Assembly: GCA_963737905.1 (NCBI GenBank)
Contig: CAVTUQ010000009.1
Location: forward strand, 1-64,000
Reading direction: 5' to 3'
DNA length: 64,000 bases
From: an uncultured delta proteobacterium
GTDB taxonomy: Bacteria; Desulfobacterota; Binatia; UBA9968
The notes beneath the pieces were generated by a model. It was not told where the DNA came from and searched no databases. It was given only the letters and a program-made list of their open reading frames with translations. Below are positions 1 to 64,000 of the stretch, in pieces (position 1 is the first letter of the stretch; each line of letters begins with the position of its first letter). Both the position numbers and the translations under genes were made by a program.

Positions 1-207
1 GTCATCGATCCATTTCCTTGCGAATGTCAGGCCTGCCAGCTCAGCTTCTTCTTCGGTTGCAAAGCCGTGCTTAACATCAAACCGCCTAAACTGTTTACGA
101 CGACCATCGGTCCAGTTTATAAGAACCTGAGCGGTCCAACGCTCGCTGTCGGGAAGGAGATGTCTCGGCACGCTCTGGATATGATGTCCCTTGTAATCCT
201 CGTCCAT
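1..207 (-). CDS. Small YKGHxI...EAExxG...KWID family protein, copy 1 (runs off window)
   Basis: Manual translation from ATG 207: MDEDYKGHHIQSVPRHLLPDSERWTAQVLINWTDGRRKQFRRFDVKHGFATEEEAELAGLTFARKWIDD. Not in the ORF track. Confidence 0.8.
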   Translation of the reverse strand, partial: MDEDYKGHHIQSVPRHLLPDSERWTAQVLINWTDGRRKQFRRFDVKHGFATEEEAELAGLTFARKWIDD

Positions 208-209
208 GT

Positions 210-425
210 CAGCCGCCGCGTCGCCGCGCGCCGGGTGATTCGCTTCACGTTGATCGTGTCGGCATCTTTTTCAACCTTTGCAGGGTCATAATCCATCTGC
301 AACCCAAGCCATAGCTTTGGGCTGCTGCCGAACGCCGTCGAAAGCCCTATGGACATCTTCGGGGAGATGCCGGACTTCTCATTCACGAGATTGTGAGGGC
401 CTGCCGGGTTATTCCAAGGCGCGTA
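210..425 (-). pseudogene. higA: HigA-family (XRE HTH) antitoxin fragment, 5'-truncated and frameshifted
   Basis: ALGITRQAL / NLVNEKSGISPKMSIGLSTAFGSSPKLWLGLQMDYD matches the HigA pattern. No start codon and no higB partner. Confidence 0.75.
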
Positions 426-452
426 CTTGGCCCCCGAGCGCTTCGTAAACGC

Positions 453-673
453 TTAGAGATCAAGGCTTCCCTACGTCAATCCATTTTTTTGGAGACAATC
501 AGTCCCGCCTTCTCGGCTCGATCGGGCGTGTCGTAACTAAGCTGCCAGTCGATTTGTTTAATAACCTCTCGCGACTATCCATCGAGTATTGTGCAAATTG
601 GTTTCCACGGAAATGCACTGTTATCCTTTTCTGTTGTGACTCCGATAACGTGCCCTTTGTATTGTTTTTTCAT
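453..673 (-). pseudogene. Small YKGH...KWID family protein, copy 2 (in-frame TAG plus indels)
   Basis: MKKQYKGHVIGVTTEKDNSAFPWKPICTILDG*SREVIKQIDWQLSYDTPDRAEKAGLIVSKK. DNA-level paralogue of 4974-5192. Confidence 0.8.
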
Positions 674-773
674 CAAACAAAGCCATCCCTCGCCCTTCTC
701 TCGTTTCAAATTCTATCGTGATTCGGCATTGAGGTTCTGTCTAAAAGTGAACAATCATAAAAATTATCGAAGC

Positions 774-793
774 GCCGGGTTCACGCTCGGCCC
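774..793. repeat. GCCGGGTTCACGCTCGGCCC palindrome, copy A
   Basis: Identical 20-mer at 3641-3660; followed by a T-run. Confidence 0.8.
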
Positions 794-910
794 GTTTTTT
801 CCCTTAGCTAAAAAGGACCGTTCAATGAATTTCGTACAACTCCAACCCTGTGTGTCTACTTATTCAAACACTGTGAAAGGTTACTCTCTTAAATTTTAAG
901 CGTTCCTGCC

Positions 911-926
911 TGGCACGGCTGTTGCG
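911..926 (+). promoter_or_regulatory. sigma54 -24/-12 promoter
   Basis: TGGCAC-GGCTG-TTGCG, exact GG-N10-GC spacing. Confidence 0.75.
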
Positions 927-937
927 CAATACTGAGA

Positions 938-1066
938 TAGGCTATAGCCGACTCGACCCCACGGCGACTATGCCGGCGGTTGATGCTAGTGCGTCCGGCC
1001 TGGGGTACGGCCAATCTTAAGCCGGGATTCATGAGCTCCTTCCTGGGTATCCCGGCCTATTTTTAT
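938..1066 (+). ncRNA. Candidate sigma54-dependent small RNA
   Basis: No ORF after the promoter. Nested helices GCCG..ACCCCA/TGGGGT..CGGC and GCCGG/CCGGC, then terminator GCCGGGAT/ATCCCGGC plus T-run with a CTCCTTCCT loop. Confidence 0.5.
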
Positions 1067-1119
1067 ATCCCATCTCTAACTTTCATGTCTGTGCCGCTGC
1101 TCAGGTCCACCCGATAGCA

Positions 1120-1305
1120 TCAGTCGGTTCTGTGTTGGTGCAGCTGGAGCAATATCGGTGCAGTTAAACTGGACTCGGAATCCAATTTTCCATGGCCGGT
1201 AACTAACCCGGAGTTTTGGGTGCGGTCAACTGATAGCAGTGAGATCAATACGAAAATAACAAAAAGACTCGCCAGAAGAGCGCCCGTAATATCCTTCATA
1301 AACAC
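1120..1305 (-). CDS. Small single-TM hypothetical protein
   Basis: Hydrophobic N-terminal helix, GGGAG RBS, TTGACA upstream at 1407-1412. Confidence 0.5.
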   Translation of the reverse strand: MFMKDITGALLASLFVIFVLISLLSVDRTQNSGLVTGHGKLDSESSLTAPILLQLHQHRTD

Positions 1306-1434
1306 TCCCTATCTCTCTGTTGGTTACCCAACAAAAGTCATTGGGTCGAAAGTAGGTCGTGCGACGATGCGGGACTCTACAGGTTTTCTATCAACTCACT
1401 TTTCCATGTCAAGAAGGGTGATCATTGGGGGTTC

Positions 1435-1602
1435 TCAATTACAGGGCCGCTTCCTAACTCTCGCAGTACCTTTCGAACTGAGGCGGCCTGGGCGAAAGAT
1501 CGTGCCCTGCGAGTACCAGTCAAATCCTGTTGCAAACGTCGGCACGGCTGAACTATCAATCAGGAATGCTTTGTATCGTTCGAGTCCCCACTTCTTAGCC
1601 AC
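1435..1602 (-). pseudogene. Small YK..I...W..G family protein, copy 3 (C-terminal half lost)
   Basis: GTG start: MAKKWGLERYKAFLIDSSAVPTFATGFDWYSQGTIFRPGRLSS, then unrelated sequence. Aligns by eye with the N-half of copy 4. Confidence 0.55.
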
Positions 1603-1608
1603 CGCAGG

Positions 1609-1637
1609 ATACTACTGAAAGTATTTTCAGGTGTCAA
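1609..1637 (-). promoter_or_regulatory. sigma70 promoter with palindromic spacer; probable leaderless start at GTG 1602
   Basis: TTGACA-17-TAGTAT; the spacer contains CTGAAA-ATAC-TTTCAG. Confidence 0.65.
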
Positions 1638-1651
1638 TCCTACCTGGCAAA

Positions 1652-2032
1652 TCATTGAGCCTGTTTCTGAGTCCTATTCAACGGAATGACTTGTCCGTAC
1701 CGCCCCACGGCTTTGATTGCGGCCCGGCAACGTTGATCCGGGGTGGCCCACTGGGAGGGAATATTTTTGGTGCGAGTAATCTTGAAGAGTTCCCTCAAGT
1801 ACTGATCCAAACGTCCAAGCTGTTTCATCTGTTCTTCTATCGGATACGCATGGACGGGGTTGGTCGAATAGTAGGGGACTTTCGCTAATCGCCAATGCCC
1901 GGCCTTATCCTGCTTTTTGCCGACAAGTGCACCTTCATGCTTGTGAACGTTCTTCCAGCCGAAAACCTTTTCAGCCGTTAGTGCGTCCAGCTTTGGACCA
2001 GACGGGATTTTATCGATGGCCATTTGAGCCAT
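1652..2032 (-). CDS. Phage ABA-sandwich domain (BC1872-like) protein
   Basis: LDALTAEKVFGW...VPYYSTN...ATPDQRCRAAIKAV pattern. Confidence 0.65.
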   Translation of the reverse strand: MAQMAIDKIPSGPKLDALTAEKVFGWKNVHKHEGALVGKKQDKAGHWRLAKVPYYSTNPVHAYPIEEQMKQLGRLDQYLRELFKITRTKNIPSQWATPDQRCRAAIKAVGRYGQVIPLNRTQKQAQ

Positions 2033-2246
2033 AACCTGGAAGCAGCGTCCAGTTGACTTCGTATCCACACTTAGCGCAAAGACCACGTATGGGTTGCACG
2101 TTATTTTCGCTTTTCGGTTCCCCGATCACGACACCGAAGTAATGTCGGCAACTAGGACAGGATCGAGGAAGCTATACAGCCATTCTTTCAATTTAGCTCT
2201 GCCGGTGAAGCCGCTCAATACCAGGTGAGTAGTTGGGCTTGCCTCA

Positions 2247-2351
2247 CTACTGCTTGTTAATCCAGACAACTAAGATGGCAACTGCGATCGCAACAATAAC
2301 TACACCTAGAAATGTATAGTCAAAAAAGTCCGCAACGATCAGTTCAACCAT
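2247..2351 (-). CDS. Tiny membrane peptide
   Basis: MVELIVADFFDYTFLGVVIVAIAVAILVVWINKQ, one TM helix. Confidence 0.45.
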   Translation of the reverse strand: MVELIVADFFDYTFLGVVIVAIAVAILVVWINKQ

Positions 2352-2382
2352 AAGTAGCCCCCAAAACTCGTTTGGTGGAGCG

Positions 2383-2623
2383 TCAAGGCCGCTTATCAAT
2401 CCACTCTTGGCACAATTCGAGTCCGTATTTTTCGGCCTGTTTCTTGGTCTTGAACGTTCGCGCGGTCGATTCAATTCGTTTAATTTCTATTGTCTGATTC
2501 AGGTTGCGATCAAAAACCAGTCCCCGTGAGTACCACCGATTCTCCGGTACCGGAACTGCCACTCCATAAATAGGATGGTCCTTGTGTGTTTCATCGGTCG
2601 TCGTCTTTCCTTTGAAAAGCCAT
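2383..2623 (-). pseudogene. Small HKDHxI...AExxGL...WID family protein, copy 4 (1-nt frameshift near start)
   Basis: MA/FKGKTTTDETHKDHPIYGVAVPVPENRWYSRGLVFDRNLNQTIEIKRIESTARTFKTKKQAEKYGLELCQEWIDKRP*. The extra base is in a T-run. Not in the ORF track. Confidence 0.75.
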
Positions 2624-2655
2624 CAGTATAGCCGTTGGTCGCCCAATTACATGAA

Positions 2656-2877
2656 TCATATCTCTTCGAGCGCCGTGTAGTCATGCACTCCGCTACATTG
2701 CGGAGCGAAGCGGGCCCACTTAAAAACTTTGCCGTCCTTCTTTCGCACGAAACGGTAGGGAATTTCGCCGCGCGTCGCGGGCCTCCCATTCTCGCCGATG
2801 TAGTCAAAGTCATCTCGCAATTCACGCGCTGATATCACATAGATTCGATGCGCCGGCACTTCGATCCATTCAGCCAT
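2656..2877 (-). CDS. Small hypothetical protein
   Basis: GGAGG RBS before ATG 2877; MAEWIEVPAHRIYVISARELRDDFDYIGENG... Confidence 0.6.
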   Translation of the reverse strand: MAEWIEVPAHRIYVISARELRDDFDYIGENGRPATRGEIPYRFVRKKDGKVFKWARFAPQCSGVHDYTALEEI

Positions 2878-3121
2878 GTTCGTTAGACCTCCATTCCGCC
2901 ACCGGCAAACCCCACGACCCGCTCGTAGCGCTTGACGGCGCGCTCCAGGTCTGGTGTCATCGGTTAGTTCCAGTTCCCAAGAGAGAGTCCAGGGCAATAA
3001 GATCAACCATACTATCACAGCTGGAGTAATCTTCCTCCTGAGGCTTTAGGCTGAGAAGAAAGGTCTGATCACTTATGTTAAACCAGGCTGCCTTTGCCAA
3101 TTCACTTGCGATTCTAACCGG

Positions 3122-3196
3122 CGCCACTCACGATCCGGAAATTCCACAGAGATTTACAGATTGGCCCGTCAGCTTGAGAAGATGGAGAAGGAGTAA
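3122..3196 (+). pseudogene. 3' fragment of THD(P/E)E helical micro-protein
   Basis: ATHDPEIPQ/IYRLARQLEKMEKE*, paralogous to 3702-3836. Confidence 0.5.
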
Positions 3197-3228
3197 GGGA
3201 AGGGCTAAGGAAACACACGAATCGGAAG

Positions 3229-3456
3229 TTAACGCCGTACCCTAGGAATTGATGTGCGTTTGCTTACTGAATTTCCCCACCAGCGACAGTTCTTTCGCGC
3301 CCGCTTCTCGATGCATTCAGGGCAGAAGCCATCTATCGGCGGATACTGCGGATTTTTCACTTCCTCGTATGCCACCGCTGGCCAGTGAGAGCAATTCGTG
3401 CAAAAGTGCCAGTGCGTGCTAGCTATTGCTCGGCGGTACCGCGCTTTTATAATCAC
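3229..3456 (-). CDS. Small Cys/His-rich putative zinc-finger protein
   Basis: WHFCTNCSHWP...CPEC...C motif. Confidence 0.65.
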   Translation of the reverse strand: MIIKARYRRAIASTHWHFCTNCSHWPAVAYEEVKNPQYPPIDGFCPECIEKRARKNCRWWGNSVSKRTSIPRVRR

Positions 3457-3635
3457 GCCTAAGACATATCACAATTGACTCCTACCTTCCGTCAGGATCA
3501 CGACACGCGAATCGACGGACATATTGATCCAACCAATCTTGTAAATCGTTGAGTTGAAAGGCATCGTCGGAATTACCTCCGGCTTCCACCAAAATTCCTG
3601 ACCATAATTCCGCCGCGCATCCCGCATGATCCGAT

Positions 3636-3663
3636 AAGGGGCCGGGTTCACGCTCGGCCCCTT
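3636..3663. repeat. AAGGGGCCGGGTTCACGCTCGGCCCCTT palindrome, copy B
   Basis: Hairpin; core identical to 774-793. Confidence 0.8.
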
Positions 3664-3701
3664 GTCATTACCACCGGATGGGAACATACTGCGCCACCCA
3701 C

Positions 3702-3836
3702 ATGACCGCCGAAGAACTCGAAAAACGTATGGATGAATTAGCCCGTGAGTTCGCGAAAACTCATGACGAGGAAGTTAAAGCGGAACTCGAAGCATTGAGA
3801 GGGCGTATTGTCGCAATGAAGAGACGACTGATTTAG
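3702..3836 (+). CDS. 44-aa helical micro-protein (MDELAR..THD family)
   Basis: MTAEELEKRMDELAREFAKTHDEEVKAELEALRGRIVAMKRRLI*; below the ORF-track cutoff. Confidence 0.6.
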   Translation: MTAEELEKRMDELAREFAKTHDEEVKAELEALRGRIVAMKRRLI

Positions 3837-3895
3837 GTCGGCCCTTAGGCACACCCACAAGGTTTTAGTAGCATCCATAAAGGGAGGAAATCGCG

Positions 3896-4279
3896 ATGGA
3901 CGAAACGCGCATTTACTCTGTCGATTCCGAAACGTTCAACAAACTGTCTCACGCGAATGATGAGCTGATCCAATATCTACAATGGCTCATTGAACGAAAG
4001 GACTTGGAAGCGATCAATAAATTCAGCCCAATCGTGAGACGAACGACGGACCTATTTCTAGCCATCCTCGAGGGGGCTTTCCCGGAAATATCTCACGTTA
4101 TTGATGCCTTTAAAAAACTTCGCGACGAAATAACTGAGCAGATTGCCCGGGCCAGTACGCCAGAGGAGATTGAGCAACTCTCTAAGCAGGTCGATGAGCT
4201 AACGAGCGACTACCAGAAGCGCATAAATGAAGTTGTGGCAGAAACAAAGCGCCTGGAAAAACAGAGTCGGAAGCAGTGA
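3896..4279 (+). CDS. Coiled-coil hypothetical protein
   Basis: 127-aa ORF, strong GGGAGG RBS, heptad-like helical sequence. Confidence 0.7.
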   Translation: MDETRIYSVDSETFNKLSHANDELIQYLQWLIERKDLEAINKFSPIVRRTTDLFLAILEGAFPEISHVIDAFKKLRDEITEQIARASTPEEIEQLSKQVDELTSDYQKRINEVVAETKRLEKQSRKQ

Positions 4280-4301
4280 GGGGCCGGTCTGGCCCCCTTT
4301 T
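4279..4301 (+). terminator. AGGGGCCGG-TC-TGGCCCCC hairpin plus T-run (palindrome variant C)
   Basis: Directly at the stop codon of 3896-4279. Confidence 0.65.
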
Positions 4302-4347
4302 GCTTTTTGTTCTCGCCGTCCGATAGAGACGCGCTTAGGGAATTAAC

Positions 4348-4539
4348 ATGCAACTTAAAAGCACTTTAAAATGTCCAAACTGTGGCCATACGGAACAGGT
4401 CATCATGCCATTGGATTACTGCCAGTTTTCCTACGACTGCAAGTCGTGCCACGAAATAATGAAAGCCAAACAGGGGTATTGCTGCGTGTTTTGTTCTTAT
4501 GGTGATGTGCCATGCCCGTCGGTTCAGAAATCATATTAA
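4348..4539 (+). CDS. GDCCVxC-domain metal-binding protein
   Basis: STLKCPNCGH..MP..C...YDCKSC...K.GYCCVFCSYGDVPCPSVQ. Confidence 0.85.
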   Translation: MQLKSTLKCPNCGHTEQVIMPLDYCQFSYDCKSCHEIMKAKQGYCCVFCSYGDVPCPSVQKSY

Positions 4540-4596
4540 TCTATCACCGCTCCCAACTCCGGCGCTCTCTCCGGCAACGGTGCCCCCTGGTTCAAA

Positions 4597-4809
4597 ATGC
4601 TGATTTTCCACTGTAGCGACTGTAAGGAGACGATTAACAGCGCCGATGACGAAAGCGTCAAACAGGTCTTTGACAGGCTCGACGAGCATATAGCGAAATG
4701 CCCGCGGGCGACGTTTACTTTCGAGGGAACGACGGACGTTGCCCGGCAGAGAGTTGACAATTTACGATCAGTCATTAAGCGCCTTGCGGGTAAGTTACGG
4801 CCACACTGA
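4597..4809 (+). CDS. Small C2HC zinc-binding hypothetical protein
   Basis: CSDC...HIAKC motif. Confidence 0.55.
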   Translation: MLIFHCSDCKETINSADDESVKQVFDRLDEHIAKCPRATFTFEGTTDVARQRVDNLRSVIKRLAGKLRPH

Positions 4810-4973
4810 TCATTGGCTTGAGCAAAAGAACTCAACGCAACCTGCTTTGAGTAACTTCCCCCGCTTTAAACTTTTCAACCGATACCTAGCGCTGTTGCCC
4901 CTAGCGGTAAACCTCGCCAGTGATCGGGTTAAGTTTGCTGACGACGAGTTGGCTCCGACCGCTTCGTAAAGGC

Positions 4974-5192
4974 TTAAAGATTAGGCTTCCCTGCGTCAAT
5001 CCATTTTTTCGAGATTAGCAGTCCTACCTTCTCGGCTTGATCAGGCGTGTCGTAACCAATATCCCAGTCCAACTGCTTAATAAGTTCTCTCGAGCGTTGA
5101 TACATTATTCTGCAAATTGGTTTCCACGGATATGCGCCTTTATCCTTTTCTGTTGTGACTCGGATAACGTGCCCTTTGTATTGTTTTTCCAT
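4974..5192 (-). CDS. Small YKGH...KWID family protein, copy 5 (intact)
   Basis: MEKQYKGHVIRVTTEKDKGAYPWKPICRIMYQRSRELIKQLDWDIGYDTPDQAEKVGLLISKKWIDAGKPNL. Confidence 0.8.
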   Translation of the reverse strand: MEKQYKGHVIRVTTEKDKGAYPWKPICRIMYQRSRELIKQLDWDIGYDTPDQAEKVGLLISKKWIDAGKPNL

Positions 5193-5339
5193 TGAAACCT
5201 TTGCCTTCTCTCGTTTCAAATGCGTATCGTGATTCGCCATATGGTTCTGTCTAAAAGTGAACAATCATGAAAATTATCGCGTTTTTTGGGTCTCATCGGG
5301 CTGCGAGCTTGAGAAGATGAGAAGCTAAGGAAAACAGCG

Positions 5340-5370
5340 AGGGGCCGGGCTTCGGTCTGGCTCTGCTTTT
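5340..5370 (+). repeat. AGGGGCCGGGC-TTCG-GTCTGGCTCT palindrome (variant D)
   Basis: Same GGGGCCGG stem with a C(TTCG)G loop and T-run. Confidence 0.65.
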
Positions 5371-5401
5371 CGCTTTGGCCTTGGGATAAGGTAGGACTGC
5401 T

Positions 5402-5641
5402 ATGGCAGAAGCGCACCAGTATCGGGGCCACACTATCAGATTCACAGTACAGCGAAGTCCCGTGACTCTTTACTGGCGCGCAAGAGGAACCATTGAATAC
5501 ACCGAAGGCGGAAGGTTTTGGACTTTCATTATGACTGGAGCAATTGATACCTTCACAATAGAAGCCGAAGCTGAACACGGATTCCTTCAACAAGCGCAAA
5601 AATGGGTCGATGATCGGCTCGGTTCCAAAAGCCCGCTATGA
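5402..5641 (+). CDS. Small YRGH...KWVD family protein, copy 6 (intact)
   Basis: MAEAHQYRGHTIRF...YWRARGTIEY...FTIEAEAEHGFLQQAQKWVDDRL. Confidence 0.8.
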   Translation: MAEAHQYRGHTIRFTVQRSPVTLYWRARGTIEYTEGGRFWTFIMTGAIDTFTIEAEAEHGFLQQAQKWVDDRLGSKSPL

Positions 5642-5850
5642 CCGTCTTTAAAGCCCTCGCCATTCTCGAAGCCGCAGTGTTGGAATGTAAGCAAAGAAAC
5701 GTCAACACGCCGGAAGTGACAGAGAGACTCTAGATTTCCTAGAGCCGCACATCCGGCCCACGTAGTTGATTCCGCCGTACCGACACTCGCTCGATAGGCA
5801 CGGCGACCTCGATTATGATCGCGAGGGTCAACAGCAAGTGCTCCGCAGGC
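5638..5850 (+). pseudogene. Degraded hypothetical gene translationally coupled to copy 6
   Basis: ATGA overlap; MTVFKALAILEAAVLECKQRNVNTPEVTE/LDFLEPHIRPT*... with a frameshift and a stop. Confidence 0.45.
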
Positions 5851-5940
5851 TTGGCATGCCTCAGTTTTTAGGTGAGATATGGCAACGGCCAGATCAGCCC
5901 ATTGGTCAGGTTATGGGTTATCGCTTTGTTGTTATGGGAA

Positions 5941-6042
5941 GGTGACGGGTGACACTAGGTGACGCAGATTTTAGAAAGTCCCTTATAAAGATGATTTATA
6001 GGAAGTTATCAAAAACAGCTGCATCATGTGTCACCGGTCACC
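5941..6042. other. Iteron-type replication origin remnant (P4/satellite-like)
   Basis: Three GGTGAC, an AT-rich core, then two inverted GTCACC. Confidence 0.55.
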
Positions 6043-6242
6043 GGGAGAGCGTTGCTATCTTGGGTTGGCGCTTGGCACTGAGTCGCTTCCCGCAACGACT
6101 TTCTCGTACTCCGCCAGTATGACGCGCTGGATCATGTTTCGCGTTACGGGAGGACGGTAGGCGCAACTTCTCTTGTGGTTTGGTTCGAGTAGAAAACCAA
6201 AGCTCGTAAACAATAGAAACTTCGTAGAGCAGGACCGGTTCT

Positions 6243-6683
6243 TTATCTTTTTTTCTTAGTAGCCGTTGCCTTTCGGATTATCGCAGCGCACTTCATGGCG
6301 TCTGCGTCAGACTCAAATCCAAAAACCGCCGAATATTTTCTCCCTACCACCTGGGCGACGAGAAAATCCATGTTGATCCCCGCACCGGCAATGGCCTGCG
6401 CGGTTGCATAGCCAAGGCCCGCCCTGTTATCGCCCTCGACCAGCAGAGCCGGGATTACTGACGCGCTGAATCCCGCTTCCTTGGCCGCGGTAACGGACTT
6501 CCTCCCCATAACCGGATAAAGCTCAATTGCGGCCTTGGATTCCTGGTGCGGAAAGCGATAGGCCATTACCACATGGATGTCTGTGCCGGCGTTGGCAAGC
6601 GGCGCAAGAGCGTTAGCAAAAATTCCGGTCCTATTCTCAATCTCTTTTCGCCACAGCACAATCTTTTTAACGGTCACTGCCAT
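6243..6683 (-). CDS. Tandem ACT-domain protein
   Basis: Two ENRTG/DNRAGL...A..GIN ACT-like repeats; AAGGAGG RBS. Confidence 0.75.
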   Translation of the reverse strand: MAVTVKKIVLWRKEIENRTGIFANALAPLANAGTDIHVVMAYRFPHQESKAAIELYPVMGRKSVTAAKEAGFSASVIPALLVEGDNRAGLGYATAQAIAGAGINMDFLVAQVVGRKYSAVFGFESDADAMKCAAIIRKATATKKKR

Positions 6684-6852
6684 ATTGGGTGCCTCCTTCT
6701 CGTCTCAAGAATTGCTTCGCGGTTCTTCGTAACGCGATTCTATTGCGGACCGACTACGGCTGCAAGGTGCACATCGAGTTGACGCGTCCCGTAGACTTTA
6801 TTAGAAGGGTGCAGAAATAGCCGTGCTTCAACCTACGCGGGAGGTGATCCGC

Positions 6853-7095
6853 ATGAATCAACGATCATTTTCCTTGCTCACCGGAATCATATTCATCATC
6901 ATCGCCCTATTGCATCTCCTTCGGATCATCTACGGCTGGGATCCAGTTGTCGAAGGCTGGACAGTACCCAAATGGATAAGTTGGATAGCTTTGATCATCT
7001 CCGGATACTTTGGGTATGAAGGGTTGCGTTTAGCTATCAAATCGAGACGGAGTTACCGGGGCTCGAAAAGAAACGCCATTGAACGTGATCGTTAG
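6853..7095 (+). CDS. Small two-TM membrane protein
   Basis: GGAGG RBS; IF..IALLHLLRI..GW...GW.VP.W.SW. Confidence 0.7.
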   Translation: MNQRSFSLLTGIIFIIIALLHLLRIIYGWDPVVEGWTVPKWISWIALIISGYFGYEGLRLAIKSRRSYRGSKRNAIERDR

Positions 7096-7240
7096 TCTGA
7101 TAAACTCTTGATCCAGGCTTGCCGCTTAATGTGGGTCGCGCGTAATTAGAAAGGAATAAGACTGGGATCAGCTCCGCCCGGACACATCGCCGTCCCGCCG
7201 TTCCCCTCATCTCGTCTATTCTTTCTTCTCTCGATTTTGG

Positions 7241-7540
7241 CTACTCTCTGGCGTTGCGCGTCGTCGTCCATACAGCCAGCGCGCCCATGCCGAGGCCGAT
7301 CGCGAAGCCGAGGCCCACTGAGCGTAACGGATCGTGTTTGACGCGATGGGCCGCATCTTCCATCAAGTCTTCAGCGGCATAACGGCTGCGCTTGGCCAAC
7401 CGCTTGGCCTCAGTCACTGTATCTTCGACGGCGTGAGAAGCTGCGGTTTTCAAGCGCGCGGCTTCGCCTCCCACTTCCACCAGCCGCTCTGCAACGTGCA
7501 TGGTTTTCCCGAGCAAGCCGTTTTTCTCGTTCCCTTCCAT
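7241..7540 (-). CDS. DUF883/ElaB-YqjD-like tail-anchored protein
   Basis: Helical body followed by VKHDPLRSVGLGFAIGLGMG; AAGGAGG RBS. Confidence 0.75.
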   Translation of the reverse strand: MEGNEKNGLLGKTMHVAERLVEVGGEAARLKTAASHAVEDTVTEAKRLAKRSRYAAEDLMEDAAHRVKHDPLRSVGLGFAIGLGMGALAVWTTTRNARE

Positions 7541-7622
7541 AATCGATTCCTCCTTTTTTTCATTCAGTTCGGCTGATATAGGACTTTTCTCGTTTTTACG
7601 TTCTCAGCTAATTTTGATGTAT

Positions 7623-7667
7623 AGCCAACCCCGTGCCTAACGAACAATTCCTAAAATCAATTACTTA
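7623..7667 (-). promoter_or_regulatory. sigma54 promoter plus IHF site for the DUF883 gene
   Basis: AGGCAC-GGGGT-TGGCT (7623-7638); AATCAATTACTTA fits WATCAANNNNTTR. Confidence 0.55.
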
Positions 7668-8214
7668 CAACATCTTGCAATAGCAGGTGCCCCTGAAAAG
7701 GTACATAGAAAATCCAAAAGCCGGGATACTCGGCGGATAGGGCTACATGAGCATCCCGGCTTTAAGTTGGCCGACCCCGCGTCATTACGGGATCGAGTCG
7801 GCTAGCCTACCCCGAGAGTCCGCAATGCGCATGCCAGGCACAAACGTTAGAAATTTAAGAGAGCAACCCCTTTCGCAGTGTTTGAATAAGCGGACACCTG
7901 AGAGGGATTTGTTAGAGAAATTCACTCACCGAAATTCCTTCACCGGCTCAGGAGGTGGGGACGCGAAGCCCGTGGGCAAAGTTCAGCCAGTGGTCCAGGG
8001 TTCTGATGATGTGATGGAAGCTGTAATGGGACAAATGAAAGCCTGCGGCATCGAGTTTGAGGTACTGTGTGAAACGGAAATGATTCACTAATCATCCCTT
8101 ACTCCCGTTCAATCGTGGAACAGGCGCGGCAGGGTGCGCAAGAAATTTGCGCGCACTGCTGCGGCCTCTCAGAGATTCACTGACGTTCGGGGATAGTAGT
8201 AACTTCTCTTGTAG

Positions 8215-8246
8215 AGAAAACCCCCCACCCAGCTGTGGGGTTTTCT
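8215..8246. terminator. Bidirectional terminator-like hairpin
   Basis: AGAAAACCCC...GGGGTTTTCT. Confidence 0.55.
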
Positions 8247-8368
8247 TAATCCGAAACAGCCACGACGTAAGCACGATACTGCGAGCGAGTGACGGCGCTT
8301 TTCGATAGCCGGCGCGAGCTTGCGCGGTTGCATCAGAGCCGTCAACGCGCAAAGCGGTGGTTAGACGG

Positions 8369-9953
8369 TCACTCTCGGAAAGGGTCGCTAAGTCTAGGAC
8401 ATATTTTGCGCGACGAATCTTGTCGAGTTCCACCCGTTTCCAGAAGCGAGATCATCTCAAGCTCGCGTCGTCGCTGCTCCCCAGTGTACTGACTAATGTC
8501 GAGCATGTAAGCGTTGTAGAGCTTACCTGGAGCTGATTTCAAGGGCGGTAGTGCTGCGATGCGACGACATGAACGAAACGGAGGTCGATGGAGTACCCTA
8601 AGCAACTGCTTGACTTGGGACAAGCGTCTCGTCGACCAGGAAGCAGTTTACGCTGTTCTCTATGCAGAAATCCTGAATTACCTTAAGAGCACCCTCAAGC
8701 TGAGCCCGCTCTTCCAGAGTGTCTCGCTTCAATTCATCCCGTTTGGCGCTGTCATGCTCCCCAGCGGCGACGTTAACGTCCTCGGCGTTGACCCGTTCAC
8801 CGCGGTACGTCTCGCCGCGCTCACGAGCGATGTCGATGGCTTTGCGAAAGATCGTCAAAAAATCGCGAGCGACCCCACCGCTCGCAAGGACAAGCCTTTC
8901 GATGCCTCCAACAGCGAGCAGCTGATCATGGTCCCGTAAGCCAGCTTCTTGTACTAGTTGATCGAGAATCTGCAGCAAGAATCGCTTGGCGATCTCGTAC
9001 TTCTCCAATGTAATGCTCGCAGGTCAATATCATCACAGTCGTCGCCCAGTTTTAGACCGACGGGCGGGTCTCCATGGTGGTACCAATCAGTGCGATGGCG
9101 AATCGTGCCGACCTTTAGCCAGACCGAGCGGTCTACGATACGATACAATAGTCGAGTACATTCGCCTGATCTTGTCGGGCGATGTGATAAAGATCATCCA
9201 GAAAAATATAGGCATCCGAGCCCGACAGTTCGACGATCTTTTCGAATAGCTTCTGGAAATCGATGATCCGGCGGTGGAGGACGTTGATCTTGTTCCTGCG
9301 AGACGCTTCGTTTGCGCTCTCGTCTCCACGGAGGCAGCACTCTTGTCAGTCACCGAGGTTCCCAGGCCGACCCCTCTCACCGACAGAAGAGCCTTTGGCC
9401 CCGAGACTCTGCTCCGAAGTGACAGTGCCAGCGATGTTGGTCTGGGATGTGAGTTGTGCGTCGTCCTCGGAGTGTAGAAGCTCGGTAAGCACTTTGATCT
9501 GTTGCTGCAGATCACTGCGAACATCGGCAACCTTTTTCTTGTCCAAGGGCGGTCGGTCGGGTATTCCGCCCCAAGATCACCCCAAAACGATGTCTTCGAT
9601 GCAGGATTGATACCCGCGGAATCGAGCCATCGGTCGAAGGCGGCTAGCGTTTCAATTAGCACGCTGAGTAGGACATCAGGGTAGGTATGTCCCTTGAATG
9701 CCTCAGATCGATGAAGGAAGATGAATCCGCTTCAGCGTAAGGTCGGCCCCGCTCCGATGAAAGAGGTCTTTCCCGAGCCACGTCTGCCAAAGACCAAGTG
9801 GTGCCGGCGCGACTTGGCACGATCGAGAGTTCCGCGGGCCGGCTCGATGAACCGACGCGGCGAATCCGATGTAGCACGTGTGGCCTCCTCGACAAGAGTC
9901 ACAAGTTTGTCGACTTCCGGTGAAGTAAGGAGTGGGTTGGGTTTCTCCGTCAC
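8369..9953 (-). pseudogene. Large P-loop NTPase (ORC/CDC6- or STAND-like), multiply frameshifted
   Basis: Walker A GRRGSGKTS, Walker B YIFLDD (about 9190-9210), ASGGVARDFL helix motif; split across at least 6 ORF pieces. Confidence 0.7.
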
Positions 9954-10149
9954 CTATCCTCCCACTGCGGTCATTAGATCAGTGTATTGGTTCCCGTTGC
10001 TAGTTCTCAAACATCAGAAATATCGCCTACCTAGTGAGAACTTGTCAAGTACTTTGATTCATTCTGCACCGCCAATCCGGCCATGTATGAGGATAATCAG
10101 CTAGCAGGCGTGGAGATTTGTTCACTTGTTATATAGGTCAAAGTAGCGC

Positions 10150-10183
10150 TTGACATACTGTGATATACGATGCTATATACAGT
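10150..10183 (+). promoter_or_regulatory. sigma70 promoter with overlapping inverted repeat (likely autoregulatory operator)
   Basis: TTGACA-18-(TGc)TATATA; ACTGTGATATA...TATATACAGT. Confidence 0.6.
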
Positions 10184-10201
10184 CTACACAAAGGAGGCGC
10201 T

Positions 10202-10468
10202 ATGGAACAACAAGAACGTAGCGAAGTGATCATGGTTAGATTGTCGCCGGAGGACAAGAGGCATATTGAGGCGGTGGCTGAGGAGCTTGATATGAAGGTG
10301 AGCGAGTTTGTCAGGGCTGCTACCTTGCTTTATTTGGCCATCACCGTCAATCCGCACGGCCTTAAGATGGTTGCGAAAGGGGCCGCTGCCAGCATACGGG
10401 AAGCGATGGAGAAATTGCGGGAACCGGGGTTAAGAAAAGTTGTTTCGGGGTGGAAAAAGGGTAACTGA
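10202..10468 (+). CDS. Ribbon-helix-helix (MobC/DUF1778-like) regulator
   Basis: RSEVIMVRLSPEDKRHIEAVAEELDMKVSEFVRAA; AAGGAGG RBS. Confidence 0.75.
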   Translation: MEQQERSEVIMVRLSPEDKRHIEAVAEELDMKVSEFVRAATLLYLAITVNPHGLKMVAKGAAASIREAMEKLREPGLRKVVSGWKKGN

Positions 10469-10479
10469 CGGGTGGAGGG

Positions 10480-10768
10480 ATGGTTGTGGCGATGAATGTT
10501 GCGGTCAATGTGTCCCGTATCCGCCAGGCGATGGAAGCCAAACAGCTTAAGGTCGTTGACGCCTGCTGCGGTCTGTGGTGTTAATAATAAGACGCTGGCA
10601 AAGATTCTGCGGGGAGAATTGCCGCGCCGTGTTGATGCCTTTTACCGAGTCTTGAATGGTTTACAAATTCCCTTTCAGGAGGCCGTAATTGCCCCCACAC
10701 ATAAAGCAACGCAAGGATCGCGGCTCTACGTACTACCTGGTAGACGGCGATCTGATCAAATCGCTTAA
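10480..10768 (+). pseudogene. XRE-type HTH protein (possible excisionase/regulator), frameshift at about 10563
   Basis: RIRQAMEAKQLKVVDA/AAVCGVNNKTLAKILRGE; overlaps the integrase start. Confidence 0.6.
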
Positions 10769-11799
10769 GACAAGAAAAAGGGGCTCGCGCAGCATCTGTC
10801 TTGAGCAGTACATCAAGGGGAAGTATGGGCTACAATCCGATGCCTACAGTGAAAGAATATTTATGATCAATGGATCGAAAAGAAGATCGAGCCGCTTGTT
10901 TCGTCGCGCGCTGATTCGGGACTATAAGCAGCATTTCCGAACCCATATCCTGCCCAAATTTTAAGCATATGCGTTTATCGGCTATCGGGACGGGTGAATT
11001 GACGGATTTCAGAGTCCATTTACTGGGCCATGGTCTGAGCGTGAAAAGTGCCAGAAACATCATTGACGGCTCCTTTAGGGCGCTTTTATCGGGATGCAAG
11101 GGCTGAGTTTGACGAATTGAAAGGAAGGGACCCGTTTATCGATCTTCGATGGCAAGCTACACCGAGGGCAAAGCCGGACCCGTTCACGGCGGAAGAGCGG
11201 GACAAGATTGTTGAGCATTGGAAGGCGACCGACTTTTTTTACTTTCCTTGGGTCTTTATCTTGTTCCATACGGGAATGCGACCGTCTGAGGCGTCGGCGC
11301 TTACCTGGGCCGATGTGGATTTGGAGCGTCGGACGATATCAATCAGCAAGTCCAGATACATGGGGACCGAGTCGGCACCTAAAACATCTGGTAGCAAGCG
11401 AACAATTCGATGTCGGGGAGCGAGTGGCGGACGTGTTGAAGATTCTACCGTCGCGGGCGCTTGGGCTTAGCTATGTCTTTGTAAACAAGCTCGGGGAGCC
11501 AATGGATGCGAAGAAGTGGGGTGAGCACAATTGGAGGGCGCCGTTAAAAACTCTCGGGATCAGGCATCGAAAATTTTATGCTACTCGGCACACGTTCATA
11601 ACCGAGGCTATCAAATGCGGTCAAAAACCTGTTGGCGGTGGCTCAATACTGCGGAACGTCGTTGGCGATGATTGAAGCGGACTATTGCGGGGTGTTGGGC
11701 CTGCGGCTCGATCAAACCGTTTTCGAACCGCAAGCCTATAACCCCTTGAAAGATTTGGTTGCGGGGCCGGGATTTGAACCCGGGACCTCAAGGTTATGA
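10689..11799 (+). pseudogene. int: Tyrosine integrase, several frameshifts; C-terminus overlaps the tRNA antisense
   Basis: HTGMRPSE, PKT, YATRHTF, catalytic Tyr in MIEADY; last frame ends ..LVAGPGFEPGTSRL* at 11797-11799. Confidence 0.85.
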
Positions 11800-11832
11800 G
11801 CCTTGCGAGCTACCAGACTGCTCCACCCCGCG
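11756..11832 (-). tRNA. tRNA-fMet (CAT), CCA encoded
   Basis: CGCGGGGTGGAGCAGTCTGGTAGCTCGCAAGGCTCATAACCTTGAGGTCCCGGGTTCAAATCCCGGCCCCGCAACCA; C1:A72 mismatch; TTGACT-17-TACAAA promoter upstream. Confidence 0.97.
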
Positions 11833-11893
11833 GCAAGAGTTTGAATCTTTTTTGTACCTTGCGCTTTGCCAGGAGTCAAGGTAGGGAAGACCG

Positions 11894-12319
11894 ATGAGTA
11901 AGAATCATCGTAACCCTTTACCCACGGTTGATATCATTATCGAGCTTGCCGCAGGCGGGGTGGTGCTCATCGAGAGAAAAAATATTCCCCATGGCTGGGC
12001 TCTGCCCGGAGGTTTTGTCGATTATGGAGAAAGTTTAGAAGCCGCTGCCGTTCGTGAAGCCAAAGAGGAGACCTCCCTTGAGGTTCAACTGATCGAGCAG
12101 TTTTACACTTACTCGGATCCAAGTCGAGACCCGCGACACCACACGATATCCACGGTCTATATCGCCATAGCGCAGGGAATCCCCCAAGGAGCGGACGACG
12201 CCAAGACAGCAAAAATCTTCCTAGAGAATCAGCTTCCAAACCCCATTGTTTTTGACCACCCGCGAATCTTGAGCGACTATTTTGTTTATAAGGCGACGGG
12301 TCGGCGTCCGAAGCCCTGA
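11894..12319 (+). CDS. NUDIX hydrolase
   Basis: Nudix box [24 protein letters not shown]. Confidence 0.95.
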
Positions 12320-12344
12320 TCCGGGCGTGAATATCCAGCTTTAT

Positions 12345-13542
12345 TTATTGTAGCTTGCCGACGGCTGCGGCGATCCGCTTGCAGCCCTTTTCTATGTCTT
12401 CGAGAGCCGTGGCGTAGGAGAATCGGATATGCTCCTTGGAACCAAAGTCCTCGCCTGGGACGACAGCGACTTTAGCTTCTTCGAGGAGGTAATCGGCAAG
12501 GTCGCAGGGAGAAGCCAATTTTTTGCCGTCGGCCGTTCGACCCAACAAAGCACTGACGTTTGGAAAAACGTAGAATGCCCCTTGGGGTTTGAAACAGCGC
12601 ACGCCTTCGATCGCGTTGAGTCTATCGACAATGACATCGCGACGCCTATGAAACTCCTGGACCATCGGCATGACGTCAGTCTTGCGGCCCCTTGATAGCC
12701 TCTAACGCCGCTGCTTGAGCAATCGAAGTCGCGTTTGATGTGCTTTGACTCTGAATCTTGGCGGCGGCGGAAATGATATCGGCCGGGCCTATTGCATAAC
12801 CGATGCGCCAACCCGTCATTGCGTAAGTTTTTGAAACGCCGTTGACGATAACTGTGCGGTCACGCAACCCCGGGCTCAGAGCGACGATATTATGCACCTG
12901 GAAGTTGTCATAGACGATCTTCTCATAGATGTCGTCGGCGATAGCCAAGCAGCTATGCTGCTCGAGAACACGGGCAATAGCCCGGAGCTCATCGGCGGCA
13001 TAACTGGCACCGGTGGGGTTACAGGGGCTGTTGAGGACGAAGACTTTCGTTTGAGGCGTCAGCTCGGCCCTGAGCTGTTCGGCAGTGATACGAAAACCGG
13101 TCGACTCGTTGGTTTGAATGATTTTTGGGACGCCCCCCGCCAGCAGCGCCATATCCGAGTAGCTCACCCAGTAGGGTGCCGGAATGAGGATCTCATCTCC
13201 GGGATTGATGACTGCTTGAAAGAGGTTATAGAGGGAATGTTTTGCCCCGCAGCTGACCAAAACATCTTCTTTCCGATACGCCAATCCATATTCTTGCTCA
13301 TATTTGCGAACGATGGCTGCGCGCAATGGCTCGATACCCTTCACGTCCGTGTACTTCGTCATGCCTTTGCGCAGAGCCTCCACTGCCGCTGCTTTGATGT
13401 GCTCCGGGGTGTCAAAATCGGGCTCACCGGCAGAGAAATTAACCACATCAATTCCCTCCGACCGGAGTTTGCCTGCTTTGGCCGCGATGGCAAGAGTCAC
13501 CGAGGGCTTAATCAGTTTGGTTCTTTCCGCAAGCTTTGTCAT
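12345..13542 (-). CDS. aspC: Aspartate aminotransferase (class I PLP); 1-nt frameshift at about 12677
   Basis: AGEPDF, NSPCNPTG, DDIY, SKTYAMTGWRIG; the C-terminal part is in ORF 12345-12671. Confidence 0.9.
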
Positions 13543-13552
13543 ATGGGTATCT

Positions 13553-14047
13553 CTATTGTTTGAACTTCTTCACCAGTTTCGTGAGCACATTGCCGGGGAC
13601 GAGCCCAGAGACGTTTCCGCCCAAGCCCACGACTTCCTTCACCAGACGCGAGCTGATGTAAAACTCGGACTCACCGGTCATCATGAAGAAGGTCTCCAAT
13701 TTCGGTTTAAGGCGGTGGTTCATCATCGCCATCTGAAATTCATATTCAAAATCCGATACGGCCCGGAGGCCGCGGATAATGACCCTTGCGCGTTTGCGCT
13801 CTGCATAGTCAACCAGCAACCCTTCGAAGGAATCCGTTTGAACCCGTCGTTTGAGCCCCCTGAAGACTTCGCGTACCATCTGGAGACGCTCTTCCAGGCT
13901 GAAAAGAGAAGAGTCTTTGCCTGGATTCGTGGCGATGGCGATAATAACCCTGTCAAAGACGCGAAGCGTGCGTTTGACGAGGTCTACGTGTCCGTTGGTT
14001 ATGGGATCGAACGAGCCTGGATAAATCGCCACGTTGTTCTGCGCCAT
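13553..14047 (-). CDS. coaD: Phosphopantetheine adenylyltransferase
   Basis: YPGSFDPITNGH, RGLRAVSDFEYE, ISS motifs. Confidence 0.97.
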   Translation of the reverse strand: MAQNNVAIYPGSFDPITNGHVDLVKRTLRVFDRVIIAIATNPGKDSSLFSLEERLQMVREVFRGLKRRVQTDSFEGLLVDYAERKRARVIIRGLRAVSDFEYEFQMAMMNHRLKPKLETFFMMTGESEFYISSRLVKEVVGLGGNVSGLVPGNVLTKLVKKFKQ

Positions 14048-14075
14048 ATCGGGATCCTTGTCTTCGTAATTTGTT

Positions 14076-14630
14076 TTAGACTTCCTGTTTAAAAAAAGAA
14101 AGCAACGTGCTGCCGTAACGCCGCTGGTCCTGGAGCACGAGCGCGGCGTAGCGGGGTTCGACCTTCTCGCGGATGCTGTGCTCTGCGATCAACACTCCTG
14201 ATTCTCGTAATAATCCTTCCTGGGCGATGATCTTCAGTGTCCTGGCAATCCACTGCTTATCATACGGCGGATCGAGAAATATGAGATCGAATGTCTCGTC
14301 CCGCCGCGCCAAAAGCCTCAGGGATCGAGCGACCGGCGTGATCCATACCTGGGTCCGGTCGCCAAGATGGAGGCGTCGAAGGTTTTCCCGGATTGCTTTG
14401 CCGGATTCCACCGAGGAGTCCACCAAGATCGCTGCGGCCGCGCCACGACTCAAAGCCTCGATGGTCACATTTCCCGTTCCGGCAAAAAGGTCCAAAACTT
14501 TAGTGCCGGAAAGATCATGGGGGAGAATATTAAAGAGCGCCTCTTTGACTCTCGCCCCCGTAGGACGCAAAGTCTGCCCTCTGGGCACCTTGAGACGCCG
14601 GCCGCGTGCATTTCCTCCAATAACTCGCAT
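14076..14630 (-). CDS. rsmD: 16S rRNA m2G966 methyltransferase
   Basis: MRVIGG..RPT, LDLFAGTG, FLDPPY; adjacent to coaD. Confidence 0.95.
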   Translation of the reverse strand: MRVIGGNARGRRLKVPRGQTLRPTGARVKEALFNILPHDLSGTKVLDLFAGTGNVTIEALSRGAAAAILVDSSVESGKAIRENLRRLHLGDRTQVWITPVARSLRLLARRDETFDLIFLDPPYDKQWIARTLKIIAQEGLLRESGVLIAEHSIREKVEPRYAALVLQDQRRYGSTLLSFFKQEV

Positions 14631-14674
14631 GATCTTCCAATCATTCCTGGTTCATTCCGTTCTCTACCAGGTCG

Positions 14675-15712
14675 TTACTCATCCACGGATAAGACGATCT
14701 TGCCGAATTGCTCGCCATCTTCCAAGCGCCGGTGCGCGACACTGGCTTCTTTCAGTGGAAGAACTTGATCGATCACGGGTTTGATTTGCGATCCTTCCAT
14801 GAAATTCAACAATTGCTTGAATTCCCCACGGCTCCCGAGCGTCGATCCGAAAACTTTAAGGTGATTCCAAAAAATCCGCCTGATATCAGTCTGGGGACTG
14901 GTCCCGGCCACGGCGCCGGAGCTGACCAAACGCCCGCCCTTGGCTAGAGAAGCAAGGCTTCTCGCCCAACCATCGCCGCCAACACAATCCACTACGACAT
15001 CGACGCCTCGTTTGCCGGTAATCCGTCTTACCTCTCCGGAGAAATCTGCGTTGCGATCATTGATGCCATATTCTGCGCCCAATGTCTTGGCTGTCGCCAG
15101 TTTCTCGTCGCTGTTCGATGTGACGATGATGTGCGTCCCCATGCGGGCCGCCACTTGCAGCGCCGCTGTTGCAACACCGCCCCCGATGCCGATAATCAAC
15201 AGATGTTCGCCGGGTTTGAGTTCGGCGTTGGTGACGAGCATTCGCCAAGCGGTCAAATACACTAAAGGGAATGCGGCAGCCTCGTCAAATGAAAACTTGG
15301 CTGGAATCGGGAAACAATTTCGCGCGGGCAATCGGACATACTCAGCGTATGTGCCGTTCTCGTGTTCGCCGAGGATGCGCAGCCGGATACACAACAACTC
15401 GCGGTCGGTGATGCAAAATTCACATCGGCCACAGCCGGTGGCTGGATAAAGACAAACAGCCTCTCCCTCCGTGATGTGTTTCACGGATTCGCCGGTTTCC
15501 TTCACAATTCCGGCGCCATCGCTGCCAAGGATGTGCGGCAAGGTTACTTCCATGCCGCTCAGGCCTCGCCGGATACAGAGGTCGCGATGGTTAAGAGCGG
15601 CAGATTTGAGCTCGACGATCGCATCGGTTGGCACCGTGAGGCGTGGCTCGGGAGCCTCTTCGTAGAGAAGTTTTTCGACGCCACCGTGCTCGTGAATTCG
15701 CACCGCTCTCAA
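14675..15712 (-). CDS. Zinc-binding alcohol dehydrogenase/quinone oxidoreductase (MDR family)
   Basis: LPHILGSDGAG, CGRCEFC, GIGGGVA, FGKIVL. Confidence 0.9.
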   Translation of the reverse strand: MRAVRIHEHGGVEKLLYEEAPEPRLTVPTDAIVELKSAALNHRDLCIRRGLSGMEVTLPHILGSDGAGIVKETGESVKHITEGEAVCLYPATGCGRCEFCITDRELLCIRLRILGEHENGTYAEYVRLPARNCFPIPAKFSFDEAAAFPLVYLTAWRMLVTNAELKPGEHLLIIGIGGGVATAALQVAARMGTHIIVTSNSDEKLATAKTLGAEYGINDRNADFSGEVRRITGKRGVDVVVDCVGGDGWARSLASLAKGGRLVSSGAVAGTSPQTDIRRIFWNHLKVFGSTLGSRGEFKQLLNFMEGSQIKPVIDQVLPLKEASVAHRRLEDGEQFGKIVLSVDE

Positions 15713-15849
15713 TCAAATCTCCTGGCAAGAAATAGTAGTTTCGTTAGCAGGATGCAGCGGGAGTGTCAAAGGGCGGCGGACGCTGGCCGCGACCGGAAAA
15801 AAATCGTCAATGAAAGTGTCGGCGAACCACTGAAGGGTGGTCTATAGCA

Positions 15850-16224
15850 TTACGCGGAAAATGAAGTGCCGCAACCGCAAGTTCCGCTCGCGTTGGGATT
15901 GGTGAATTTGAAGCCACCGCCATAAAGACTCACTACGTAGTCGATGGTCGTACCCTTGAGATGCGCCACGCTCTTGGGATCTACGTAGACCTTGAGGTTG
16001 TCCAGTTCCAACACAAGGTCGCCGGGCTCCTCATTCTTTGCGAAATCCAACTTATAGGAGAAACCCGAACAGCCCCCGTCTGCCACCGACACCCGTAACC
16101 CATCGTCTTTGCGGTTGCCGCGAGCCAGGAGAGCTTTGACTTGTTGAATGGCCTTCTCGGTCAATGTCAAATTGAGGGCTTCCGTTTCGACCGCTTGGTG
16201 GTTCTGTTCGCTAGTCATGAACAA
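15850..16224 (-). CDS. A-type Fe-S cluster carrier (IscA/ErpA/HesB)
   Basis: GGCSGFSY, NPNA, CGCGTSF. Confidence 0.95.
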   Translation of the reverse strand: MFMTSEQNHQAVETEALNLTLTEKAIQQVKALLARGNRKDDGLRVSVADGGCSGFSYKLDFAKNEEPGDLVLELDNLKVYVDPKSVAHLKGTTIDYVVSLYGGGFKFTNPNASGTCGCGTSFSA

Positions 16225-16290
16225 TTCTCACACTACCCACAAGGTAATGCGGGCGTCCAGCCAAGTCAAGGGAACAGGCAAACGACTGCG

Positions 16291-17217
16291 TTACTTCTCG
16301 AAGAGGGCCTGGACGAATTGGGGGGCGTCGAACGGTTGAAGGTCCTCCACTTCTTCTCCGACGCCGACGTACCTGACGGGAACGCCCAGCTCTTCTTGAA
16401 TGCTCACGATGACGCCACCCTTCGCTGTGCCGTCGAGTTTGGTCAGTACAATACCGCTAATATCCGTCGCTTCTTTGAAAACACGGGCTTGCTGGAGACC
16501 GTTCTGCCCCGTCGTTGCATCCAGCACCAGAAGGGTTTCATGGGGCGCGTCCGGTTGTTCTCGGGAAATAACCCGCCGGATCTTTTTCAATTCCTCGATT
16601 AGATGGACTTTCGTATGAAGTCGTCCCGCGGTGTCGATGAGCAGGACATCGATACCACGACTCTTGGCTGCTTGCATGCCGTCATAAACCACTGCGGAGG
16701 GATCGGCGCCGGCCCGATGTTTGACCACGTCGACACCGACCCGTTGTGCCCACGCCTCGAGTTGCTCGATGGCGGCCGCGCGAAAGGTGTCCGCGGCCAC
16801 CAGGAGGACTTTCTTTCCGGCTGATCGATATTGGGCGGCGAGCTTGGCGATCGTCGTCGTCTTCCCGACGCCGTTCACGCCCAAAAAAATGATCACCCAG
16901 GGGCGGACCGAAAGCGGAAGCGTTTTCGGAGGCGTTGTCGATGTCTGAAGCAGCTCCACCATCGCCCGTTGTAAGCGCAAAGACATTTCCTCCGCGAGAT
17001 CCTCCGCCCCGCCCGGCGATTGCCCCCTTAAGAGGTCCATCAATTTGTGGGTCGCCTTGGGGCCCAGGTCCGCCGCGATCAGATTCTCCTCCATGGCGTC
17101 CAGCGATTCCTCGTCCCAGCGCTGGTTTTGGAAAATGGTGCCGAGTTTTTGCGCCCAGTTCTCCCGGCTCTTGGTCAGGCCGCTTTTCAGCCGTTGAAAA
17201 AACGAACTACCTTCCAT
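16291..17217 (-). CDS. ftsY: Signal recognition particle receptor
   Basis: GVNGVGKTTT, DTFRAAA, DTAGR, TKLDGTAKGG. Confidence 0.97.
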   Translation of the reverse strand: MEGSSFFQRLKSGLTKSRENWAQKLGTIFQNQRWDEESLDAMEENLIAADLGPKATHKLMDLLRGQSPGGAEDLAEEMSLRLQRAMVELLQTSTTPPKTLPLSVRPWVIIFLGVNGVGKTTTIAKLAAQYRSAGKKVLLVAADTFRAAAIEQLEAWAQRVGVDVVKHRAGADPSAVVYDGMQAAKSRGIDVLLIDTAGRLHTKVHLIEELKKIRRVISREQPDAPHETLLVLDATTGQNGLQQARVFKEATDISGIVLTKLDGTAKGGVIVSIQEELGVPVRYVGVGEEVEDLQPFDAPQFVQALFEK

Positions 17218-17282
17218 TTAACTAGTGTGACAAATTTTTGGGTCGTGGGCGATGGGGTGGGACAGCGGTCGCTCGGAAAGAG

Positions 17283-20200
17283 CTAACTCATTCGCACCGA
17301 CACAACTTTAGAAACTCCAGGTTCCGCCATCGTGATGCCGTAGAGGACTTCGGCAGCCTGCATGGTTTTTTTGTTGTGGGTGACCAGCACGAACTGAGAA
17401 ATCTGGCTCATTTCTTTGATGATATCGTTGAACCGATCGATATTAGCATCGTCGAGTGGAGCGTCGACCTCGTCCAGGAAGCAGAAGGGGCTCGGCTTCG
17501 TCAAGAAAATTGCAAACAGGAGGCTTACCGCTGTTAATGCCTTCTCACCACCGGAGAGGAGCGTGATGAACTGCAGTTTCTTGCCGGGGGGCTGGACGAC
17601 GATGTCCACTCCCGTTTCCAGATAGTCATTTTCATCCGTCAGAACCAGGTTGGCTTTGCCGCCTCTGAAGAGCCGAGGGAATAGGGACTGGAATTTTTCG
17701 TTGATCTCCTCGAAGCTTTCTTTGAACCGAAGCCGGCAAATGCGGTTTAATTTGATAATCGTGCGCTGAAGGTCAGCCATCGATTTCTCAAGGTCCTCTT
17801 TCTGCTGGTTCATGAATTGGAAGCGGCTGTTAAGCTCTTCGTACTCACCGATGGCGGCGAGGTTGACTTCGCCCATCCGCTCAAGCCGGCCCCGGAGGTC
17901 GTCGATTTCCGTCAACAGATCTTCCGTCGAGGCCATGGGTTCTGAGCCTTCGAAGCTGAGACTCTCCAGTCCGATATCATACCGCTCGCGGATATTGACG
18001 GCGAGATGCTGGCAGTTCAATCTTTTTTCTGCCAATAGGAGCTGGAGCCGATTCTTCTCTTCCTGGCAGGCCTCGCCCAGGGGCCGCAGCTCTTTAATCG
18101 ACTCTTCAATCTCCAGTAGATTTCTGGAGATCTCTTTGTGTTTGTGCCGCTCGGTTTGCAGTCGCTCTTCCAACTCTTGCAAATTGCGACGGCCCGTTTC
18201 GAGAGCCCTTTCTGACTGGCTCAGAGCGAGTTCAATCTGGCTCCGCCGGCGCGTTATATCGGCGATCTGATCCCGCCGAAAGTTCATCTGCTCGAAAGTT
18301 TCCTTCCGTAGATTGAAGCGGTTTTCGAGATTATGACGGGTGTTTTCCTTTTTTTCTCCCAGCGCCGCATTACGGATGCGCGACTGAGTGACGGCGGCCT
18401 CCATAGCTTCGACAGACTTCTGCAACTCCACAGACGCTGCTTGTTTTTGCGTCAGGATAGTTTCCTTTTCGGTTTTGTCTCGGCTGCGAGTTTCAATTGC
18501 CGTTCGACACTCGTTGACTTCTTGCGTGACCCGATCCAGCGCGCTCGAAAGCTCGTTCTGCTCCTCGAGTAGAGCTTGAACCGTTTGTGTCAACCGTTCA
18601 AACTCTCGGTTCGCCGCGAGGTGCTCGTGCTCCAATCTCACCCGATCGAGCTCTAACCGATGAATCTCCGCTGCCAGCGAGGACTTTTTCGTTTCTGCCC
18701 GGTCCAACTCGCGTTTTAATTTTTCAACTTCCCGGTCTTCGATTTGAAGTTTTAGGTCGAGTTCCGTAAGAAGGGCCGTCAGCTCTCTGATGCGCCGTCG
18801 CTGCGTGAGAGCATTGCCCTCGAGCGCGTCACCGCTACCTCCGGTCACGGTTCCCATGGGATCGATGACTTCACCGTCCGGCGTTACCAGCGTGCTATGG
18901 AAGCCATTGCGATTCCACAGCGCCAATCCGGCCCTCAGGTCGCGCACGACGACCACATCGGACAGGAGATATTCTGCAACCTCGCCATAGCCCTCATTCA
19001 CCGATATCACCTCGAGAAGAGGGGCGATAACCTCGGCTTCCCCTAACGGCAATGGACAATGTGCTTTTCTGGACAACCGGAGCGGGATAAAGCTGCCTCG
19101 ACCTGAAGCCTCGCGCTTCAGGTATTCGATGGCTTCCACGCCTTCTTCTTGACCTTTAACGATCACGTACTGCAAGCGGTCACCGAGGACCGCCGTCAGC
19201 GCTTTTTCGAAGGGTTCAGGAGCTTCGATGACCTCGGCGACCAGACCATAGATGCCATTGGGCCCGGTGTCGCGATGGCGCTTGAGCATGATGGCGCGGA
19301 CACCTTCCTGATATCCTTCATAATTCTTCTGCAAATCTTCCAGAGACACGAGTCTAGAACGATTTTCCTGAATTTGCTCTTTCAGTGACTCGGCTCTCTT
19401 TTCCTGGTCCTCTTTCGCTCGGAGAAGCGTTTGAAGCAAGGCGTTGACCTCCGCCGCTTCGACGCCTCTCTCACGGGACTGGCCAAGGCAATTTTCCAGC
19501 GCCGTCTTCGTGTCCTTAAGTTTTTGATCACACAGCGCCAGCGAGCTCGAGGTGGCCGCATGCTCCTCGCGGCTCCGCGCCAGTTGTTTGCCGATTTCCT
19601 GGCAGCGATTGGATTTGGCCAGCGCATCATTGCGCCCATAGGCGATTTGATTGGCCGCTTCGATGAGCGCTTCTTTCTCTCGATCAAGGTCGAATTGAAG
19701 TGACTTGATCTCGGACTCGAGCTTGTTGAGATCCTCTTCCTTCTCCTTAAGGAAGCTCTCTTCGAAGAGCGAGAGTTGCACAAAGCTCTCTTTAGCCTTC
19801 TCAAGCTCATCGATCTCCCGTCCAAGAGTTTGGGTCTTCTCCTCGAGTTGCAAGAGCGCCGCCCGAGTCTCCATCTCTGCCTGAGTGAGTTGTGCGAGAT
19901 CCTTTCCGTAGAAGTCAATTCTTTGCTCTTCGGCTTGGATCTGAATCTTCCCTTGGTACACAGTTTCCTGTTGAACGCTGATCTCTTGCTCCGCCGTCAG
20001 CAGCGAGAGGCGCACCGTTTCGCTTTCGGCTTCCTTGGAACGGAGAGCGGTAACATGTTCGGTGAAGCGGTTCTCTGCATCCGTCAGTTGACATTCATAG
20101 TCGGCAATCTCCTCATTGAAGCCGCGTTGCTGAAACGCCGCATAGCGGAGATCCTTCTCCTTCAACTGCGTTTTCAGCGCGCGATAGCGCTCGGCTTTCT

Positions 20201-20837
20201 TAGCCTGCAGTTCCATCGTGCGGATTTGACGTTCGATCTCGCGGACGATGTCGCTGACCCGCAGTAGGTTCTGTTGCGTCCGCTCCAGTTTTCGCTCGGC
20301 CACAAGCTTTCGGCTCTTGTACTTACTTGTCCCCGCCGCTTCTTCGATGAGCGCCCGCCGATCTTCGGGCTTGGAGTTGACCAGTTCATCGACCCGTCCT
20401 TGCTCGACAATGGAATAGGCTTTGCTGCCCACGCCGGTCCCTAAGAAGAGCTCGATTATGTCTTTCAGGCGACAGGGGATCTTGTTGATGGCGTACTCCG
20501 ACTCTCCCGAGCGAAAGAGCCGGCGAGTCACCATGATTTCACTGAAGTTATTGTATTCGATGGGACCGCGGCCGTCTTCGTTTTCGAAAATCAACGATAC
20601 CTCGGCCATGCCGGTGGGAGGTGAGCTCTCACTACCGTTGAATACCACGTCCTCCATCTGATGCCCCCGGAGATGGCGGGCGCTTTGTTCACCCATGGCC
20701 CAACGGAGGGCATCAACGATGTTGGATTTTCCACAGCCATTGGGACCGACGATGGCCGTGATTCCCGGATTGAGCTCAACGACGGTTTTCTCCACAAAGG
20801 ACTTAAATCCAACCATTTCAAGGCTTTTTAAACGCAT
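17283..20837 (-). CDS. smc: Chromosome segregation protein SMC
   Basis: GPNGCGKSN, hinge, LSGGEK, LDEVDAPLD; 1184 aa. Confidence 0.98.
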   Translation of the reverse strand: MRLKSLEMVGFKSFVEKTVVELNPGITAIVGPNGCGKSNIVDALRWAMGEQSARHLRGHQMEDVVFNGSESSPPTGMAEVSLIFENEDGRGPIEYNNFSEIMVTRRLFRSGESEYAINKIPCRLKDIIELFLGTGVGSKAYSIVEQGRVDELVNSKPEDRRALIEEAAGTSKYKSRKLVAERKLERTQQNLLRVSDIVREIERQIRTMELQAKKAERYRALKTQLKEKDLRYAAFQQRGFNEEIADYECQLTDAENRFTEHVTALRSKEAESETVRLSLLTAEQEISVQQETVYQGKIQIQAEEQRIDFYGKDLAQLTQAEMETRAALLQLEEKTQTLGREIDELEKAKESFVQLSLFEESFLKEKEEDLNKLESEIKSLQFDLDREKEALIEAANQIAYGRNDALAKSNRCQEIGKQLARSREEHAATSSSLALCDQKLKDTKTALENCLGQSRERGVEAAEVNALLQTLLRAKEDQEKRAESLKEQIQENRSRLVSLEDLQKNYEGYQEGVRAIMLKRHRDTGPNGIYGLVAEVIEAPEPFEKALTAVLGDRLQYVIVKGQEEGVEAIEYLKREASGRGSFIPLRLSRKAHCPLPLGEAEVIAPLLEVISVNEGYGEVAEYLLSDVVVVRDLRAGLALWNRNGFHSTLVTPDGEVIDPMGTVTGGSGDALEGNALTQRRRIRELTALLTELDLKLQIEDREVEKLKRELDRAETKKSSLAAEIHRLELDRVRLEHEHLAANREFERLTQTVQALLEEQNELSSALDRVTQEVNECRTAIETRSRDKTEKETILTQKQAASVELQKSVEAMEAAVTQSRIRNAALGEKKENTRHNLENRFNLRKETFEQMNFRRDQIADITRRRSQIELALSQSERALETGRRNLQELEERLQTERHKHKEISRNLLEIEESIKELRPLGEACQEEKNRLQLLLAEKRLNCQHLAVNIRERYDIGLESLSFEGSEPMASTEDLLTEIDDLRGRLERMGEVNLAAIGEYEELNSRFQFMNQQKEDLEKSMADLQRTIIKLNRICRLRFKESFEEINEKFQSLFPRLFRGGKANLVLTDENDYLETGVDIVVQPPGKKLQFITLLSGGEKALTAVSLLFAIFLTKPSPFCFLDEVDAPLDDANIDRFNDIIKEMSQISQFVLVTHNKKTMQAAEVLYGITMAEPGVSKVVSVRMS

Positions 20838-20934
20838 AAACGCAATTCTTTTTCGGCGGTTCTGTGAGGAAAAATCCCGGGCGTAAGCTTTGCCCGCAAT
20901 ATTTCACACGTAGGCCAGGGTGTCAAGCAGAAAT

Positions 20935-20980
20935 TACAATATGAGGGGGAATTTTTGGATTCGTACCACAATATGTGGGA
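20935..20980. promoter_or_regulatory. Tandem NrdR-like boxes upstream of the smc -35
   Basis: TACAATATGAGG and CACAATATGTGG, 32 bp apart; TTGACA (minus) at 20921-20926. Confidence 0.55.
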
Positions 20981-20996
20981 CGATTTACGGAGTAAA

Positions 20997-21629
20997 CTAC
21001 TTTTCTAAAAGTTCCGTGTTCCAGTACGAGACGTCTACTGTATTGAGAAAGGGCATCCATTCCTTATATCGCGATAGGCTAAAGGTCTCCTGCATAAATG
21101 GTGTCCATTTCGGCTTGAATGGTTTTCGAGCGAGTGTCATTCCTGCCTGTTGTGGGGTACGTCCGCCTTTCCTTCGGTTACACTCCTGGCAAGAACAGAC
21201 GACGTTTTCCCATACTGAAGTACCCCCTTGGGAGCGGGGAATCACGTGATCGAGATTTAATTCATGCCGGGGCAGCCGCTGGCAGCAATATTGGCAAATA
21301 CATTTGTCTCTTGCGTAGATGTTATAGCGACTAAAACGAACTTGTCTCTTCGGAACTCGGTCATAGCCAACCAGCAAAATGACCCGGGGAACCCGGATCA
21401 CCCGATTCACCAGCCCGATGGATTCATCCCGAGCTGAGACCGAAAGGTCGCTCCAGCTATCATAGTCGAAGGTTTGATAATGCTCATTCACCGCCCTCGC
21501 AATGCCTTGATAAAGCAAAATAAAAGCGCGGCGAACCGACGTTACATGGATCGGAAGATAGGAACGATTAAGGATTAATACCTTAGTATTCAGGATCGAA
21601 AAGGCCGGCGCTGAGGCAGAGTAGTTCAT
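20997..21629 (-). CDS. HNH endonuclease (McrA-like)
   Basis: VLILN..Y.P, RD...CQYC, LDHVIPRSQGG...WENVV..C..CN..K. Confidence 0.92.
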   Translation of the reverse strand: MNYSASAPAFSILNTKVLILNRSYLPIHVTSVRRAFILLYQGIARAVNEHYQTFDYDSWSDLSVSARDESIGLVNRVIRVPRVILLVGYDRVPKRQVRFSRYNIYARDKCICQYCCQRLPRHELNLDHVIPRSQGGTSVWENVVCSCQECNRRKGGRTPQQAGMTLARKPFKPKWTPFMQETFSLSRYKEWMPFLNTVDVSYWNTELLEK

Positions 21630-21821
21630 TATAGTGGTCGCCCATCAAAAATATCGGGGGGAGGGTGGAATGTCAAACAGAACGAGGTGATGAGAACCCT
21701 GGTTGAAGTCAGGAATAATTTACACTATAAGGTTAAAGAGCTGCCCATGGATGTCTGGGTCTCCGATGTTGGCCGGCGATCCTTCTTGCGTTACCCCTGC
21801 CTCGCTTAACAAGCATTCCTT

Positions 21822-23333
21822 ATGAAACAAGAAATTTTCATCAATTCCAGTCCCCAGGAAAGCCGCATTGCGCTCATTGAGGACGGTTTTCTCGCGGAAT
21901 TCCTCATCGAGCGCAAGGAGGAAATGGGCATTGCTGGGAACATTTACAAAGGCAAAGTCTCCAGAGTGCTGCCCGGAATGCAGGCCGCTTTTGTGGATAT
22001 CGGCATGGAGAAAGCTGCATTTCTGCATGCCTCGGACTTTTCCAGTGTCCCGGAAGATATCCAGCTCATCAGTTCACCAGAAGAGGACGTGGAAGTTGAG
22101 ACACCTCCGAAACGGGTCTCCCGTCATCGCCTGCCTTTGGAAAAACAGCTATCCCGCGACGAGGAGATCCTTGTGCAAGTGGCGAAGGATCCATTGGGTA
22201 CGAAAGGGGCCCGGGTTACGTCCCATATCTCCTTGCCCGGGCGCTACATGGTCTTTATGCCCGGGACGAAACACATTGGTATCTCGCGGCGAATCGAAAG
22301 CGAAGAGGAGCGCAAGCGCTTGAAGGAGATTGCCGAGTCGGTGCTGACCGATCATGGCGGGTTCATTTTACGAACGGCCTCGGAGGGACGAAGTAAACGA
22401 GAGATTCAAAGAGATCTTCGCTTTCTTACGATTCTTTGGCGACGGCTTCAGAAGAAGGCGGAGGAAGCACCCGCCCCTTCATTGATCCACCAGGATCTGG
22501 ATCTCATCGCTAGAACGATTCGTGATTTTTTCACGGCGGATACCGAACAGGTGGTGATCGATTCTGCCAAGGATCACCGTCGCATCATGGATTTTATCCG
22601 TCAGTTCATGCCGAGGCTCAAAGCCAAAATAGTTTTATACTCGGGGGCGGAGCCCCTGTTTGACCGTCACGGCATCGAGGAAAAAATCGCAAAAGCCTTG
22701 GATCGACGCGTCTGGCTCCGTTCGGGGGGCTACATCATCATCGAGCGCACCGAGGCCTTGACGGCCATCGACGTCAATACCGGACGGTTTGTCGGCAAAC
22801 GAAACCAAGAGGAGACCATCGTCAGGACCAATTTGGAAGCGGCCCAGGAAGTGGTGCGCCAGCTTCGGCTCAGAAACGTGGGCGGCATCATTATCATTGA
22901 CTTTATCGACATGGAGAAAGAATCCAATCGTAAGAAAGTCTACGATGCCCTCAGGGACGCCCTCAAAAAAGACAAAGCCCGAACCAATATACTTAAGATA
23001 TCCGAACTGGGTCTAGTCGAAATGACGCGCCAGCGGACGCGAGAGAGTCTGGAGAATCAGTTACTAAGCCCGTGCCCGCAATGTGACGGTCGAGGCCGGA
23101 TCAAATCTTCGGTGACCATCGCCTATGACCTTTTGCGAGCGATCAAAAAACAACAGACGAATCTAGAGAACGGCAAGAATATTGTCGTGCGATTACACCC
23201 GGATGTCGCCAATTTTCTCTACGACGAGAAGAACAACAGCCTGGAAAATCTTGAACGGGAAATCAACCGCAGAATTATCATCAAGGTCAGCCAGGAGCTG
23301 CGCCACGATCAGTACGAAATCGCGGAATCGTGA
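21822..23333 (+). CDS. rng: Ribonuclease G (Rne/Rng family)
   Basis: GNIYKGKV..VLPGMQAAFVDIG, IDVNTG, GGIIIIDFIDM, CPQC. Confidence 0.95.
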   Translation: MKQEIFINSSPQESRIALIEDGFLAEFLIERKEEMGIAGNIYKGKVSRVLPGMQAAFVDIGMEKAAFLHASDFSSVPEDIQLISSPEEDVEVETPPKRVSRHRLPLEKQLSRDEEILVQVAKDPLGTKGARVTSHISLPGRYMVFMPGTKHIGISRRIESEEERKRLKEIAESVLTDHGGFILRTASEGRSKREIQRDLRFLTILWRRLQKKAEEAPAPSLIHQDLDLIARTIRDFFTADTEQVVIDSAKDHRRIMDFIRQFMPRLKAKIVLYSGAEPLFDRHGIEEKIAKALDRRVWLRSGGYIIIERTEALTAIDVNTGRFVGKRNQEETIVRTNLEAAQEVVRQLRLRNVGGIIIIDFIDMEKESNRKKVYDALRDALKKDKARTNILKISELGLVEMTRQRTRESLENQLLSPCPQCDGRGRIKSSVTIAYDLLRAIKKQQTNLENGKNIVVRLHPDVANFLYDEKNNSLENLEREINRRIIIKVSQELRHDQYEIAES

Positions 23334-23378
23334 GGCCAGCTTCTAGGCGGCGGCGATCTCTCGGCGCTATGCTCAATT

Positions 23379-23480
23379 GTATTGCTGGATTGCCGCGGTG
23401 TTGGCGAGATGAACTCGGTGGCCCTTCTCCATCAGTCCATCAACCAGCCAGTACCAGTTATAGGTCGATTCCACCACGAT
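23379..23480 (-). pseudogene. IS110-family transposase fragment (DEDD domain)
   Basis: Manual translation IVVESTYNWYWLVDGLMEKGHRVHLANTAAIQQY. Confidence 0.75.
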
Positions 23481-23645
23481 CCGCTAGATGATAATCGGAG
23501 CAACCGATTGATATAACGATAGAAGATTGTATGAATAGCGCGGTTTAAAGGCTTAGAGCGGGTTTTTTCGAGTGAAAAAGCCACTCCGCCGTTACCGGGC
23601 AGCAGCAATTGACAAATAGCTTAAGCAGAAAAAGATTCCCGACCC

Positions 23646-23712
23646 CTTTAACTCATCTGCTAACCCGCGCGCGGTGCTTTTCGGCGCGTCCGTGTGGACC
23701 GCTTTGTTATCC
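23646..23712 (-). other. Degenerate integron attC-like site
   Basis: GGATAAC-AAAGC-GGTCCAC..GCGCCGAAAAGCACCGCGC..GGTTAGC-AGATGA-GTTAAAG; R''/L''/L'/R' spacing, 67 bp. Confidence 0.45.
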
Positions 23713-23995
23713 GTGATGACCGTTGCGCGAGCCATTTGCTGAATGAGGCCTGGCTTTCGCCCGATGGTTTTCCTGCTAATAGGCCCTCGACACTGATATC
23801 CTCGTCAAGCTCCTCCCAATGGATGCCAACACCTCGACCGACCAGGCGCCAGCGCTTCCGCTCGGCCGATGACGCATGCGACAAGCGCGGATACCATGCA
23901 AGGGGAACAGAGATGCTCCGTCCATCGCTCAGGTCCACACAAAGCGTGTCCTCCGAAACTGCCACGTTTTCAACAAAGGGTATTTCAATCTCCAT
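23660..23995 (-). CDS. DUF2442 domain protein (TA-associated)
   Basis: L.V.LSDGR.ISVPLAWYPRL..AS..ER..W...G.GIHWEELDEDISVEGLLAG. Confidence 0.88.
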   Translation of the reverse strand: MEIEIPFVENVAVSEDTLCVDLSDGRSISVPLAWYPRLSHASSAERKRWRLVGRGVGIHWEELDEDISVEGLLAGKPSGESQASFSKWLAQRSSRITKRSTRTRRKAPRAG

Positions 23996-24145
23996 CGCCG
24001 CGGATATCAGACTCGTCGATAGTTGCGTTCTTAAGGTCGATCTGTTTAACGGGGTAAGATAGGTTTAGTCCGCGCCAACACGAACCCGCTAAGTTGCAAA
24101 TCGCCTGGGAATCCGTGGAGACGACTTTCATATATGCAGTAGCCA

Positions 24146-24188
24146 GTTCCAATCGTTCAACCGCTTCGCTCCGTTCAAATCGTTAACG
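24146..24188. repeat. CGTTCAA-type REP-like short repeat
   Basis: GTTCCAATCGTTCAACCGCTTCGCTCCGTTCAAATCGTT; same unit at 35758 and 42083. Confidence 0.6.
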
Positions 24189-24340
24189 AAGGAGGCTGAC
24201 AAGAATCTGTGCCTACTGACCTGTCTGCTAATGGGAGCGCCCCGCGCTACCCATCGATCGTTGCCTAGGCTGTCTTGGCGAACCCTTCATTCACTTTTTT
24301 CTCGAAGGCGAGCAGCTTCTGGACGCTCGGGCGCTCCGGG

Positions 24341-24760
24341 TTATACTCGTATCGCTTCGACTCGGAGACCGTGCGTTCTAGCGGCTGCACACTGACGGTC
24401 GTCGGCAGAAACGAATAGGTCTGTCGACCACTCCGAGGCGCAAGCGACATGTAAGGCATCGGCACTACGGAGCGGAAACTGCTCAAGCAGTGCCACCGCT
24501 TGAGCTATCACTTCCTCAGTAATGCCAATAACAGTAGCGTCGTCGATGTCCGAAAGTACCGATGCCTTGGCCTTTCGATACTCTTGAGTTGAAACTTTGC
24601 GTTCGCGCCGCCGGCGGCACAGAGCCGAGACGATTTCCGGAATACAGATCACCGAGACGGCTAACGCTGAAGCCGAAGAGAGGATGGCTTGAACCTGATC
24701 GCTTCCTTTCTCTTCGATGTATCGTTTAGCCAGGGCTGAAGAATCGACGAAAACATTCAA
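24341..24760 (-). CDS. vapC: VapC PIN-domain toxin
   Basis: TTG start overlapping the antitoxin stop; FVDSSALAKRY..E..LRSADALHVA..FVSADDRQ. Confidence 0.9.
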   Translation of the reverse strand: MNVFVDSSALAKRYIEEKGSDQVQAILSSASALAVSVICIPEIVSALCRRRRERKVSTQEYRKAKASVLSDIDDATVIGITEEVIAQAVALLEQFPLRSADALHVACASEWSTDLFVSADDRQCAAARTHGLRVEAIRV

Positions 24761-24987
24761 CGTGACTTCCGCCTTTCCGCCAAAATCGCCCTGCTGAGCG
24801 ATGCACCGGGACAGACCAACCTCAAACCGGGCCGCTTCCATGACGGAATTTTCTCCTCGGTTTCAGCAGGAACGATTTTCGCCACTGTTTTGCCATGGCG
24901 AATGACACGAACTGTTTCACCCTTTTCAACGAGAGTCAAAATTTCTGACGCCCTCTTTCTGAACTCAGTAAATGATAAACTTTTCAT
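24757..24987 (-). CDS. Phd/YefM antitoxin
   Basis: MKSLSFTEFRKRASEILTLVEKGETVRVIRHGKTVAKIVP. Confidence 0.9.
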   Translation of the reverse strand: MKSLSFTEFRKRASEILTLVEKGETVRVIRHGKTVAKIVPAETEEKIPSWKRPGLRLVCPGASLSRAILAERRKSR

Positions 24988-25042
24988 ACACGGTCCGCCT
25001 CCATCCACTGATTGTACATTACTGCACATTCGGTGTGCAATC

Positions 25043-25270
25043 TGCTAATCCCCGGCCGGTGGGGAGACCCGGCAGGCCGATGGCGGGACCTAGGTCGCAG
25101 CCATGCATGGGCCTCAGGGTTCCTAGCCAGGATTATTCACTGACGAACAACGATCGAGGGGCGAGCCCTCCGGATCGAAGGCAATGGGCCTCTACCTTGA
25201 GGCGGCCCGCAAACCTAGGTTCTGAAGCGGATACCTGGGAAAAGATTCGAGCGCAAGGTCAAATACCCTA
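25043..25270 (+). ncRNA. Structured non-coding element resembling an IS110 left end/bridge RNA, without a transposase
   Basis: Stacked hairpins: GCCGG..GAGA..CCGGC, GGT-CGCA-GCC, CGATC-GAGGG/CCCTC-GATCG, GGGCC/GGCCC. The family resemblance is from memory only. Confidence 0.4.
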
Positions 25271-25454
25271 ATCGTCATTGGAACTGTTCGCCTCTGTGCC
25301 TTCGCTCCTCCAAGCTCGCCCCTTGATCGACACTGTGTCGTGGGTTTTCCTGTGAGCATGAATAATCCGGGCTAGGTGTTTCCATATCCTGACTTTTTGA
25401 TTAAAGTTCTCGCACAAAAACGGAATTCCGAATTCATTGCGAGGAGGAAATATC

Positions 25455-25874
25455 ATGGCAGAGCTGAAGCAAGACCCCACACATCCGTTGCAACACGAGC
25501 AATGTTATCTTTGTTTCATGACGCTGGTGGAACCGCCCCCGGTACACGCGCCATCCCGCGAGGAGGTGCGCCGCCCGCACAAGGAATACATGGCCAGACT
25601 CGAAAGCGAGGGGCGCCTGTTTGGCGCGGGCCTGCTCAAGAACGATAAGGAGAAGGAAACCTCCGATCTGGGTTACGGCATGTTCATCTTGCGCGCTGAA
25701 ACCAGGGCGGAGGCGGAAGCGATCGCATTCCAAGAACCCAATACCAAGGCCGGTCTGCGCATCATGAAGGTGATTCCCTGGGCCCGGGGGGAAGGGGATA
25801 TCAACATTTCGATCAGCTTTACCAACGGTACGGTGAAGATCGATCGGCGCAGTTATCTATTGGACAATGGCTAA
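25455..25874 (+). CDS. YciI family protein
   Basis: R.PH.EYM..LE.EG.LF.AG.L...G.FIL.AE...EAE.IA..EP....G; AGGAGG RBS. Confidence 0.8.
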   Translation: MAELKQDPTHPLQHEQCYLCFMTLVEPPPVHAPSREEVRRPHKEYMARLESEGRLFGAGLLKNDKEKETSDLGYGMFILRAETRAEAEAIAFQEPNTKAGLRIMKVIPWARGEGDINISISFTNGTVKIDRRSYLLDNG

Positions 25875-25899
25875 GGATAATAAAAGCGTCGGTAAATAT

Positions 25900-26553
25900 T
25901 CAGGGTACCTGGCCGCGTGCTATGGGCGCTCTCACCGTGATCTGCGTCGCGGTCGTCGCGCCGTCGTCCGCTCGGTTGGCCGTGATGGATAGTGTCGCGC
26001 CGGATTTCAACCATGTCGAATCGGCGATGACCCGTTTGACCACCAGCGTATCCGCCGGCACTAGGACTTTAATTTCGCCGCCCTTGTATTTGAGCAGCAA
26101 CAGGCGCCCCTGCACGTTTTGAACCGCAACGTCCTCCACGGTGTCGACGTTGGCGTTGGTCATGGTGAGGCCGCTTCCCGGCGCCGAGCTGAGCGGGCGG
26201 TGCCCTTCGCCCGTACCCCGCTGGTCTTCGCTAAAAACATGCAAGCGCGAAGCACGGAAAGTTCCGTCCGGTTCCTTTGCCGCAGTGGCGCCCACGTACA
26301 TCCCGGGCGTGATATCGGAAAACTTAATGGGAAGCTCGCCGCGGATTACCGTTTTGTCGTTGAGCTTCACCGCCGCAGGCCCATTAGTAGTTTCCACCAC
26401 CAGCTCCTGCCCCTTCAGCGATGTCACTTTGCCGGTCACACTCACCGTGCTCTGCGCCCCCAGCGCGCCACTCGTTAGAAAAACGACGATTCCGATCGTG
26501 ACTGCAGTCCAGCCACTGAAAGGTGTCATTTTAACGATGCCACGGTTTTGCAT
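25900..26553 (-). CDS. Secreted OB-fold (DUF5666-like) protein
   Basis: Signal peptide; GTGEGHRP and MTNANV motifs. Confidence 0.65.
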   Translation of the reverse strand: MQNRGIVKMTPFSGWTAVTIGIVVFLTSGALGAQSTVSVTGKVTSLKGQELVVETTNGPAAVKLNDKTVIRGELPIKFSDITPGMYVGATAAKEPDGTFRASRLHVFSEDQRGTGEGHRPLSSAPGSGLTMTNANVDTVEDVAVQNVQGRLLLLKYKGGEIKVLVPADTLVVKRVIADSTWLKSGATLSITANRADDGATTATQITVRAPIARGQVP

Positions 26554-26587
26554 AACCCTATCTTGTCGTCCGCCCCCGGGGTCAAGG

Positions 26588-27721
26588 CTAGTTGGATTCG
26601 CCGCGCAGGATCTTTTCTAGCTCCGTCTGTGTTTGCTGATAGTTTTTATTCTTGTCAAGCCATTGCGGGGAGCTGACAACGAATTTAGCACCCCGGGCTC
26701 TGGCAGCGTCGAGCTTTTTTTTCTGATTGGATTCGGGGTATAGATGGAAGTCAAGCCCGTCGATGTCCCACATTTGCTTCTGGCCCTCCGCCGTGTGCAG
26801 GTAAACTATGAATAATGCCGCGGCATTTGGCGAACTCGAATTTACCGGCACGGCAGAGTATCGCGTGTGCGAGATGGTGGCATCGTCCATGATCGCGTAA
26901 CCCAGAGGAACGCCCTGTCTCTGGCCAACGTTCACTTCCTGGTCGCCACAAGCCAAGACGAGCATGAGAAATTCGCCGCTGGTTATTTTATCCATCTCCC
27001 CGCAGCGCATCAGACCGCCGATATGCTTGGACAGTTTTTTGGCGTATTCGATGACCGGCTCTTTTCCCAGCAGCTCCGGCATGGCAAATTCCCTCAGTCC
27101 AGCGGCGTAAGGGGTGGAGGCGATTTTCCCTTTCCACTTAGGATTGAGGGCATCCGCCAGCTTTTTGGGAATATCGTTTCCTTTGACCATATCGCTGTTG
27201 TAGATAACCCCTACCAGAGTAGAAGCCATGGCGATGCCGATATTCCCTGGAACAATCGGGTCGAAACCAGATTCCTCAGGAATCGGCCGCTCCAAAAGCG
27301 CTTTCCAGTTTATGGGCGTCAAGACCTTTGTCTTCGACGTCATGACTTGAAGCATCGACTGGGGATTGCCGAAATAGACGTCGCTGCTGGCCGGCTGGCC
27401 GGCTGCCACTTCGCGCGAAATTTTGGTCATCATTCCCTGCATGTTCGGCCCCGGTGTGAACGAGGGTTTAAGCTTGAGACCATATTTCTTATTCATGGCG
27501 GCAACGATTTTATCCAACCCCGAGCCTCCATCCAATGTATCCGCGCCCCACTGCGCTTTCAGTGTAGTTTCATTTTTCGCTGCTTTAATGAGCTCGGACA
27601 GCGATTGCGCCGCTTTCGTACTCTCGGCCGCTGATACTTGCGAGGCCCAGAAGCAGAGAGCGAAGCCGATCACGGAAACCATAATGATTCGCAAGTTTTT
27701 TCTTCCCTGACGGTAAAGCAT
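26588..27721 (-). CDS. ABC transporter substrate-binding protein (Fe3+/thiamine-type)
   Basis: Signal peptide; YN..V....P....D.L.PKWKGKI; PNAA.LF. Confidence 0.85.
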   Translation of the reverse strand: MLYRQGRKNLRIIMVSVIGFALCFWASQVSAAESTKAAQSLSELIKAAKNETTLKAQWGADTLDGGSGLDKIVAAMNKKYGLKLKPSFTPGPNMQGMMTKISREVAAGQPASSDVYFGNPQSMLQVMTSKTKVLTPINWKALLERPIPEESGFDPIVPGNIGIAMASTLVGVIYNSDMVKGNDIPKKLADALNPKWKGKIASTPYAAGLREFAMPELLGKEPVIEYAKKLSKHIGGLMRCGEMDKITSGEFLMLVLACGDQEVNVGQRQGVPLGYAIMDDATISHTRYSAVPVNSSSPNAAALFIVYLHTAEGQKQMWDIDGLDFHLYPESNQKKKLDAARARGAKFVVSSPQWLDKNKNYQQTQTELEKILRGESN

Positions 27722-27850
27722 TGTAAACCCTCCTTTTAAATAAAGGCTAGCTATGGAACCCTATAGGCGAAACGTCGAATTTGCAAAGTCACGTTAACTA
27801 GGCGCCATCTCGACTCGCAAAATGCCGTCGCGAACCGGGCAGCTCCCGTT

Positions 27851-29590
27851 TTAGTTCTCCGGCATCATCTGCCGACGCCCGAACCACCAGAACACCAGTA
27901 TGAGTGGAGTGAGCACCAGCGTCATCAGAAGCGTGACCGCAGCCGCCTGATTGATCGCTCCGGAATACCAGTAGCTCCAAATAACGGCCGGCAACGTGAT
28001 ACTGTCGTGACCCACTAGGAAAACCGCCACGGTCAATTCTCGATAGACAAGGATGGCCGTCCAGATCCACACGGACATGAGCGTCGGACGTATCAGCGGG
28101 ACCAGAATTCGCCATGACGTACGCACCGTTGAAAGGCCGGCGGTGTACGCCGCTTCTTCGAGTTCCTTGTGGACCTGAAGCAACGAGCTATTAAGCGCTC
28201 GGGTGGCAAAGGCGATCCGCGAAATGACATAGACAATGGCGATCAACCATACCGAGCCATAGAGGGGAAGGATACCCTGGAGCACGAAGAGCGCGAGTAG
28301 TAGCGCTCCAATGGCGAGAATGACTTCCGGTAGGGCATGGGGTAAAAACGCGCCAAATTCCAACAAATAGCGCAAACGGCTGCGCGAGCGTACGATCAGC
28401 CACGAGATACTAAACGCCACAACCAGTGTCACCAGCGGCACGGATACGACCAGCAAAATCGTGTTGTACAAGCCGCGCCGGAGGAGGTCCCAGTTGAGAT
28501 GGTAAAACCCGTTGAGCGAAAGTTTACTAAGCATGGCGAACGAGGGCGGGGCGAGGTATGGCGTGAACGCGGCATAGGCGATCAATAAGAGCGGAATGAG
28601 CTTAGTCGCCAAAAAGTACAGCGCGATGAACACCCAAGCCGCCACTGACCAACCCCCGATGTTGACAAGGGCAGGGCGGTAGCCTTTCCCGGTGATGACT
28701 TCGTATTTGTGACCTTGCCTCAATACCCGGCTGTACCACCACGTGAAGAGCAACGCCATAAAAATCATCACGGTCCCCATGGCGGCAGTGATGCCATGCT
28801 CGGGCAAACCGCTATCCGGTGGATTCGCTTTTAAATAGATATAGGTGCTGAGCATGTAGATTCTATTACCGAGACCGATAATCGCCGGAACGTCAAAGGT
28901 GGCAATCCCGATGGTAATCATATAAATAGCCGCTGCCAAAATGGCCGGAAACGCCAGCGGAAGCGTAATGCGGCGCATGGTGCCGAGAAATCCCATACCG
29001 TGGATTTTTGCGGCTTCTTCCAGCGACGGATTCATGGCGCGAAACATCTGCGCGGTCAGTATAAAGGCCAACGCCGTCAGGTTCAGTCCCTGAACGAAAC
29101 CCATGCCCACCGGGGTCGCGATATTGATCGGCCCCTGCTCGAAACCGAAATATTCCATCAGCCATCGGTTTAAAAATCCGATGCGCACATGGGCGATGAA
29201 AGTCCATCCCATGGCTGTGTAGATTCCGGGTATGAGCAACCCTAAAGTCATGATCGTGTACACGAGCCCCTTTCCCGGCATGCTGGTTCGCTCGGTTAAC
29301 CACGCGATGGGAAGCCCTATGACGAGTGCGGTAATCGTCGTCGAAATTGTAAAGATTACCGTGTTCCAGAATACTTTGATCATAAAGGGTTCACCGAAAA
29401 CTTGCGCGTAGTTGTTAAGTGTGTACCTTGCATCTGGAGTGCCGATGATGCCGGTTTGAAAACTGACCCATACTAGAACACAGACAAGGACAAGGATTAC
29501 GATCATCGGTAGGGCGGCGAGCATCATTAACAACGGCGAGGATTGTAAGCGAATTCCCAACAGCCGCGGTAATCTAAGCACAGCTTCCAT
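27851..29590 (-). CDS. ABC transporter permease, duplicated (FbpB-like)
   Basis: Two EAA loops (SLEEAAKIHG, ELEEAAYTAG); likely start ATG 29590. Confidence 0.9.
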   Translation of the reverse strand: MEAVLRLPRLLGIRLQSSPLLMMLAALPMIVILVLVCVLVWVSFQTGIIGTPDARYTLNNYAQVFGEPFMIKVFWNTVIFTISTTITALVIGLPIAWLTERTSMPGKGLVYTIMTLGLLIPGIYTAMGWTFIAHVRIGFLNRWLMEYFGFEQGPINIATPVGMGFVQGLNLTALAFILTAQMFRAMNPSLEEAAKIHGMGFLGTMRRITLPLAFPAILAAAIYMITIGIATFDVPAIIGLGNRIYMLSTYIYLKANPPDSGLPEHGITAAMGTVMIFMALLFTWWYSRVLRQGHKYEVITGKGYRPALVNIGGWSVAAWVFIALYFLATKLIPLLLIAYAAFTPYLAPPSFAMLSKLSLNGFYHLNWDLLRRGLYNTILLVVSVPLVTLVVAFSISWLIVRSRSRLRYLLEFGAFLPHALPEVILAIGALLLALFVLQGILPLYGSVWLIAIVYVISRIAFATRALNSSLLQVHKELEEAAYTAGLSTVRTSWRILVPLIRPTLMSVWIWTAILVYRELTVAVFLVGHDSITLPAVIWSYWYSGAINQAAAVTLLMTLVLTPLILVFWWFGRRQMMPEN

Positions 29591-29685
29591 AATGATCCTC
29601 CAGCAGCGTTTTTTTATTCTCGATGAAAAGTCCGTCGAGTTTTCTATGTACGTTGCGGTCAGGTTCTTGGATCCAAATTTGCGCC

Positions 29686-30771
29686 TCAGAGGCGTTCTTT
29701 GCTCTCCGAACCAGGGAAAGCCATAATGTCGGAAGGATCGACGTACAGCCGCGCGACTTTGTCCGACGGCATCGCGCGGCTCTTTCCCATCAATAGTTGA
29801 TCGCCGACGACCGCGTCGTAAACAAATTGATCGCCGAGAAACGTGCTGGTACGGAGCGTGGCCGCAAAGGAATTGATACGGCGCTCCTCGTCGTGGCTCC
29901 CTATCTTCAGTGCTTCGGGTCTGAAACCCAGAAGGACTTCGGGGCCTAAATTCCCCTTTAGACAAACGTCAAAGCGGCCGATCTTCGTCTCGACGCAGTT
30001 CGCTTTCACCAGCCGGCCAGCGAGCCAGTTGACGGAGCCGAAGAAATCCGCCACTTCGGAGCAGTTAGGCCGGTGGTAAAGTTCCATCGGTTCACCGCAT
30101 TGCAGCAGCTTGCCGAAACTCATCAGCGCGATCTTGTCGGCGATGGCCATGGCCTCTATTTGATCGTGGGTGACATAGAGCACCGTCGAGCCGAGCTGCT
30201 TGGCCAGCTCGCGAATCTTGCCGCGCACTTCCTCCCGCAGCCGCGCGTCGAGATTGCTGAGCGGTTCATCCATCAAAAGGATCTGTGGGTTGACGGCGAT
30301 GGCCCGTGCGAGGGCGACACGCTGCTGCTGGCCGCCGGAGAGCAGGGTCGCCGAGCGCTCGGCGAAACCTTCCAGCTGAACTAGGCGCAAGGCTTCGTGA
30401 ACACGGCTGGATACCTCGCGGCGCGCAATTCGCTGGGTTCCTTCGGCCAGCGGCAACGCGACATTCTGATACACGGTAAGGTGCGGCCAAACGGCGTAGG
30501 ACTGGAACACCATCCCAAGCTTGCGCTGCTGTGATGAAACCCAGACGGGCGGATTGTCCGACGATACGACACGATCAGCGATACTTATCGTTCCGCCGTC
30601 GGGAGTCTCCAAACCCGCAACGCATCGTAGCAGCGTTGTCTTTCCGGAGCCGCTCGCCCCGACGATGACGAAGAACTCCCCTTCGGTCACCTCGAGATCC
30701 AGTGCCTTGATCGCCACGACCTTGCCGCTGCTGACCGTAAACTCTTTGGTGAGGCCTTGGATGGAGATCAT
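29686..30771 (-). CDS. ABC transporter ATP-binding protein (FbpC/PotA-like, TOBE)
   Basis: GASGSGKTT, LSGGQQQR, DEPLSNLD, VTHDQ. Confidence 0.95.
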   Translation of the reverse strand: MISIQGLTKEFTVSSGKVVAIKALDLEVTEGEFFVIVGASGSGKTTLLRCVAGLETPDGGTISIADRVVSSDNPPVWVSSQQRKLGMVFQSYAVWPHLTVYQNVALPLAEGTQRIARREVSSRVHEALRLVQLEGFAERSATLLSGGQQQRVALARAIAVNPQILLMDEPLSNLDARLREEVRGKIRELAKQLGSTVLYVTHDQIEAMAIADKIALMSFGKLLQCGEPMELYHRPNCSEVADFFGSVNWLAGRLVKANCVETKIGRFDVCLKGNLGPEVLLGFRPEALKIGSHDEERRINSFAATLRTSTFLGDQFVYDAVVGDQLLMGKSRAMPSDKVARLYVDPSDIMAFPGSESKERL

Positions 30772-31000
30772 TGTCAAATTCGGAATTCGAATTTGCGAAT
30801 GCTACAGATACTTAATGCCGAGCGGCGGATTTGCCACGGGCGCGCTTCCATTGCTCGGAGGGGCGTTCCTCTCTTAGCGTTTCTGCCTCTAACATATGTC
30901 CCTCCGTGTTAGAAGGTTGATCTTGAAGAGAGAGTTCGAAATCCGGGCCGATTCTTATTGATACAGGCACTATTGTCAAGGCCATTGAGGCCCTGGGAAA

Positions 31001-31064
31001 ATGGAGTGTTGGAGTAGTGGAGTATGGGGTTTTTTAATGCATTACTCCATCGCTCCAGTATTCC
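31001..31064. repeat. TGGAGT/ACTCCA octamer palindromic repeat
   Basis: ATGGAGTGTTGGAGTAGTGGAGTA...TTACTCCATCGCTCCAGTATTCC, overlapping the stop of the DUF3500 gene. Confidence 0.65.
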
Positions 31065-32202
31065 GGTCTCTGTGAGACTGCTCGTAATGCTGGCGCAGGA
31101 GATCCTTGCCGTAATCGTTGCCATTCGGAGTGCGAACGACCACGTGGATGTGATCCCTGTAAGGCGTCTCATACTGCGGGAATGCCTGACCCCGCTGGTG
31201 GTCGAACTCAATAATGATGACGGGGCTATGGACACGGTAGTAGAACACGCTGTCTTCCTCTACGCCGCCCATCCAGGAAAAGTGAGTCTGCTGGAGATAC
31301 CGCTTTACCTCTTCTCTCTTTATTTCGGCGTGATCCGGCCGGATGCGGCCGACATGAACGTCAATCAGGCGGAGCAAAAGGTCACGTTGTGAACTGGAGA
31401 GCGCGTCGTAGCGGATCCCCTCGTAGCGGAGTTCAAAATTATCGCGAAAGGCTGTGGTAAATGGCTCACGCGGTAGATCCGGGGCGAGGACAGCTTGGTT
31501 GCGTTGATTCGCAGAAAGGGCTTGAATCACCGCTAGTCCCTGCTCCTCTTCGGCCTTGAAGACCCGTGTGCCGGCGTACTTGCCGCTTGTGGCATGGACC
31601 GGCTCCGAGCCTAGAAAGGTGGGAGTCATGACGATTTGGTCTCCGAGGACGAAGGTGTTGATGTTAAGATGATGCCCATCAAGCTGCCAGCCCCAAGGCT
31701 CAATAGCGGAGGGTCTCCCCATAATGCTGAGCCAGTAAAGATCCTCGCCGTACTCGTCGATCCTGCCCGTCATCTCCATGACGGTTTCATTTAGACGCAT
31801 GATGTCCCGCGCGGTCTCAAATCCTTGGGTGCTCAAGGTCTCTTTTAGAAGCGCAAAAGCTCGGTCGCGCTGAGGATCGGTCATCTCGAAAAACGGGATG
31901 CCATGCCGCATCAAGGTGCGATGGATATTGCTCCATTTCCGCCACTCGACGGTGTCCACAGGAAAGAGGGTGTTGGCGCGCTGCTCCAAGTTTAGCGATG
32001 TAAGAAATCCTTCAGCAGCCGCTCTGATAGAATCGGTGGGCACACCTGTTTTTTGGATAGGGAAAAGCCCGGGGACCACCCTCCCGCCGGAAGTAATTCC
32101 TTTGAATGGCTCCGCCACCGCCTTGAGCGCATTTTCGACGTAGCCTGCAGGGCCGCCGCCCATGCGCAGCGCCCGCTTGGGTGAGGTCTTGGTGGCTGTC
32201 AT
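31042..32202 (-). CDS. DUF3500 domain protein
   Basis: WGWQLDGHHLNIN, TPTFLGSEP, YYRVHSPV..IEFDHQ, HIHVVVRTPNGNDYG. Confidence 0.9.
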   Translation of the reverse strand: MTATKTSPKRALRMGGGPAGYVENALKAVAEPFKGITSGGRVVPGLFPIQKTGVPTDSIRAAAEGFLTSLNLEQRANTLFPVDTVEWRKWSNIHRTLMRHGIPFFEMTDPQRDRAFALLKETLSTQGFETARDIMRLNETVMEMTGRIDEYGEDLYWLSIMGRPSAIEPWGWQLDGHHLNINTFVLGDQIVMTPTFLGSEPVHATSGKYAGTRVFKAEEEQGLAVIQALSANQRNQAVLAPDLPREPFTTAFRDNFELRYEGIRYDALSSSQRDLLLRLIDVHVGRIRPDHAEIKREEVKRYLQQTHFSWMGGVEEDSVFYYRVHSPVIIIEFDHQRGQAFPQYETPYRDHIHVVVRTPNGNDYGKDLLRQHYEQSHRDRNTGAME

Positions 32203-32316
32203 CGTAAGTAGTTCCCGGACCGTGGATCGATTCAAAGGGGAGAAGGAATCGCACGATCACTCAAACGAGTTTGCAATCGATAACCACCTATCGAAATGCT
32301 AACTTGGAAACCGATC

Positions 32317-32826
32317 TCAGTTATATTCGGTGCCCGGCAGTGGATTCTCGACAGCCTCTTCAAGAGTGGTGGCCCGTTTCCATTCATTTGCCGGACGGCT
32401 TTTGCCGTCGGTACCGATCTGGTCCATGGAAGCGTAGATCTCGATCTTATAGCCGTCCGGATCGTAGAACTCTAGGCCCGGATTACCCCCCGGGCCCCGG
32501 CGGCCCTCGTAGAAGATTTTTACCCCTTTGGAGCGAAGGAAATCACGAATCTTGAACAGCTCTGCAACGGTCGCTACCTCAAGGGCCATATGATCAAAAC
32601 CCACTTGGCCGTGTTTGGGCAATTCGTTTTTCTCTTTGGCTTGAAGCAACGCAACCGTATGGTGATCGGTCGCATTGCGGAAAAACATCATGCCAATTTC
32701 GTTTCGGTCGGAGAATTTGAAGCCCATAATCTCCGTCCAGAACTTGCTGCTGCGCTCGATGTCGCTGACGCTCAGAACCACGTGTCCGATCTTCTTGATC
32801 TTGATGGGAGATTTTTCTTCCGCCAT
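32317..32826 (-). CDS. VOC family protein (extradiol dioxygenase/glyoxalase fold)
   Basis: GHVVL.V.D..RS..FW..IMGF, DHH, HMALEV, DPDG..IEI. Confidence 0.88.
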   Translation of the reverse strand: MAEEKSPIKIKKIGHVVLSVSDIERSSKFWTEIMGFKFSDRNEIGMMFFRNATDHHTVALLQAKEKNELPKHGQVGFDHMALEVATVAELFKIRDFLRSKGVKIFYEGRRGPGGNPGLEFYDPDGYKIEIYASMDQIGTDGKSRPANEWKRATTLEEAVENPLPGTEYN

Positions 32827-32887
32827 AAGTTCCTCCTTTGCTGGATCTTTGTTAAACTCATGAGTTAGAAAGCCACCGGTTTATGTC

Positions 32888-32922
32888 CCTCACCTCTCTC
32901 TCCTCCGCTAAGGGGAGAGAGA
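32888..32922. repeat. CCCTCACC..CTCTCC/GGGAGAG REP-like hairpin
   Basis: TCTCTCTCCT-CCGCTA-AGGGGAGAGA. Confidence 0.55.
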
Positions 32923-33016
32923 ACTAGGATAAGAGGACAGACTGAAAATCGGTCGGCATTGGCTACCTGAACTAGCCGGTTGTCTATCATGGAAACGGCA
33001 CCAAGGCAATTTCTTA

Positions 33017-33142
33017 ACGGTGTTGATTAGGTAGAATGAGTCGGGTATACGGAGACCCACAGGTGGCGCGGCAGGCCGGTGGGTCAACGTCGGCCATTTC
33101 AAAGACCCTGCCGCGAGGTTGATTCCACCTAGTCAACAACGT
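33017..33142. mobile_element. 126-bp MITE-like or structured element with 21-bp imperfect terminal inverted repeats
   Basis: ACGGTGTTGATTAGGTAGAAT ... ATTCCACCTAGTCAACAACGT (18/21); internal CGCGGCAGG/CCTGCCGCG helix. Confidence 0.5.
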
Positions 33143-33161
33143 CCGAATTACGCTCACAGAG

Positions 33162-33656
33162 ATGTTTCGTCGTGTTGATCTTCCCGCGCGGGTCCCTGGA
33201 AAATTGTTGCTGCACAGCATGCCGGGCCGCTTTGAAACGATCGAGAGGGCTTGGCAACAGGTGAAGAGCGACGCGGTCGGCTCGATCGTCTGTTTAGCCG
33301 AACAATACGAAATCCGCCTGAAATCCGCCGCCTACGCAGAAGCCCTGGAAGGCGGGAATGTTCCCTGTTCCGTGCTGTCTTTGGAAATTCGTGAGGGCGG
33401 CGTGCCCGAAGACCGGGATGGCTTCTGGACGCTCGCGAATGCGGTCGCGAATCGATTGGAATCGGGGGAAGCGGTGCTGGTTCATTGCGCGGGCGGGCTC
33501 GGCCGCACGGCCATGCTTGCGATCGCTGTGTTAATGGTGTTGGGGGAACCGATGAACGAGGCGGAAAGCGCGGTTTCGCGAGCGGGATCTATGGTGGAGA
33601 CAATGCCGCAAATCGAAATGCTTTCCTGGTGCGCGACACGGGCTTCGCTCAAATGA
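33162..33656 (+). CDS. Dual-specificity/tyrosine protein phosphatase family
   Basis: VLVHCAGGLGRT (CX5R). Confidence 0.9.
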   Translation: MFRRVDLPARVPGKLLLHSMPGRFETIERAWQQVKSDAVGSIVCLAEQYEIRLKSAAYAEALEGGNVPCSVLSLEIREGGVPEDRDGFWTLANAVANRLESGEAVLVHCAGGLGRTAMLAIAVLMVLGEPMNEAESAVSRAGSMVETMPQIEMLSWCATRASLK

Positions 33657-33753
33657 GGAATGGGTCGATGCGACTCATCGCCGAAAGTTTCATTCGCCGC
33701 AGCTGAGCCATGCTCCTTCTTGACCTCCATGCGTGTGACTTAAGGGATCTCAT

Positions 33754-34245
33754 CTGAATATTCTCGATCAGTTCTTAGGTAAGGAGGCAGGGAATCTCGT
33801 TCAGTTCATAAAATATGCGATCAGTGGGGGCATAGCCACGGCAGCTCACATATTGGTCTTTCATCTCGCCGCGTGGAAATTATTTTTCGCTTTACAGGCC
33901 AACGATTGGTTCGCAAGACTGTTGAAGCTGCCGATTCAAAAGTTGGACAACACCACGCGGTCACGAAATTCCATGAAGGCAAACGGCGTGGCGTTCGTCA
34001 TTTCAAACTTGGTGGCGTATTTGATCAACATTTATTGGGTGTTTGTTCCCGGCCGTTATCCCTGGGTCGTGGAAATCCTTTTATTTTATCTTGTTTCAGG
34101 TGTCGCCATCGTGATTGGCACCGGATTCATGGGTTTTCTGATCCGACGTTTCGGCATGCTGACAACGTATGCTTTCGGCGCCAACATTTTTACCGCTATC
34201 ATGATTAATTACGCGATGCGCAAGTTCTTCATTTTCAACGGATAG
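33754..34245 (+). CDS. GtrA family membrane protein
   Basis: Frame is open from CTG 33754 with QFIKYAISGGIATAAH; Y.IN..WVF, INYAMRKFFIF. Confidence 0.8.
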   Translation: MNILDQFLGKEAGNLVQFIKYAISGGIATAAHILVFHLAAWKLFFALQANDWFARLLKLPIQKLDNTTRSRNSMKANGVAFVISNLVAYLINIYWVFVPGRYPWVVEILLFYLVSGVAIVIGTGFMGFLIRRFGMLTTYAFGANIFTAIMINYAMRKFFIFNG

Positions 34246-34271
34246 AAAATTCGGCACTACAACTCAACAAA

Positions 34272-35720
34272 CTAGGGTAGCTTGGCGACGTTCCACCCGC
34301 CGCCCAGCGCTTTGATCAAAAGCACGCTGGCATTGAGGCGGTTCCCAAGTATATTGATGGAAGTCCTTTCGTTGTTGAGCGCCGCCGTCTGAGCGATGAT
34401 GACCTGAAGATAGCTGGTAATCCCGGCTTTGTACTGGTTGCCGACTACGGTGACGGTTTGCTGCGCGGCGTTTACGGCTGCATCCTGGACTTGGGCTTCG
34501 CTTTCGAGAATCCGCAGCGCTGCGAGGTTATCTTCAACCTCTTGGAATGCGGTTAACACGGTCTCGCGGTAAGAGGCCACGCTGCCATCATAGACCCCAC
34601 GAGCCTGTTCCGTCAGCCCCGCGCGCAGGCCGCCGTCAAAAACAGTCTCCGAAATGGCTGGTCCCGCTGACCAGAGACGGCTTGGCGCCGAGATCCACTG
34701 GCTCAGGCTGGTACTTTGAAAACCACCGGTGGCATGCAGCGAAACCGTAGGATAGTAGGCCGCGAGGGCTGCCCCGATCTGAGCGTTGGCAGCGGCAACC
34801 TGCCGCTCGGCGGCGGCGATGTCGGGTCGGCGCTCAAGGACTTCCGATGGGACGCCTACCGGAATCGGCGGCGGCACTATAGTCATAGCTAGTGGTGCCG
34901 CAGGAATGGAAACCACGGAGGCGGGTTTGCCGATTAGCAGCGCGATGGCATGCTCGAACTGCGCGCGCTGCACGCCCACATCGATGGCTTGCGCCTGGGT
35001 GGTCTTGAGCTGGGTCTCGGCCTGGAGCACGTCCGCCCTCGATACGACACCGCTGGCGTATCGATTGTTGGTCAAGTCCAGCGATTTTTGAAAGTCCGCG
35101 GCGGACGCGTCGAGGAGCTGCTTCTGTGTATCGAGAGTTCGCAGCTGAAAATAATCTTGTGCCAGTTCGATCTGAGCGCTCAGCCGCGCGGTTTCCAGAT
35201 CCGCCGCGCTCGCCTGGGCGCCGGCTTGGCTGGATTCCACAAGGCGACGGATCCGACCCCAGACATCTATTTCCCAAGAAGCATCGACGGCCATTGCAAA
35301 TAGTGTAGGTGCCGTCCTCCCGGAGGAGCTGTTACTGATTCTAGTCTTCGTGGACTGACTGGAGTTATTCAGGCTAGCGCCGATGGTCACCGTTGGAAAG
35401 TAGGCCGCTCGGGCTTGCTGGACGAGCGCACGCGCCTGGCGGTACTGCGCTTCCGCAAGAGCCACGTTTTGATTGGAGACATCCACCTGTTCTTCGAAGG
35501 CGTTTAATTGGGGATCGTCGAACATCTCCCACCAGTTGCCGCGGAGAGTCGCGTCTTTGGGTTGCGCCACTTGCCAGCCTGTGTTTTCCCTGAAAGCATC
35601 GGGCACTTCGACGGTGGGCTTCACATAGTTCGGACCGACTGTGCAGCCAGCAAGCCAGCCAAAACTGATCGTCGCCAACGCCAGGAGAAAGGGCTGAACT
35701 ATTTTCGTTAAGTGACGCAT
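34272..35720 (-). CDS. RND efflux outer membrane lipoprotein (NodT/OprM family)
   Basis: Lipobox LAGC, WW..F.DP.L, SWEIDVWG, LERRPDI, ALGGGW. Confidence 0.95.
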   Translation of the reverse strand: MRHLTKIVQPFLLALATISFGWLAGCTVGPNYVKPTVEVPDAFRENTGWQVAQPKDATLRGNWWEMFDDPQLNAFEEQVDVSNQNVALAEAQYRQARALVQQARAAYFPTVTIGASLNNSSQSTKTRISNSSSGRTAPTLFAMAVDASWEIDVWGRIRRLVESSQAGAQASAADLETARLSAQIELAQDYFQLRTLDTQKQLLDASAADFQKSLDLTNNRYASGVVSRADVLQAETQLKTTQAQAIDVGVQRAQFEHAIALLIGKPASVVSIPAAPLAMTIVPPPIPVGVPSEVLERRPDIAAAERQVAAANAQIGAALAAYYPTVSLHATGGFQSTSLSQWISAPSRLWSAGPAISETVFDGGLRAGLTEQARGVYDGSVASYRETVLTAFQEVEDNLAALRILESEAQVQDAAVNAAQQTVTVVGNQYKAGITSYLQVIIAQTAALNNERTSINILGNRLNASVLLIKALGGGWNVAKLP

Positions 35721-35757
35721 GAATTCGTTGTATTCAGTCGCCTCGCTTGCAGAAGCA

Positions 35758-35785
35758 GTTCAAAACGTTCAAGCCGTTCAAAGCG
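35758..35785. repeat. CGTTCAA 9-mer repeat between mdtC and the OMF gene
   Basis: GTTCAAAACGTTCAAGCCGTTCAAAGCG. Confidence 0.6.
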
Positions 35786-35839
35786 CGCCTCGCTCAGTCT
35801 TTTTGAGCTGCCTGCGAAACAGAAGGTTTCGGCGACCTG

Positions 35840-38800
35840 TCAATCAGCCTCTTGCATGATTGGTCTGGTCAGCCGTGCCCGTCGGCGCTGGAACCAAAGA
35901 CGGCGGCGATCGAGGTAGAGATACATCACCGGGGTCGTGTAAAGCGTCAGCAGCTGACTGAAGATCAGCCCTCCGACGATGGCGATCCCCAACGGCCGCC
36001 GCAATTCTGACCCTACTCCCAATCCCAGCGCCAGCGGCAGCGCTCCCAAGAGTGCCGCCATCGTCGTCATCATGATCGGCCGGAAGCGCAGCAGGCAGGC
36101 CTGGTAAATCGCCTCCACAGAGCTTTTCCCCGCGGTGCGCTCGGCCTCGAGCGCGAAATCGATCATCATGATCGCGTTTTTCTTGACGATGCCGATCAGC
36201 AAGATAATGCCGATCAGCGCGATGACGCTCAGTTCGGTGCGGCATAAGAGCAGCGCAAGCAGCGCGCCTACGCCTGCCGAAGGCAAGGTGGACAGAATTG
36301 TGATCGGATGAATCATACTCTCGTAAAGAACGCCGAGCACGATGTAGACCGTCAGTAGCGCGGCGGCGATAAGCAGCGGTTCGCTCGCTAATGATGCTTG
36401 GAAGGCTTGGGCGGTTCCCTGGAAGCTGCCGTGGATGTTCGCCGGCAGGCCGATCTGGCGCTCGGCTTCATCGACCGCTGCTACCGCGTCGCCCAGCGCC
36501 AACCCGGGCTGTAAATTGAACGATAGCGTGACGGCGGGAAACTGTCCCTGGTGTGTCACGACGAGCGGGGCAGTGGAAGGCTCATAATGCGTGAAGGTGC
36601 TCAAAGGGACCTGAGCGCCGCTCAGTGTTTTCACGTAAATGTGTTTTAGACTGTCAGGGCTTTGCCAGAATTGGGGGTCCACCTCCAGCACGACATGGTA
36701 CTGATTGAGCTGCGTGTACATGGTCGATACCTGTCGCTGGCCGAAGGCGTCGTAAAGTGTGTTGTCGATCATTTGTGTCGAAATCCCGAGCCTTGCGGCG
36801 GTAGCTCGGTCGATGACCAAGCCCGCCTGGAGTCCCTTATTTTGTTGATTGCTGTTAACGTCGAGCAACCCGCGCACGGTTTTGAGCTTCTGGAGCATGC
36901 GTGGACCCCATACGAGGAGGTCGTGCACGTTGTCGCTCTGCAACGTGTATTGGTATTGCGCGTTCGTCATGCGGCCGCCCACACGCAAGTCCTGCACCGG
37001 CTGAAGGTAGAGGGTGACCGCGGGAATACGAGCAAGCTTTTGACGCAAGCGCGCAATGACCTGCTCGGCGTTGATCTTGCGTTCTGCCAGAGGCTTCAAA
37101 GTGAGAAACATATTGCCCGTGTTCAAGGGCCTACCGCCAAATCCGCCGCCATTAAAGGCCATGACGGAATCCACCGCTGGGTCCTCCACAACCGTCTCCG
37201 CCAACTGCGTGATTCGGCTCCGCATTTCCTGAAAGGAAATGTCCTGATCGCCCTGGATCGATCCGTTGATCCGGCCTGTGTCCTGCTGGGGAAAGAAGCC
37301 CTTCGGGATTTTCACGTAGAGAAAGACGGTCGCTCCCATCGTCAGGAGCGTCACCAGAAGGATCAGCGGTTGATGCTTGAGCACCCAGGTGAGGGAGGAC
37401 TCATATTTGCCGAGGATCCACTGGAACACGCGCTCACTGGCCTGGTACAGCCGCCCGTGGTTCTCTTGATCGTGGGACCGTAGCAGCCGCGCGCACATCA
37501 TCGGTGTGGTCGTCAAAGACACCAGCAACGAGACGCCGATGGCCAACGACAGGGTGACGGCGAACTCACGAAAAAGGCGGCCGACAATGCCGCCCATCAT
37601 CAGGATCGGGATGAAGACCGCCACCAACGACAAGCTGATCGAGATCACGGTAAAACCGATTTCCTTGGCGCCGAGTAATGCCGCCTCCAGCGGGGCCATT
37701 CCCTGCTCCAGGTGGCGGGTGATATTTTCGATAACGACGATGGCGTCGTCGACGACGAATCCGGTGCCGATGGTGAGCGCCATGAGCGATAGATTGTCCA
37801 GGCTATAGCCGAACAGATACATGCCGCCGAACGTGCCGATGAGAGAGATCGGCACAGCGACGCTCGGGATGATCGTCGACCGCACACTGCGTAAGAAAAG
37901 AAAAACCACGAGAATGACCAGTACGATAGAGATCAACAACGTGATTTGCACATCGTGGACCGAAGCGCGAATCGTTGTGGTGGCGTTTAAGACTACGGAG
38001 AGTTTAATGGTCGGAGGGATGGAAGCGCGAAATGATGGCAGCAAGGCGAGGACGCGGTCGACGGTGTCGATGATATTTGCGCCCGGTTGACGATAGACGA
38101 CGAGCAAAACGGCGGGTTTTCCGTTCGCGAGACCCCCCGTGCGAATATCCTCCACCGAGTCGGTGACGGTGGCGACATCAGCGAGGCGCACCGCTCCACC
38201 GTTCCGGTAGGTGACAACCAGCGGCCGATAAGCATCGGCTTTCAGCAATTGGTCGGTAGCGCTGAGCGACCAGGTGTGGCTTCCATCCGCGAGAGAGCCT
38301 TTGGGGCGGTTAGCATTGGCGCTGCTCAGAACCGCCCGCAGATCTTCCAGACCGAGTCCATAGTGATTTAAGATTGTCGGGTTGGCATCGACCCGGACCG
38401 CCGGGAGCGCCCCGCCGCCGACATCCACTTGACCGACGCCTTTTACTTCCGAAAGTTTCTGCTGCAGGATGGAAGAGGCAATATCGTACATCCGAGCTTT
38501 TTCGACTAGGTCAGAAGTCAGGGCAAGCATCAGAATTGGCGCGTCGGCGGGATTGACTTTCTTGTAGGAAGGATTGCTCGGCAGATTGCTTGGCAGTTGG
38601 CCCCGGGCAGCGTTGATCGCAGCCTGGACGTCCCGAGCCGCCGCGTCGATATTCCGATTTAAGTCGAATTGCAAAACAATGGCCGTCGAGCCGATGGAGC
38701 TTGACGAGGTCATTTCGGTGACGCCGGCGATACGTCCGAATTGGCGTTCCAGCGGCGTTGCGACGGAAGAGGCCATGGTCTCGGGGCTCGCGCCCGGGAG

Positions 38801-38950
38801 CTTCGCCTGAACATTGATGGTGGGAAATTCCACCTGAGGCAAAGGGGAAACCGGGAGAAAGCGATAAGCTACGGCGCCCGCAAGTCCCACCGCCACGGTC
38901 AACAGCGTTGTAGCGACCGGTCTTCTAATGAACGGCGCCGAGATACTCAT
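35840..38950 (-). CDS. mdtC: RND efflux transporter MdtC
   Basis: [31 protein letters not shown]; second RND gene of the pair. Confidence 0.9.
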
Positions 38951-41900
38951 GAGCCCGCCTCCGGTTGAAGTTGCGGCTCGCGGCGTTTAGCGCGAAACCG
39001 GGCCAGGCGTTTGGCCAGACGATCGAATGCGAGATAGATCACCGGCGTCGTGTATAGTGTGAGCAGTTGGCTCAAGATCAAGCCGCCGATAATGGAGATT
39101 CCCAACGGGCGGCGCAACTCCGCTCCCATTCCCGTGCCCAGTGCCAAGGGCACGCCACCGAGGAGGGCTGCCATCGTTGTCATGAGGATCGGCCGAAAGC
39201 GCAGCAGGCACGCTTGATAGATGGCGTCCAAGGGGGTTTTTCCTTCCCGGCGCTCAAGGTCGAGAGCGAAGTCGATCATCATAATGGCATTTTTTTTCAC
39301 GATGCCGATCAGCAGAATGATGCCGATCAGCGCGATGACACTGAAATCGGTCCTGCAGATCATCAGCGCGAGCAGCGCGCCGACTCCGGCTGAGGGCAAG
39401 GTCGAGAGAATCGTGATCGGGTGAATATAGCTTTCGTAGAGCACACCGAGGACGATGTAGACGGTCACGAGCGCCGCCAGAATCAAGAATGGCTCGTTAA
39501 CCAGGGAGGCCTGAAACGCTTGCGCCGTTCCTTGAAAGCTGGCCTGAATGCTCGCGGGCAGAACGAGCTCTTGCTTGACCTGGTTGACTGCGGCCACTCC
39601 GTCGCCGAGTGAAGTGCCGGGCGCGAGATTAAACGACACAGTGACTGCCGGAAATTGCCCTTGATGGTTCACTGTAAGCGGAGCACTGCTGGATTCCAGG
39701 CGCGTGAAGGCGCTGAGCGGCACGGTCCCACCCGTACTCGATTGAACGTAGAGATGGCTTAAATCCTGTGGATCTTTTCTAAAATCAGGCTGGGTTTCCA
39801 ACACGACGTGGTACTGATTCAATTGCGTAAATATCGTCGACACCTGGCGTTGCCCGAACGCGTCATAAAGCGTGTTATCGAGCGTCTGTGGCGAAATGCC
39901 GAGCCGGGAAGCTGTCGCGCGATCAATGACAAGGCGCGTCTGGAGCCCTCGGTTCTGCTGGTCGTTAGCCACGTCGCGGAGCATCGGCAGCGACTGGAGC
40001 TTTTGCATAAACCGCGGAACCCACACCGTAAGCTCACTTACGTCGGCATCTTCGAGACTGTACTGAAATTGGGTCCGGCTCACCCGGTCTTCCACCGTCA
40101 AATCCTGAACCGGCTGCATGAAGAGCGTGATGCCATCGACCTTCGCAAGCTGTGGCTGCAGGCGACGAATGATGTCGCTGGCGCTGATCCGCCGCACTTC
40201 GATGGGCTTTAGATTGATCTGGATGCGACCGCTGTTCAGCGTTGTGTTGGTACCGTCGACGCCGATAAAAGAAGACAGGCTTTCGACCGCCGGATCCTGC
40301 AGGATTACGCGCGCCAACGCCTGTTGCCGATCGGCCATGGCGGTGAAGGAGATGCTCTGAGGAGCCTCGGAGACTCCGAGGATGACGCCGGTATCTTGTA
40401 CCGGGAAAAAGCCCTTAGGAATAAAAATGTAGAGTAGCACGGTGCAAACAAGCGTCGCCGCGGCGACCCATAGGGTCGCGGTCTGATGCTCAAAGACCCA
40501 GGTGAGCGTCCGGCCGTAGAATGCGATTACCGACTGAAATGCCCTGTCCGAGGCCCGGTAAAAGCGGCTCTGCTCCGACTCGGGCTTATGTCGCAGCAGT
40601 TTGGCACACATCACGGGCGTGAGCGTCAGCGATACGACCGCAGAGACTAAAATGGTCACGCTGAGGGTAACGGCAAACTCTCGGAACAGGCGTCCGACAA
40701 TGTCGCCCATGAAAAGTAGCGGGATTAAAACCGCGATCAAGGATACGGTGAGCGAGACGATGGTGAATCCTATTTGCTCTGAGCCTTTGAGCGCCGCTTC
40801 GAGCGGCGAGTCGCCTTCCTCGATGTAGCGCATGATGTTTTCGATCATCACGATGGCGTCATCGACCACGAAACCGGTGGAAATGGTAAGCGCCATCAGC
40901 GAGAGGTTGTTCAGGCTGTAGCCGAGCAGGAGCATGACGCCGAAAGTGCCCACGATGGATAGCGGCACGGCGATGCTCGGGATCACGGTGGCGGAAAGCG
41001 TACGGAGAAAGAGGAAAATCACCATGACCACCAACGCGACGGTGAGCATCAGCTCGAACTGCACGTCGCTGACCGAAGCTCGAATCGTCGTCGTGCGGTC
41101 AGTCAGAATCGATAGATCGACTGAGGACGGCAGCGAACTTTTGAGTTGCGGCAGGAGATTCTTTATGCGGTTCACGACGGTGATGATATTGGCGCCCGGC
41201 TGCCGTTGGATGTTGACGATGACCGCAGGCACCTGATTCATCCACGCTGCTTGTTTGACGTTTTCGACATCGTCGATGACCGTGGCGACATCTGAAAGAT
41301 GCACGGGCGCGCCGTTGCGGTAGGCGATGACCAGCGGGCGGTATTGGTCGCTTGACAAGAGCTGATCGTTGGCAGCGATGGTGTAAGCCTGATGGGGACC
41401 GTCGAAGTTTCCTTTGGCCTGGTTGACATTCGCCTGCGCGATGGCCGTTCGCAGGTCTTCCATCGTGAGGCCGTACGATGAAAGCGCCGTCGGGTTCGCC
41501 TGAATACGCACCGCCGGCTTCTGGCCGCCGCTGATGCTCACCAAACCGACGCCGGAGAGCTGTGAGATCTTCTGGGCCAGCCGGGTATCGGCCAGATCTT
41601 CGATTTTGGGAAGCGGCAGCGTCTTTGACGTCAGGGCGAGCGTTAAGACTGGGGCGTCGGCCGGGTTGGTCTTGCTGTAGATCGGGGGATTGGGCAGATC
41701 CGCAGGTAAAAACGTTGATGCAGCGTTGATGGCGGCCTGCACCTCTTGCTCCGCTACGTCGATGTTGAGATCCAGGCTGAATTGTAACGTGATGACCGAG
41801 CTACCGTCGGAACTGGTGGAAGTCATCTGGTTCAAACCCGGGACTTGGCCGAACTGGCGCTCCAGCGGCGCCGTGATGGACGACGCCATCACATCGGGGC

Positions 41901-42063
41901 TTGCGCCGGGATAGAAGGTGACGACCTGGATCGTCGGATAGTCTACCTCCGGCAGCGCCGACACCGGCAGCTGCTTGTAGGCAACCGCTCCAACCAGCAG
42001 CAAACCTGCCATCAATAACGAGGTCGCAATCGGTCTGAGGATAAAGGGTCGAGAGGGATTCAT
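38947..42063 (-). CDS. mdtB: RND efflux transporter MdtB
   Basis: [34 protein letters not shown]. Confidence 0.92.
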
Positions 42064-42081
42064 ATTAGTCTGCGCTTCGCG

Positions 42082-42201
42082 CGTTCAAGTCGTTCAAACC
42101 GTTCCAAACGTTCAAATCGTTTAGAACTTCGTCCCCCGATTCGCGCGGGGGAGGAAAGCGGCGGGGGTTTGAACGTCTTGAACGATTTAAACGTTTTGAA
42201 C
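42082..42201. repeat. Composite palindromic repeat (BIME-like)
   Basis: Five CGTTCAA-like 9-mers, a central TCCCCCG/CGGGGGA hairpin, four inverted TTGAAC units. Confidence 0.75.
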
Positions 42202-42212
42202 CTCCTTCATTT

Positions 42213-43389
42213 TTACGAACCCGAGCTTTGCGACCCCTGCAAAGCAACTTTTGCTCCGGGTTGAAGCTTGTCGACTCCGTCGGTCACGACGACCTCTCCC
42301 GCAGTAAGGCCGCGCGCGATTGCCGTCTGGTCCCTCTCGGTTCCTTGGACCTCGACGTTGCGGGCCTCCACCGTATTATCCGGTTTAACAACGTACACGA
42401 ACGCCGACTCCGCGACTGTGTTGGATCGCAGCGTTCGGAACGAGAACTGCGTTGTGGATCGTATCCAGCAGCAGACGCGCATTGACGAACTGATTCGGGA
42501 AGAGGGTAGTGTTCGTGTTCTGAAAGAGCGCCTTGAGCTTGACCGTACCCGTCGTCGGATCGATCTGGTTGTCGATCGTCAGCAGCGATCCCGAGGCAAG
42601 CTTGTGCTTCAGATCGCGGTCGTAAGCTTCCGCCGGCAGCGGGTGCCCTGCTCGCATCTGCTGTTGCACCTGAGGAAGGCTGTCCTCGGAGATCGCGAAG
42701 ATCACGGCGATCGGGTCCATCTGGGTAATGACAAGCAATCCGTTCGTGTCGGAGGCGTGCACGATGTTGCCCGGATCCACAAGACGGAGTCCCACCCGGC
42801 CGGTAATCGGCGCTGTGATGTGGCAATAGGTGAGCTGCAACCTGGCGTTATCGATCTGTCCCTGATCGACTTTGACGGCGCCTTCGTACTGGCGCACGAG
42901 CGATTCCTGAGTGGCTAATTGTTGCTGGGGGATTGAATCCTGACTAAGTAGCACCTGATAGCGCTCGAGGTCGACCTGAGCGTTCTTGAGCAATGCCTGA
43001 TCTTTTGCCATTTGGCCTTCGGCCTGCGTTAACTGCACTTGGAACGGGCGCGAGTCGATTTCGGCGAGCAAATCGCCACTGTGAACAACATCGCCTTCCT
43101 TGAAGGAGACCTTCATCAGCTGGCCGTCAACGCGGCTTTTAACCGTCACGGTGTTGAGTGGCGTCACCGTGCCAAGGCCGGAGAGATAAACAGGCATATC
43201 ACCGGCTTTGGCCTTCGCGGCCACCACTGAAACGGGGCGCGCGCCGAAGTTTTGACGCTGGCGAGCAGCCGGCGAATCCGCGTCACCCGGTTTCACAAAA
43301 TAGACGTAGGTTCCCACTCCTAAAAAAGCTATGCCGATCACTCCGATCCAGTAGCGCTTGTGCCCGATGGTAAAACCGTGTCCTGGCAT
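42213..43389 (-). CDS. mdtA: RND membrane fusion protein MdtA; 1-nt frameshift at about 42415
   Basis: LGTVTPLNTVTVKSRVDGQL, ITAPITGRVGLRLVDPGN, LFPNQFVN; C-terminus in ORF 42213-42482. Confidence 0.9.
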
Positions 43390-43531
43390 ATCTTTATTCT
43401 CTCCTAGTGCGTAGCAAACGTTGCGCCCTTCGAGCCGGTGAGCGTAAACGCCCGCAACGAATTCCGTCGATCACCGCTATCTAGGCTTTTCGGTGTAACT
43501 GCTGTTGCTGAAAAACCGTTTCCATCTTCTT

Positions 43532-44230
43532 TCACTCATCGGCCTTTACACCGCCAGGAACTTCTCGTGGCGTTTTCTTGCAGAGGCCCTCGAGCGCTAA
43601 AAGAGAAAATTTCGTAATATGTTCGGTCAGTCTCTCGACTTCTCTGGAGTCATATCGCTGTTCGGGGTACAGCCGAGTGATCACTGGTCGTGCACGCCGA
43701 TAATAGACACATTGACTCACAACGCTGAGGGCGCTCAAGCGAACAACCTCATCGTCTGCCGCTGGACCGAGCAGTTCCCGGACGATGGAAGACAGCTCCT
43801 GGTGGAGTGGACGGGCGCCTTCTTCGACAAGCATATCAAGAGCACGTGTCGGTTCGATCATCTCTCGCATCATGATCTTTGTATGCCAGCCCGGTCGCCC
43901 TTCATCGAAGATGCGAAGCAACAGCGACCGAACATAGACGCGGAATTTCTCTTCGGGGGTGGCCGCTGGGTTTACGCCGAGATTGGGTGGATATTTCTCC
44001 GCAGTCGCTCTGTGCACTGAGCGGAGGACCGCCATATAAAGTCCCTCTTTGTCACCAAAATGGTAATTGACGGCAGCAATATTGGCTCTGGCTTTTTCGC
44101 AGATCTGCCTCACCGTGGCTGCGCGATAACCGTGCTCGGCGAAAATCTCACCGGCGGCCTCTAAGAGACGCTTTTCCGTCCCGGAAACCAAATTTGCAGT
44201 TTTCGTTTCGTTCTCGAACATACGTTTCAA
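43532..44230 (-). CDS. TetR-family regulator (CecR/DUF1956-like)
   Basis: RLLEAAGEIFAEHGYRAATVRQICEKA.ANIAAVNYHFGDKEGLY; first gene of the efflux operon. Confidence 0.9.
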   Translation of the reverse strand: MKRMFENETKTANLVSGTEKRLLEAAGEIFAEHGYRAATVRQICEKARANIAAVNYHFGDKEGLYMAVLRSVHRATAEKYPPNLGVNPAATPEEKFRVYVRSLLLRIFDEGRPGWHTKIMMREMIEPTRALDMLVEEGARPLHQELSSIVRELLGPAADDEVVRLSALSVVSQCVYYRRARPVITRLYPEQRYDSREVERLTEHITKFSLLALEGLCKKTPREVPGGVKADE

Positions 44231-44381
44231 GCAATTGTATTAGAGTCCACAAACATCTTGATGGTGCTCCTGCTCTTGCACCTGGTCATAAAAAACTCGA
44301 CGATGTCACCCGAATTGGGGAACGTGACAGCACCCAATCAAGCCGATGGCTTGTTGGATGACTCAAGTAGGGACTAAAAAA

Positions 44382-44732
44382 TCAGAGATTAAGAACCGGA
44401 GAGAAGTTGTGATTCAAGCGGTTGGAGTCAATCAACGAATGCTGTACGAAACAGATTCTATAATCTGTGGCAACGAGTTGGGGTGATGGGGGAACCTCGC
44501 CAATTTGCTGTGGACGCTCGGCCATCGGGCCTTGCTCTTTCACCACCAGACCCCTTCTGAGGTTATCTCGTTCAGCCCTGCCGAGAACTCGGCGCAGCGC
44601 GTGATCATAGGTAATATATTTCGCCACCCCAGTGGAGAAATGTCTGTACGTCGCGAAGCTGCCGGACAGGAACACCAGGGCAACAACAAAGATCATCCCG
44701 CGCGTGATTCGCCTTTGCCTAAGATCGCTCAT
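44382..44732 (-). CDS. Hypothetical single-TM protein
   Basis: TM segment MIFVVALVFLSGSF in the 3' part of ORF 44382-44903; start uncertain. Confidence 0.35.
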   Translation of the reverse strand: MSDLRQRRITRGMIFVVALVFLSGSFATYRHFSTGVAKYITYDHALRRVLGRAERDNLRRGLVVKEQGPMAERPQQIGEVPPSPQLVATDYRICFVQHSLIDSNRLNHNFSPVLNL

Positions 44733-44854
44733 AACCAATGATAATATGCTAGACCCCGCTGGTACAATGTCAAGCTCGCAATAACCATGAGTGCACATTT
44801 TAGGATCACATATAGCCATTTCAGTGGCCCTTCTTGCCTCGTATTTCCGACAGA

Positions 44855-45058
44855 TCATGCGCTGTGACAGAAATGTGTAGATGGTGTGGCTTTCTTGTAA
44901 CATCGCCGCGGTTTTTCTTCGCCGTCATCAAGAACTTCAACGGCAATTCCAAGTTTCCGGGCTTCATCAGCGCAGACCTCACACACTTTCATGTCTATTA
45001 TGTCAGTATGGACCCGGTATTTCGCCTCTTTGCCTGTCAAGCATCGTTGGCATTCCAT
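44855..45058 (-). CDS. Small CxxC...CxxC zinc-binding protein
   Basis: MECQRC...KVCEVCADEARKLGI; AAGGAG RBS. Confidence 0.65.
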   Translation of the reverse strand: MECQRCLTGKEAKYRVHTDIIDMKVCEVCADEARKLGIAVEVLDDGEEKPRRCYKKATPSTHFCHSA

Positions 45059-45323
45059 TGCCGATCTCCTTAAAAGCTATGTGTCGCTGCAACTTTTTCT
45101 CCTTGTACTCGTACTGACTCGGACCTGCTCGGCCCTTACACTGGAGGATTTGTTGCGTTTTTCGGAAATAACGCAGCCGCTTTTGGAACCAAGTTTGCTG
45201 TGGCCAGTCCCAATTTTGCCTCGGGAGTCTATCTCCGTCATACGCACCTCTGTTCACTTTGCTTTGAAGAAAAATTAGCTGCCAGTAGCTCATGAGCATT
45301 TTCTCCTTTCGAAATATGGGAAG

Positions 45324-45339
45324 GGCAAGAACAATGCCA
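45324..45339 (-). promoter_or_regulatory. sigma54 promoter
   Basis: TGGCAT-TGTTC-TTGCC. Confidence 0.65.
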
Positions 45340-45751
45340 GGAAACTGAAGAATTTGACTTAGCCCGGAACGAAAGTGCAATGAATGACATGCCGCTTGCG
45401 GAACGAATCAAATGAGTGCCGAAGACTCGAAGAACTCCACTCCACTTCTCTCCTCGCTACGATTTGATCCGTCGTGGCCGTCGGATGGGCAGTGTCGGCT
45501 ACGGCGGGCGCGATTGCAGACAGCCAGCTTGAAATATTATCGTTCGCGGCAATAAACCATAGCTCGGCGCCTGCCGCATCGATCGTGACCGAAAGACTTC
45601 AGAGTCGTTATTCACTCGGGCAACGGTTTTCAGAGTCCCGAGGTTGCAGCGTTCTCGATTGCGGCCAAATGCATCGACGCATGCAATTAGCCTCACCTAG
45701 TTAGTCGGCGGCTAACAGGACACGCCGCAATGAATTCACAGGAGTATTTGT

Positions 45752-45767
45752 TGGCACACGCCCTGCT
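45752..45767 (+). promoter_or_regulatory. sigma54 promoter
   Basis: TGGCAC-ACGCC-CTGCT. Confidence 0.6.
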
Positions 45768-46036
45768 AATTAGCGGTCAATAAAGATGAAAAGGAAACGA
45801 GGTGGCAAAGGTGAAAAGACTGACTTTGTTGGCGGCGGCATAGTTTAGACGCCGCCGGTGATATTCCGTCGGCTCTGTCGGCTCGCACAACGCTCCAGCT
45901 GCACCGCTCTTTATCCGACGCCGGCAATCGCCGATTGCACAAGAGCAGAAAAGGGACTATTTTTTACGAGCGGCATTTGTAAATCTCGTGATACGCCGAG
46001 ACGTCTTAATTAAGTGAGATTTGGGGAAGGAAATTT

Positions 46037-46459
46037 ATGAAAAGGTATGTGTTGGTGAGTCTTTTGGCGTTGCTCCTGATTCCTTCGTACAGCTTTGCGC
46101 GTGGTTGGGGCTACGGAGGTTACGGTTATCGGGGCTACGGAGGTTATTGGGGTGGCGCCGTGGCTGCCGGGGTGTTGGGAGGCTTTGCTACCGGCGCCGT
46201 TCTCGGCGCGTTTGCGCCGTGGCCCGGCTACTATCCGGCGCCTGCTTACTATGGCCCTTGGGGATATCCCTATTATTCCTATCCCGGTCCCTATTATCAG
46301 CCTGCCCCTGTAGTCGTGCAGCAGCCTGGACCTGTCTATCAGCAAGCTCAACCACAGTACTGGTACTGGTGCGATAATCCTCAGGGGTACTACCCCTACG
46401 TCCAAAACTGTCCGTCCATCTGGAAGCAGGTGGTCCCGCAAACTGCACCTAACAGGTAG
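46037..46459 (+). CDS. Secreted Gly/Tyr/Pro-rich protein with WYxC..P.GYYPYV..C tail
   Basis: Signal peptide, GYGGY repeats; paralogue of 57236-57679. Confidence 0.8.
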   Translation: MKRYVLVSLLALLLIPSYSFARGWGYGGYGYRGYGGYWGGAVAAGVLGGFATGAVLGAFAPWPGYYPAPAYYGPWGYPYYSYPGPYYQPAPVVVQQPGPVYQQAQPQYWYWCDNPQGYYPYVQNCPSIWKQVVPQTAPNR

Positions 46460-46921
46460 CAGGGGAGGAAGCGTTAGGAGCTTTGATGGGGAGCTGTAGG
46501 TTTGTGAGTAGAGTGGAGAGCGAATCACGTTTCATGAATTCTGGATTCATAACGCAAGAAGAGTTTTCGTCAGATCTATGTCTACGCGGAAAGCTCTGCC
46601 CAGGTTACAGCGGCTCTCCTAGTAAGAAAACGACGAAGACTCTCGAGTTCGGAGAAGCCCGCGATCTACCGCCATGCGTGCGTTGCCCAATCAATCAAAC
46701 CAACTGGCAGCCGCCAGCTCGCCTTCATGGTTGTAGAGCTCCTAATAATCGGCAGACCTTTCGGTGGTCGGATCGTTATAAACGGCCACGATCCCGGCAT
46801 CTCCGCACCGTCACTGGTTTCCAGAGGCTCCGCTGCTGCGTCGGCAAAAAAAAATAACTGACTGACAAGTGCCAATAGGGCAAAACATTTTTCAATCTTG
46901 ATAGTCATGGCCTAAATTGTT

Positions 46922-47089
46922 TCATTTATTCTGCCTATTTTCGGAGTCAGGTCCCGTCAAGGCTTTTTTGAAGCCGCGGAGCGTTTCTCCAATCGATTTT
47001 CCTACTTCGGGAAGCTTTCCCGGGCCAAATAGGACAAGCACGATGATGAAAATGACCAGCAGTTCCGGAAGACCGATATCGCCCAGCAT
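46922..47089 (-). CDS. tatA: Twin-arginine translocase TatA/E subunit
   Basis: Manual translation MLGDIGLPELLVIFIIVLVLFGPGKLPEVGKSIGETLRGFKKAL..; 55 aa, below the ORF-track cutoff. Confidence 0.9.
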   Translation of the reverse strand: MLGDIGLPELLVIFIIVLVLFGPGKLPEVGKSIGETLRGFKKALTGPDSENRQNK

Positions 47090-47091
47090 CG

Positions 47092-48588
47092 CTATTCTTC
47101 TTTCCGCAGTGCGAGGAACATCGTGTTGTCTTGGCGCTGTACCAAGAAGAGAACGCTCTTGCTCTGTGGGGTGCTTTCCACCGCCTTTCTATAGTCAGAC
47201 ACGTCTCGTATCGGCTTGCGATTGATTTCGCGGATGATATCGCCGGCTTGCAAGCCCGCTTCGTCGCCGACGCTGTCCGGCGCTACTGCGGTGATCACGA
47301 CTCCGCGCGTACTGTCTAGACCGAGGCTTTCGGCAACGGCAGGGGTAATTTGCTCCACTGTAAGTCCCAGGTCTCCTTTCTCGGTAGTCGCAGCCGCCAC
47401 TTCCTCTTCCTTCATTTTTTCGATGGTAACAGGAAGCGTCGTTTCCTTTTTGTCGCGGAGGACCTCGAGGGAGACGGTCTTACCCACCGGCGTGCCGGCC
47501 ACTAAAAAGGGCAGGTCATTAGCGTTGTTGATTTCTTTGCCCTGGTATCCGACGATGACATCTCCGGCCTTCATCCCAGCACGGTCTGCAGGACTGTTAT
47601 GTACGACGCTGCTAACCAGCGCCCCCTTCACCGTTTCTAGGCCTAGCGAAGCAGCAAGGTCCGGGGTCATACCTTGGATCGACACGCCAAGCCAGCCGCG
47701 CGTTACCTTTCCAGCGCTCTCGAGCTGGGGCAACAGTTCCTTGACCAGGTTGATCGGGATAGCAAAGCCGATACCGATATTCCCTCCCGACTCACTGAAG
47801 ATGGCACTGTCGATACCGACGACCTCGCCCCGCAAATTAATCAGCGGTCCGCCTGAATTGCCGGGATTTATGGAGGCGTCGGTCTGAATGAAATGGTCAT
47901 AGGGACCCGCTCCGATTTGTCTATCTTTGGCGCTGACGATACCCGAGGTCACGGTGTTGTCGAGACCAAAGGGATTGCCGATCGCCATAACCCATTCTCC
48001 CACCTCAAGCCGGTCCGAATCTCCTAGTTGAGCTGTGGGAAGATCTTGAGCGCTAATCTTAACGAGAGCGATATCTGTTTTCTGGTCCTTTCCTACTACT
48101 TTCCCACTAAATTCCCTGCCATCCGACAGCCTAACGGTGATCTTATCGGCGTTATCCACCACGTGATAGTTCGTCAGGATCAGCCCATTTTGCTGGAGGA
48201 TAAAACCGGAGCCAAGGCTCCTCTGTTTGAATTGTCCCCGAGGGGAAGGAGATCCAAAGAATCTTTTCGAGAATTCACCGAATGGATCGTTTTGATCAGG
48301 AGAATCCTGAGCGTCCACCCCTTTTGTGATCTGGGTCGTCGAGATATTTACAACCTCGGGCTTGAGTTTCTTCGCCAAGGCAACGAAGTCGGGGAGTCCT
48401 TGCGCTGCCGCTATCGGCTGGGGCTTCTGAACCGCAGCATTGCGAAAAGGATAGAGAGCCTCGATGCGCGAAAATCCACCATGACTGGTGCTCACTCCTA
48501 CTCCCAAACCTATAAGCAAGAACATCAAACTCAATGCGGCCACCGCATAACCCCATGGTCTGTTCTGCTTGTGTATCAACAGCTTCAT
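47092..48588 (-). CDS. degP: HtrA/DegP-DegQ serine protease, two PDZ domains
   Basis: LGSGF, TNYHVV, TDIAL, QTDASINPGNSGGPL. Confidence 0.93.
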   Translation of the reverse strand: MKLLIHKQNRPWGYAVAALSLMFLLIGLGVGVSTSHGGFSRIEALYPFRNAAVQKPQPIAAAQGLPDFVALAKKLKPEVVNISTTQITKGVDAQDSPDQNDPFGEFSKRFFGSPSPRGQFKQRSLGSGFILQQNGLILTNYHVVDNADKITVRLSDGREFSGKVVGKDQKTDIALVKISAQDLPTAQLGDSDRLEVGEWVMAIGNPFGLDNTVTSGIVSAKDRQIGAGPYDHFIQTDASINPGNSGGPLINLRGEVVGIDSAIFSESGGNIGIGFAIPINLVKELLPQLESAGKVTRGWLGVSIQGMTPDLAASLGLETVKGALVSSVVHNSPADRAGMKAGDVIVGYQGKEINNANDLPFLVAGTPVGKTVSLEVLRDKKETTLPVTIEKMKEEEVAAATTEKGDLGLTVEQITPAVAESLGLDSTRGVVITAVAPDSVGDEAGLQAGDIIREINRKPIRDVSDYRKAVESTPQSKSVLFLVQRQDNTMFLALRKEE

Positions 48589-48755
48589 TTGCTTTTCTCC
48601 TCATAAACCGCACGTAAACCGTAAAAACCTTGTCCTCAGATTTTCAAGACGCTTTCAGGATACTGTCCTTCAACGCCCCTCCTGTCTGCCGTCATTTTCG
48701 TTGCTCCGAATACACGGTCGACGAATCCGAAAACTTCACCGCTAAGAGACATATC

Positions 48756-48771
48756 AGCAAAACTTGCGCCA
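48756..48771 (-). promoter_or_regulatory. sigma54 promoter (degP-tatA)
   Basis: TGGCGC-AAGTT-TTGCT. Confidence 0.7.
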
Positions 48772-48944
48772 CGGATTGGCGTTCACATTGACCGGGCGAG
48801 CCATTCGTTTAAAAGGTGTGTGTAACTATGTGACTCATCAAAAACCTAGAAGTGTGGCCAAACGGCAAAATGGCAGGGCAAACTGTCTCAGTCTTGTGAA
48901 CTCCCATGAGCTCTGCGAAGCGGCAGCCCAGTGTTTTTGTAGAA

Positions 48945-48960
48945 TGGCATCCCTCTTGCT
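48945..48960 (+). promoter_or_regulatory. sigma54 promoter
   Basis: TGGCAT-CCCTC-TTGCT. Confidence 0.75.
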
Positions 48961-49000
48961 CAATTGCGAAAAACAGCAAAGAAAGAAAGGAGGTGAAATC

Positions 49001-49324
49001 ATGAAGAAGCTCAAAGCAAACTGGTCGATACTGCTCGTAGTCGGTGTTCTCGGAATAAGTGGTGCCGCCGTTGCCGCTGATGGTGTGGTGATTCAAGGGG
49101 AACTAAACCCGGGAAGTTATTGTCACGAGAAGTTTCCGGCGATGCGCACGCGCACCCTAGACGATAATCAACCCCAGCTGAAAGACTCAGGCACCGGAGA
49201 CGTAATCGACTACTATGGGCCGTGTGACGAGGATCCTGCGGGAGCAGATCAGATCGTGGCTCAAAAACTCGAACAGCAACACCACATGGAAGGGTCTAAA
49301 GGCGGAGAAAATGGTCGCTTTTGA
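49001..49324 (+). CDS. Small secreted protein, SYCHxKFP...IDxYGPC family
   Basis: AAGGAGGT RBS, signal peptide, two Cys; paralogue at 58028-58341. Confidence 0.8.
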   Translation: MKKLKANWSILLVVGVLGISGAAVAADGVVIQGELNPGSYCHEKFPAMRTRTLDDNQPQLKDSGTGDVIDYYGPCDEDPAGADQIVAQKLEQQHHMEGSKGGENGRF

Positions 49325-49461
49325 TTGAAGGGGCGAGGCGCTTGGTGACCCATGACGCCAGCTCGGCGGTGGAGGAGAGGTGTCCCTCTCCTCATACCGT
49401 TGGTCTATTGGTTTTTGACAGAGTGACGGTTCACAAGTGGACACAAAGGGAGGCAAAATCC

Positions 49462-49923
49462 ATGAACAAGATTGCAATTGGAAGCGTTGGTTTATTTCTT
49501 TTAGGCGCGAGTCCTGTTTTCGCGAATTCCGTAACGGATTCAGTTTTGCAGCCCGAAGTGCAAACTTACAACGGTATTCCGTATATGAGTGGTGGGTTTG
49601 GATTGGAAGAGCGGACCGAACTGCGGGCGATGAGTAAAAGCGATAACTTGGAGCTCAGTTTCGCGCTCAAAAATAAGGATTATTTGAGCGGCGCTGACGT
49701 TCTTGTTAAAAACGATCAAGGTAAAGACATCCTCAAAGCGGTGTCCGATGGTCCATTGTTTTTTACAAAGCTTCCAGCGGGAAAATACACGATCGAAGCA
49801 ACGGCGGAGGGCCGAACCAAAGAGCAGGTAGCCCAAGTGCCGGCCAAGGGTCAGACGCGAATCTATTTTGCGTGGAGGGAATCGAACCAGCGGCCCGCAA
49901 CTCAAAGTTTGGCAAAGAAGTGA
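49462..49923 (+). CDS. Secreted protein with carboxypeptidase-regulatory-like domain
   Basis: GGGAGG RBS; GIPYMSGG.G.EER, DGPLF...LPAGKYTIEAT. Confidence 0.75.
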   Translation: MNKIAIGSVGLFLLGASPVFANSVTDSVLQPEVQTYNGIPYMSGGFGLEERTELRAMSKSDNLELSFALKNKDYLSGADVLVKNDQGKDILKAVSDGPLFFTKLPAGKYTIEATAEGRTKEQVAQVPAKGQTRIYFAWRESNQRPATQSLAKK

Positions 49924-50346
49924 TCCTTGCATTCTGATTCTTTCGAGCAGGGGCCAGGAAAATTTCCGGTCCCTGCATTCTTTTTATAACCACAAGCACT
50001 AAGTGACTGACAGCTTGACTCGGGTCATGAAAGATACCTGGCTCCGGCTAGAAGCAGGGGAGCTGCGGTGCGTTGGACCCAGCGCTTGAGCCCGAGGGGT
50101 TTCACGAACATGTTGACCGCCATTTCATAGGGATAGTAGCTCCTAGCAAGAAGCCTCCAGCGCTGCGGTTCTTATGCCACGGCTCTAGCGATATACTTCT
50201 CGCTAAATAGCTTCCATCTGACGGTCCAGAAGTCATAGAGCCATTCCCACACAAGCTTGAGGCAAATTGGCTCTCCTGCCACACATCTTTGCCACGCTGC
50301 GCTCATCCAGAATGTTTTGATCAGCGAAAACTTCGTGAATGTTCTA

Positions 50347-50362
50347 TGGCATTCTTCTTGCG
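50347..50362 (+). promoter_or_regulatory. sigma54 promoter
   Basis: TGGCAT-TCTTC-TTGCG. Confidence 0.7.
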
Positions 50363-50404
50363 CTGTCTGCGGAGATTCCGTGCAGCATAAAATAAGGAGA
50401 ATCT

Positions 50405-50683
50405 ATGGCAGAACAAGCAAAAGTCGTTTCAATGGAACTTGAACAAAGACAGGCCCTACCTGAGTGCTCGTGGGACGAACTCAGCGAGCCAGGAACCTAT
50501 GTGGATAAAGAAACGGGAGATATTTATCGAATTCCCAAGGCGCTAATTCAAGAAGCAGCCCCGTTGATTCGCAGGGCGGGCTTACGGACGGCCAGACTTG
50601 TTCAGCTTAGTAAAAATCCTTTTATGACGAATTTTGTGGCCCGGATTACGTGTGCCGAGCATAGCATCAAATCCAACTTTTAG
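50405..50683 (+). CDS. Hypothetical protein
   Basis: AAGGAG RBS; EPGTYV...TGDIYRIP...LSKNPF motif. Confidence 0.75.
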   Translation: MAEQAKVVSMELEQRQALPECSWDELSEPGTYVDKETGDIYRIPKALIQEAAPLIRRAGLRTARLVQLSKNPFMTNFVARITCAEHSIKSNF

Positions 50684-50761
50684 TTCTTCACCGGGCGGGA
50701 CCCACGCCCTGGTTTCTACGGATTATTTAAGGGACGCTTCGCCGCCCTTTCCGGCCGATAC

Positions 50762-51178
50762 CTATTTAGATCGACAAGGGTGGGAGCTTTGTCGATCCGA
50801 AGAGTTCGAGTTTGCCTCTTTGATGGAGCCGCCCAAAGCTCTCGCGACCGTCTCGAGGAGACGCTCTGCGGCGAAGGGTTTGGACAAAAGTGGCACGCCG
50901 AGGTTTTGGGTTCTCTTCTGCAAGGCCTCGTCGGCAAAGGCAGAAATCAAAATGATCTTCGCTTGCGGATTATCCCTTTTGAGATCTTCAATGAGCTCTG
51001 TTCCTAGGACCAGCGGCATTCGCTCATCGAGAATAAAAAGGTCATAGGACTCGTAAAGCGACTTCTCGTATCCCGAGAGCCCGTCCGTGGTCCACACCAC
51101 TTGCATCCCTTTATTCTCCAGAACCTCGGCCAAAAGCTGACAGAAGGTCTCGTCGTCATCTACGATCAGAACACGCAC
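50762..51178 (-). CDS. Single-domain response regulator (CheY-like)
   Basis: GTG start after GGGAGG; VLIVDDD, LFILDERMP, ISAF, KPF. Confidence 0.88.
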   Translation of the reverse strand: MRVLIVDDDETFCQLLAEVLENKGMQVVWTTDGLSGYEKSLYESYDLFILDERMPLVLGTELIEDLKRDNPQAKIILISAFADEALQKRTQNLGVPLLSKPFAAERLLETVARALGGSIKEANSNSSDRQSSHPCRSK

Positions 51179-51203
51179 TATCTGCCTCCCCTCTTTGTGT
51201 GAG

Positions 51204-51219
51204 AGCAAGAAAGATGCCG
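51204..51219 (-). promoter_or_regulatory. sigma54 promoter (internal, for the single-domain RR)
   Basis: CGGCAT-CTTTC-TTGCT. Confidence 0.65.
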
Positions 51220-51324
51220 CCAGGCAATTTAGCGAGAGGCTTTCTGCGGACTTCTTCTCGGGTTTATGGGGCATAGGACCTCCACGCGGCTGCGGCGATG
51301 CTGCAGAAACAGGGGGCATTTGCC

Positions 51325-52719
51325 TCAGCCTTGCTTGAAAAACGGTTCGATTTTAAAGCGAGCGAGCATACGGTATAAAGAGCGCCGGTCGATATTCAGA
51401 GCTCTCGCGCTGCGGGACACGTTTCCCTGATTGTGTTTGAGGACATGAAGCACATAGCGCTTTTTAACCTCCTCCAAAGTCGGCGTATCGGGAAAAAGAA
51501 ATTGTTCATTCTGAGAGTTGATTTGAAAAGACTTTGCAGCCTCGTGATCACGTACCGCCTCCGGCAAATCGTCCGGCGTCAGTATCGATTGATAAGAGAG
51601 AGCGACCGCCTGCTCGATGGCATTTTCCAGTTCGCGAATATTTCCCGGCCAGCTATAGGCGGAGAGCAACTCCATCGCCTTGTCGGAGATGGCGGTTATG
51701 GATTTGGCGCTTTCTTGGCTGTAGTGCTGTAGAAAATGGCGGGCCAAAAGCGGGATGTCTTCCACTCGCTCCCGCAGAGGCGGGAGATGGATGGCGACCA
51801 CATCCAGACGGTAATATAAGTCTTGGCGAAAATTCCCTTTACTGACTGCTTCAGCTAAGTTGTGATTCGTGGCAGCAACAACCCGAACGTCTACCTTTAC
51901 CCAATCTTTGCCGCCGACGCGTCGGATCTCATGCTCTTGGAGGACGCGCAGGAGGCGAGCCTGCATGTTTGAGCTGATGCCGCCGATTTCGTCGAGAAAG
52001 CAAGTACCGCCTTGAGCTTCCTCAAAAACTCCTTTTTTGTCTGCCAGCGCTCCGGTAAAGGCGCCCCGCACATGGCCGAAGAGTTCACTTTCGAGAATCG
52101 TCTCGGTCAACGCCCCACAATCCACCGCTACAAAGGGGCGGTTGGCCCGCGGACTGTGCTGGTGAATCGCTCGAGCAATTAGTTCCTTGCCTGTTCCACT
52201 TTCGCCGAGAATAAGCGCGGTGCTTTTCGTCGGCGCGACCCGGGCTACGGTTTTATAGACTTCCAGCATGGCCGGACTCTTGCCAATGATCTTGCCGAGC
52301 TGCTGCGGGTTCTCCTCGTCCCCGCCGTTGCCCGTTTCCGCGCGCCGCTGCAATGCCCGCTGGGCTAATGCCCGCGATACCGTCTTTTTTAGCTCCGCCA
52401 AGTTCATAGGCTTCGAGATGAAGTCAAATGCGCCCTCGTGAATAGCCTCGACGGCGGTTTCAATGGATCCAAACGCGGTCATCACAATGATCGGCAACCA
52501 GGGATATTTTTCATGAACGATGCGGGTTACTTCCAAGCCTGATGTCCCCGGCATCCGGACGTCGATGATCAGCAAATCGGGCGTCTCTTCATGCAACCGC
52601 GAAAGCGCCACTTCCCCCGAGGTTGCTTGTTCCACCTGGAATCCTTCCGATTCCAATGTTTCGGCAAAAAGCTGGCAACTCACTACATCGTCGTCAGCAA
52701 TCAAAATATGCGCGCTCAT
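51325..52719 (-). CDS. sigma54-dependent response regulator (NtrC/AtoC/ZraR family)
   Basis: REC domain, GESGTGKE, ESELFGH..GAFTGA, WPGNIREL, Fis HTH. Confidence 0.96.
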   Translation of the reverse strand: MSAHILIADDDVVSCQLFAETLESEGFQVEQATSGEVALSRLHEETPDLLIIDVRMPGTSGLEVTRIVHEKYPWLPIIVMTAFGSIETAVEAIHEGAFDFISKPMNLAELKKTVSRALAQRALQRRAETGNGGDEENPQQLGKIIGKSPAMLEVYKTVARVAPTKSTALILGESGTGKELIARAIHQHSPRANRPFVAVDCGALTETILESELFGHVRGAFTGALADKKGVFEEAQGGTCFLDEIGGISSNMQARLLRVLQEHEIRRVGGKDWVKVDVRVVAATNHNLAEAVSKGNFRQDLYYRLDVVAIHLPPLRERVEDIPLLARHFLQHYSQESAKSITAISDKAMELLSAYSWPGNIRELENAIEQAVALSYQSILTPDDLPEAVRDHEAAKSFQINSQNEQFLFPDTPTLEEVKKRYVLHVLKHNQGNVSRSARALNIDRRSLYRMLARFKIEPFFKQG

Positions 52720-54062
52720 TCGGGTCCCTCGCTTAGGCCAGACTCTGTTGATCTCTCATCGCTTGGCAGATAGATCCGTACAGACGTGCCCTTTCCCACC
52801 TCACTTTTAATATCGATAGTGCCGCCGTGGGCCTTGACTATTTCCTGGCAGACCACCAGCCCCAGTCCGGTTCCCTTGCCGAACGGCTTGGTGGTCACGA
52901 AAAGGTCGAAAATTTTCGGCAGCAACTCCGCCGGTATTCCCGCGCCATTGTCCGTGATCTCTATATGGATCCCTGGACGTTTAGCCTCCGAAGCCGTGCT
53001 GGCGCGGGCGGCAATCTTCAAGCGGCCCCCTTCCTTGCTCGCGTTCATTGCGTTGTCGAGTACATTGATTAACACCCGTTCCAGCGAAGCGTCGTCTCCC
53101 CAAAGCATAGGAAGTGGCTCGGCCAACTCCGTCGTGACCTGCACTCCGTTTTGCTGGAAAATCGGGTTCAGTAAGAGGAGGGTCTCTCCCACCAGATCCT
53201 TCATATTGATCTGGCGCTTACGGGGAGAACCGCGTGTGTGAGAGAGGTAGTGTTGAATGATGCCTTCCATCCGTTGAACCTGGGTCTCAATAGTGTTGAG
53301 GCGGCGCCGCGCGCCTTCCGACAACGGCTCCTGAGCTAGCAGCTGGGTGTAGCCCAGCACGGAGTTCAACGGCGTGCCCAACTCATGGGCAATGGTTCCG
53401 GTCATGCGTCCAAGGGCGGCAAGCCGTTCCACTCGCCCCATCTCTTGCTGGACACCCCAGAGTTCGTTTTCGGCTCGCTTGCGCTCGACGATTTCGGCCC
53501 GCAACGATGCGTTGGCTTCGGCCAACTCCGCGGTCCGTTCTTGAACCCGTTCTTCTAACTCCGCATGCGCTTTACGCAATGCCTCTTCCGCGCGCTTTCG
53601 GGCTGCGGTCAGGTAACTGGTGATCGCGGCTACACCCGAAAATACGGTGAGACGCATAAAAGCCTGCCAATTGTAGTCGATGGAGTAAATCGGGGAGATA
53701 AAGAAATAGTCGAGAAACAAAGCGGAAAGGATCGTGGCGATCAACCCTGCTCCCAGACCGCCATACCATGCACTTACCATTACAGCGGCGAAGAACAGTG
53801 TGAAGTGACTCGGATCGGCGCGATACGGTAATAGCGACGCCAGAGCGAAGGCCAGCCCCACGCTTGCAATCGAAATCGCATACCGCATTACGGGGGGGCG
53901 GTTCTCAATCAGCATACGACCGCACCGCTTGAGAAAGGTGTGCTTGCCAATAGCTGAAAGAAGCATCTGAATCACGAGAAATAAACGTCCGAACTTTTGG
54001 GCGTGGTGAAAGATCGTCAGATGGCGATGTGTTCCAGTACGACCTCCATGCCACCCCGTCAC
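52716..54062 (-). CDS. Sensor histidine kinase (DUF4118-like TM sensor); true start probably near 53915
   Basis: Four TM helices, AHELGTPL, DNA, DNGAGI, FVTTK..GKGTGLGL. Confidence 0.92.
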   Translation of the reverse strand: MTGWHGGRTGTHRHLTIFHHAQKFGRLFLVIQMLLSAIGKHTFLKRCGRMLIENRPPVMRYAISIASVGLAFALASLLPYRADPSHFTLFFAAVMVSAWYGGLGAGLIATILSALFLDYFFISPIYSIDYNWQAFMRLTVFSGVAAITSYLTAARKRAEEALRKAHAELEERVQERTAELAEANASLRAEIVERKRAENELWGVQQEMGRVERLAALGRMTGTIAHELGTPLNSVLGYTQLLAQEPLSEGARRRLNTIETQVQRMEGIIQHYLSHTRGSPRKRQINMKDLVGETLLLLNPIFQQNGVQVTTELAEPLPMLWGDDASLERVLINVLDNAMNASKEGGRLKIAARASTASEAKRPGIHIEITDNGAGIPAELLPKIFDLFVTTKPFGKGTGLGLVVCQEIVKAHGGTIDIKSEVGKGTSVRIYLPSDERSTESGLSEGPE

Positions 54063-54283
54063 TCAATGTGGCTTCTTTCACTTTCACAAATTTCGTTCCA
54101 ATCCTAGCAACGGAAGTAATCTCGCTATTCTCAGCATCTTCAACGTCTACTTCAAAGAATTGGCCGGTGCAATAATGCCACACTTGCCACGCATTTCTGC
54201 CTCAAGTAATGCTCATTCTTGCCTCAACGGTTGCGGCCAAGAAAATTTCTCTTGCCACGGCGAGCTTCAATCCTTAGAAAGGA

Positions 54284-54299
54284 TGGCACAAAGATTGCC
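54284..54299 (+). promoter_or_regulatory. sigma54 promoter
   Basis: TGGCAC-AAAGA-TTGCC. Confidence 0.75.
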
Positions 54300-54357
54300 C
54301 CGCCGAAGAGATCATCATGCTCAGAGAACTATTGATCATGGTGATTTTTAAGGAGGA

Positions 54358-54564
54358 GTGATGAAGAATTCTAAAACAATTCGAGTACAAACAACTTTAG
54401 GCGAGCTTATCACGGTTTTGTGTGAAGAGACCCAAAATCTCTTTAACTTTAAAAGCAGCGAGAGGCAGCTGGTCGTTGCGTATATCTTGAATGATTTAAT
54501 AAGGAAGCCGGCTTATATAAGGCACAGGACGCGACCCAAAATAGGGGAGAGGAGCCAAGGGTAA
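54358..54564 (+). CDS. Small hypothetical protein
   Basis: AAGGAGG RBS; TTLGELI..L.EE...LVVAYILNDL. Confidence 0.65.
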   Translation: MMKNSKTIRVQTTLGELITVLCEETQNLFNFKSSERQLVVAYILNDLIRKPAYIRHRTRPKIGERSQG

Positions 54565-54952
54565 TGGAACGCAACCGAATAGGCGTCCAATGCGGTGGTT
54601 TTGGAAACTTGATCTCTGACCCGAACAAATGCAAACGGCATCTTTCCGGCGGCGTAAAAACGTGGATCTCTCATGGCCAATGCGGCGGTTTGAAAACTGG
54701 GAATAAACGTAGAGGTCCTCGCGGCGTGCTGGAGTCGGCAGAGCGCACGGGTGTGAGAAGCACAGAATAGGGCATTTTGCCGCGCTTTTTTGCCTTTGGG
54801 TCACACTTAGGTGTGAGTCTCAGTAAAGTTCTGGCTTCAGTTTTGATGGAATCGTTTTTTAGACCTTTGGCCGTTGCCCTTTTTCATTGTTGCCCTTCTT
54901 TTATTTCTGCTGCGAAAACCGAAGCCACGGAGCTCCGCCATCGTTTCGTTGC

Positions 54953-54968
54953 CGGCACTGATTTTGCG
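54953..54968 (+). promoter_or_regulatory. sigma54 promoter (mlaC)
   Basis: CGGCAC-TGATT-TTGCG. Confidence 0.7.
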
Positions 54969-54994
54969 CTCCCTTTCCTTCACGGAAGCGAGAC

Positions 54995-55591
54995 GTGAAA
55001 TCTAAACTCATAGCTTGCTTTACTGGAATTTTTATTTTATCGGTTCCCTCTTTGCTCTGGGCGGGTAAGCCGATGGATGAGATCCGTGTTGCCGTAACCA
55101 AGGCAATCCAGATCCTTAAAGAGCCCGAGATGAAGTCTAACCATCAAAGCAAAGAGATCGACGGACAAGTAGAGAAAATAATCGATCCTGTCTTTGACTT
55201 TAGGGAGATGGCAAAGCGCTCGCTCGGGATACACTGGAGAGATCTTACGCCTGAAGAGCGACAAGAATTTGTCCCCCTCTTTAAGGATTTTCTCGCGAAA
55301 GTTTACTTTGCCCGGATCGGATCCTATAACGGTGAGAAAGTCCGCTTTACCGGCGAAACCGTGGGGACCAACTACGCTGAAGTCGATACCCAGGTGATTA
55401 GGAGAAATGGCGATCAGATTCCTGTCGTCTATATGGTGAAACGCACAGATAGCGATTGGAAGGTCTATGACGTTATCGTGGACAACATCAGCATTGATAA
55501 CAACTATCGGTCTCAGTTCGACCGGGTGATTTCTAGGTCTTCTTACCAAGAACTCGTGAAACGGATCAAACAAAAAGTAGACGCGAGCTGA
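54995..55591 (+). CDS. mlaC: MlaC/Ttg2D phospholipid-binding periplasmic protein
   Basis: FDFREMAKRSLG..W......RQEF..LF, WKVYDVIVDNIS...NYRSQF. Confidence 0.88.
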   Translation: MKSKLIACFTGIFILSVPSLLWAGKPMDEIRVAVTKAIQILKEPEMKSNHQSKEIDGQVEKIIDPVFDFREMAKRSLGIHWRDLTPEERQEFVPLFKDFLAKVYFARIGSYNGEKVRFTGETVGTNYAEVDTQVIRRNGDQIPVVYMVKRTDSDWKVYDVIVDNISIDNNYRSQFDRVISRSSYQELVKRIKQKVDAS

Positions 55592-55799
55592 TCGCAATAA
55601 AAAAGCCCAGCACCCGGTATCTGTTGTTCCGTATGACGTGTTTATTGAGCGCGTTGATGGTGATGGCGCCGCGGGTTCGCAGCCAACCAGATAGTTAGTG
55701 CGAGACTTGATCATCCCTACCTAACCTCCGTAATACGATCAAAGTCCTAACTATTAGTTAGAAGCAGGCGAGGCCAGCAGCCCTGTAGCGACGTTCACC

Positions 55800-56438
55800 T
55801 CACTTCAACTTGGCCGGCACCGAGAACGGCTTGCTCGCATCCACCACGAACATGATCAGGGCGGTCAGATCGGTCGTGCCGGCGTTGAAGACTTGCATCG
55901 GCATGCCGGCCGGATGTCCATTCATCGAGTGGCCGGCCTCGACATAATCGACACCATGCGGAGTCCTTTGGCCCAGCCGGCCGGCGACCACGTAGAAGGC
56001 TTCGGAGCCCGGATGGGAATGCACCGGTGTCTTAGCCTCGGGCGGTCCGGACCCGTAGTTGAGGCGCAGCAGATACTCGGGCGCGGTGATCGCCGGCACG
56101 GGGCCGATCTCGGCGACCTTGCTGCCGCCGGGCGTCGAGGCGTCCTTGGGACCCAGCGTGACCACCCAGATCTTGCCGGCGACTTCAGCAATCAGGGCCG
56201 TCGTCGTCTCATACCGCACCGAATCCGGGTTCCACCCGTCGGGACCCACGGCGGCTTTCGCATCCGCAAGCGTGGGGAAATTCTCGACCCGCCAGTAGAG
56301 CGGGCCGGTCGGAAGTTGCTTGATCTTCTTCTGCGCGACCGGCTTGACGACATATTGCTGCTGTGTCGCCGCCGGCGACGGCAATGACCATAACATCGAA
56401 GCTAAAACCACGATCATACCGGTGAGAATCCGTTTCAT
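55800..56438 (-). CDS. Secreted cupin-domain protein
   Basis: Signal peptide; TPVHSHPGSEAFYV..G. Confidence 0.8.
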   Translation of the reverse strand: MKRILTGMIVVLASMLWSLPSPAATQQQYVVKPVAQKKIKQLPTGPLYWRVENFPTLADAKAAVGPDGWNPDSVRYETTTALIAEVAGKIWVVTLGPKDASTPGGSKVAEIGPVPAITAPEYLLRLNYGSGPPEAKTPVHSHPGSEAFYVVAGRLGQRTPHGVDYVEAGHSMNGHPAGMPMQVFNAGTTDLTALIMFVVDASKPFSVPAKLK

Positions 56439-56491
56439 GGGGACGCCTCCGTTCCGTGGGTTGCTTGAAGCTTTCGATTACCGGAATGGCG

Positions 56492-56507
56492 AGCAAAGTT
56501 CTTGCCA
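56492..56507 (-). promoter_or_regulatory. sigma54 promoter (cupin)
   Basis: TGGCAA-GAACT-TTGCT. Confidence 0.7.
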
Positions 56508-56726
56508 AGAACCACTGGACTGGAACACGAGAGTTTCCCGGATTTTTTCCTCAAAGAGGGAAGACGACTAGGCAGCCAGTGTGAGGCACAATTGCAGGAA
56601 AAGAGCCAGTTTGCCTCGCTGCGCGTTTAAACACAGCGGTTAGGTTTGACGATGCCACCCATAGCTTCTCGGCGAAGAAAAAAAGTACATTCTCTGCCAT
56701 CAAGAAAAAGAGAATACAAACGACGA

Positions 56727-57215
56727 TCATGGTCGTGGTGGTGTCGAAAGAGGAGAGGGGAGAGGTGGCGGCGCGTAAGCAGCGGGGAAGCCTGGAATCT
56801 GGTTGCCCTTGGCGTACATGCACTGCTCGTAGGCGATGTCGTAGCGTCGCTGGATAGTCCACGAGGCGCCATAGCCCGCGTTGGCGCCCACCGCGCTACC
56901 TGTAAGTAAGCCGGTCCCGGCACCCACAGCGGCTCCCGGTCCCGGACTACCAAAGGCTGCGCCGATCGCTCCACCTGCTGCGGCCCCCAGAGCGGTGCCG
57001 GCAGCAGCCCCAGTGATCGTGCTATTCTGCGTCGCCTGTTGTGGAGAAATCCCAACCTGTTGCTCGGCGTAATGCCGGCACAGAGTCTCTTCGCCTACGA
57101 AAAGATCGAAGGGCTTTCCGGGCGCAGGCATCACTGCAACGCTTGGCCCCAAGGGTAACTCAGCACAACCGGCGAGAAAAACTAAGCCCCAGATCAAAAT
57201 GGCATTGAGTCGCAT
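56727..57215 (-). CDS. Glycine-zipper lipoprotein
   Basis: Lipobox LAGC, GAAAGTALGAAAGGAIG, QRRYDIAYEQCMYAKGN. Confidence 0.85.
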   Translation of the reverse strand: MRLNAILIWGLVFLAGCAELPLGPSVAVMPAPGKPFDLFVGEETLCRHYAEQQVGISPQQATQNSTITGAAAGTALGAAAGGAIGAAFGSPGPGAAVGAGTGLLTGSAVGANAGYGASWTIQRRYDIAYEQCMYAKGNQIPGFPAAYAPPPLPSPLSTPPRP

Positions 57216-57235
57216 CGGGGTGCCTACTCCACCAT

Positions 57236-57679
57236 TTATCTGGGTGGGGGCGGTGGAGTCGGAGCGGTCGGTGCAGGGCTAGGAGTTGCCGGGACTGCTT
57301 TCCAACCGCTGGCGCACTCAGGGACATACGGATAATAGCCCGCAGGTCGATCGCAATAATACCAAGTTGGAGGCAAGGCTTGAGGTTGAGCAGGGGGCGA
57401 GGAGGGAACCTGTACAACTACAGGAGGAGTGTAAGGGTTTGGATAGGGATAAACCGGTGCCGGATACCAGTACCATGCACCGCCCACGATCCACCACCAA
57501 CCCAGCCGACTGCCGTGCCAGCCGTGATACCAGCGGCCGCCGCGCCAGACGACGATATCGTGCTGATGAAAATGCTCAATGCCGCCCCGCCAGACAGGTC
57601 CAGGTCGCGCCTGACCAAGGGCAGGCAGTGCTCCAGCCAAGAATACAACAGACAGCAGAGCCAAAATCGTTTTCCTCAT
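57236..57679 (-). CDS. Secreted Trp/Pro-rich protein with WYYC..P.GYYPYV..C tail
   Basis: Signal peptide; paralogue of 46037-46459. Confidence 0.8.
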   Translation of the reverse strand: MRKTILALLSVVFLAGALPALGQARPGPVWRGGIEHFHQHDIVVWRGGRWYHGWHGSRLGWWWIVGGAWYWYPAPVYPYPNPYTPPVVVQVPSSPPAQPQALPPTWYYCDRPAGYYPYVPECASGWKAVPATPSPAPTAPTPPPPPR

Positions 57680-57738
57680 TGTGATGCTCCTTTGGAGGAT
57701 TCACAGAAGCGTATTCACTTTCTTGCAAGCTCGGAATG

Positions 57739-57754
57739 AGCAACGATCATACCA
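57739..57754 (-). promoter_or_regulatory. sigma54 promoter
   Basis: TGGTAT-GATCG-TTGCT. Confidence 0.65.
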
Positions 57755-57952
57755 ATGAGCTCACGATCTGGATGCGGGGTAATGGTAGAGATAAAAAAAT
57801 TCTCGTGAGGCGAGCAACAACGCCCCATTGTCTACACATTGTTGCCTCACTCTGTCGCAAAAAGTCGGTTGCGGCCACTGCCGAGCGACTACACGAAAAG
57901 AATTTTTCAACACTGGCCTTTCGACCGAAACACGAGCTTCGCTTTCATTTGT

Positions 57953-57968
57953 TGGCCTCTACATTGCT
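57953..57968 (+). promoter_or_regulatory. sigma54 promoter
   Basis: TGGCCT-CTACA-TTGCT. Confidence 0.65.
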
Positions 57969-58027
57969 TAATGTCTTTATTGAAATGTTTCATACCGCAG
58001 CATGTGACGTAGATAGCGGAGGTAGTT

Positions 58028-58341
58028 ATGAAGACAATGATAAAGATCGCAAGGATGTCTTTGGCGGCGTTGCTTTTCATCGGCTCAGTTGAGGCGAGTA
58101 ACACTTTGGCGGCGGACAAGGTAACAAACCCCAAGGGATTCTCCTCAAAGAAGAGGTTACACCCGGCAGTTACTGCCACATGAAGTTTCCTTCGATAACT
58201 GCTGGCACATTACCAGGGGATCATCCAGTCTTAGGCCAATCCGACATAATCGACTTCTACGGGCCATGTAACGAGGATCCTCTTGGCAAGGACCAGGTTC
58301 ACGACCAGAGACTTCGAAGCTCTGATCGGCAGTCTCACTAG
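58028..58341 (+). pseudogene. Second SYCHxKFP...IDFYGPC secreted protein; 1-nt frameshift at about 58135
   Basis: MKTMIKIARMSLAALLFIGSVEASNTLAADKVTNP/GILLKEEVTPGSYCHMKFPSI...DIIDFYGPCNEDPLGKDQV; not in the ORF track. Confidence 0.75.
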
Positions 58342-58568
58342 ATGAGTACTGCGTAGTTTTTTCCACGTGGCGCACATAAGACACCGAAGGTGTCTTACAT
58401 CCATGGACGGAGTGCGTAAGGATGCCGTTGGGATCAGCACGACAAAGCCTCAGCCGCTAGCCATCTGGTAGTCCGAAGGGCCTTCACGAGATTGCGCAGC
58501 ATCCACGTAAAAGCGAAATTCTTGGGCGCCGGTCCTTGGATTGAAATATAAATCTGTTTTCGCCTTTC

Positions 58569-58584
58569 TGGCTTGATAATTGCT
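58569..58584 (+). promoter_or_regulatory. sigma54 promoter
   Basis: TGGCTT-GATAA-TTGCT. Confidence 0.55.
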
Positions 58585-58599
58585 CAAAGGTTTTCCGAG

Positions 58600-59583
58600 A
58601 TGTTTTTCAAAACCTCTCCTGAAACGGGCGTTCCCAATCGTTGCGGAATCATATTGGCTGCAGGGGAGGGGAATCGGCTTCGCCCGTTCGTCGAAAAACT
58701 GCGGGGCTGCGCGCTTCCTAAACAGTATGTCAATTTCATTGGCAAGCGTTCTATGCTCGAGCATACTTTTTCCAGAGCACATAAAATGATTCCGGCAGAA
58801 CGATTGTTCACCGTCGTGAGCCAGAGTCACCTGCGGCACCCGGAGGTCGCGCGGCAGCTCTCGACCTGGCCGATGCGCTGTATTGTCCAACAACCCGCCA
58901 ACCGAGACACCGGTCCAGGCCTTCTTTTGCCGCTCGCGCATCTGTACAAGCGGTATCCAGAGTCTACCGTCGTTGTTTTTCCCTCCGACCATTTCGTATT
59001 GGAGGAAGATCTCTTTATGGCCTATGTGGATCAAGCGTTTCGCGTTGTCGAGCAGGATCCGGCCAAGGTTGTGTTGTTAGGAATCCATCCAAGCGAAGCA
59101 GAACCGGAATACGGCTATATCGTGCCGGGAAAAAAACTCTGCGGTTCGTTGGCATCGGACACGCGTGAGGTTTGCCGATTCATTGAAAAGCCCGATCGAG
59201 ATGTCGCTCGAGATCTCGTTTCGCGCGGAGGATTGTGGAACACCCTGGTCATGGTTTTTAGAGCTAAGACATTTCTCAACGCGGTTTCGAGGATTGCCCC
59301 ACTGCTTTACAGTTCCTTTGAGCGGATTCGGCGAGCGGTCGGAACACCGTCGGTAGGGGATTTGGTGAGACAGGTTTATCAGGAAATCTATCCGGTGAAT
59401 CTGTCAAAAGGATTGCTTGAGCGGCTCCCGCTGGAACGGCCACCGGCGCTATGTGTGTTGCCCGTTCGGGGCATCCACTGGAGCGACTGGGGATCGGCGC
59501 CGCGCATCCTCCATGTACTAGAAAACAACGGCTACGCGGGTCGTCTCAATGGAGTAGGTGAAAAAAGCCGTTCTATGGTGTGA
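58600..59583 (+). CDS. Mannose-1-phosphate guanylyltransferase-like nucleotidyltransferase (no PMI domain)
   Basis: ILAAGEGNRL, PKQY, NRDTGPG, FPSDH, EYGYI, FIEKP, WSDWGS. Confidence 0.85.
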   Translation: MFFKTSPETGVPNRCGIILAAGEGNRLRPFVEKLRGCALPKQYVNFIGKRSMLEHTFSRAHKMIPAERLFTVVSQSHLRHPEVARQLSTWPMRCIVQQPANRDTGPGLLLPLAHLYKRYPESTVVVFPSDHFVLEEDLFMAYVDQAFRVVEQDPAKVVLLGIHPSEAEPEYGYIVPGKKLCGSLASDTREVCRFIEKPDRDVARDLVSRGGLWNTLVMVFRAKTFLNAVSRIAPLLYSSFERIRRAVGTPSVGDLVRQVYQEIYPVNLSKGLLERLPLERPPALCVLPVRGIHWSDWGSAPRILHVLENNGYAGRLNGVGEKSRSMV

Positions 59584-59736
59584 CAAGACGTAGGGCCACA
59601 AACAATCAGGCAGACCCTCATAACCCAATCTGGAAATCGCGTCGAGACGACTGGAGCAGCGCTGCAATTTGGGAAGCGGAGTTAATCTAGCCGGCGGTGG
59701 CCGGCACGAAAGTGAAAGGGATAAGCGGCCGGGGGA

Positions 59737-60069
59737 CTATTTTTTCGTCAAGCTTGTCACGGCTCCCCAGACGATGCCGGCGAGCCCGATGATTCCAAGT
59801 ATCATTCCCACCGCCGGGATGAAAAAGAAAAGACCTGTACCGAGAACACATAAGCCGAGACCCGCGGGGAGCGGATTCATGGGACGTCGCACCGCGCGCT
59901 GGATGGCTCGGTCACTGGTTCCCATGGAAATCAGCTCTTGATCCAATAGCGCCGAAGCGAGTTCCTTGAGCTGTTCTTGCCTTTCAGGATCGGCGCTTTG
60001 CACAACCTCCCCCAGCTCTCGGACCAATTGTTCGATTTCTGTCTCCAGATTCTCTTGAGTTGCGGCCAT
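59737..60069 (-). CDS. Small protein with two C-terminal TM helices, downstream of ftsH
   Basis: GAGGAG RBS, helical N-terminus, hydrophobic hairpin. Confidence 0.7.
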   Translation of the reverse strand: MAATQENLETEIEQLVRELGEVVQSADPERQEQLKELASALLDQELISMGTSDRAIQRAVRRPMNPLPAGLGLCVLGTGLFFFIPAVGMILGIIGLAGIVWGAVTSLTKK

Positions 60070-60109
60070 AACTTGATTCTCCTCAACCTTAGCCCCTTTA
60101 ATCTTGGAT

Positions 60110-62056
60110 CTATTGAGGGCGGGGACCCAGTATCTCCGCGAGCATAGACTGGCCGACAGTCTCTTCCTGCAACAAAGCTTTCACCAGGCAGTCTAATTTA
60201 TCACGTGCGCTTGTCAACAATTCGTAAACAGCCTTGTGACGCTCCTCCAGCAAGCGCTGGACCTCCTGATCGATCTTCGCAGCTGTGGCCTCGCTGTACT
60301 CCCGCCCCTGAGAAAGATCGTAGCCCAAAAACGGCTGATGATCGTCTGTTTTAAATGCCACTAGACCGAGGCTTCCCATGCCCCAACGAGTTACCATCCG
60401 CCGTGCTAAACCGGTGGCCTCGATCAAATCGTTTTCCGCGCCCGTCGTGATATCTCCAATGGCGATCTCCTCGGCCGTCCGGCCTCCGAGCATCACTGCC
60501 AATCGGGCCATCAAGTAGGTCACGCTGTAGTTGTAGTGATCGTCGCTCGGCAACTGTTCGGTGACGCCCAGGGCGCGGCCGTGCGGAACAATGGTTACTT
60601 TATGCACCGGATCAGCAGCCGGAGTGAGCCACGCTGCCAGAGCGTGTCCGGATTCGTGATAGGCGACGATTCGCCGGTCGTGTGGGTCGACCAAAGCGGG
60701 TCGCTCTCCACCGAGGAGCACTTTGTCTTGGGCTTCTTCGAAGTCAATCATCGTCACTTCAGCGCGATTATTCCGGGCGGCGAGCAAGGCGGCCTCGTTG
60801 CACAGGTTCGCCAGGTCCGCGCCGCTAAAGCCCGTAGTGCTACGAGCGATGGTTGACAAATCAACCTCCGTGGACAAGCGGAGGTTTCGAGTGTGGATCC
60901 GGAGGATTCCCTCCCGACCCTTGCGGTCCGGAAGTCCGACAACGACCTGGCGGTCAAAGCGGCCTGGGCGAAGCAGCGCCGGATCAAGCACGTCGGGCCG
61001 GTTCGTGGCTGCCAGGATGATGACTTCGTGGCGCGCATCGAAACCGTCCATTTCCACCAATAGCTGGTTGAGGGTCTGCTCGCGCTCGTCGTTGCCTCTG
61101 CCTATGCCGGCGCCCCGGTGCCGGCCCACGGCATCGAGTTCGTCAATGAATACGATGGAAGGCGCCGCGGCCTTCGCCTGATTGAACAGGTCGCGTACGC
61201 GGCTCGCCCCGACACCGACAAACATCTCGACGAATTCAGACGCGCTGAGGCTGAGAAAAGGGACGCCCGCTTCACCGGCGACTGCCCTGGCCAGGAGCGT
61301 TTTTCCTGTCCCTGGCGGTCCAACCAACAGAACACCCCGAGGAATACGCGCGCCAACGTTGTGATACTTCAGCGGATGACGTAGAAAGTCCACTTCTTCT
61401 TGCAAATCCGACTTGGCTTCGTCGGCGCCCGCCACATCATCAAAGGTAATCCTCGATTGATCCTCGTTATAACGACGGGCTTTACTGCGCCCGAGGCCAA
61501 AGAGTCCAGCTTGATTCTGGCTGGCTTTCATTCCCATCCACCAAAAAACTCCCACAAGCAGTAACATGGGAAACCAATTCGAAAGTAACTCGATTAACCA
61601 ACCGCCGGGAGGATGCGCGACATCCACGCTTACTTGATGCGATTCCAGAGTGGACATGAGGTTGGGGTCCCCGACGGCTGCGGGATAAGTGGTTCGAAAT
61701 CCGGTGTAAGTCGTCGGGGCAGCATCAGGGTTTACCGCCGGTACAGTTTGCGGGTTCGGTGGAACCGGTAATGCTCTGGGCTGGCGAGCTTCGGGCCAAA
61801 CGAGCGGCTTCACAAATGAACCCGTGATTTCATCGCCGACGATGTGAACATTTGCCACGTTGCCCGACCGCACTTGAGCTACGAAGGCGGTATAGGGAAT
61901 GTTGACTTCAGGATGGGCCTTGGGCCAGAGCACAACCACATACCAGACCGTGAAGAAGATCACGATGAGGATCCAGAGAATAAACTCACGCCATGGAGAT
62001 GGCGCCGGCTCCTGCTGCCCTGAATTCTTTGCCGGTTGCGGAGGTTGATTAGCCAT
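60110..62056 (-). CDS. ftsH: ATP-dependent zinc metalloprotease FtsH
   Basis: Two TM helices, [29 protein letters not shown]. Confidence 0.96.
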
Positions 62057-62133
62057 GAGATTGCATGGTGCCTTACAGCGGCTGCCCCAGATTCAGCACC
62101 TTGATCATTACTTCAAGGTCTAGTTGTTACTGG

Positions 62134-62149
62134 CGCAAATAGCATGCCC
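62134..62149 (-). promoter_or_regulatory. sigma54 promoter (ftsH)
   Basis: GGGCAT-GCTAT-TTGCG. Confidence 0.65.
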
Positions 62150-62458
62150 GTTTGAAGGCAGCAAAAGTAGGTGTTTAACAGGCCGTCGAAAAGTCGAGTG
62201 GCAACAAAGCCACACCTCCGCTCACATTTTTGCCACAGACGACGATCCGTGATCTGTGGTGCGAGAACTCGATCCGCCGGACGACGCCGATCGCCATGCC
62301 GCGTCTATTCATTTCTCTGACGACGTCTCGCCCAAAGAAATGACCCTTGCGCGGTGAATCTAGGTTTGGATGTCACCAAAGGTTTTGCAGTTGGCTTCCC
62401 GACAGGAGAATTGTAAAAATTGAGGACTTAACTCGCTTGCGCCGGGGATACATCAAAC

Positions 62459-63700
62459 GTGGTTAGCAAGAAAAGCATAGTAGAAGAACGACCGCCTTTT
62501 AACACGGGTCAATCCAACCCTCACGCGGGGCCTTTTTGGCTCCAGTTGGAGCCTGTTGCTTTCTTGGCGGTGATCTTTTTCATCAATTTCATCGCGAGAA
62601 TCATCCTCTCGCCACTGCTGCCGACTATCGAAAAGGAACTGGAGATCAGTCACGGCCAGGCGGGATCCTTCTTCTTTTTGATCTCGGCGGGCTATGTGAT
62701 CGGACTCCTAGGGTCGGGATTTCTAGCGTCCCGCTCGAGTCACAAAATCACCATCGTGACTTCTACTGCCGGGGTTGGATTGGCGCTCCTGGGAATTTCC
62801 ATTGTGAGCAGCTTGTGGACAATGCGTCTTGGACTCTTCAGCTTGGGATTTGCCGGCGGCCTTTACATTCCCTCGGCGATTGCAACCATTACGTCGTTGA
62901 TCGAGCGACCGCATTGGGGGAAAGCCATTGCCGTCCATGAACTGGCCCCCAACCTTGCTTTTTTTGCCGGTCCGTTTCTTGCCACCCTATTTCTTAGCTG
63001 GTCGACGTGGCGCTCGGCGTTGAGCTTTCTCGGCGTGGCCTCGCTCATCGCGAGTTTCGCGTATCTTCGCTTTGGCCGAGGAGGAGAGTTTGCCGGGGAA
63101 TCGCCGGCGTCGGATGCGTTTGGTCTGCTCGTTCGCTCGGCTTCTTTCTGGATCATGGCCGCGCTGTTTGGCTTGGGCGTGAGCTCCACAATCGGTGTTT
63201 ATGCCATGCTGCCACTCTACCTTGTGAACGAGCGGCAAGTCGATCCGAGCTGGGCCAACATGGTGGTTGCCGTTTCGAGGTCCTATGGGCCGATTCTGGG
63301 GGTTCTTGGGGGTTGGGTGTCGGACCGCTTGGGTCCAAAGCAGACGATGATTATGAGTTTGAGTTTCACCGGAATCGCAACCCTGCTGTTGGGCTTGGCT
63401 TCAGGCGTTTGGATTAGCATGGTGGTTTTGTTTCAACCGCTGCTCGCCGTTTGGTTTTTCCCCGCGGCGTTTGCCGCCCTTGCCGCTACTACTCCGCGTG
63501 CCGCGCGTAATCTCGCGGTGGCCTTTACGATTCCTTGCGGTTATTTGATCGGTGGCGGGGCTATCCCCACTTTCATCGGCATCATGGGCGACACCGGCTC
63601 CTTTGCCCTCGGCTTTATTGTGACGGGAATTCTCATTTTATCAGGCGGCACTTTGGCATTGTTATTAAGGTTACCGGCAAATGACGAGAAGCCGCTCTGA
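62459..63700 (+). CDS. MFS transporter
   Basis: About 12 TM helices, GWVSDRLGPK motif A. Confidence 0.9.
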   Translation: MVSKKSIVEERPPFNTGQSNPHAGPFWLQLEPVAFLAVIFFINFIARIILSPLLPTIEKELEISHGQAGSFFFLISAGYVIGLLGSGFLASRSSHKITIVTSTAGVGLALLGISIVSSLWTMRLGLFSLGFAGGLYIPSAIATITSLIERPHWGKAIAVHELAPNLAFFAGPFLATLFLSWSTWRSALSFLGVASLIASFAYLRFGRGGEFAGESPASDAFGLLVRSASFWIMAALFGLGVSSTIGVYAMLPLYLVNERQVDPSWANMVVAVSRSYGPILGVLGGWVSDRLGPKQTMIMSLSFTGIATLLLGLASGVWISMVVLFQPLLAVWFFPAAFAALAATTPRAARNLAVAFTIPCGYLIGGGAIPTFIGIMGDTGSFALGFIVTGILILSGGTLALLLRLPANDEKPL

Positions 63701-63745
63701 AGCGTGGTTGTCATCGACACGCGCGCTGGTCTATAAGATTGGTCT

Positions 63746-64000
63746 ATGATGACCGTACAAGAATTCGCGGCGAAAATCAGAGAAAGTGACGAGATCGTCG
63801 TTTTCACCGGTGCGGGAATCAGCACGGAATCAGGAATTCCGGATTTTCGTAGTCCCGGGGGGCTCTGGACACGCTATAGGCCGGTCACTTTCCAGGAATA
63901 CATGAGCAGCGAAGCGGCCCGTATTGAGGCCTGGAAAAGAAGGTTAGAAACTTACGAGACGCACAAAAACGCCAGGCCTAACATCGGCCATCATTTCGTC
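63746..64000 (+). CDS. cobB: NAD-dependent deacylase (sirtuin), partial
   Basis: Manual translation [24 protein letters not shown]...ARPNIGH. Confidence 0.9.

Follow-up and report, generated by a model that had tools for sequence, protein, structure and literature searches.

The question raised by this locus is why six small ORFs of one kind lie together at the end of a contig, and what the protein that they encode might do. The window, i.e., the whole stretch of 64,000 nucleotides that was analysed, comprises positions 1-64000 of the contig referred to here as C9, and the window start is hence also the contig start. A preliminary description had placed the six ORFs within positions 1-5641, and all were found at or near those places. 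Five are clear copies and the sixth is a half-remnant, with a domain of ~68 residues in common. The copies and the features surrounding them are as follows.

1..207, minus strand: copy 1, whole CV_2116-like domain; the ORF is cut by the contig start
460..673, minus strand: copy 2, pseudogene with its ATG at 673
1435..1602, minus strand: copy 3, remnant of the N-terminal half of a highly diverged member
1652..2086, minus strand: 144-aa ORF directly upstream of copy 3
2383..2594, minus strand: copy 4, full domain (HMM E 1.5e-20), in-frame start lost
4974..5192, minus strand: copy 5, intact, 72 aa
5402..5641, plus strand: copy 6, intact, 79 aa (HMM E 2.5e-25)
5638..5945, plus strand: broken gene past copy 6, a 31-aa ORF followed by a 59-aa ORF
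11048..11675, plus strand: integrase remnant in two overlapping frames, with a degraded fragment at 11048-11470
11756..11832, minus strand: tRNA-Met, the island boundary

Two copies are intact, one is whole up to the contig edge, and three are broken; intact, frameshifted, and truncated states are thus found together in one island, as had been noticed earlier. The reading frame of copy 2 is interrupted by a TAG at 575-577 and shifts near 480-489, and its C-terminal KKWID frame ends at 460. An intact twin with 88% DNA identity is located at C22:123266-123475, and the DNA of copy 2 is 81% identical to that of copy 5 over 337 bp. Intact orthologues of copy 4 begin with MSRYKGHPIYG; in copy 4 itself there is no ATG, GTG, or TTG in frame ahead of strand 1, the sole ATG in the vicinity, at 2594, is in another frame, and the copy is probably a pseudogene. 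Copy 3 was missed by the family HMM (best score 1.7 bits) and shares 17 of 34 residues (50%) with a divergent full-length member at C22:120096-120338, an ORF that aligns over its full length both with the family HMM and with copy 4. The family resemblance of copy 3 is confined to the N-terminal half.

The array was also described as part of an island, and this assignment holds. The 3′ 22 nt of the tRNA-Met (11756-11777) are repeated exactly at C38:137134-137155, where there is no tRNA gene, and the repeat is followed by 4.6 kb at GC 0.50. The GC content of window positions 1-11700 is 0.512 vs 0.545 for the genome. The integrase remnant matches Phage_integrase (E 7e-6) at profile positions 28-59 of 172 only, in addition to weak XerA/XerC matches. 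The locus therefore has a border tRNA with an adjoining, degraded integrase, a far repeat, and a deviant composition, i.e., the features by which tRNA-linked islands are recognised. The C38 site is the presumed other end of the island; C38 and C9 are not joined in the assembly, and no overlap was found when their ends were compared. Other genes in the island have relatives elsewhere in the genome. The 144-aa ORF matches no Pfam or NCBIfam family, is 65% identical over 105 aa to C28:227901-228563, and has paralogues upstream of family members on C28 and C20. The broken gene past copy 6 has an intact paralogue on C32 (~125 aa) and DNA matches to C32 and C2. An integron cassette array was suspected because the integrase remnant reads divergently from the small ORFs, which are mostly on the minus strand; a crude motif scan of positions 1-11800 for attC-like imperfect palindromes (RYYYAAC ... 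GTTRRRY) gave no candidates and there is no recurrent inverted-repeat family, and this option was rejected.

That the copies belong to a single family, in which the scaffold is conserved and the middles vary, is borne out by a family HMM and by its conserved columns. Four copies served to build the HMM, which was then refined by iterative searches of all six-frame ORFs in the 6.7-Mb genome and recovers copies 1, 2, 4, 5, and 6 at E-values from 1.7e-7 to 2.5e-25 (2.8e-20 for copy 1). Pairwise identity among copies 1, 4, 5, and 6 is 22-37%. The motifs that had been picked out by eye correspond to the conserved columns Y3, I8, W21, F47, T49, A53, E54, W64, I/V65, and D66. The genome has 19 matching ORF pieces, five of which fall inside the 5.6 kb, where an even spread would give ~0.016; the bin has 6.7% contamination, so the count outside the window contig may be inflated.

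The suggested resemblance to CV_2116 also proved correct. NF046097, the profile of this protein of Chromobacterium violaceum (structure 2KON), is the sole NCBIfam match for copies 1, 4, 5, and 6. Copy 1 alone reaches its cut-off of 58 bits (62.8 bits, residues 4-68) and so carries the same domain by sequence profile, whereas copies 4, 5, and 6 stay well below it (17.1, 18.1, and 19.8 bits), each with an alignment that spans most or all of it. Among 146 family representatives, 116 match NF046097 (E ≤ 1e-3, best 8.9e-19) and none matches any other NCBIfam family. The accompanying guess of PF10115 (HlyU) stood only in part: it is a faint relative, matched by 1 of 51 relatives (E ≤ 1e-2) and 3 of the 146 representatives (E ≤ 1e-3), but by none of the six window copies. 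For DUF6566 (PF20204), the matches are weak and full-length, and they occur in 8 of the 51 members and 14 of the 146 representatives; copy 1 scores 20.2 bits, under the gathering score of 26.7, copies 2 to 6 give no match, and no window copy reaches the gathering score of either Pfam family. In a protein atlas, a neighbouring cluster carries both DUF6566 and PF10115. The CV_2116 family and DUF6566 are distantly related. To our knowledge, neither DUF6566 nor PF10115 is a family with a tested function.

Each member would be a cytoplasmic protein of ~68 residues in which four beta strands pack on a long C-terminal helix. The AF2 model of copy 6 (pLDDT 90.1) has four strands and a C-terminal helix, and its best match among solved folds is 2KON, with a probably similar order of strands and helix. 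When copy 1 (by phmmer) and the family profile were run against PDB sequences, no relevant chain was found, and 2KON surfaced only in the fold searches. According to the structural report, antiparallel strands at the N-terminus of CV_2116 are followed by a single long helix at the C-terminus, and the protein is monomeric by NMR (PMC3397530). Both are of similar size and stand alone as single-domain proteins. The genomic setting is different: that source places CV_2116 as a single gene in the tail region of a P2-like prophage and proposes a role in tail assembly (PMC3397530), whereas here there are ~20 copies per genome, mostly chromosomal and often adjoining receiver or kinase genes, and a tail-assembly role finds no support.

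How widespread is the family, and how old are its branches? In family f1, 22 of 24 genomes have 2-21 matches each, with matches also in 4 of 5 f2 genomes and in none of the 11 f3 genomes (a tally that takes in the unpublished genomes G006 and G012); outside these groups, only 2 of another 300 genomes from the phylum give a match at E ≤ 1e-6. The domain has expanded specifically within this lineage, a single bacterial family of soil and freshwater bacteria of the deltaproteobacterial type. In the tree, the last node shared by the window copies already takes in all 82 tips; these copies are deeply diverged paralogues, and their divergence is ancient. Most copies in related genomes sit among ordinary chromosomal genes. 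Syntenic orthologues have dN/dS ratios of 0.06-0.19, island paralogues have higher ones (0.4-0.7), and no pair exceeds 1 at unsaturated dS. The family has two parts, a core of copies in conserved synteny under strong purifying selection and a fringe in low-GC variable regions, whose copies are fast-evolving, duplicating, and decaying.

The neighbourhood of the family members points to two-component signalling. A single-domain receiver (REC) gene lies at most 800 bp upstream and on the same strand for 9 of 88 members (at 71 loci), where ~0.41 would be expected at this genome's rate, and these nine come from six genomes and several subfamilies. A REC or histidine kinase (HK) ORF is present within 2.5 kb at 22 of the 71 loci vs a background of 8.0%; this background comes from one genome and narrow home-made HMMs, neighbours at 19 of the loci (L071-L089) were screened only by home-made REC and HK HMMs, and the loci are paralogues plus orthologues, not independent samples. 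Moreover, the domain occurs naturally fused, N-terminal to PAS-HisKA-HATPase_c, in four clusters of proteins that together comprise 76 sequences, many of them from different contigs. The N-terminal domains of these metagenomic kinases are 79% identical to copy 5, and stand-alone forms of 76-77 aa share the 90% cluster with the fused forms. The fusion represents one evolutionary event, and the domain is in none of the best 80 related kinase loci in reference genomes. The tight REC arrangement applies to only ~10% of members, and 49 of 71 loci have no two-component gene within 2.5 kb. Within window positions 1-11.7 kb there is no receiver or kinase gene, the nearest being at C38:140182-140589, at the presumed other end of the island. 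Clustering of neighbours at the 71 loci also spoke against a toxin-antitoxin pair, with no conserved small partner besides the receiver gene and a ~140-aa protein, "X".

Collectively, we read the locus as a diverged array of CV_2116 domains in a decaying tRNA-Met island, in which the domain may be an accessory or partner module of two-component signalling, a reading to which we give slightly less than an even chance. In such a scheme, the domain would act as a protein-binding module: the conserved hydrophobic scaffold (Y3, I8, W21, F47, and W64) would display a variable sheet surface, which would dock on a receiver domain or histidine kinase and tune phosphotransfer, in the manner of small "connector" proteins. 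A wider proposal, which we consider rather unlikely, is that CV_2116 domains constitute an unrecognised class of small partner or input modules, with ~20 variants per genome that differ in their binding surfaces, i.e., a birth-and-death connector repertoire that rewires phospho-signalling. New variants would then be tried and discarded in variable islands such as the present one.

PmrD, IraP/IraD/IraM, and TorI are small stand-alone connector or anti-adaptor proteins, often horizontally acquired, that bind a receiver domain or kinase. A comparable mode of action is proposed for the present family, some members of which are, like TorI, borne by prophages or islands. However, none of these proteins appears as a sequence or structure match among the top 50 of either fold search, and the analogy is functional only.

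The structure of CV_2116 has been available since 2009 with no function assigned, and the only paper on it guessed at phage tail assembly (PMC3397530); our full-text literature searches returned no later work on the family. The lineage expansion, the enrichment of receiver and kinase neighbours, and the natural fusion to a PAS histidine kinase together give the family its first testable functional lead. If the lead is right, a widespread layer of small proteins is added to two-component regulation; if it fails, what remains is an ordinary array, in a dead island, of paralogues that share a domain of unknown function.

Irrespective of the role of the core family, the array in the window might by now be functionless, its members being hitch-hiking duplicates left to decay in an island that is itself dead. 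Three of the six copies are broken, as are the integrase and the gene after copy 6, and the copy 6 orthologue on a related MAG contig is likewise frameshifted. We nevertheless think this unlikely. Neither copy 5 nor copy 6 is disrupted, both have a plausible ribosome-binding site, and the copy 5 protein recurs, identical or nearly so, in a 61-member cluster over many contigs. RNA-library (Logan) contigs cover parts of copies 1, 5, and 6 (4708-5166 in the copy 5 region), which is weak support for expression because such libraries can hold DNA and the strand is not given.

A role as small nucleic-acid-binding regulators, in which a sheet-plus-helix of dsRBD, HPF, or AP2/Arm type would bind to RNA, ribosomes, or DNA, is in our view improbable. 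It would fit the label of PF10115, "HlyU transcriptional activator", and there are weak Pfam matches to AP2 (E 0.0011) and Arm-DNA-bind_4 (E 0.0034 and 0.013, in 2 of 146 representatives). C-terminal tails of at least 40 residues are present in 62 of the 120 homologues listed (median pI 11.7), and stress-protein genes (BON, CsbD, Usp, OsmC, CBS, and an ElaB-like protein) are neighbours at several loci. Of 82 domains, however, 25 are acidic, 16 neutral, and 41 basic, with pI values between 4.5 and 11.5, and a conserved basic surface is hence absent. In addition, the structural scores for nucleic-acid binders all fall in the band that the fold-search tool rates as a common arrangement, and the family profile finds no such binder among solved structures by sequence. 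Arm-DNA-bind_4 gives 1 match in 41 genomes, too few for a profile-profile comparison.

The preliminary description favoured a diversifying arsenal of mobile DNA, i.e., phage- or island-borne anti-defence, immunity, or decoy proteins that evolve in an arms race, and this we regard as very improbable. The array does lie in a tRNA-linked island amid pseudogenes, its paralogues have relaxed dN/dS, and CV_2116 itself is prophage-encoded according to its structural report (PMC3397530). Two other clusters of this genome are in low-GC regions (GC 0.50), one 5.5 kb from IS21 and the other beside TIR-domain and AAA_21 genes, and a fragment on C15 adjoins integrase remnants and tRNA-Arg. But PHROGs and PADLOC each match 0 of 11 members, a tblastn search with copy 1 against 50,697 phage and 72,556 plasmid records was negative, and IMG/VR yielded no match to copy 5 and, for copy 1, just two fragments of 10 and 19 residues. 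The dN/dS values given above, never above 1 at unsaturated dS, also argue against an arms race. Genes typical of mobile elements (integrase, transposase, or phage genes) are absent from the 2.5 kb around each of 46 loci, and only 2 of 51 loci in all (L022 and L023) have such a hallmark. The recurrent neighbours are two-component signalling genes instead.

All six ORFs named in the preliminary description as copies of one small-protein family exist in the window, which covers the initial 64 kb of contig C9 in a genome bin of 6.7 Mb (46 contigs, 87.5% complete, 6.7% contaminated). Their positions and states are as follows.

1-207, minus strand: c1, whole domain, the ORF running past the contig start
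ATG at 673, other frame ending at 460, minus strand: c2, interrupted by an in-frame TAG (575-577) and frameshifted near 480-489
1435-1602, minus strand: c3, N-terminal half only
Only nearby ATG at 2594 and out of frame, minus strand: c4, whole domain
4974-5192, minus strand: c5, intact
5402-5641, plus strand: c6, intact

As a result of the TAG and the frameshift in c2, its closing KKWID motif lies in a different frame, ending at 460. In c4, no ATG, GTG or TTG precedes the first strand; intact c4 orthologues start MSRYKGHPIYG. Purine-rich stretches are found 9-18 nt ahead of the ATG in both c5 and c6. Parts of c1, c5 and c6 appear in contigs of three RNA libraries, a weak indication that they are transcribed. 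A family HMM was seeded with c1, c4, c5 and c6 and then refined against the six-frame ORFs of the entire bin until it converged. At E<=1e-3 it matched 19 ORF pieces, and five of these lie inside window 1-5641 (E 1.7e-7 to 2.5e-25), where approximately 0.016 would be expected if the pieces were evenly spread. The conserved columns of the family are Y3, I8, W21, I/V27, F47, T49, A53, E54, W64, I/V65, D66 and R/H68, and the two motifs originally picked out in the copies correspond to these columns. The family HMM misses c3 (1.7 bits). This copy is identical at 17 of 34 positions to an ORF on another contig of the bin (C22:120096-120338), which itself gives a full-length alignment to the family HMM and to c4, and we read c3 as the probable remnant of a very divergent family member.

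The kinship with CV_2116, which had been proposed by eye, was confirmed using NF046097, the NCBIfam model for the CV_2116 domain. It was run against 146 sequences, namely c6 plus 145 representatives of 50%-identity clusters. The model matches 116 of them and no other NCBIfam model matches any, and c1 scores above the NF046097 cut-off (62.8 bits, cut-off 58). NF046097 is also the sole NCBIfam family matched by c1, c4, c5 and c6, with the last three scoring 17.1, 18.1 and 19.8 bits, respectively, against the same cut-off. Pfam identified DUF6566 in 14 and PF10115 in three of the 146 sequences. The AlphaFold2 model of c6, based on a 51-sequence alignment (pLDDT 90.1), predicts strands at residues 3-7, 10-18, 25-35 and 38-45 followed by a helix at 54-75. 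For CV_2116, the sole published account reports no function, and a role in phage tail assembly was guessed from its prophage neighbours (PMC3397530); full-text literature searches returned nothing beyond this source on CV_2116, DUF6566/PF20204 or PF10115. We conclude that the domain is known, though of unknown function, and that the window family is a new and strongly expanded branch of it.

A profile search of a protein collection clustered at 90% retrieved 730 proteins, and every named one is a "hypothetical protein"; the corresponding search of a 50%-clustered collection gave 1365 representatives at E<=1e-3. All of the 120 matches listed consist of a single domain, and 62 of these 120 extend C-terminally into a basic tail of 40 residues or more. 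Within the same taxonomic family, 22 of 24 genomes have 2-21 matches each (20 of 22 without the unpublished genomes G006 and G012). A second family has one or two matches in four of five genomes, and a third has none in 11 genomes. Among 300 other genomes drawn evenly across the phylum, just two match at E<=1e-6 (with at most 19 candidates scored per genome). Of the named records, a "Deltaproteobacteria bacterium" MAG is the nearest, and near-identical DNA is present in soil and freshwater metagenomes.

As to how the array arose, the window copies show 22-37% pairwise identity and their common ancestor covers all 82 tips of the family tree. The nearest relative of each is at another locus or in another genome, the exception being the pair c2/c5 (81% identity over 337 bp, flanks included); c2 is closer still to an intact copy on C22 (88%). 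Judged from these sequence relationships, local tandem duplication does not account for the window copies. Two other clusters, in stretches of low GC (0.50), are present in the bin: four copies at C22:120-125.5 kb, 5.5 kb from an IS21 element, and three copies at C20:0.4-13.4 kb, adjoining TIR-domain and AAA_21 genes. The C20 region encodes two TIR-domain plus FGE-sulfatase (SUMF1-like) proteins (L021 coordinates 8209-9457 and 18566-19717), and an AAA_21/AAA_15 ATPase (16140-17849) shares the variable region with the three family members; this region looks like a defence-type neighbourhood. On C15 a c6-like fragment adjoins integrase remnants and a tRNA-Arg gene, and the remaining copies in the bin are singletons.

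The island setting suggested earlier for the array was borne out by low GC (0.512 for window 1-11700 vs 0.545 for the genome), a repeat on contig C38 and the two features below.

11756-11832, minus strand: tRNA-Met, 3' end toward the array
11048-11675: integrase remnant

Housekeeping genes (NUDIX, aminotransferase, CoaD-like, RsmD-like, FtsY and SMC) follow from 11.9 kb on. An exact repeat of the last 22 nt of the tRNA-Met gene is present at C38:137134-137155, a place without a tRNA gene. The 4.6 kb between this repeat and the contig end has a GC of 0.50 and includes a receiver gene and a BON-domain gene. The orientation fits the C38 end and the C9 start forming one island of at least 16 kb; the two contigs do not overlap. 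A contig from DNA run X1 extends 561 bases past the window start. The island is in decay, with c2, c3, c4, the integrase and the gene that follows c6 each in a broken state. The corresponding tRNA-Met/NUDIX site of a sister species carries other cargo, again with one family member 1.2 kb from the tRNA gene.

The proposal that the copies constitute a diversifying arsenal of anti-defence, immunity or decoy proteins was not supported. None of 11 members matches PHROGs or PADLOC, c1 has no tblastn match in a phage or a plasmid collection, and IMG/VR yielded nothing for c5 and two scraps only for c1. According to Pfam, a transposase or integrase lies within 2.5 kb of members at two of 51 annotated loci, and at none in a subset of 46. 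Moreover, omega (dN/dS by Nei-Gojobori over 68 aligned codons) is 0.06-0.19 in syntenic orthologues and 0.4-0.7 in island or receiver-linked paralogues, and no unsaturated pair exceeds 1. These values indicate that the family has a core of functional, conserved members and a relaxed, decaying fringe. An arms race is not evident, and the evidence speaks mostly against mobile-element weaponry. As a caution, variable regions can be without hallmark genes, as at the sister-species tRNA-Met site; for this genome, enrichment of the family in flexible DNA is therefore plausible, while carriage by phages or plasmids is not.

When every ORF up to 2 kb from 88 members at 71 loci was clustered, receiver domains emerged as the dominant neighbour family (20 loci), followed by a protein of ~140 aa, here called X (10 loci). 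Nine members have a canonical single-domain receiver gene upstream on their own strand, no more than 800 bp away. These members represent six genomes and several subfamilies, and their receivers range from close to very distant relatives. Adjacent receiver-member pairs include C2:7541-7912 with C2:8070-8285 in the bin, as well as pairs at loci L061, L070, L079 and L082. Random placement in the bin gives P = 0.0046 per site, that is, 0.41 expected vs nine observed. With our own receiver and histidine kinase HMMs, a two-component ORF was found within 2.5 kb at 22 of 71 loci compared with 8.0% of random sites; the loci are interrelated and the nominal p-values therefore overstate the case. The window part of the island has no receiver or kinase gene.

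Independently of these neighbourhoods, a search for longer proteins identified four clusters (76 member sequences) in which the domain forms the N-terminus of a PAS-HisKA-HATPase_c kinase. Many of the fused kinases are 450-479 aa long and come from separate JGI and ENA contigs; their N-terminal domain is 79% identical to c5, and stand-alone forms of 76-77 aa share a 90% cluster with them. The fusion is one event; of 80 loci for related kinases in reference genomes, none has it. The domain pI ranges from 4.5 to 11.5, which counts against a common nucleic-acid-binding surface. We infer that the domain may serve two-component signalling as an accessory or input module that binds proteins and would display a variable sheet surface on a conserved hydrophobic scaffold. 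Two-component signalling is the first testable lead for this family.

Protein X is an unannotated helical family with the motif LMLAVLE..AVE.FQ.YVLA ... FSFE.IC..L.L.PDYIR.GL..WK and without matches in Pfam, NCBIfam, PHROG or PADLOC. It recurs upstream of receiver and CV_2116-like genes at L020:7278-7709, L021:10533-10967 and eight other loci, with 12 ORF matches in the bin, none of them in the window. In two distant genomes, a CarD-family gene is directly upstream of a family member (L040 in G027, 4317-4904; L055 in G001, 4261-4794), and at L040 a sigma-70-type gene is also nearby.

The island carries other small elements. At 4348-4539 (plus strand) is a gene for a 63-aa GDCCVxC domain (seleno)protein (NF041374, 91.8 bits, cut-off 40). 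An ElaB/DUF883-like gene (7241-7540, minus), a 127-aa coiled-coil gene (3896-4279, plus) and a 70-aa CxxC gene (4597-4809, plus) have paralogues elsewhere at 76-82% DNA identity, with copies on C32 and C38, and the island in its entirety resembles a mosaic of small genes that have been duplicated. A ~100-bp element at 5936-6045 with inverted GGTGAC/GTCACC-type ends has copies at 84-90% identity on C22, C20, C38, C13, C12 and C14. It may represent either a MITE-like repeat or a regulatory site that is shared; Rfam gave no match in window 1-12500. In RNA-library contigs from another sample, 769 is joined to 3202 and 4283 to 4955, in both cases with 59 unrelated letters between the sides. The breakpoints are at GC-rich hairpins (774-796, 3641-3663 and 4271-4296), and entire gene modules seem to distinguish related strains or paralogous loci from one another.
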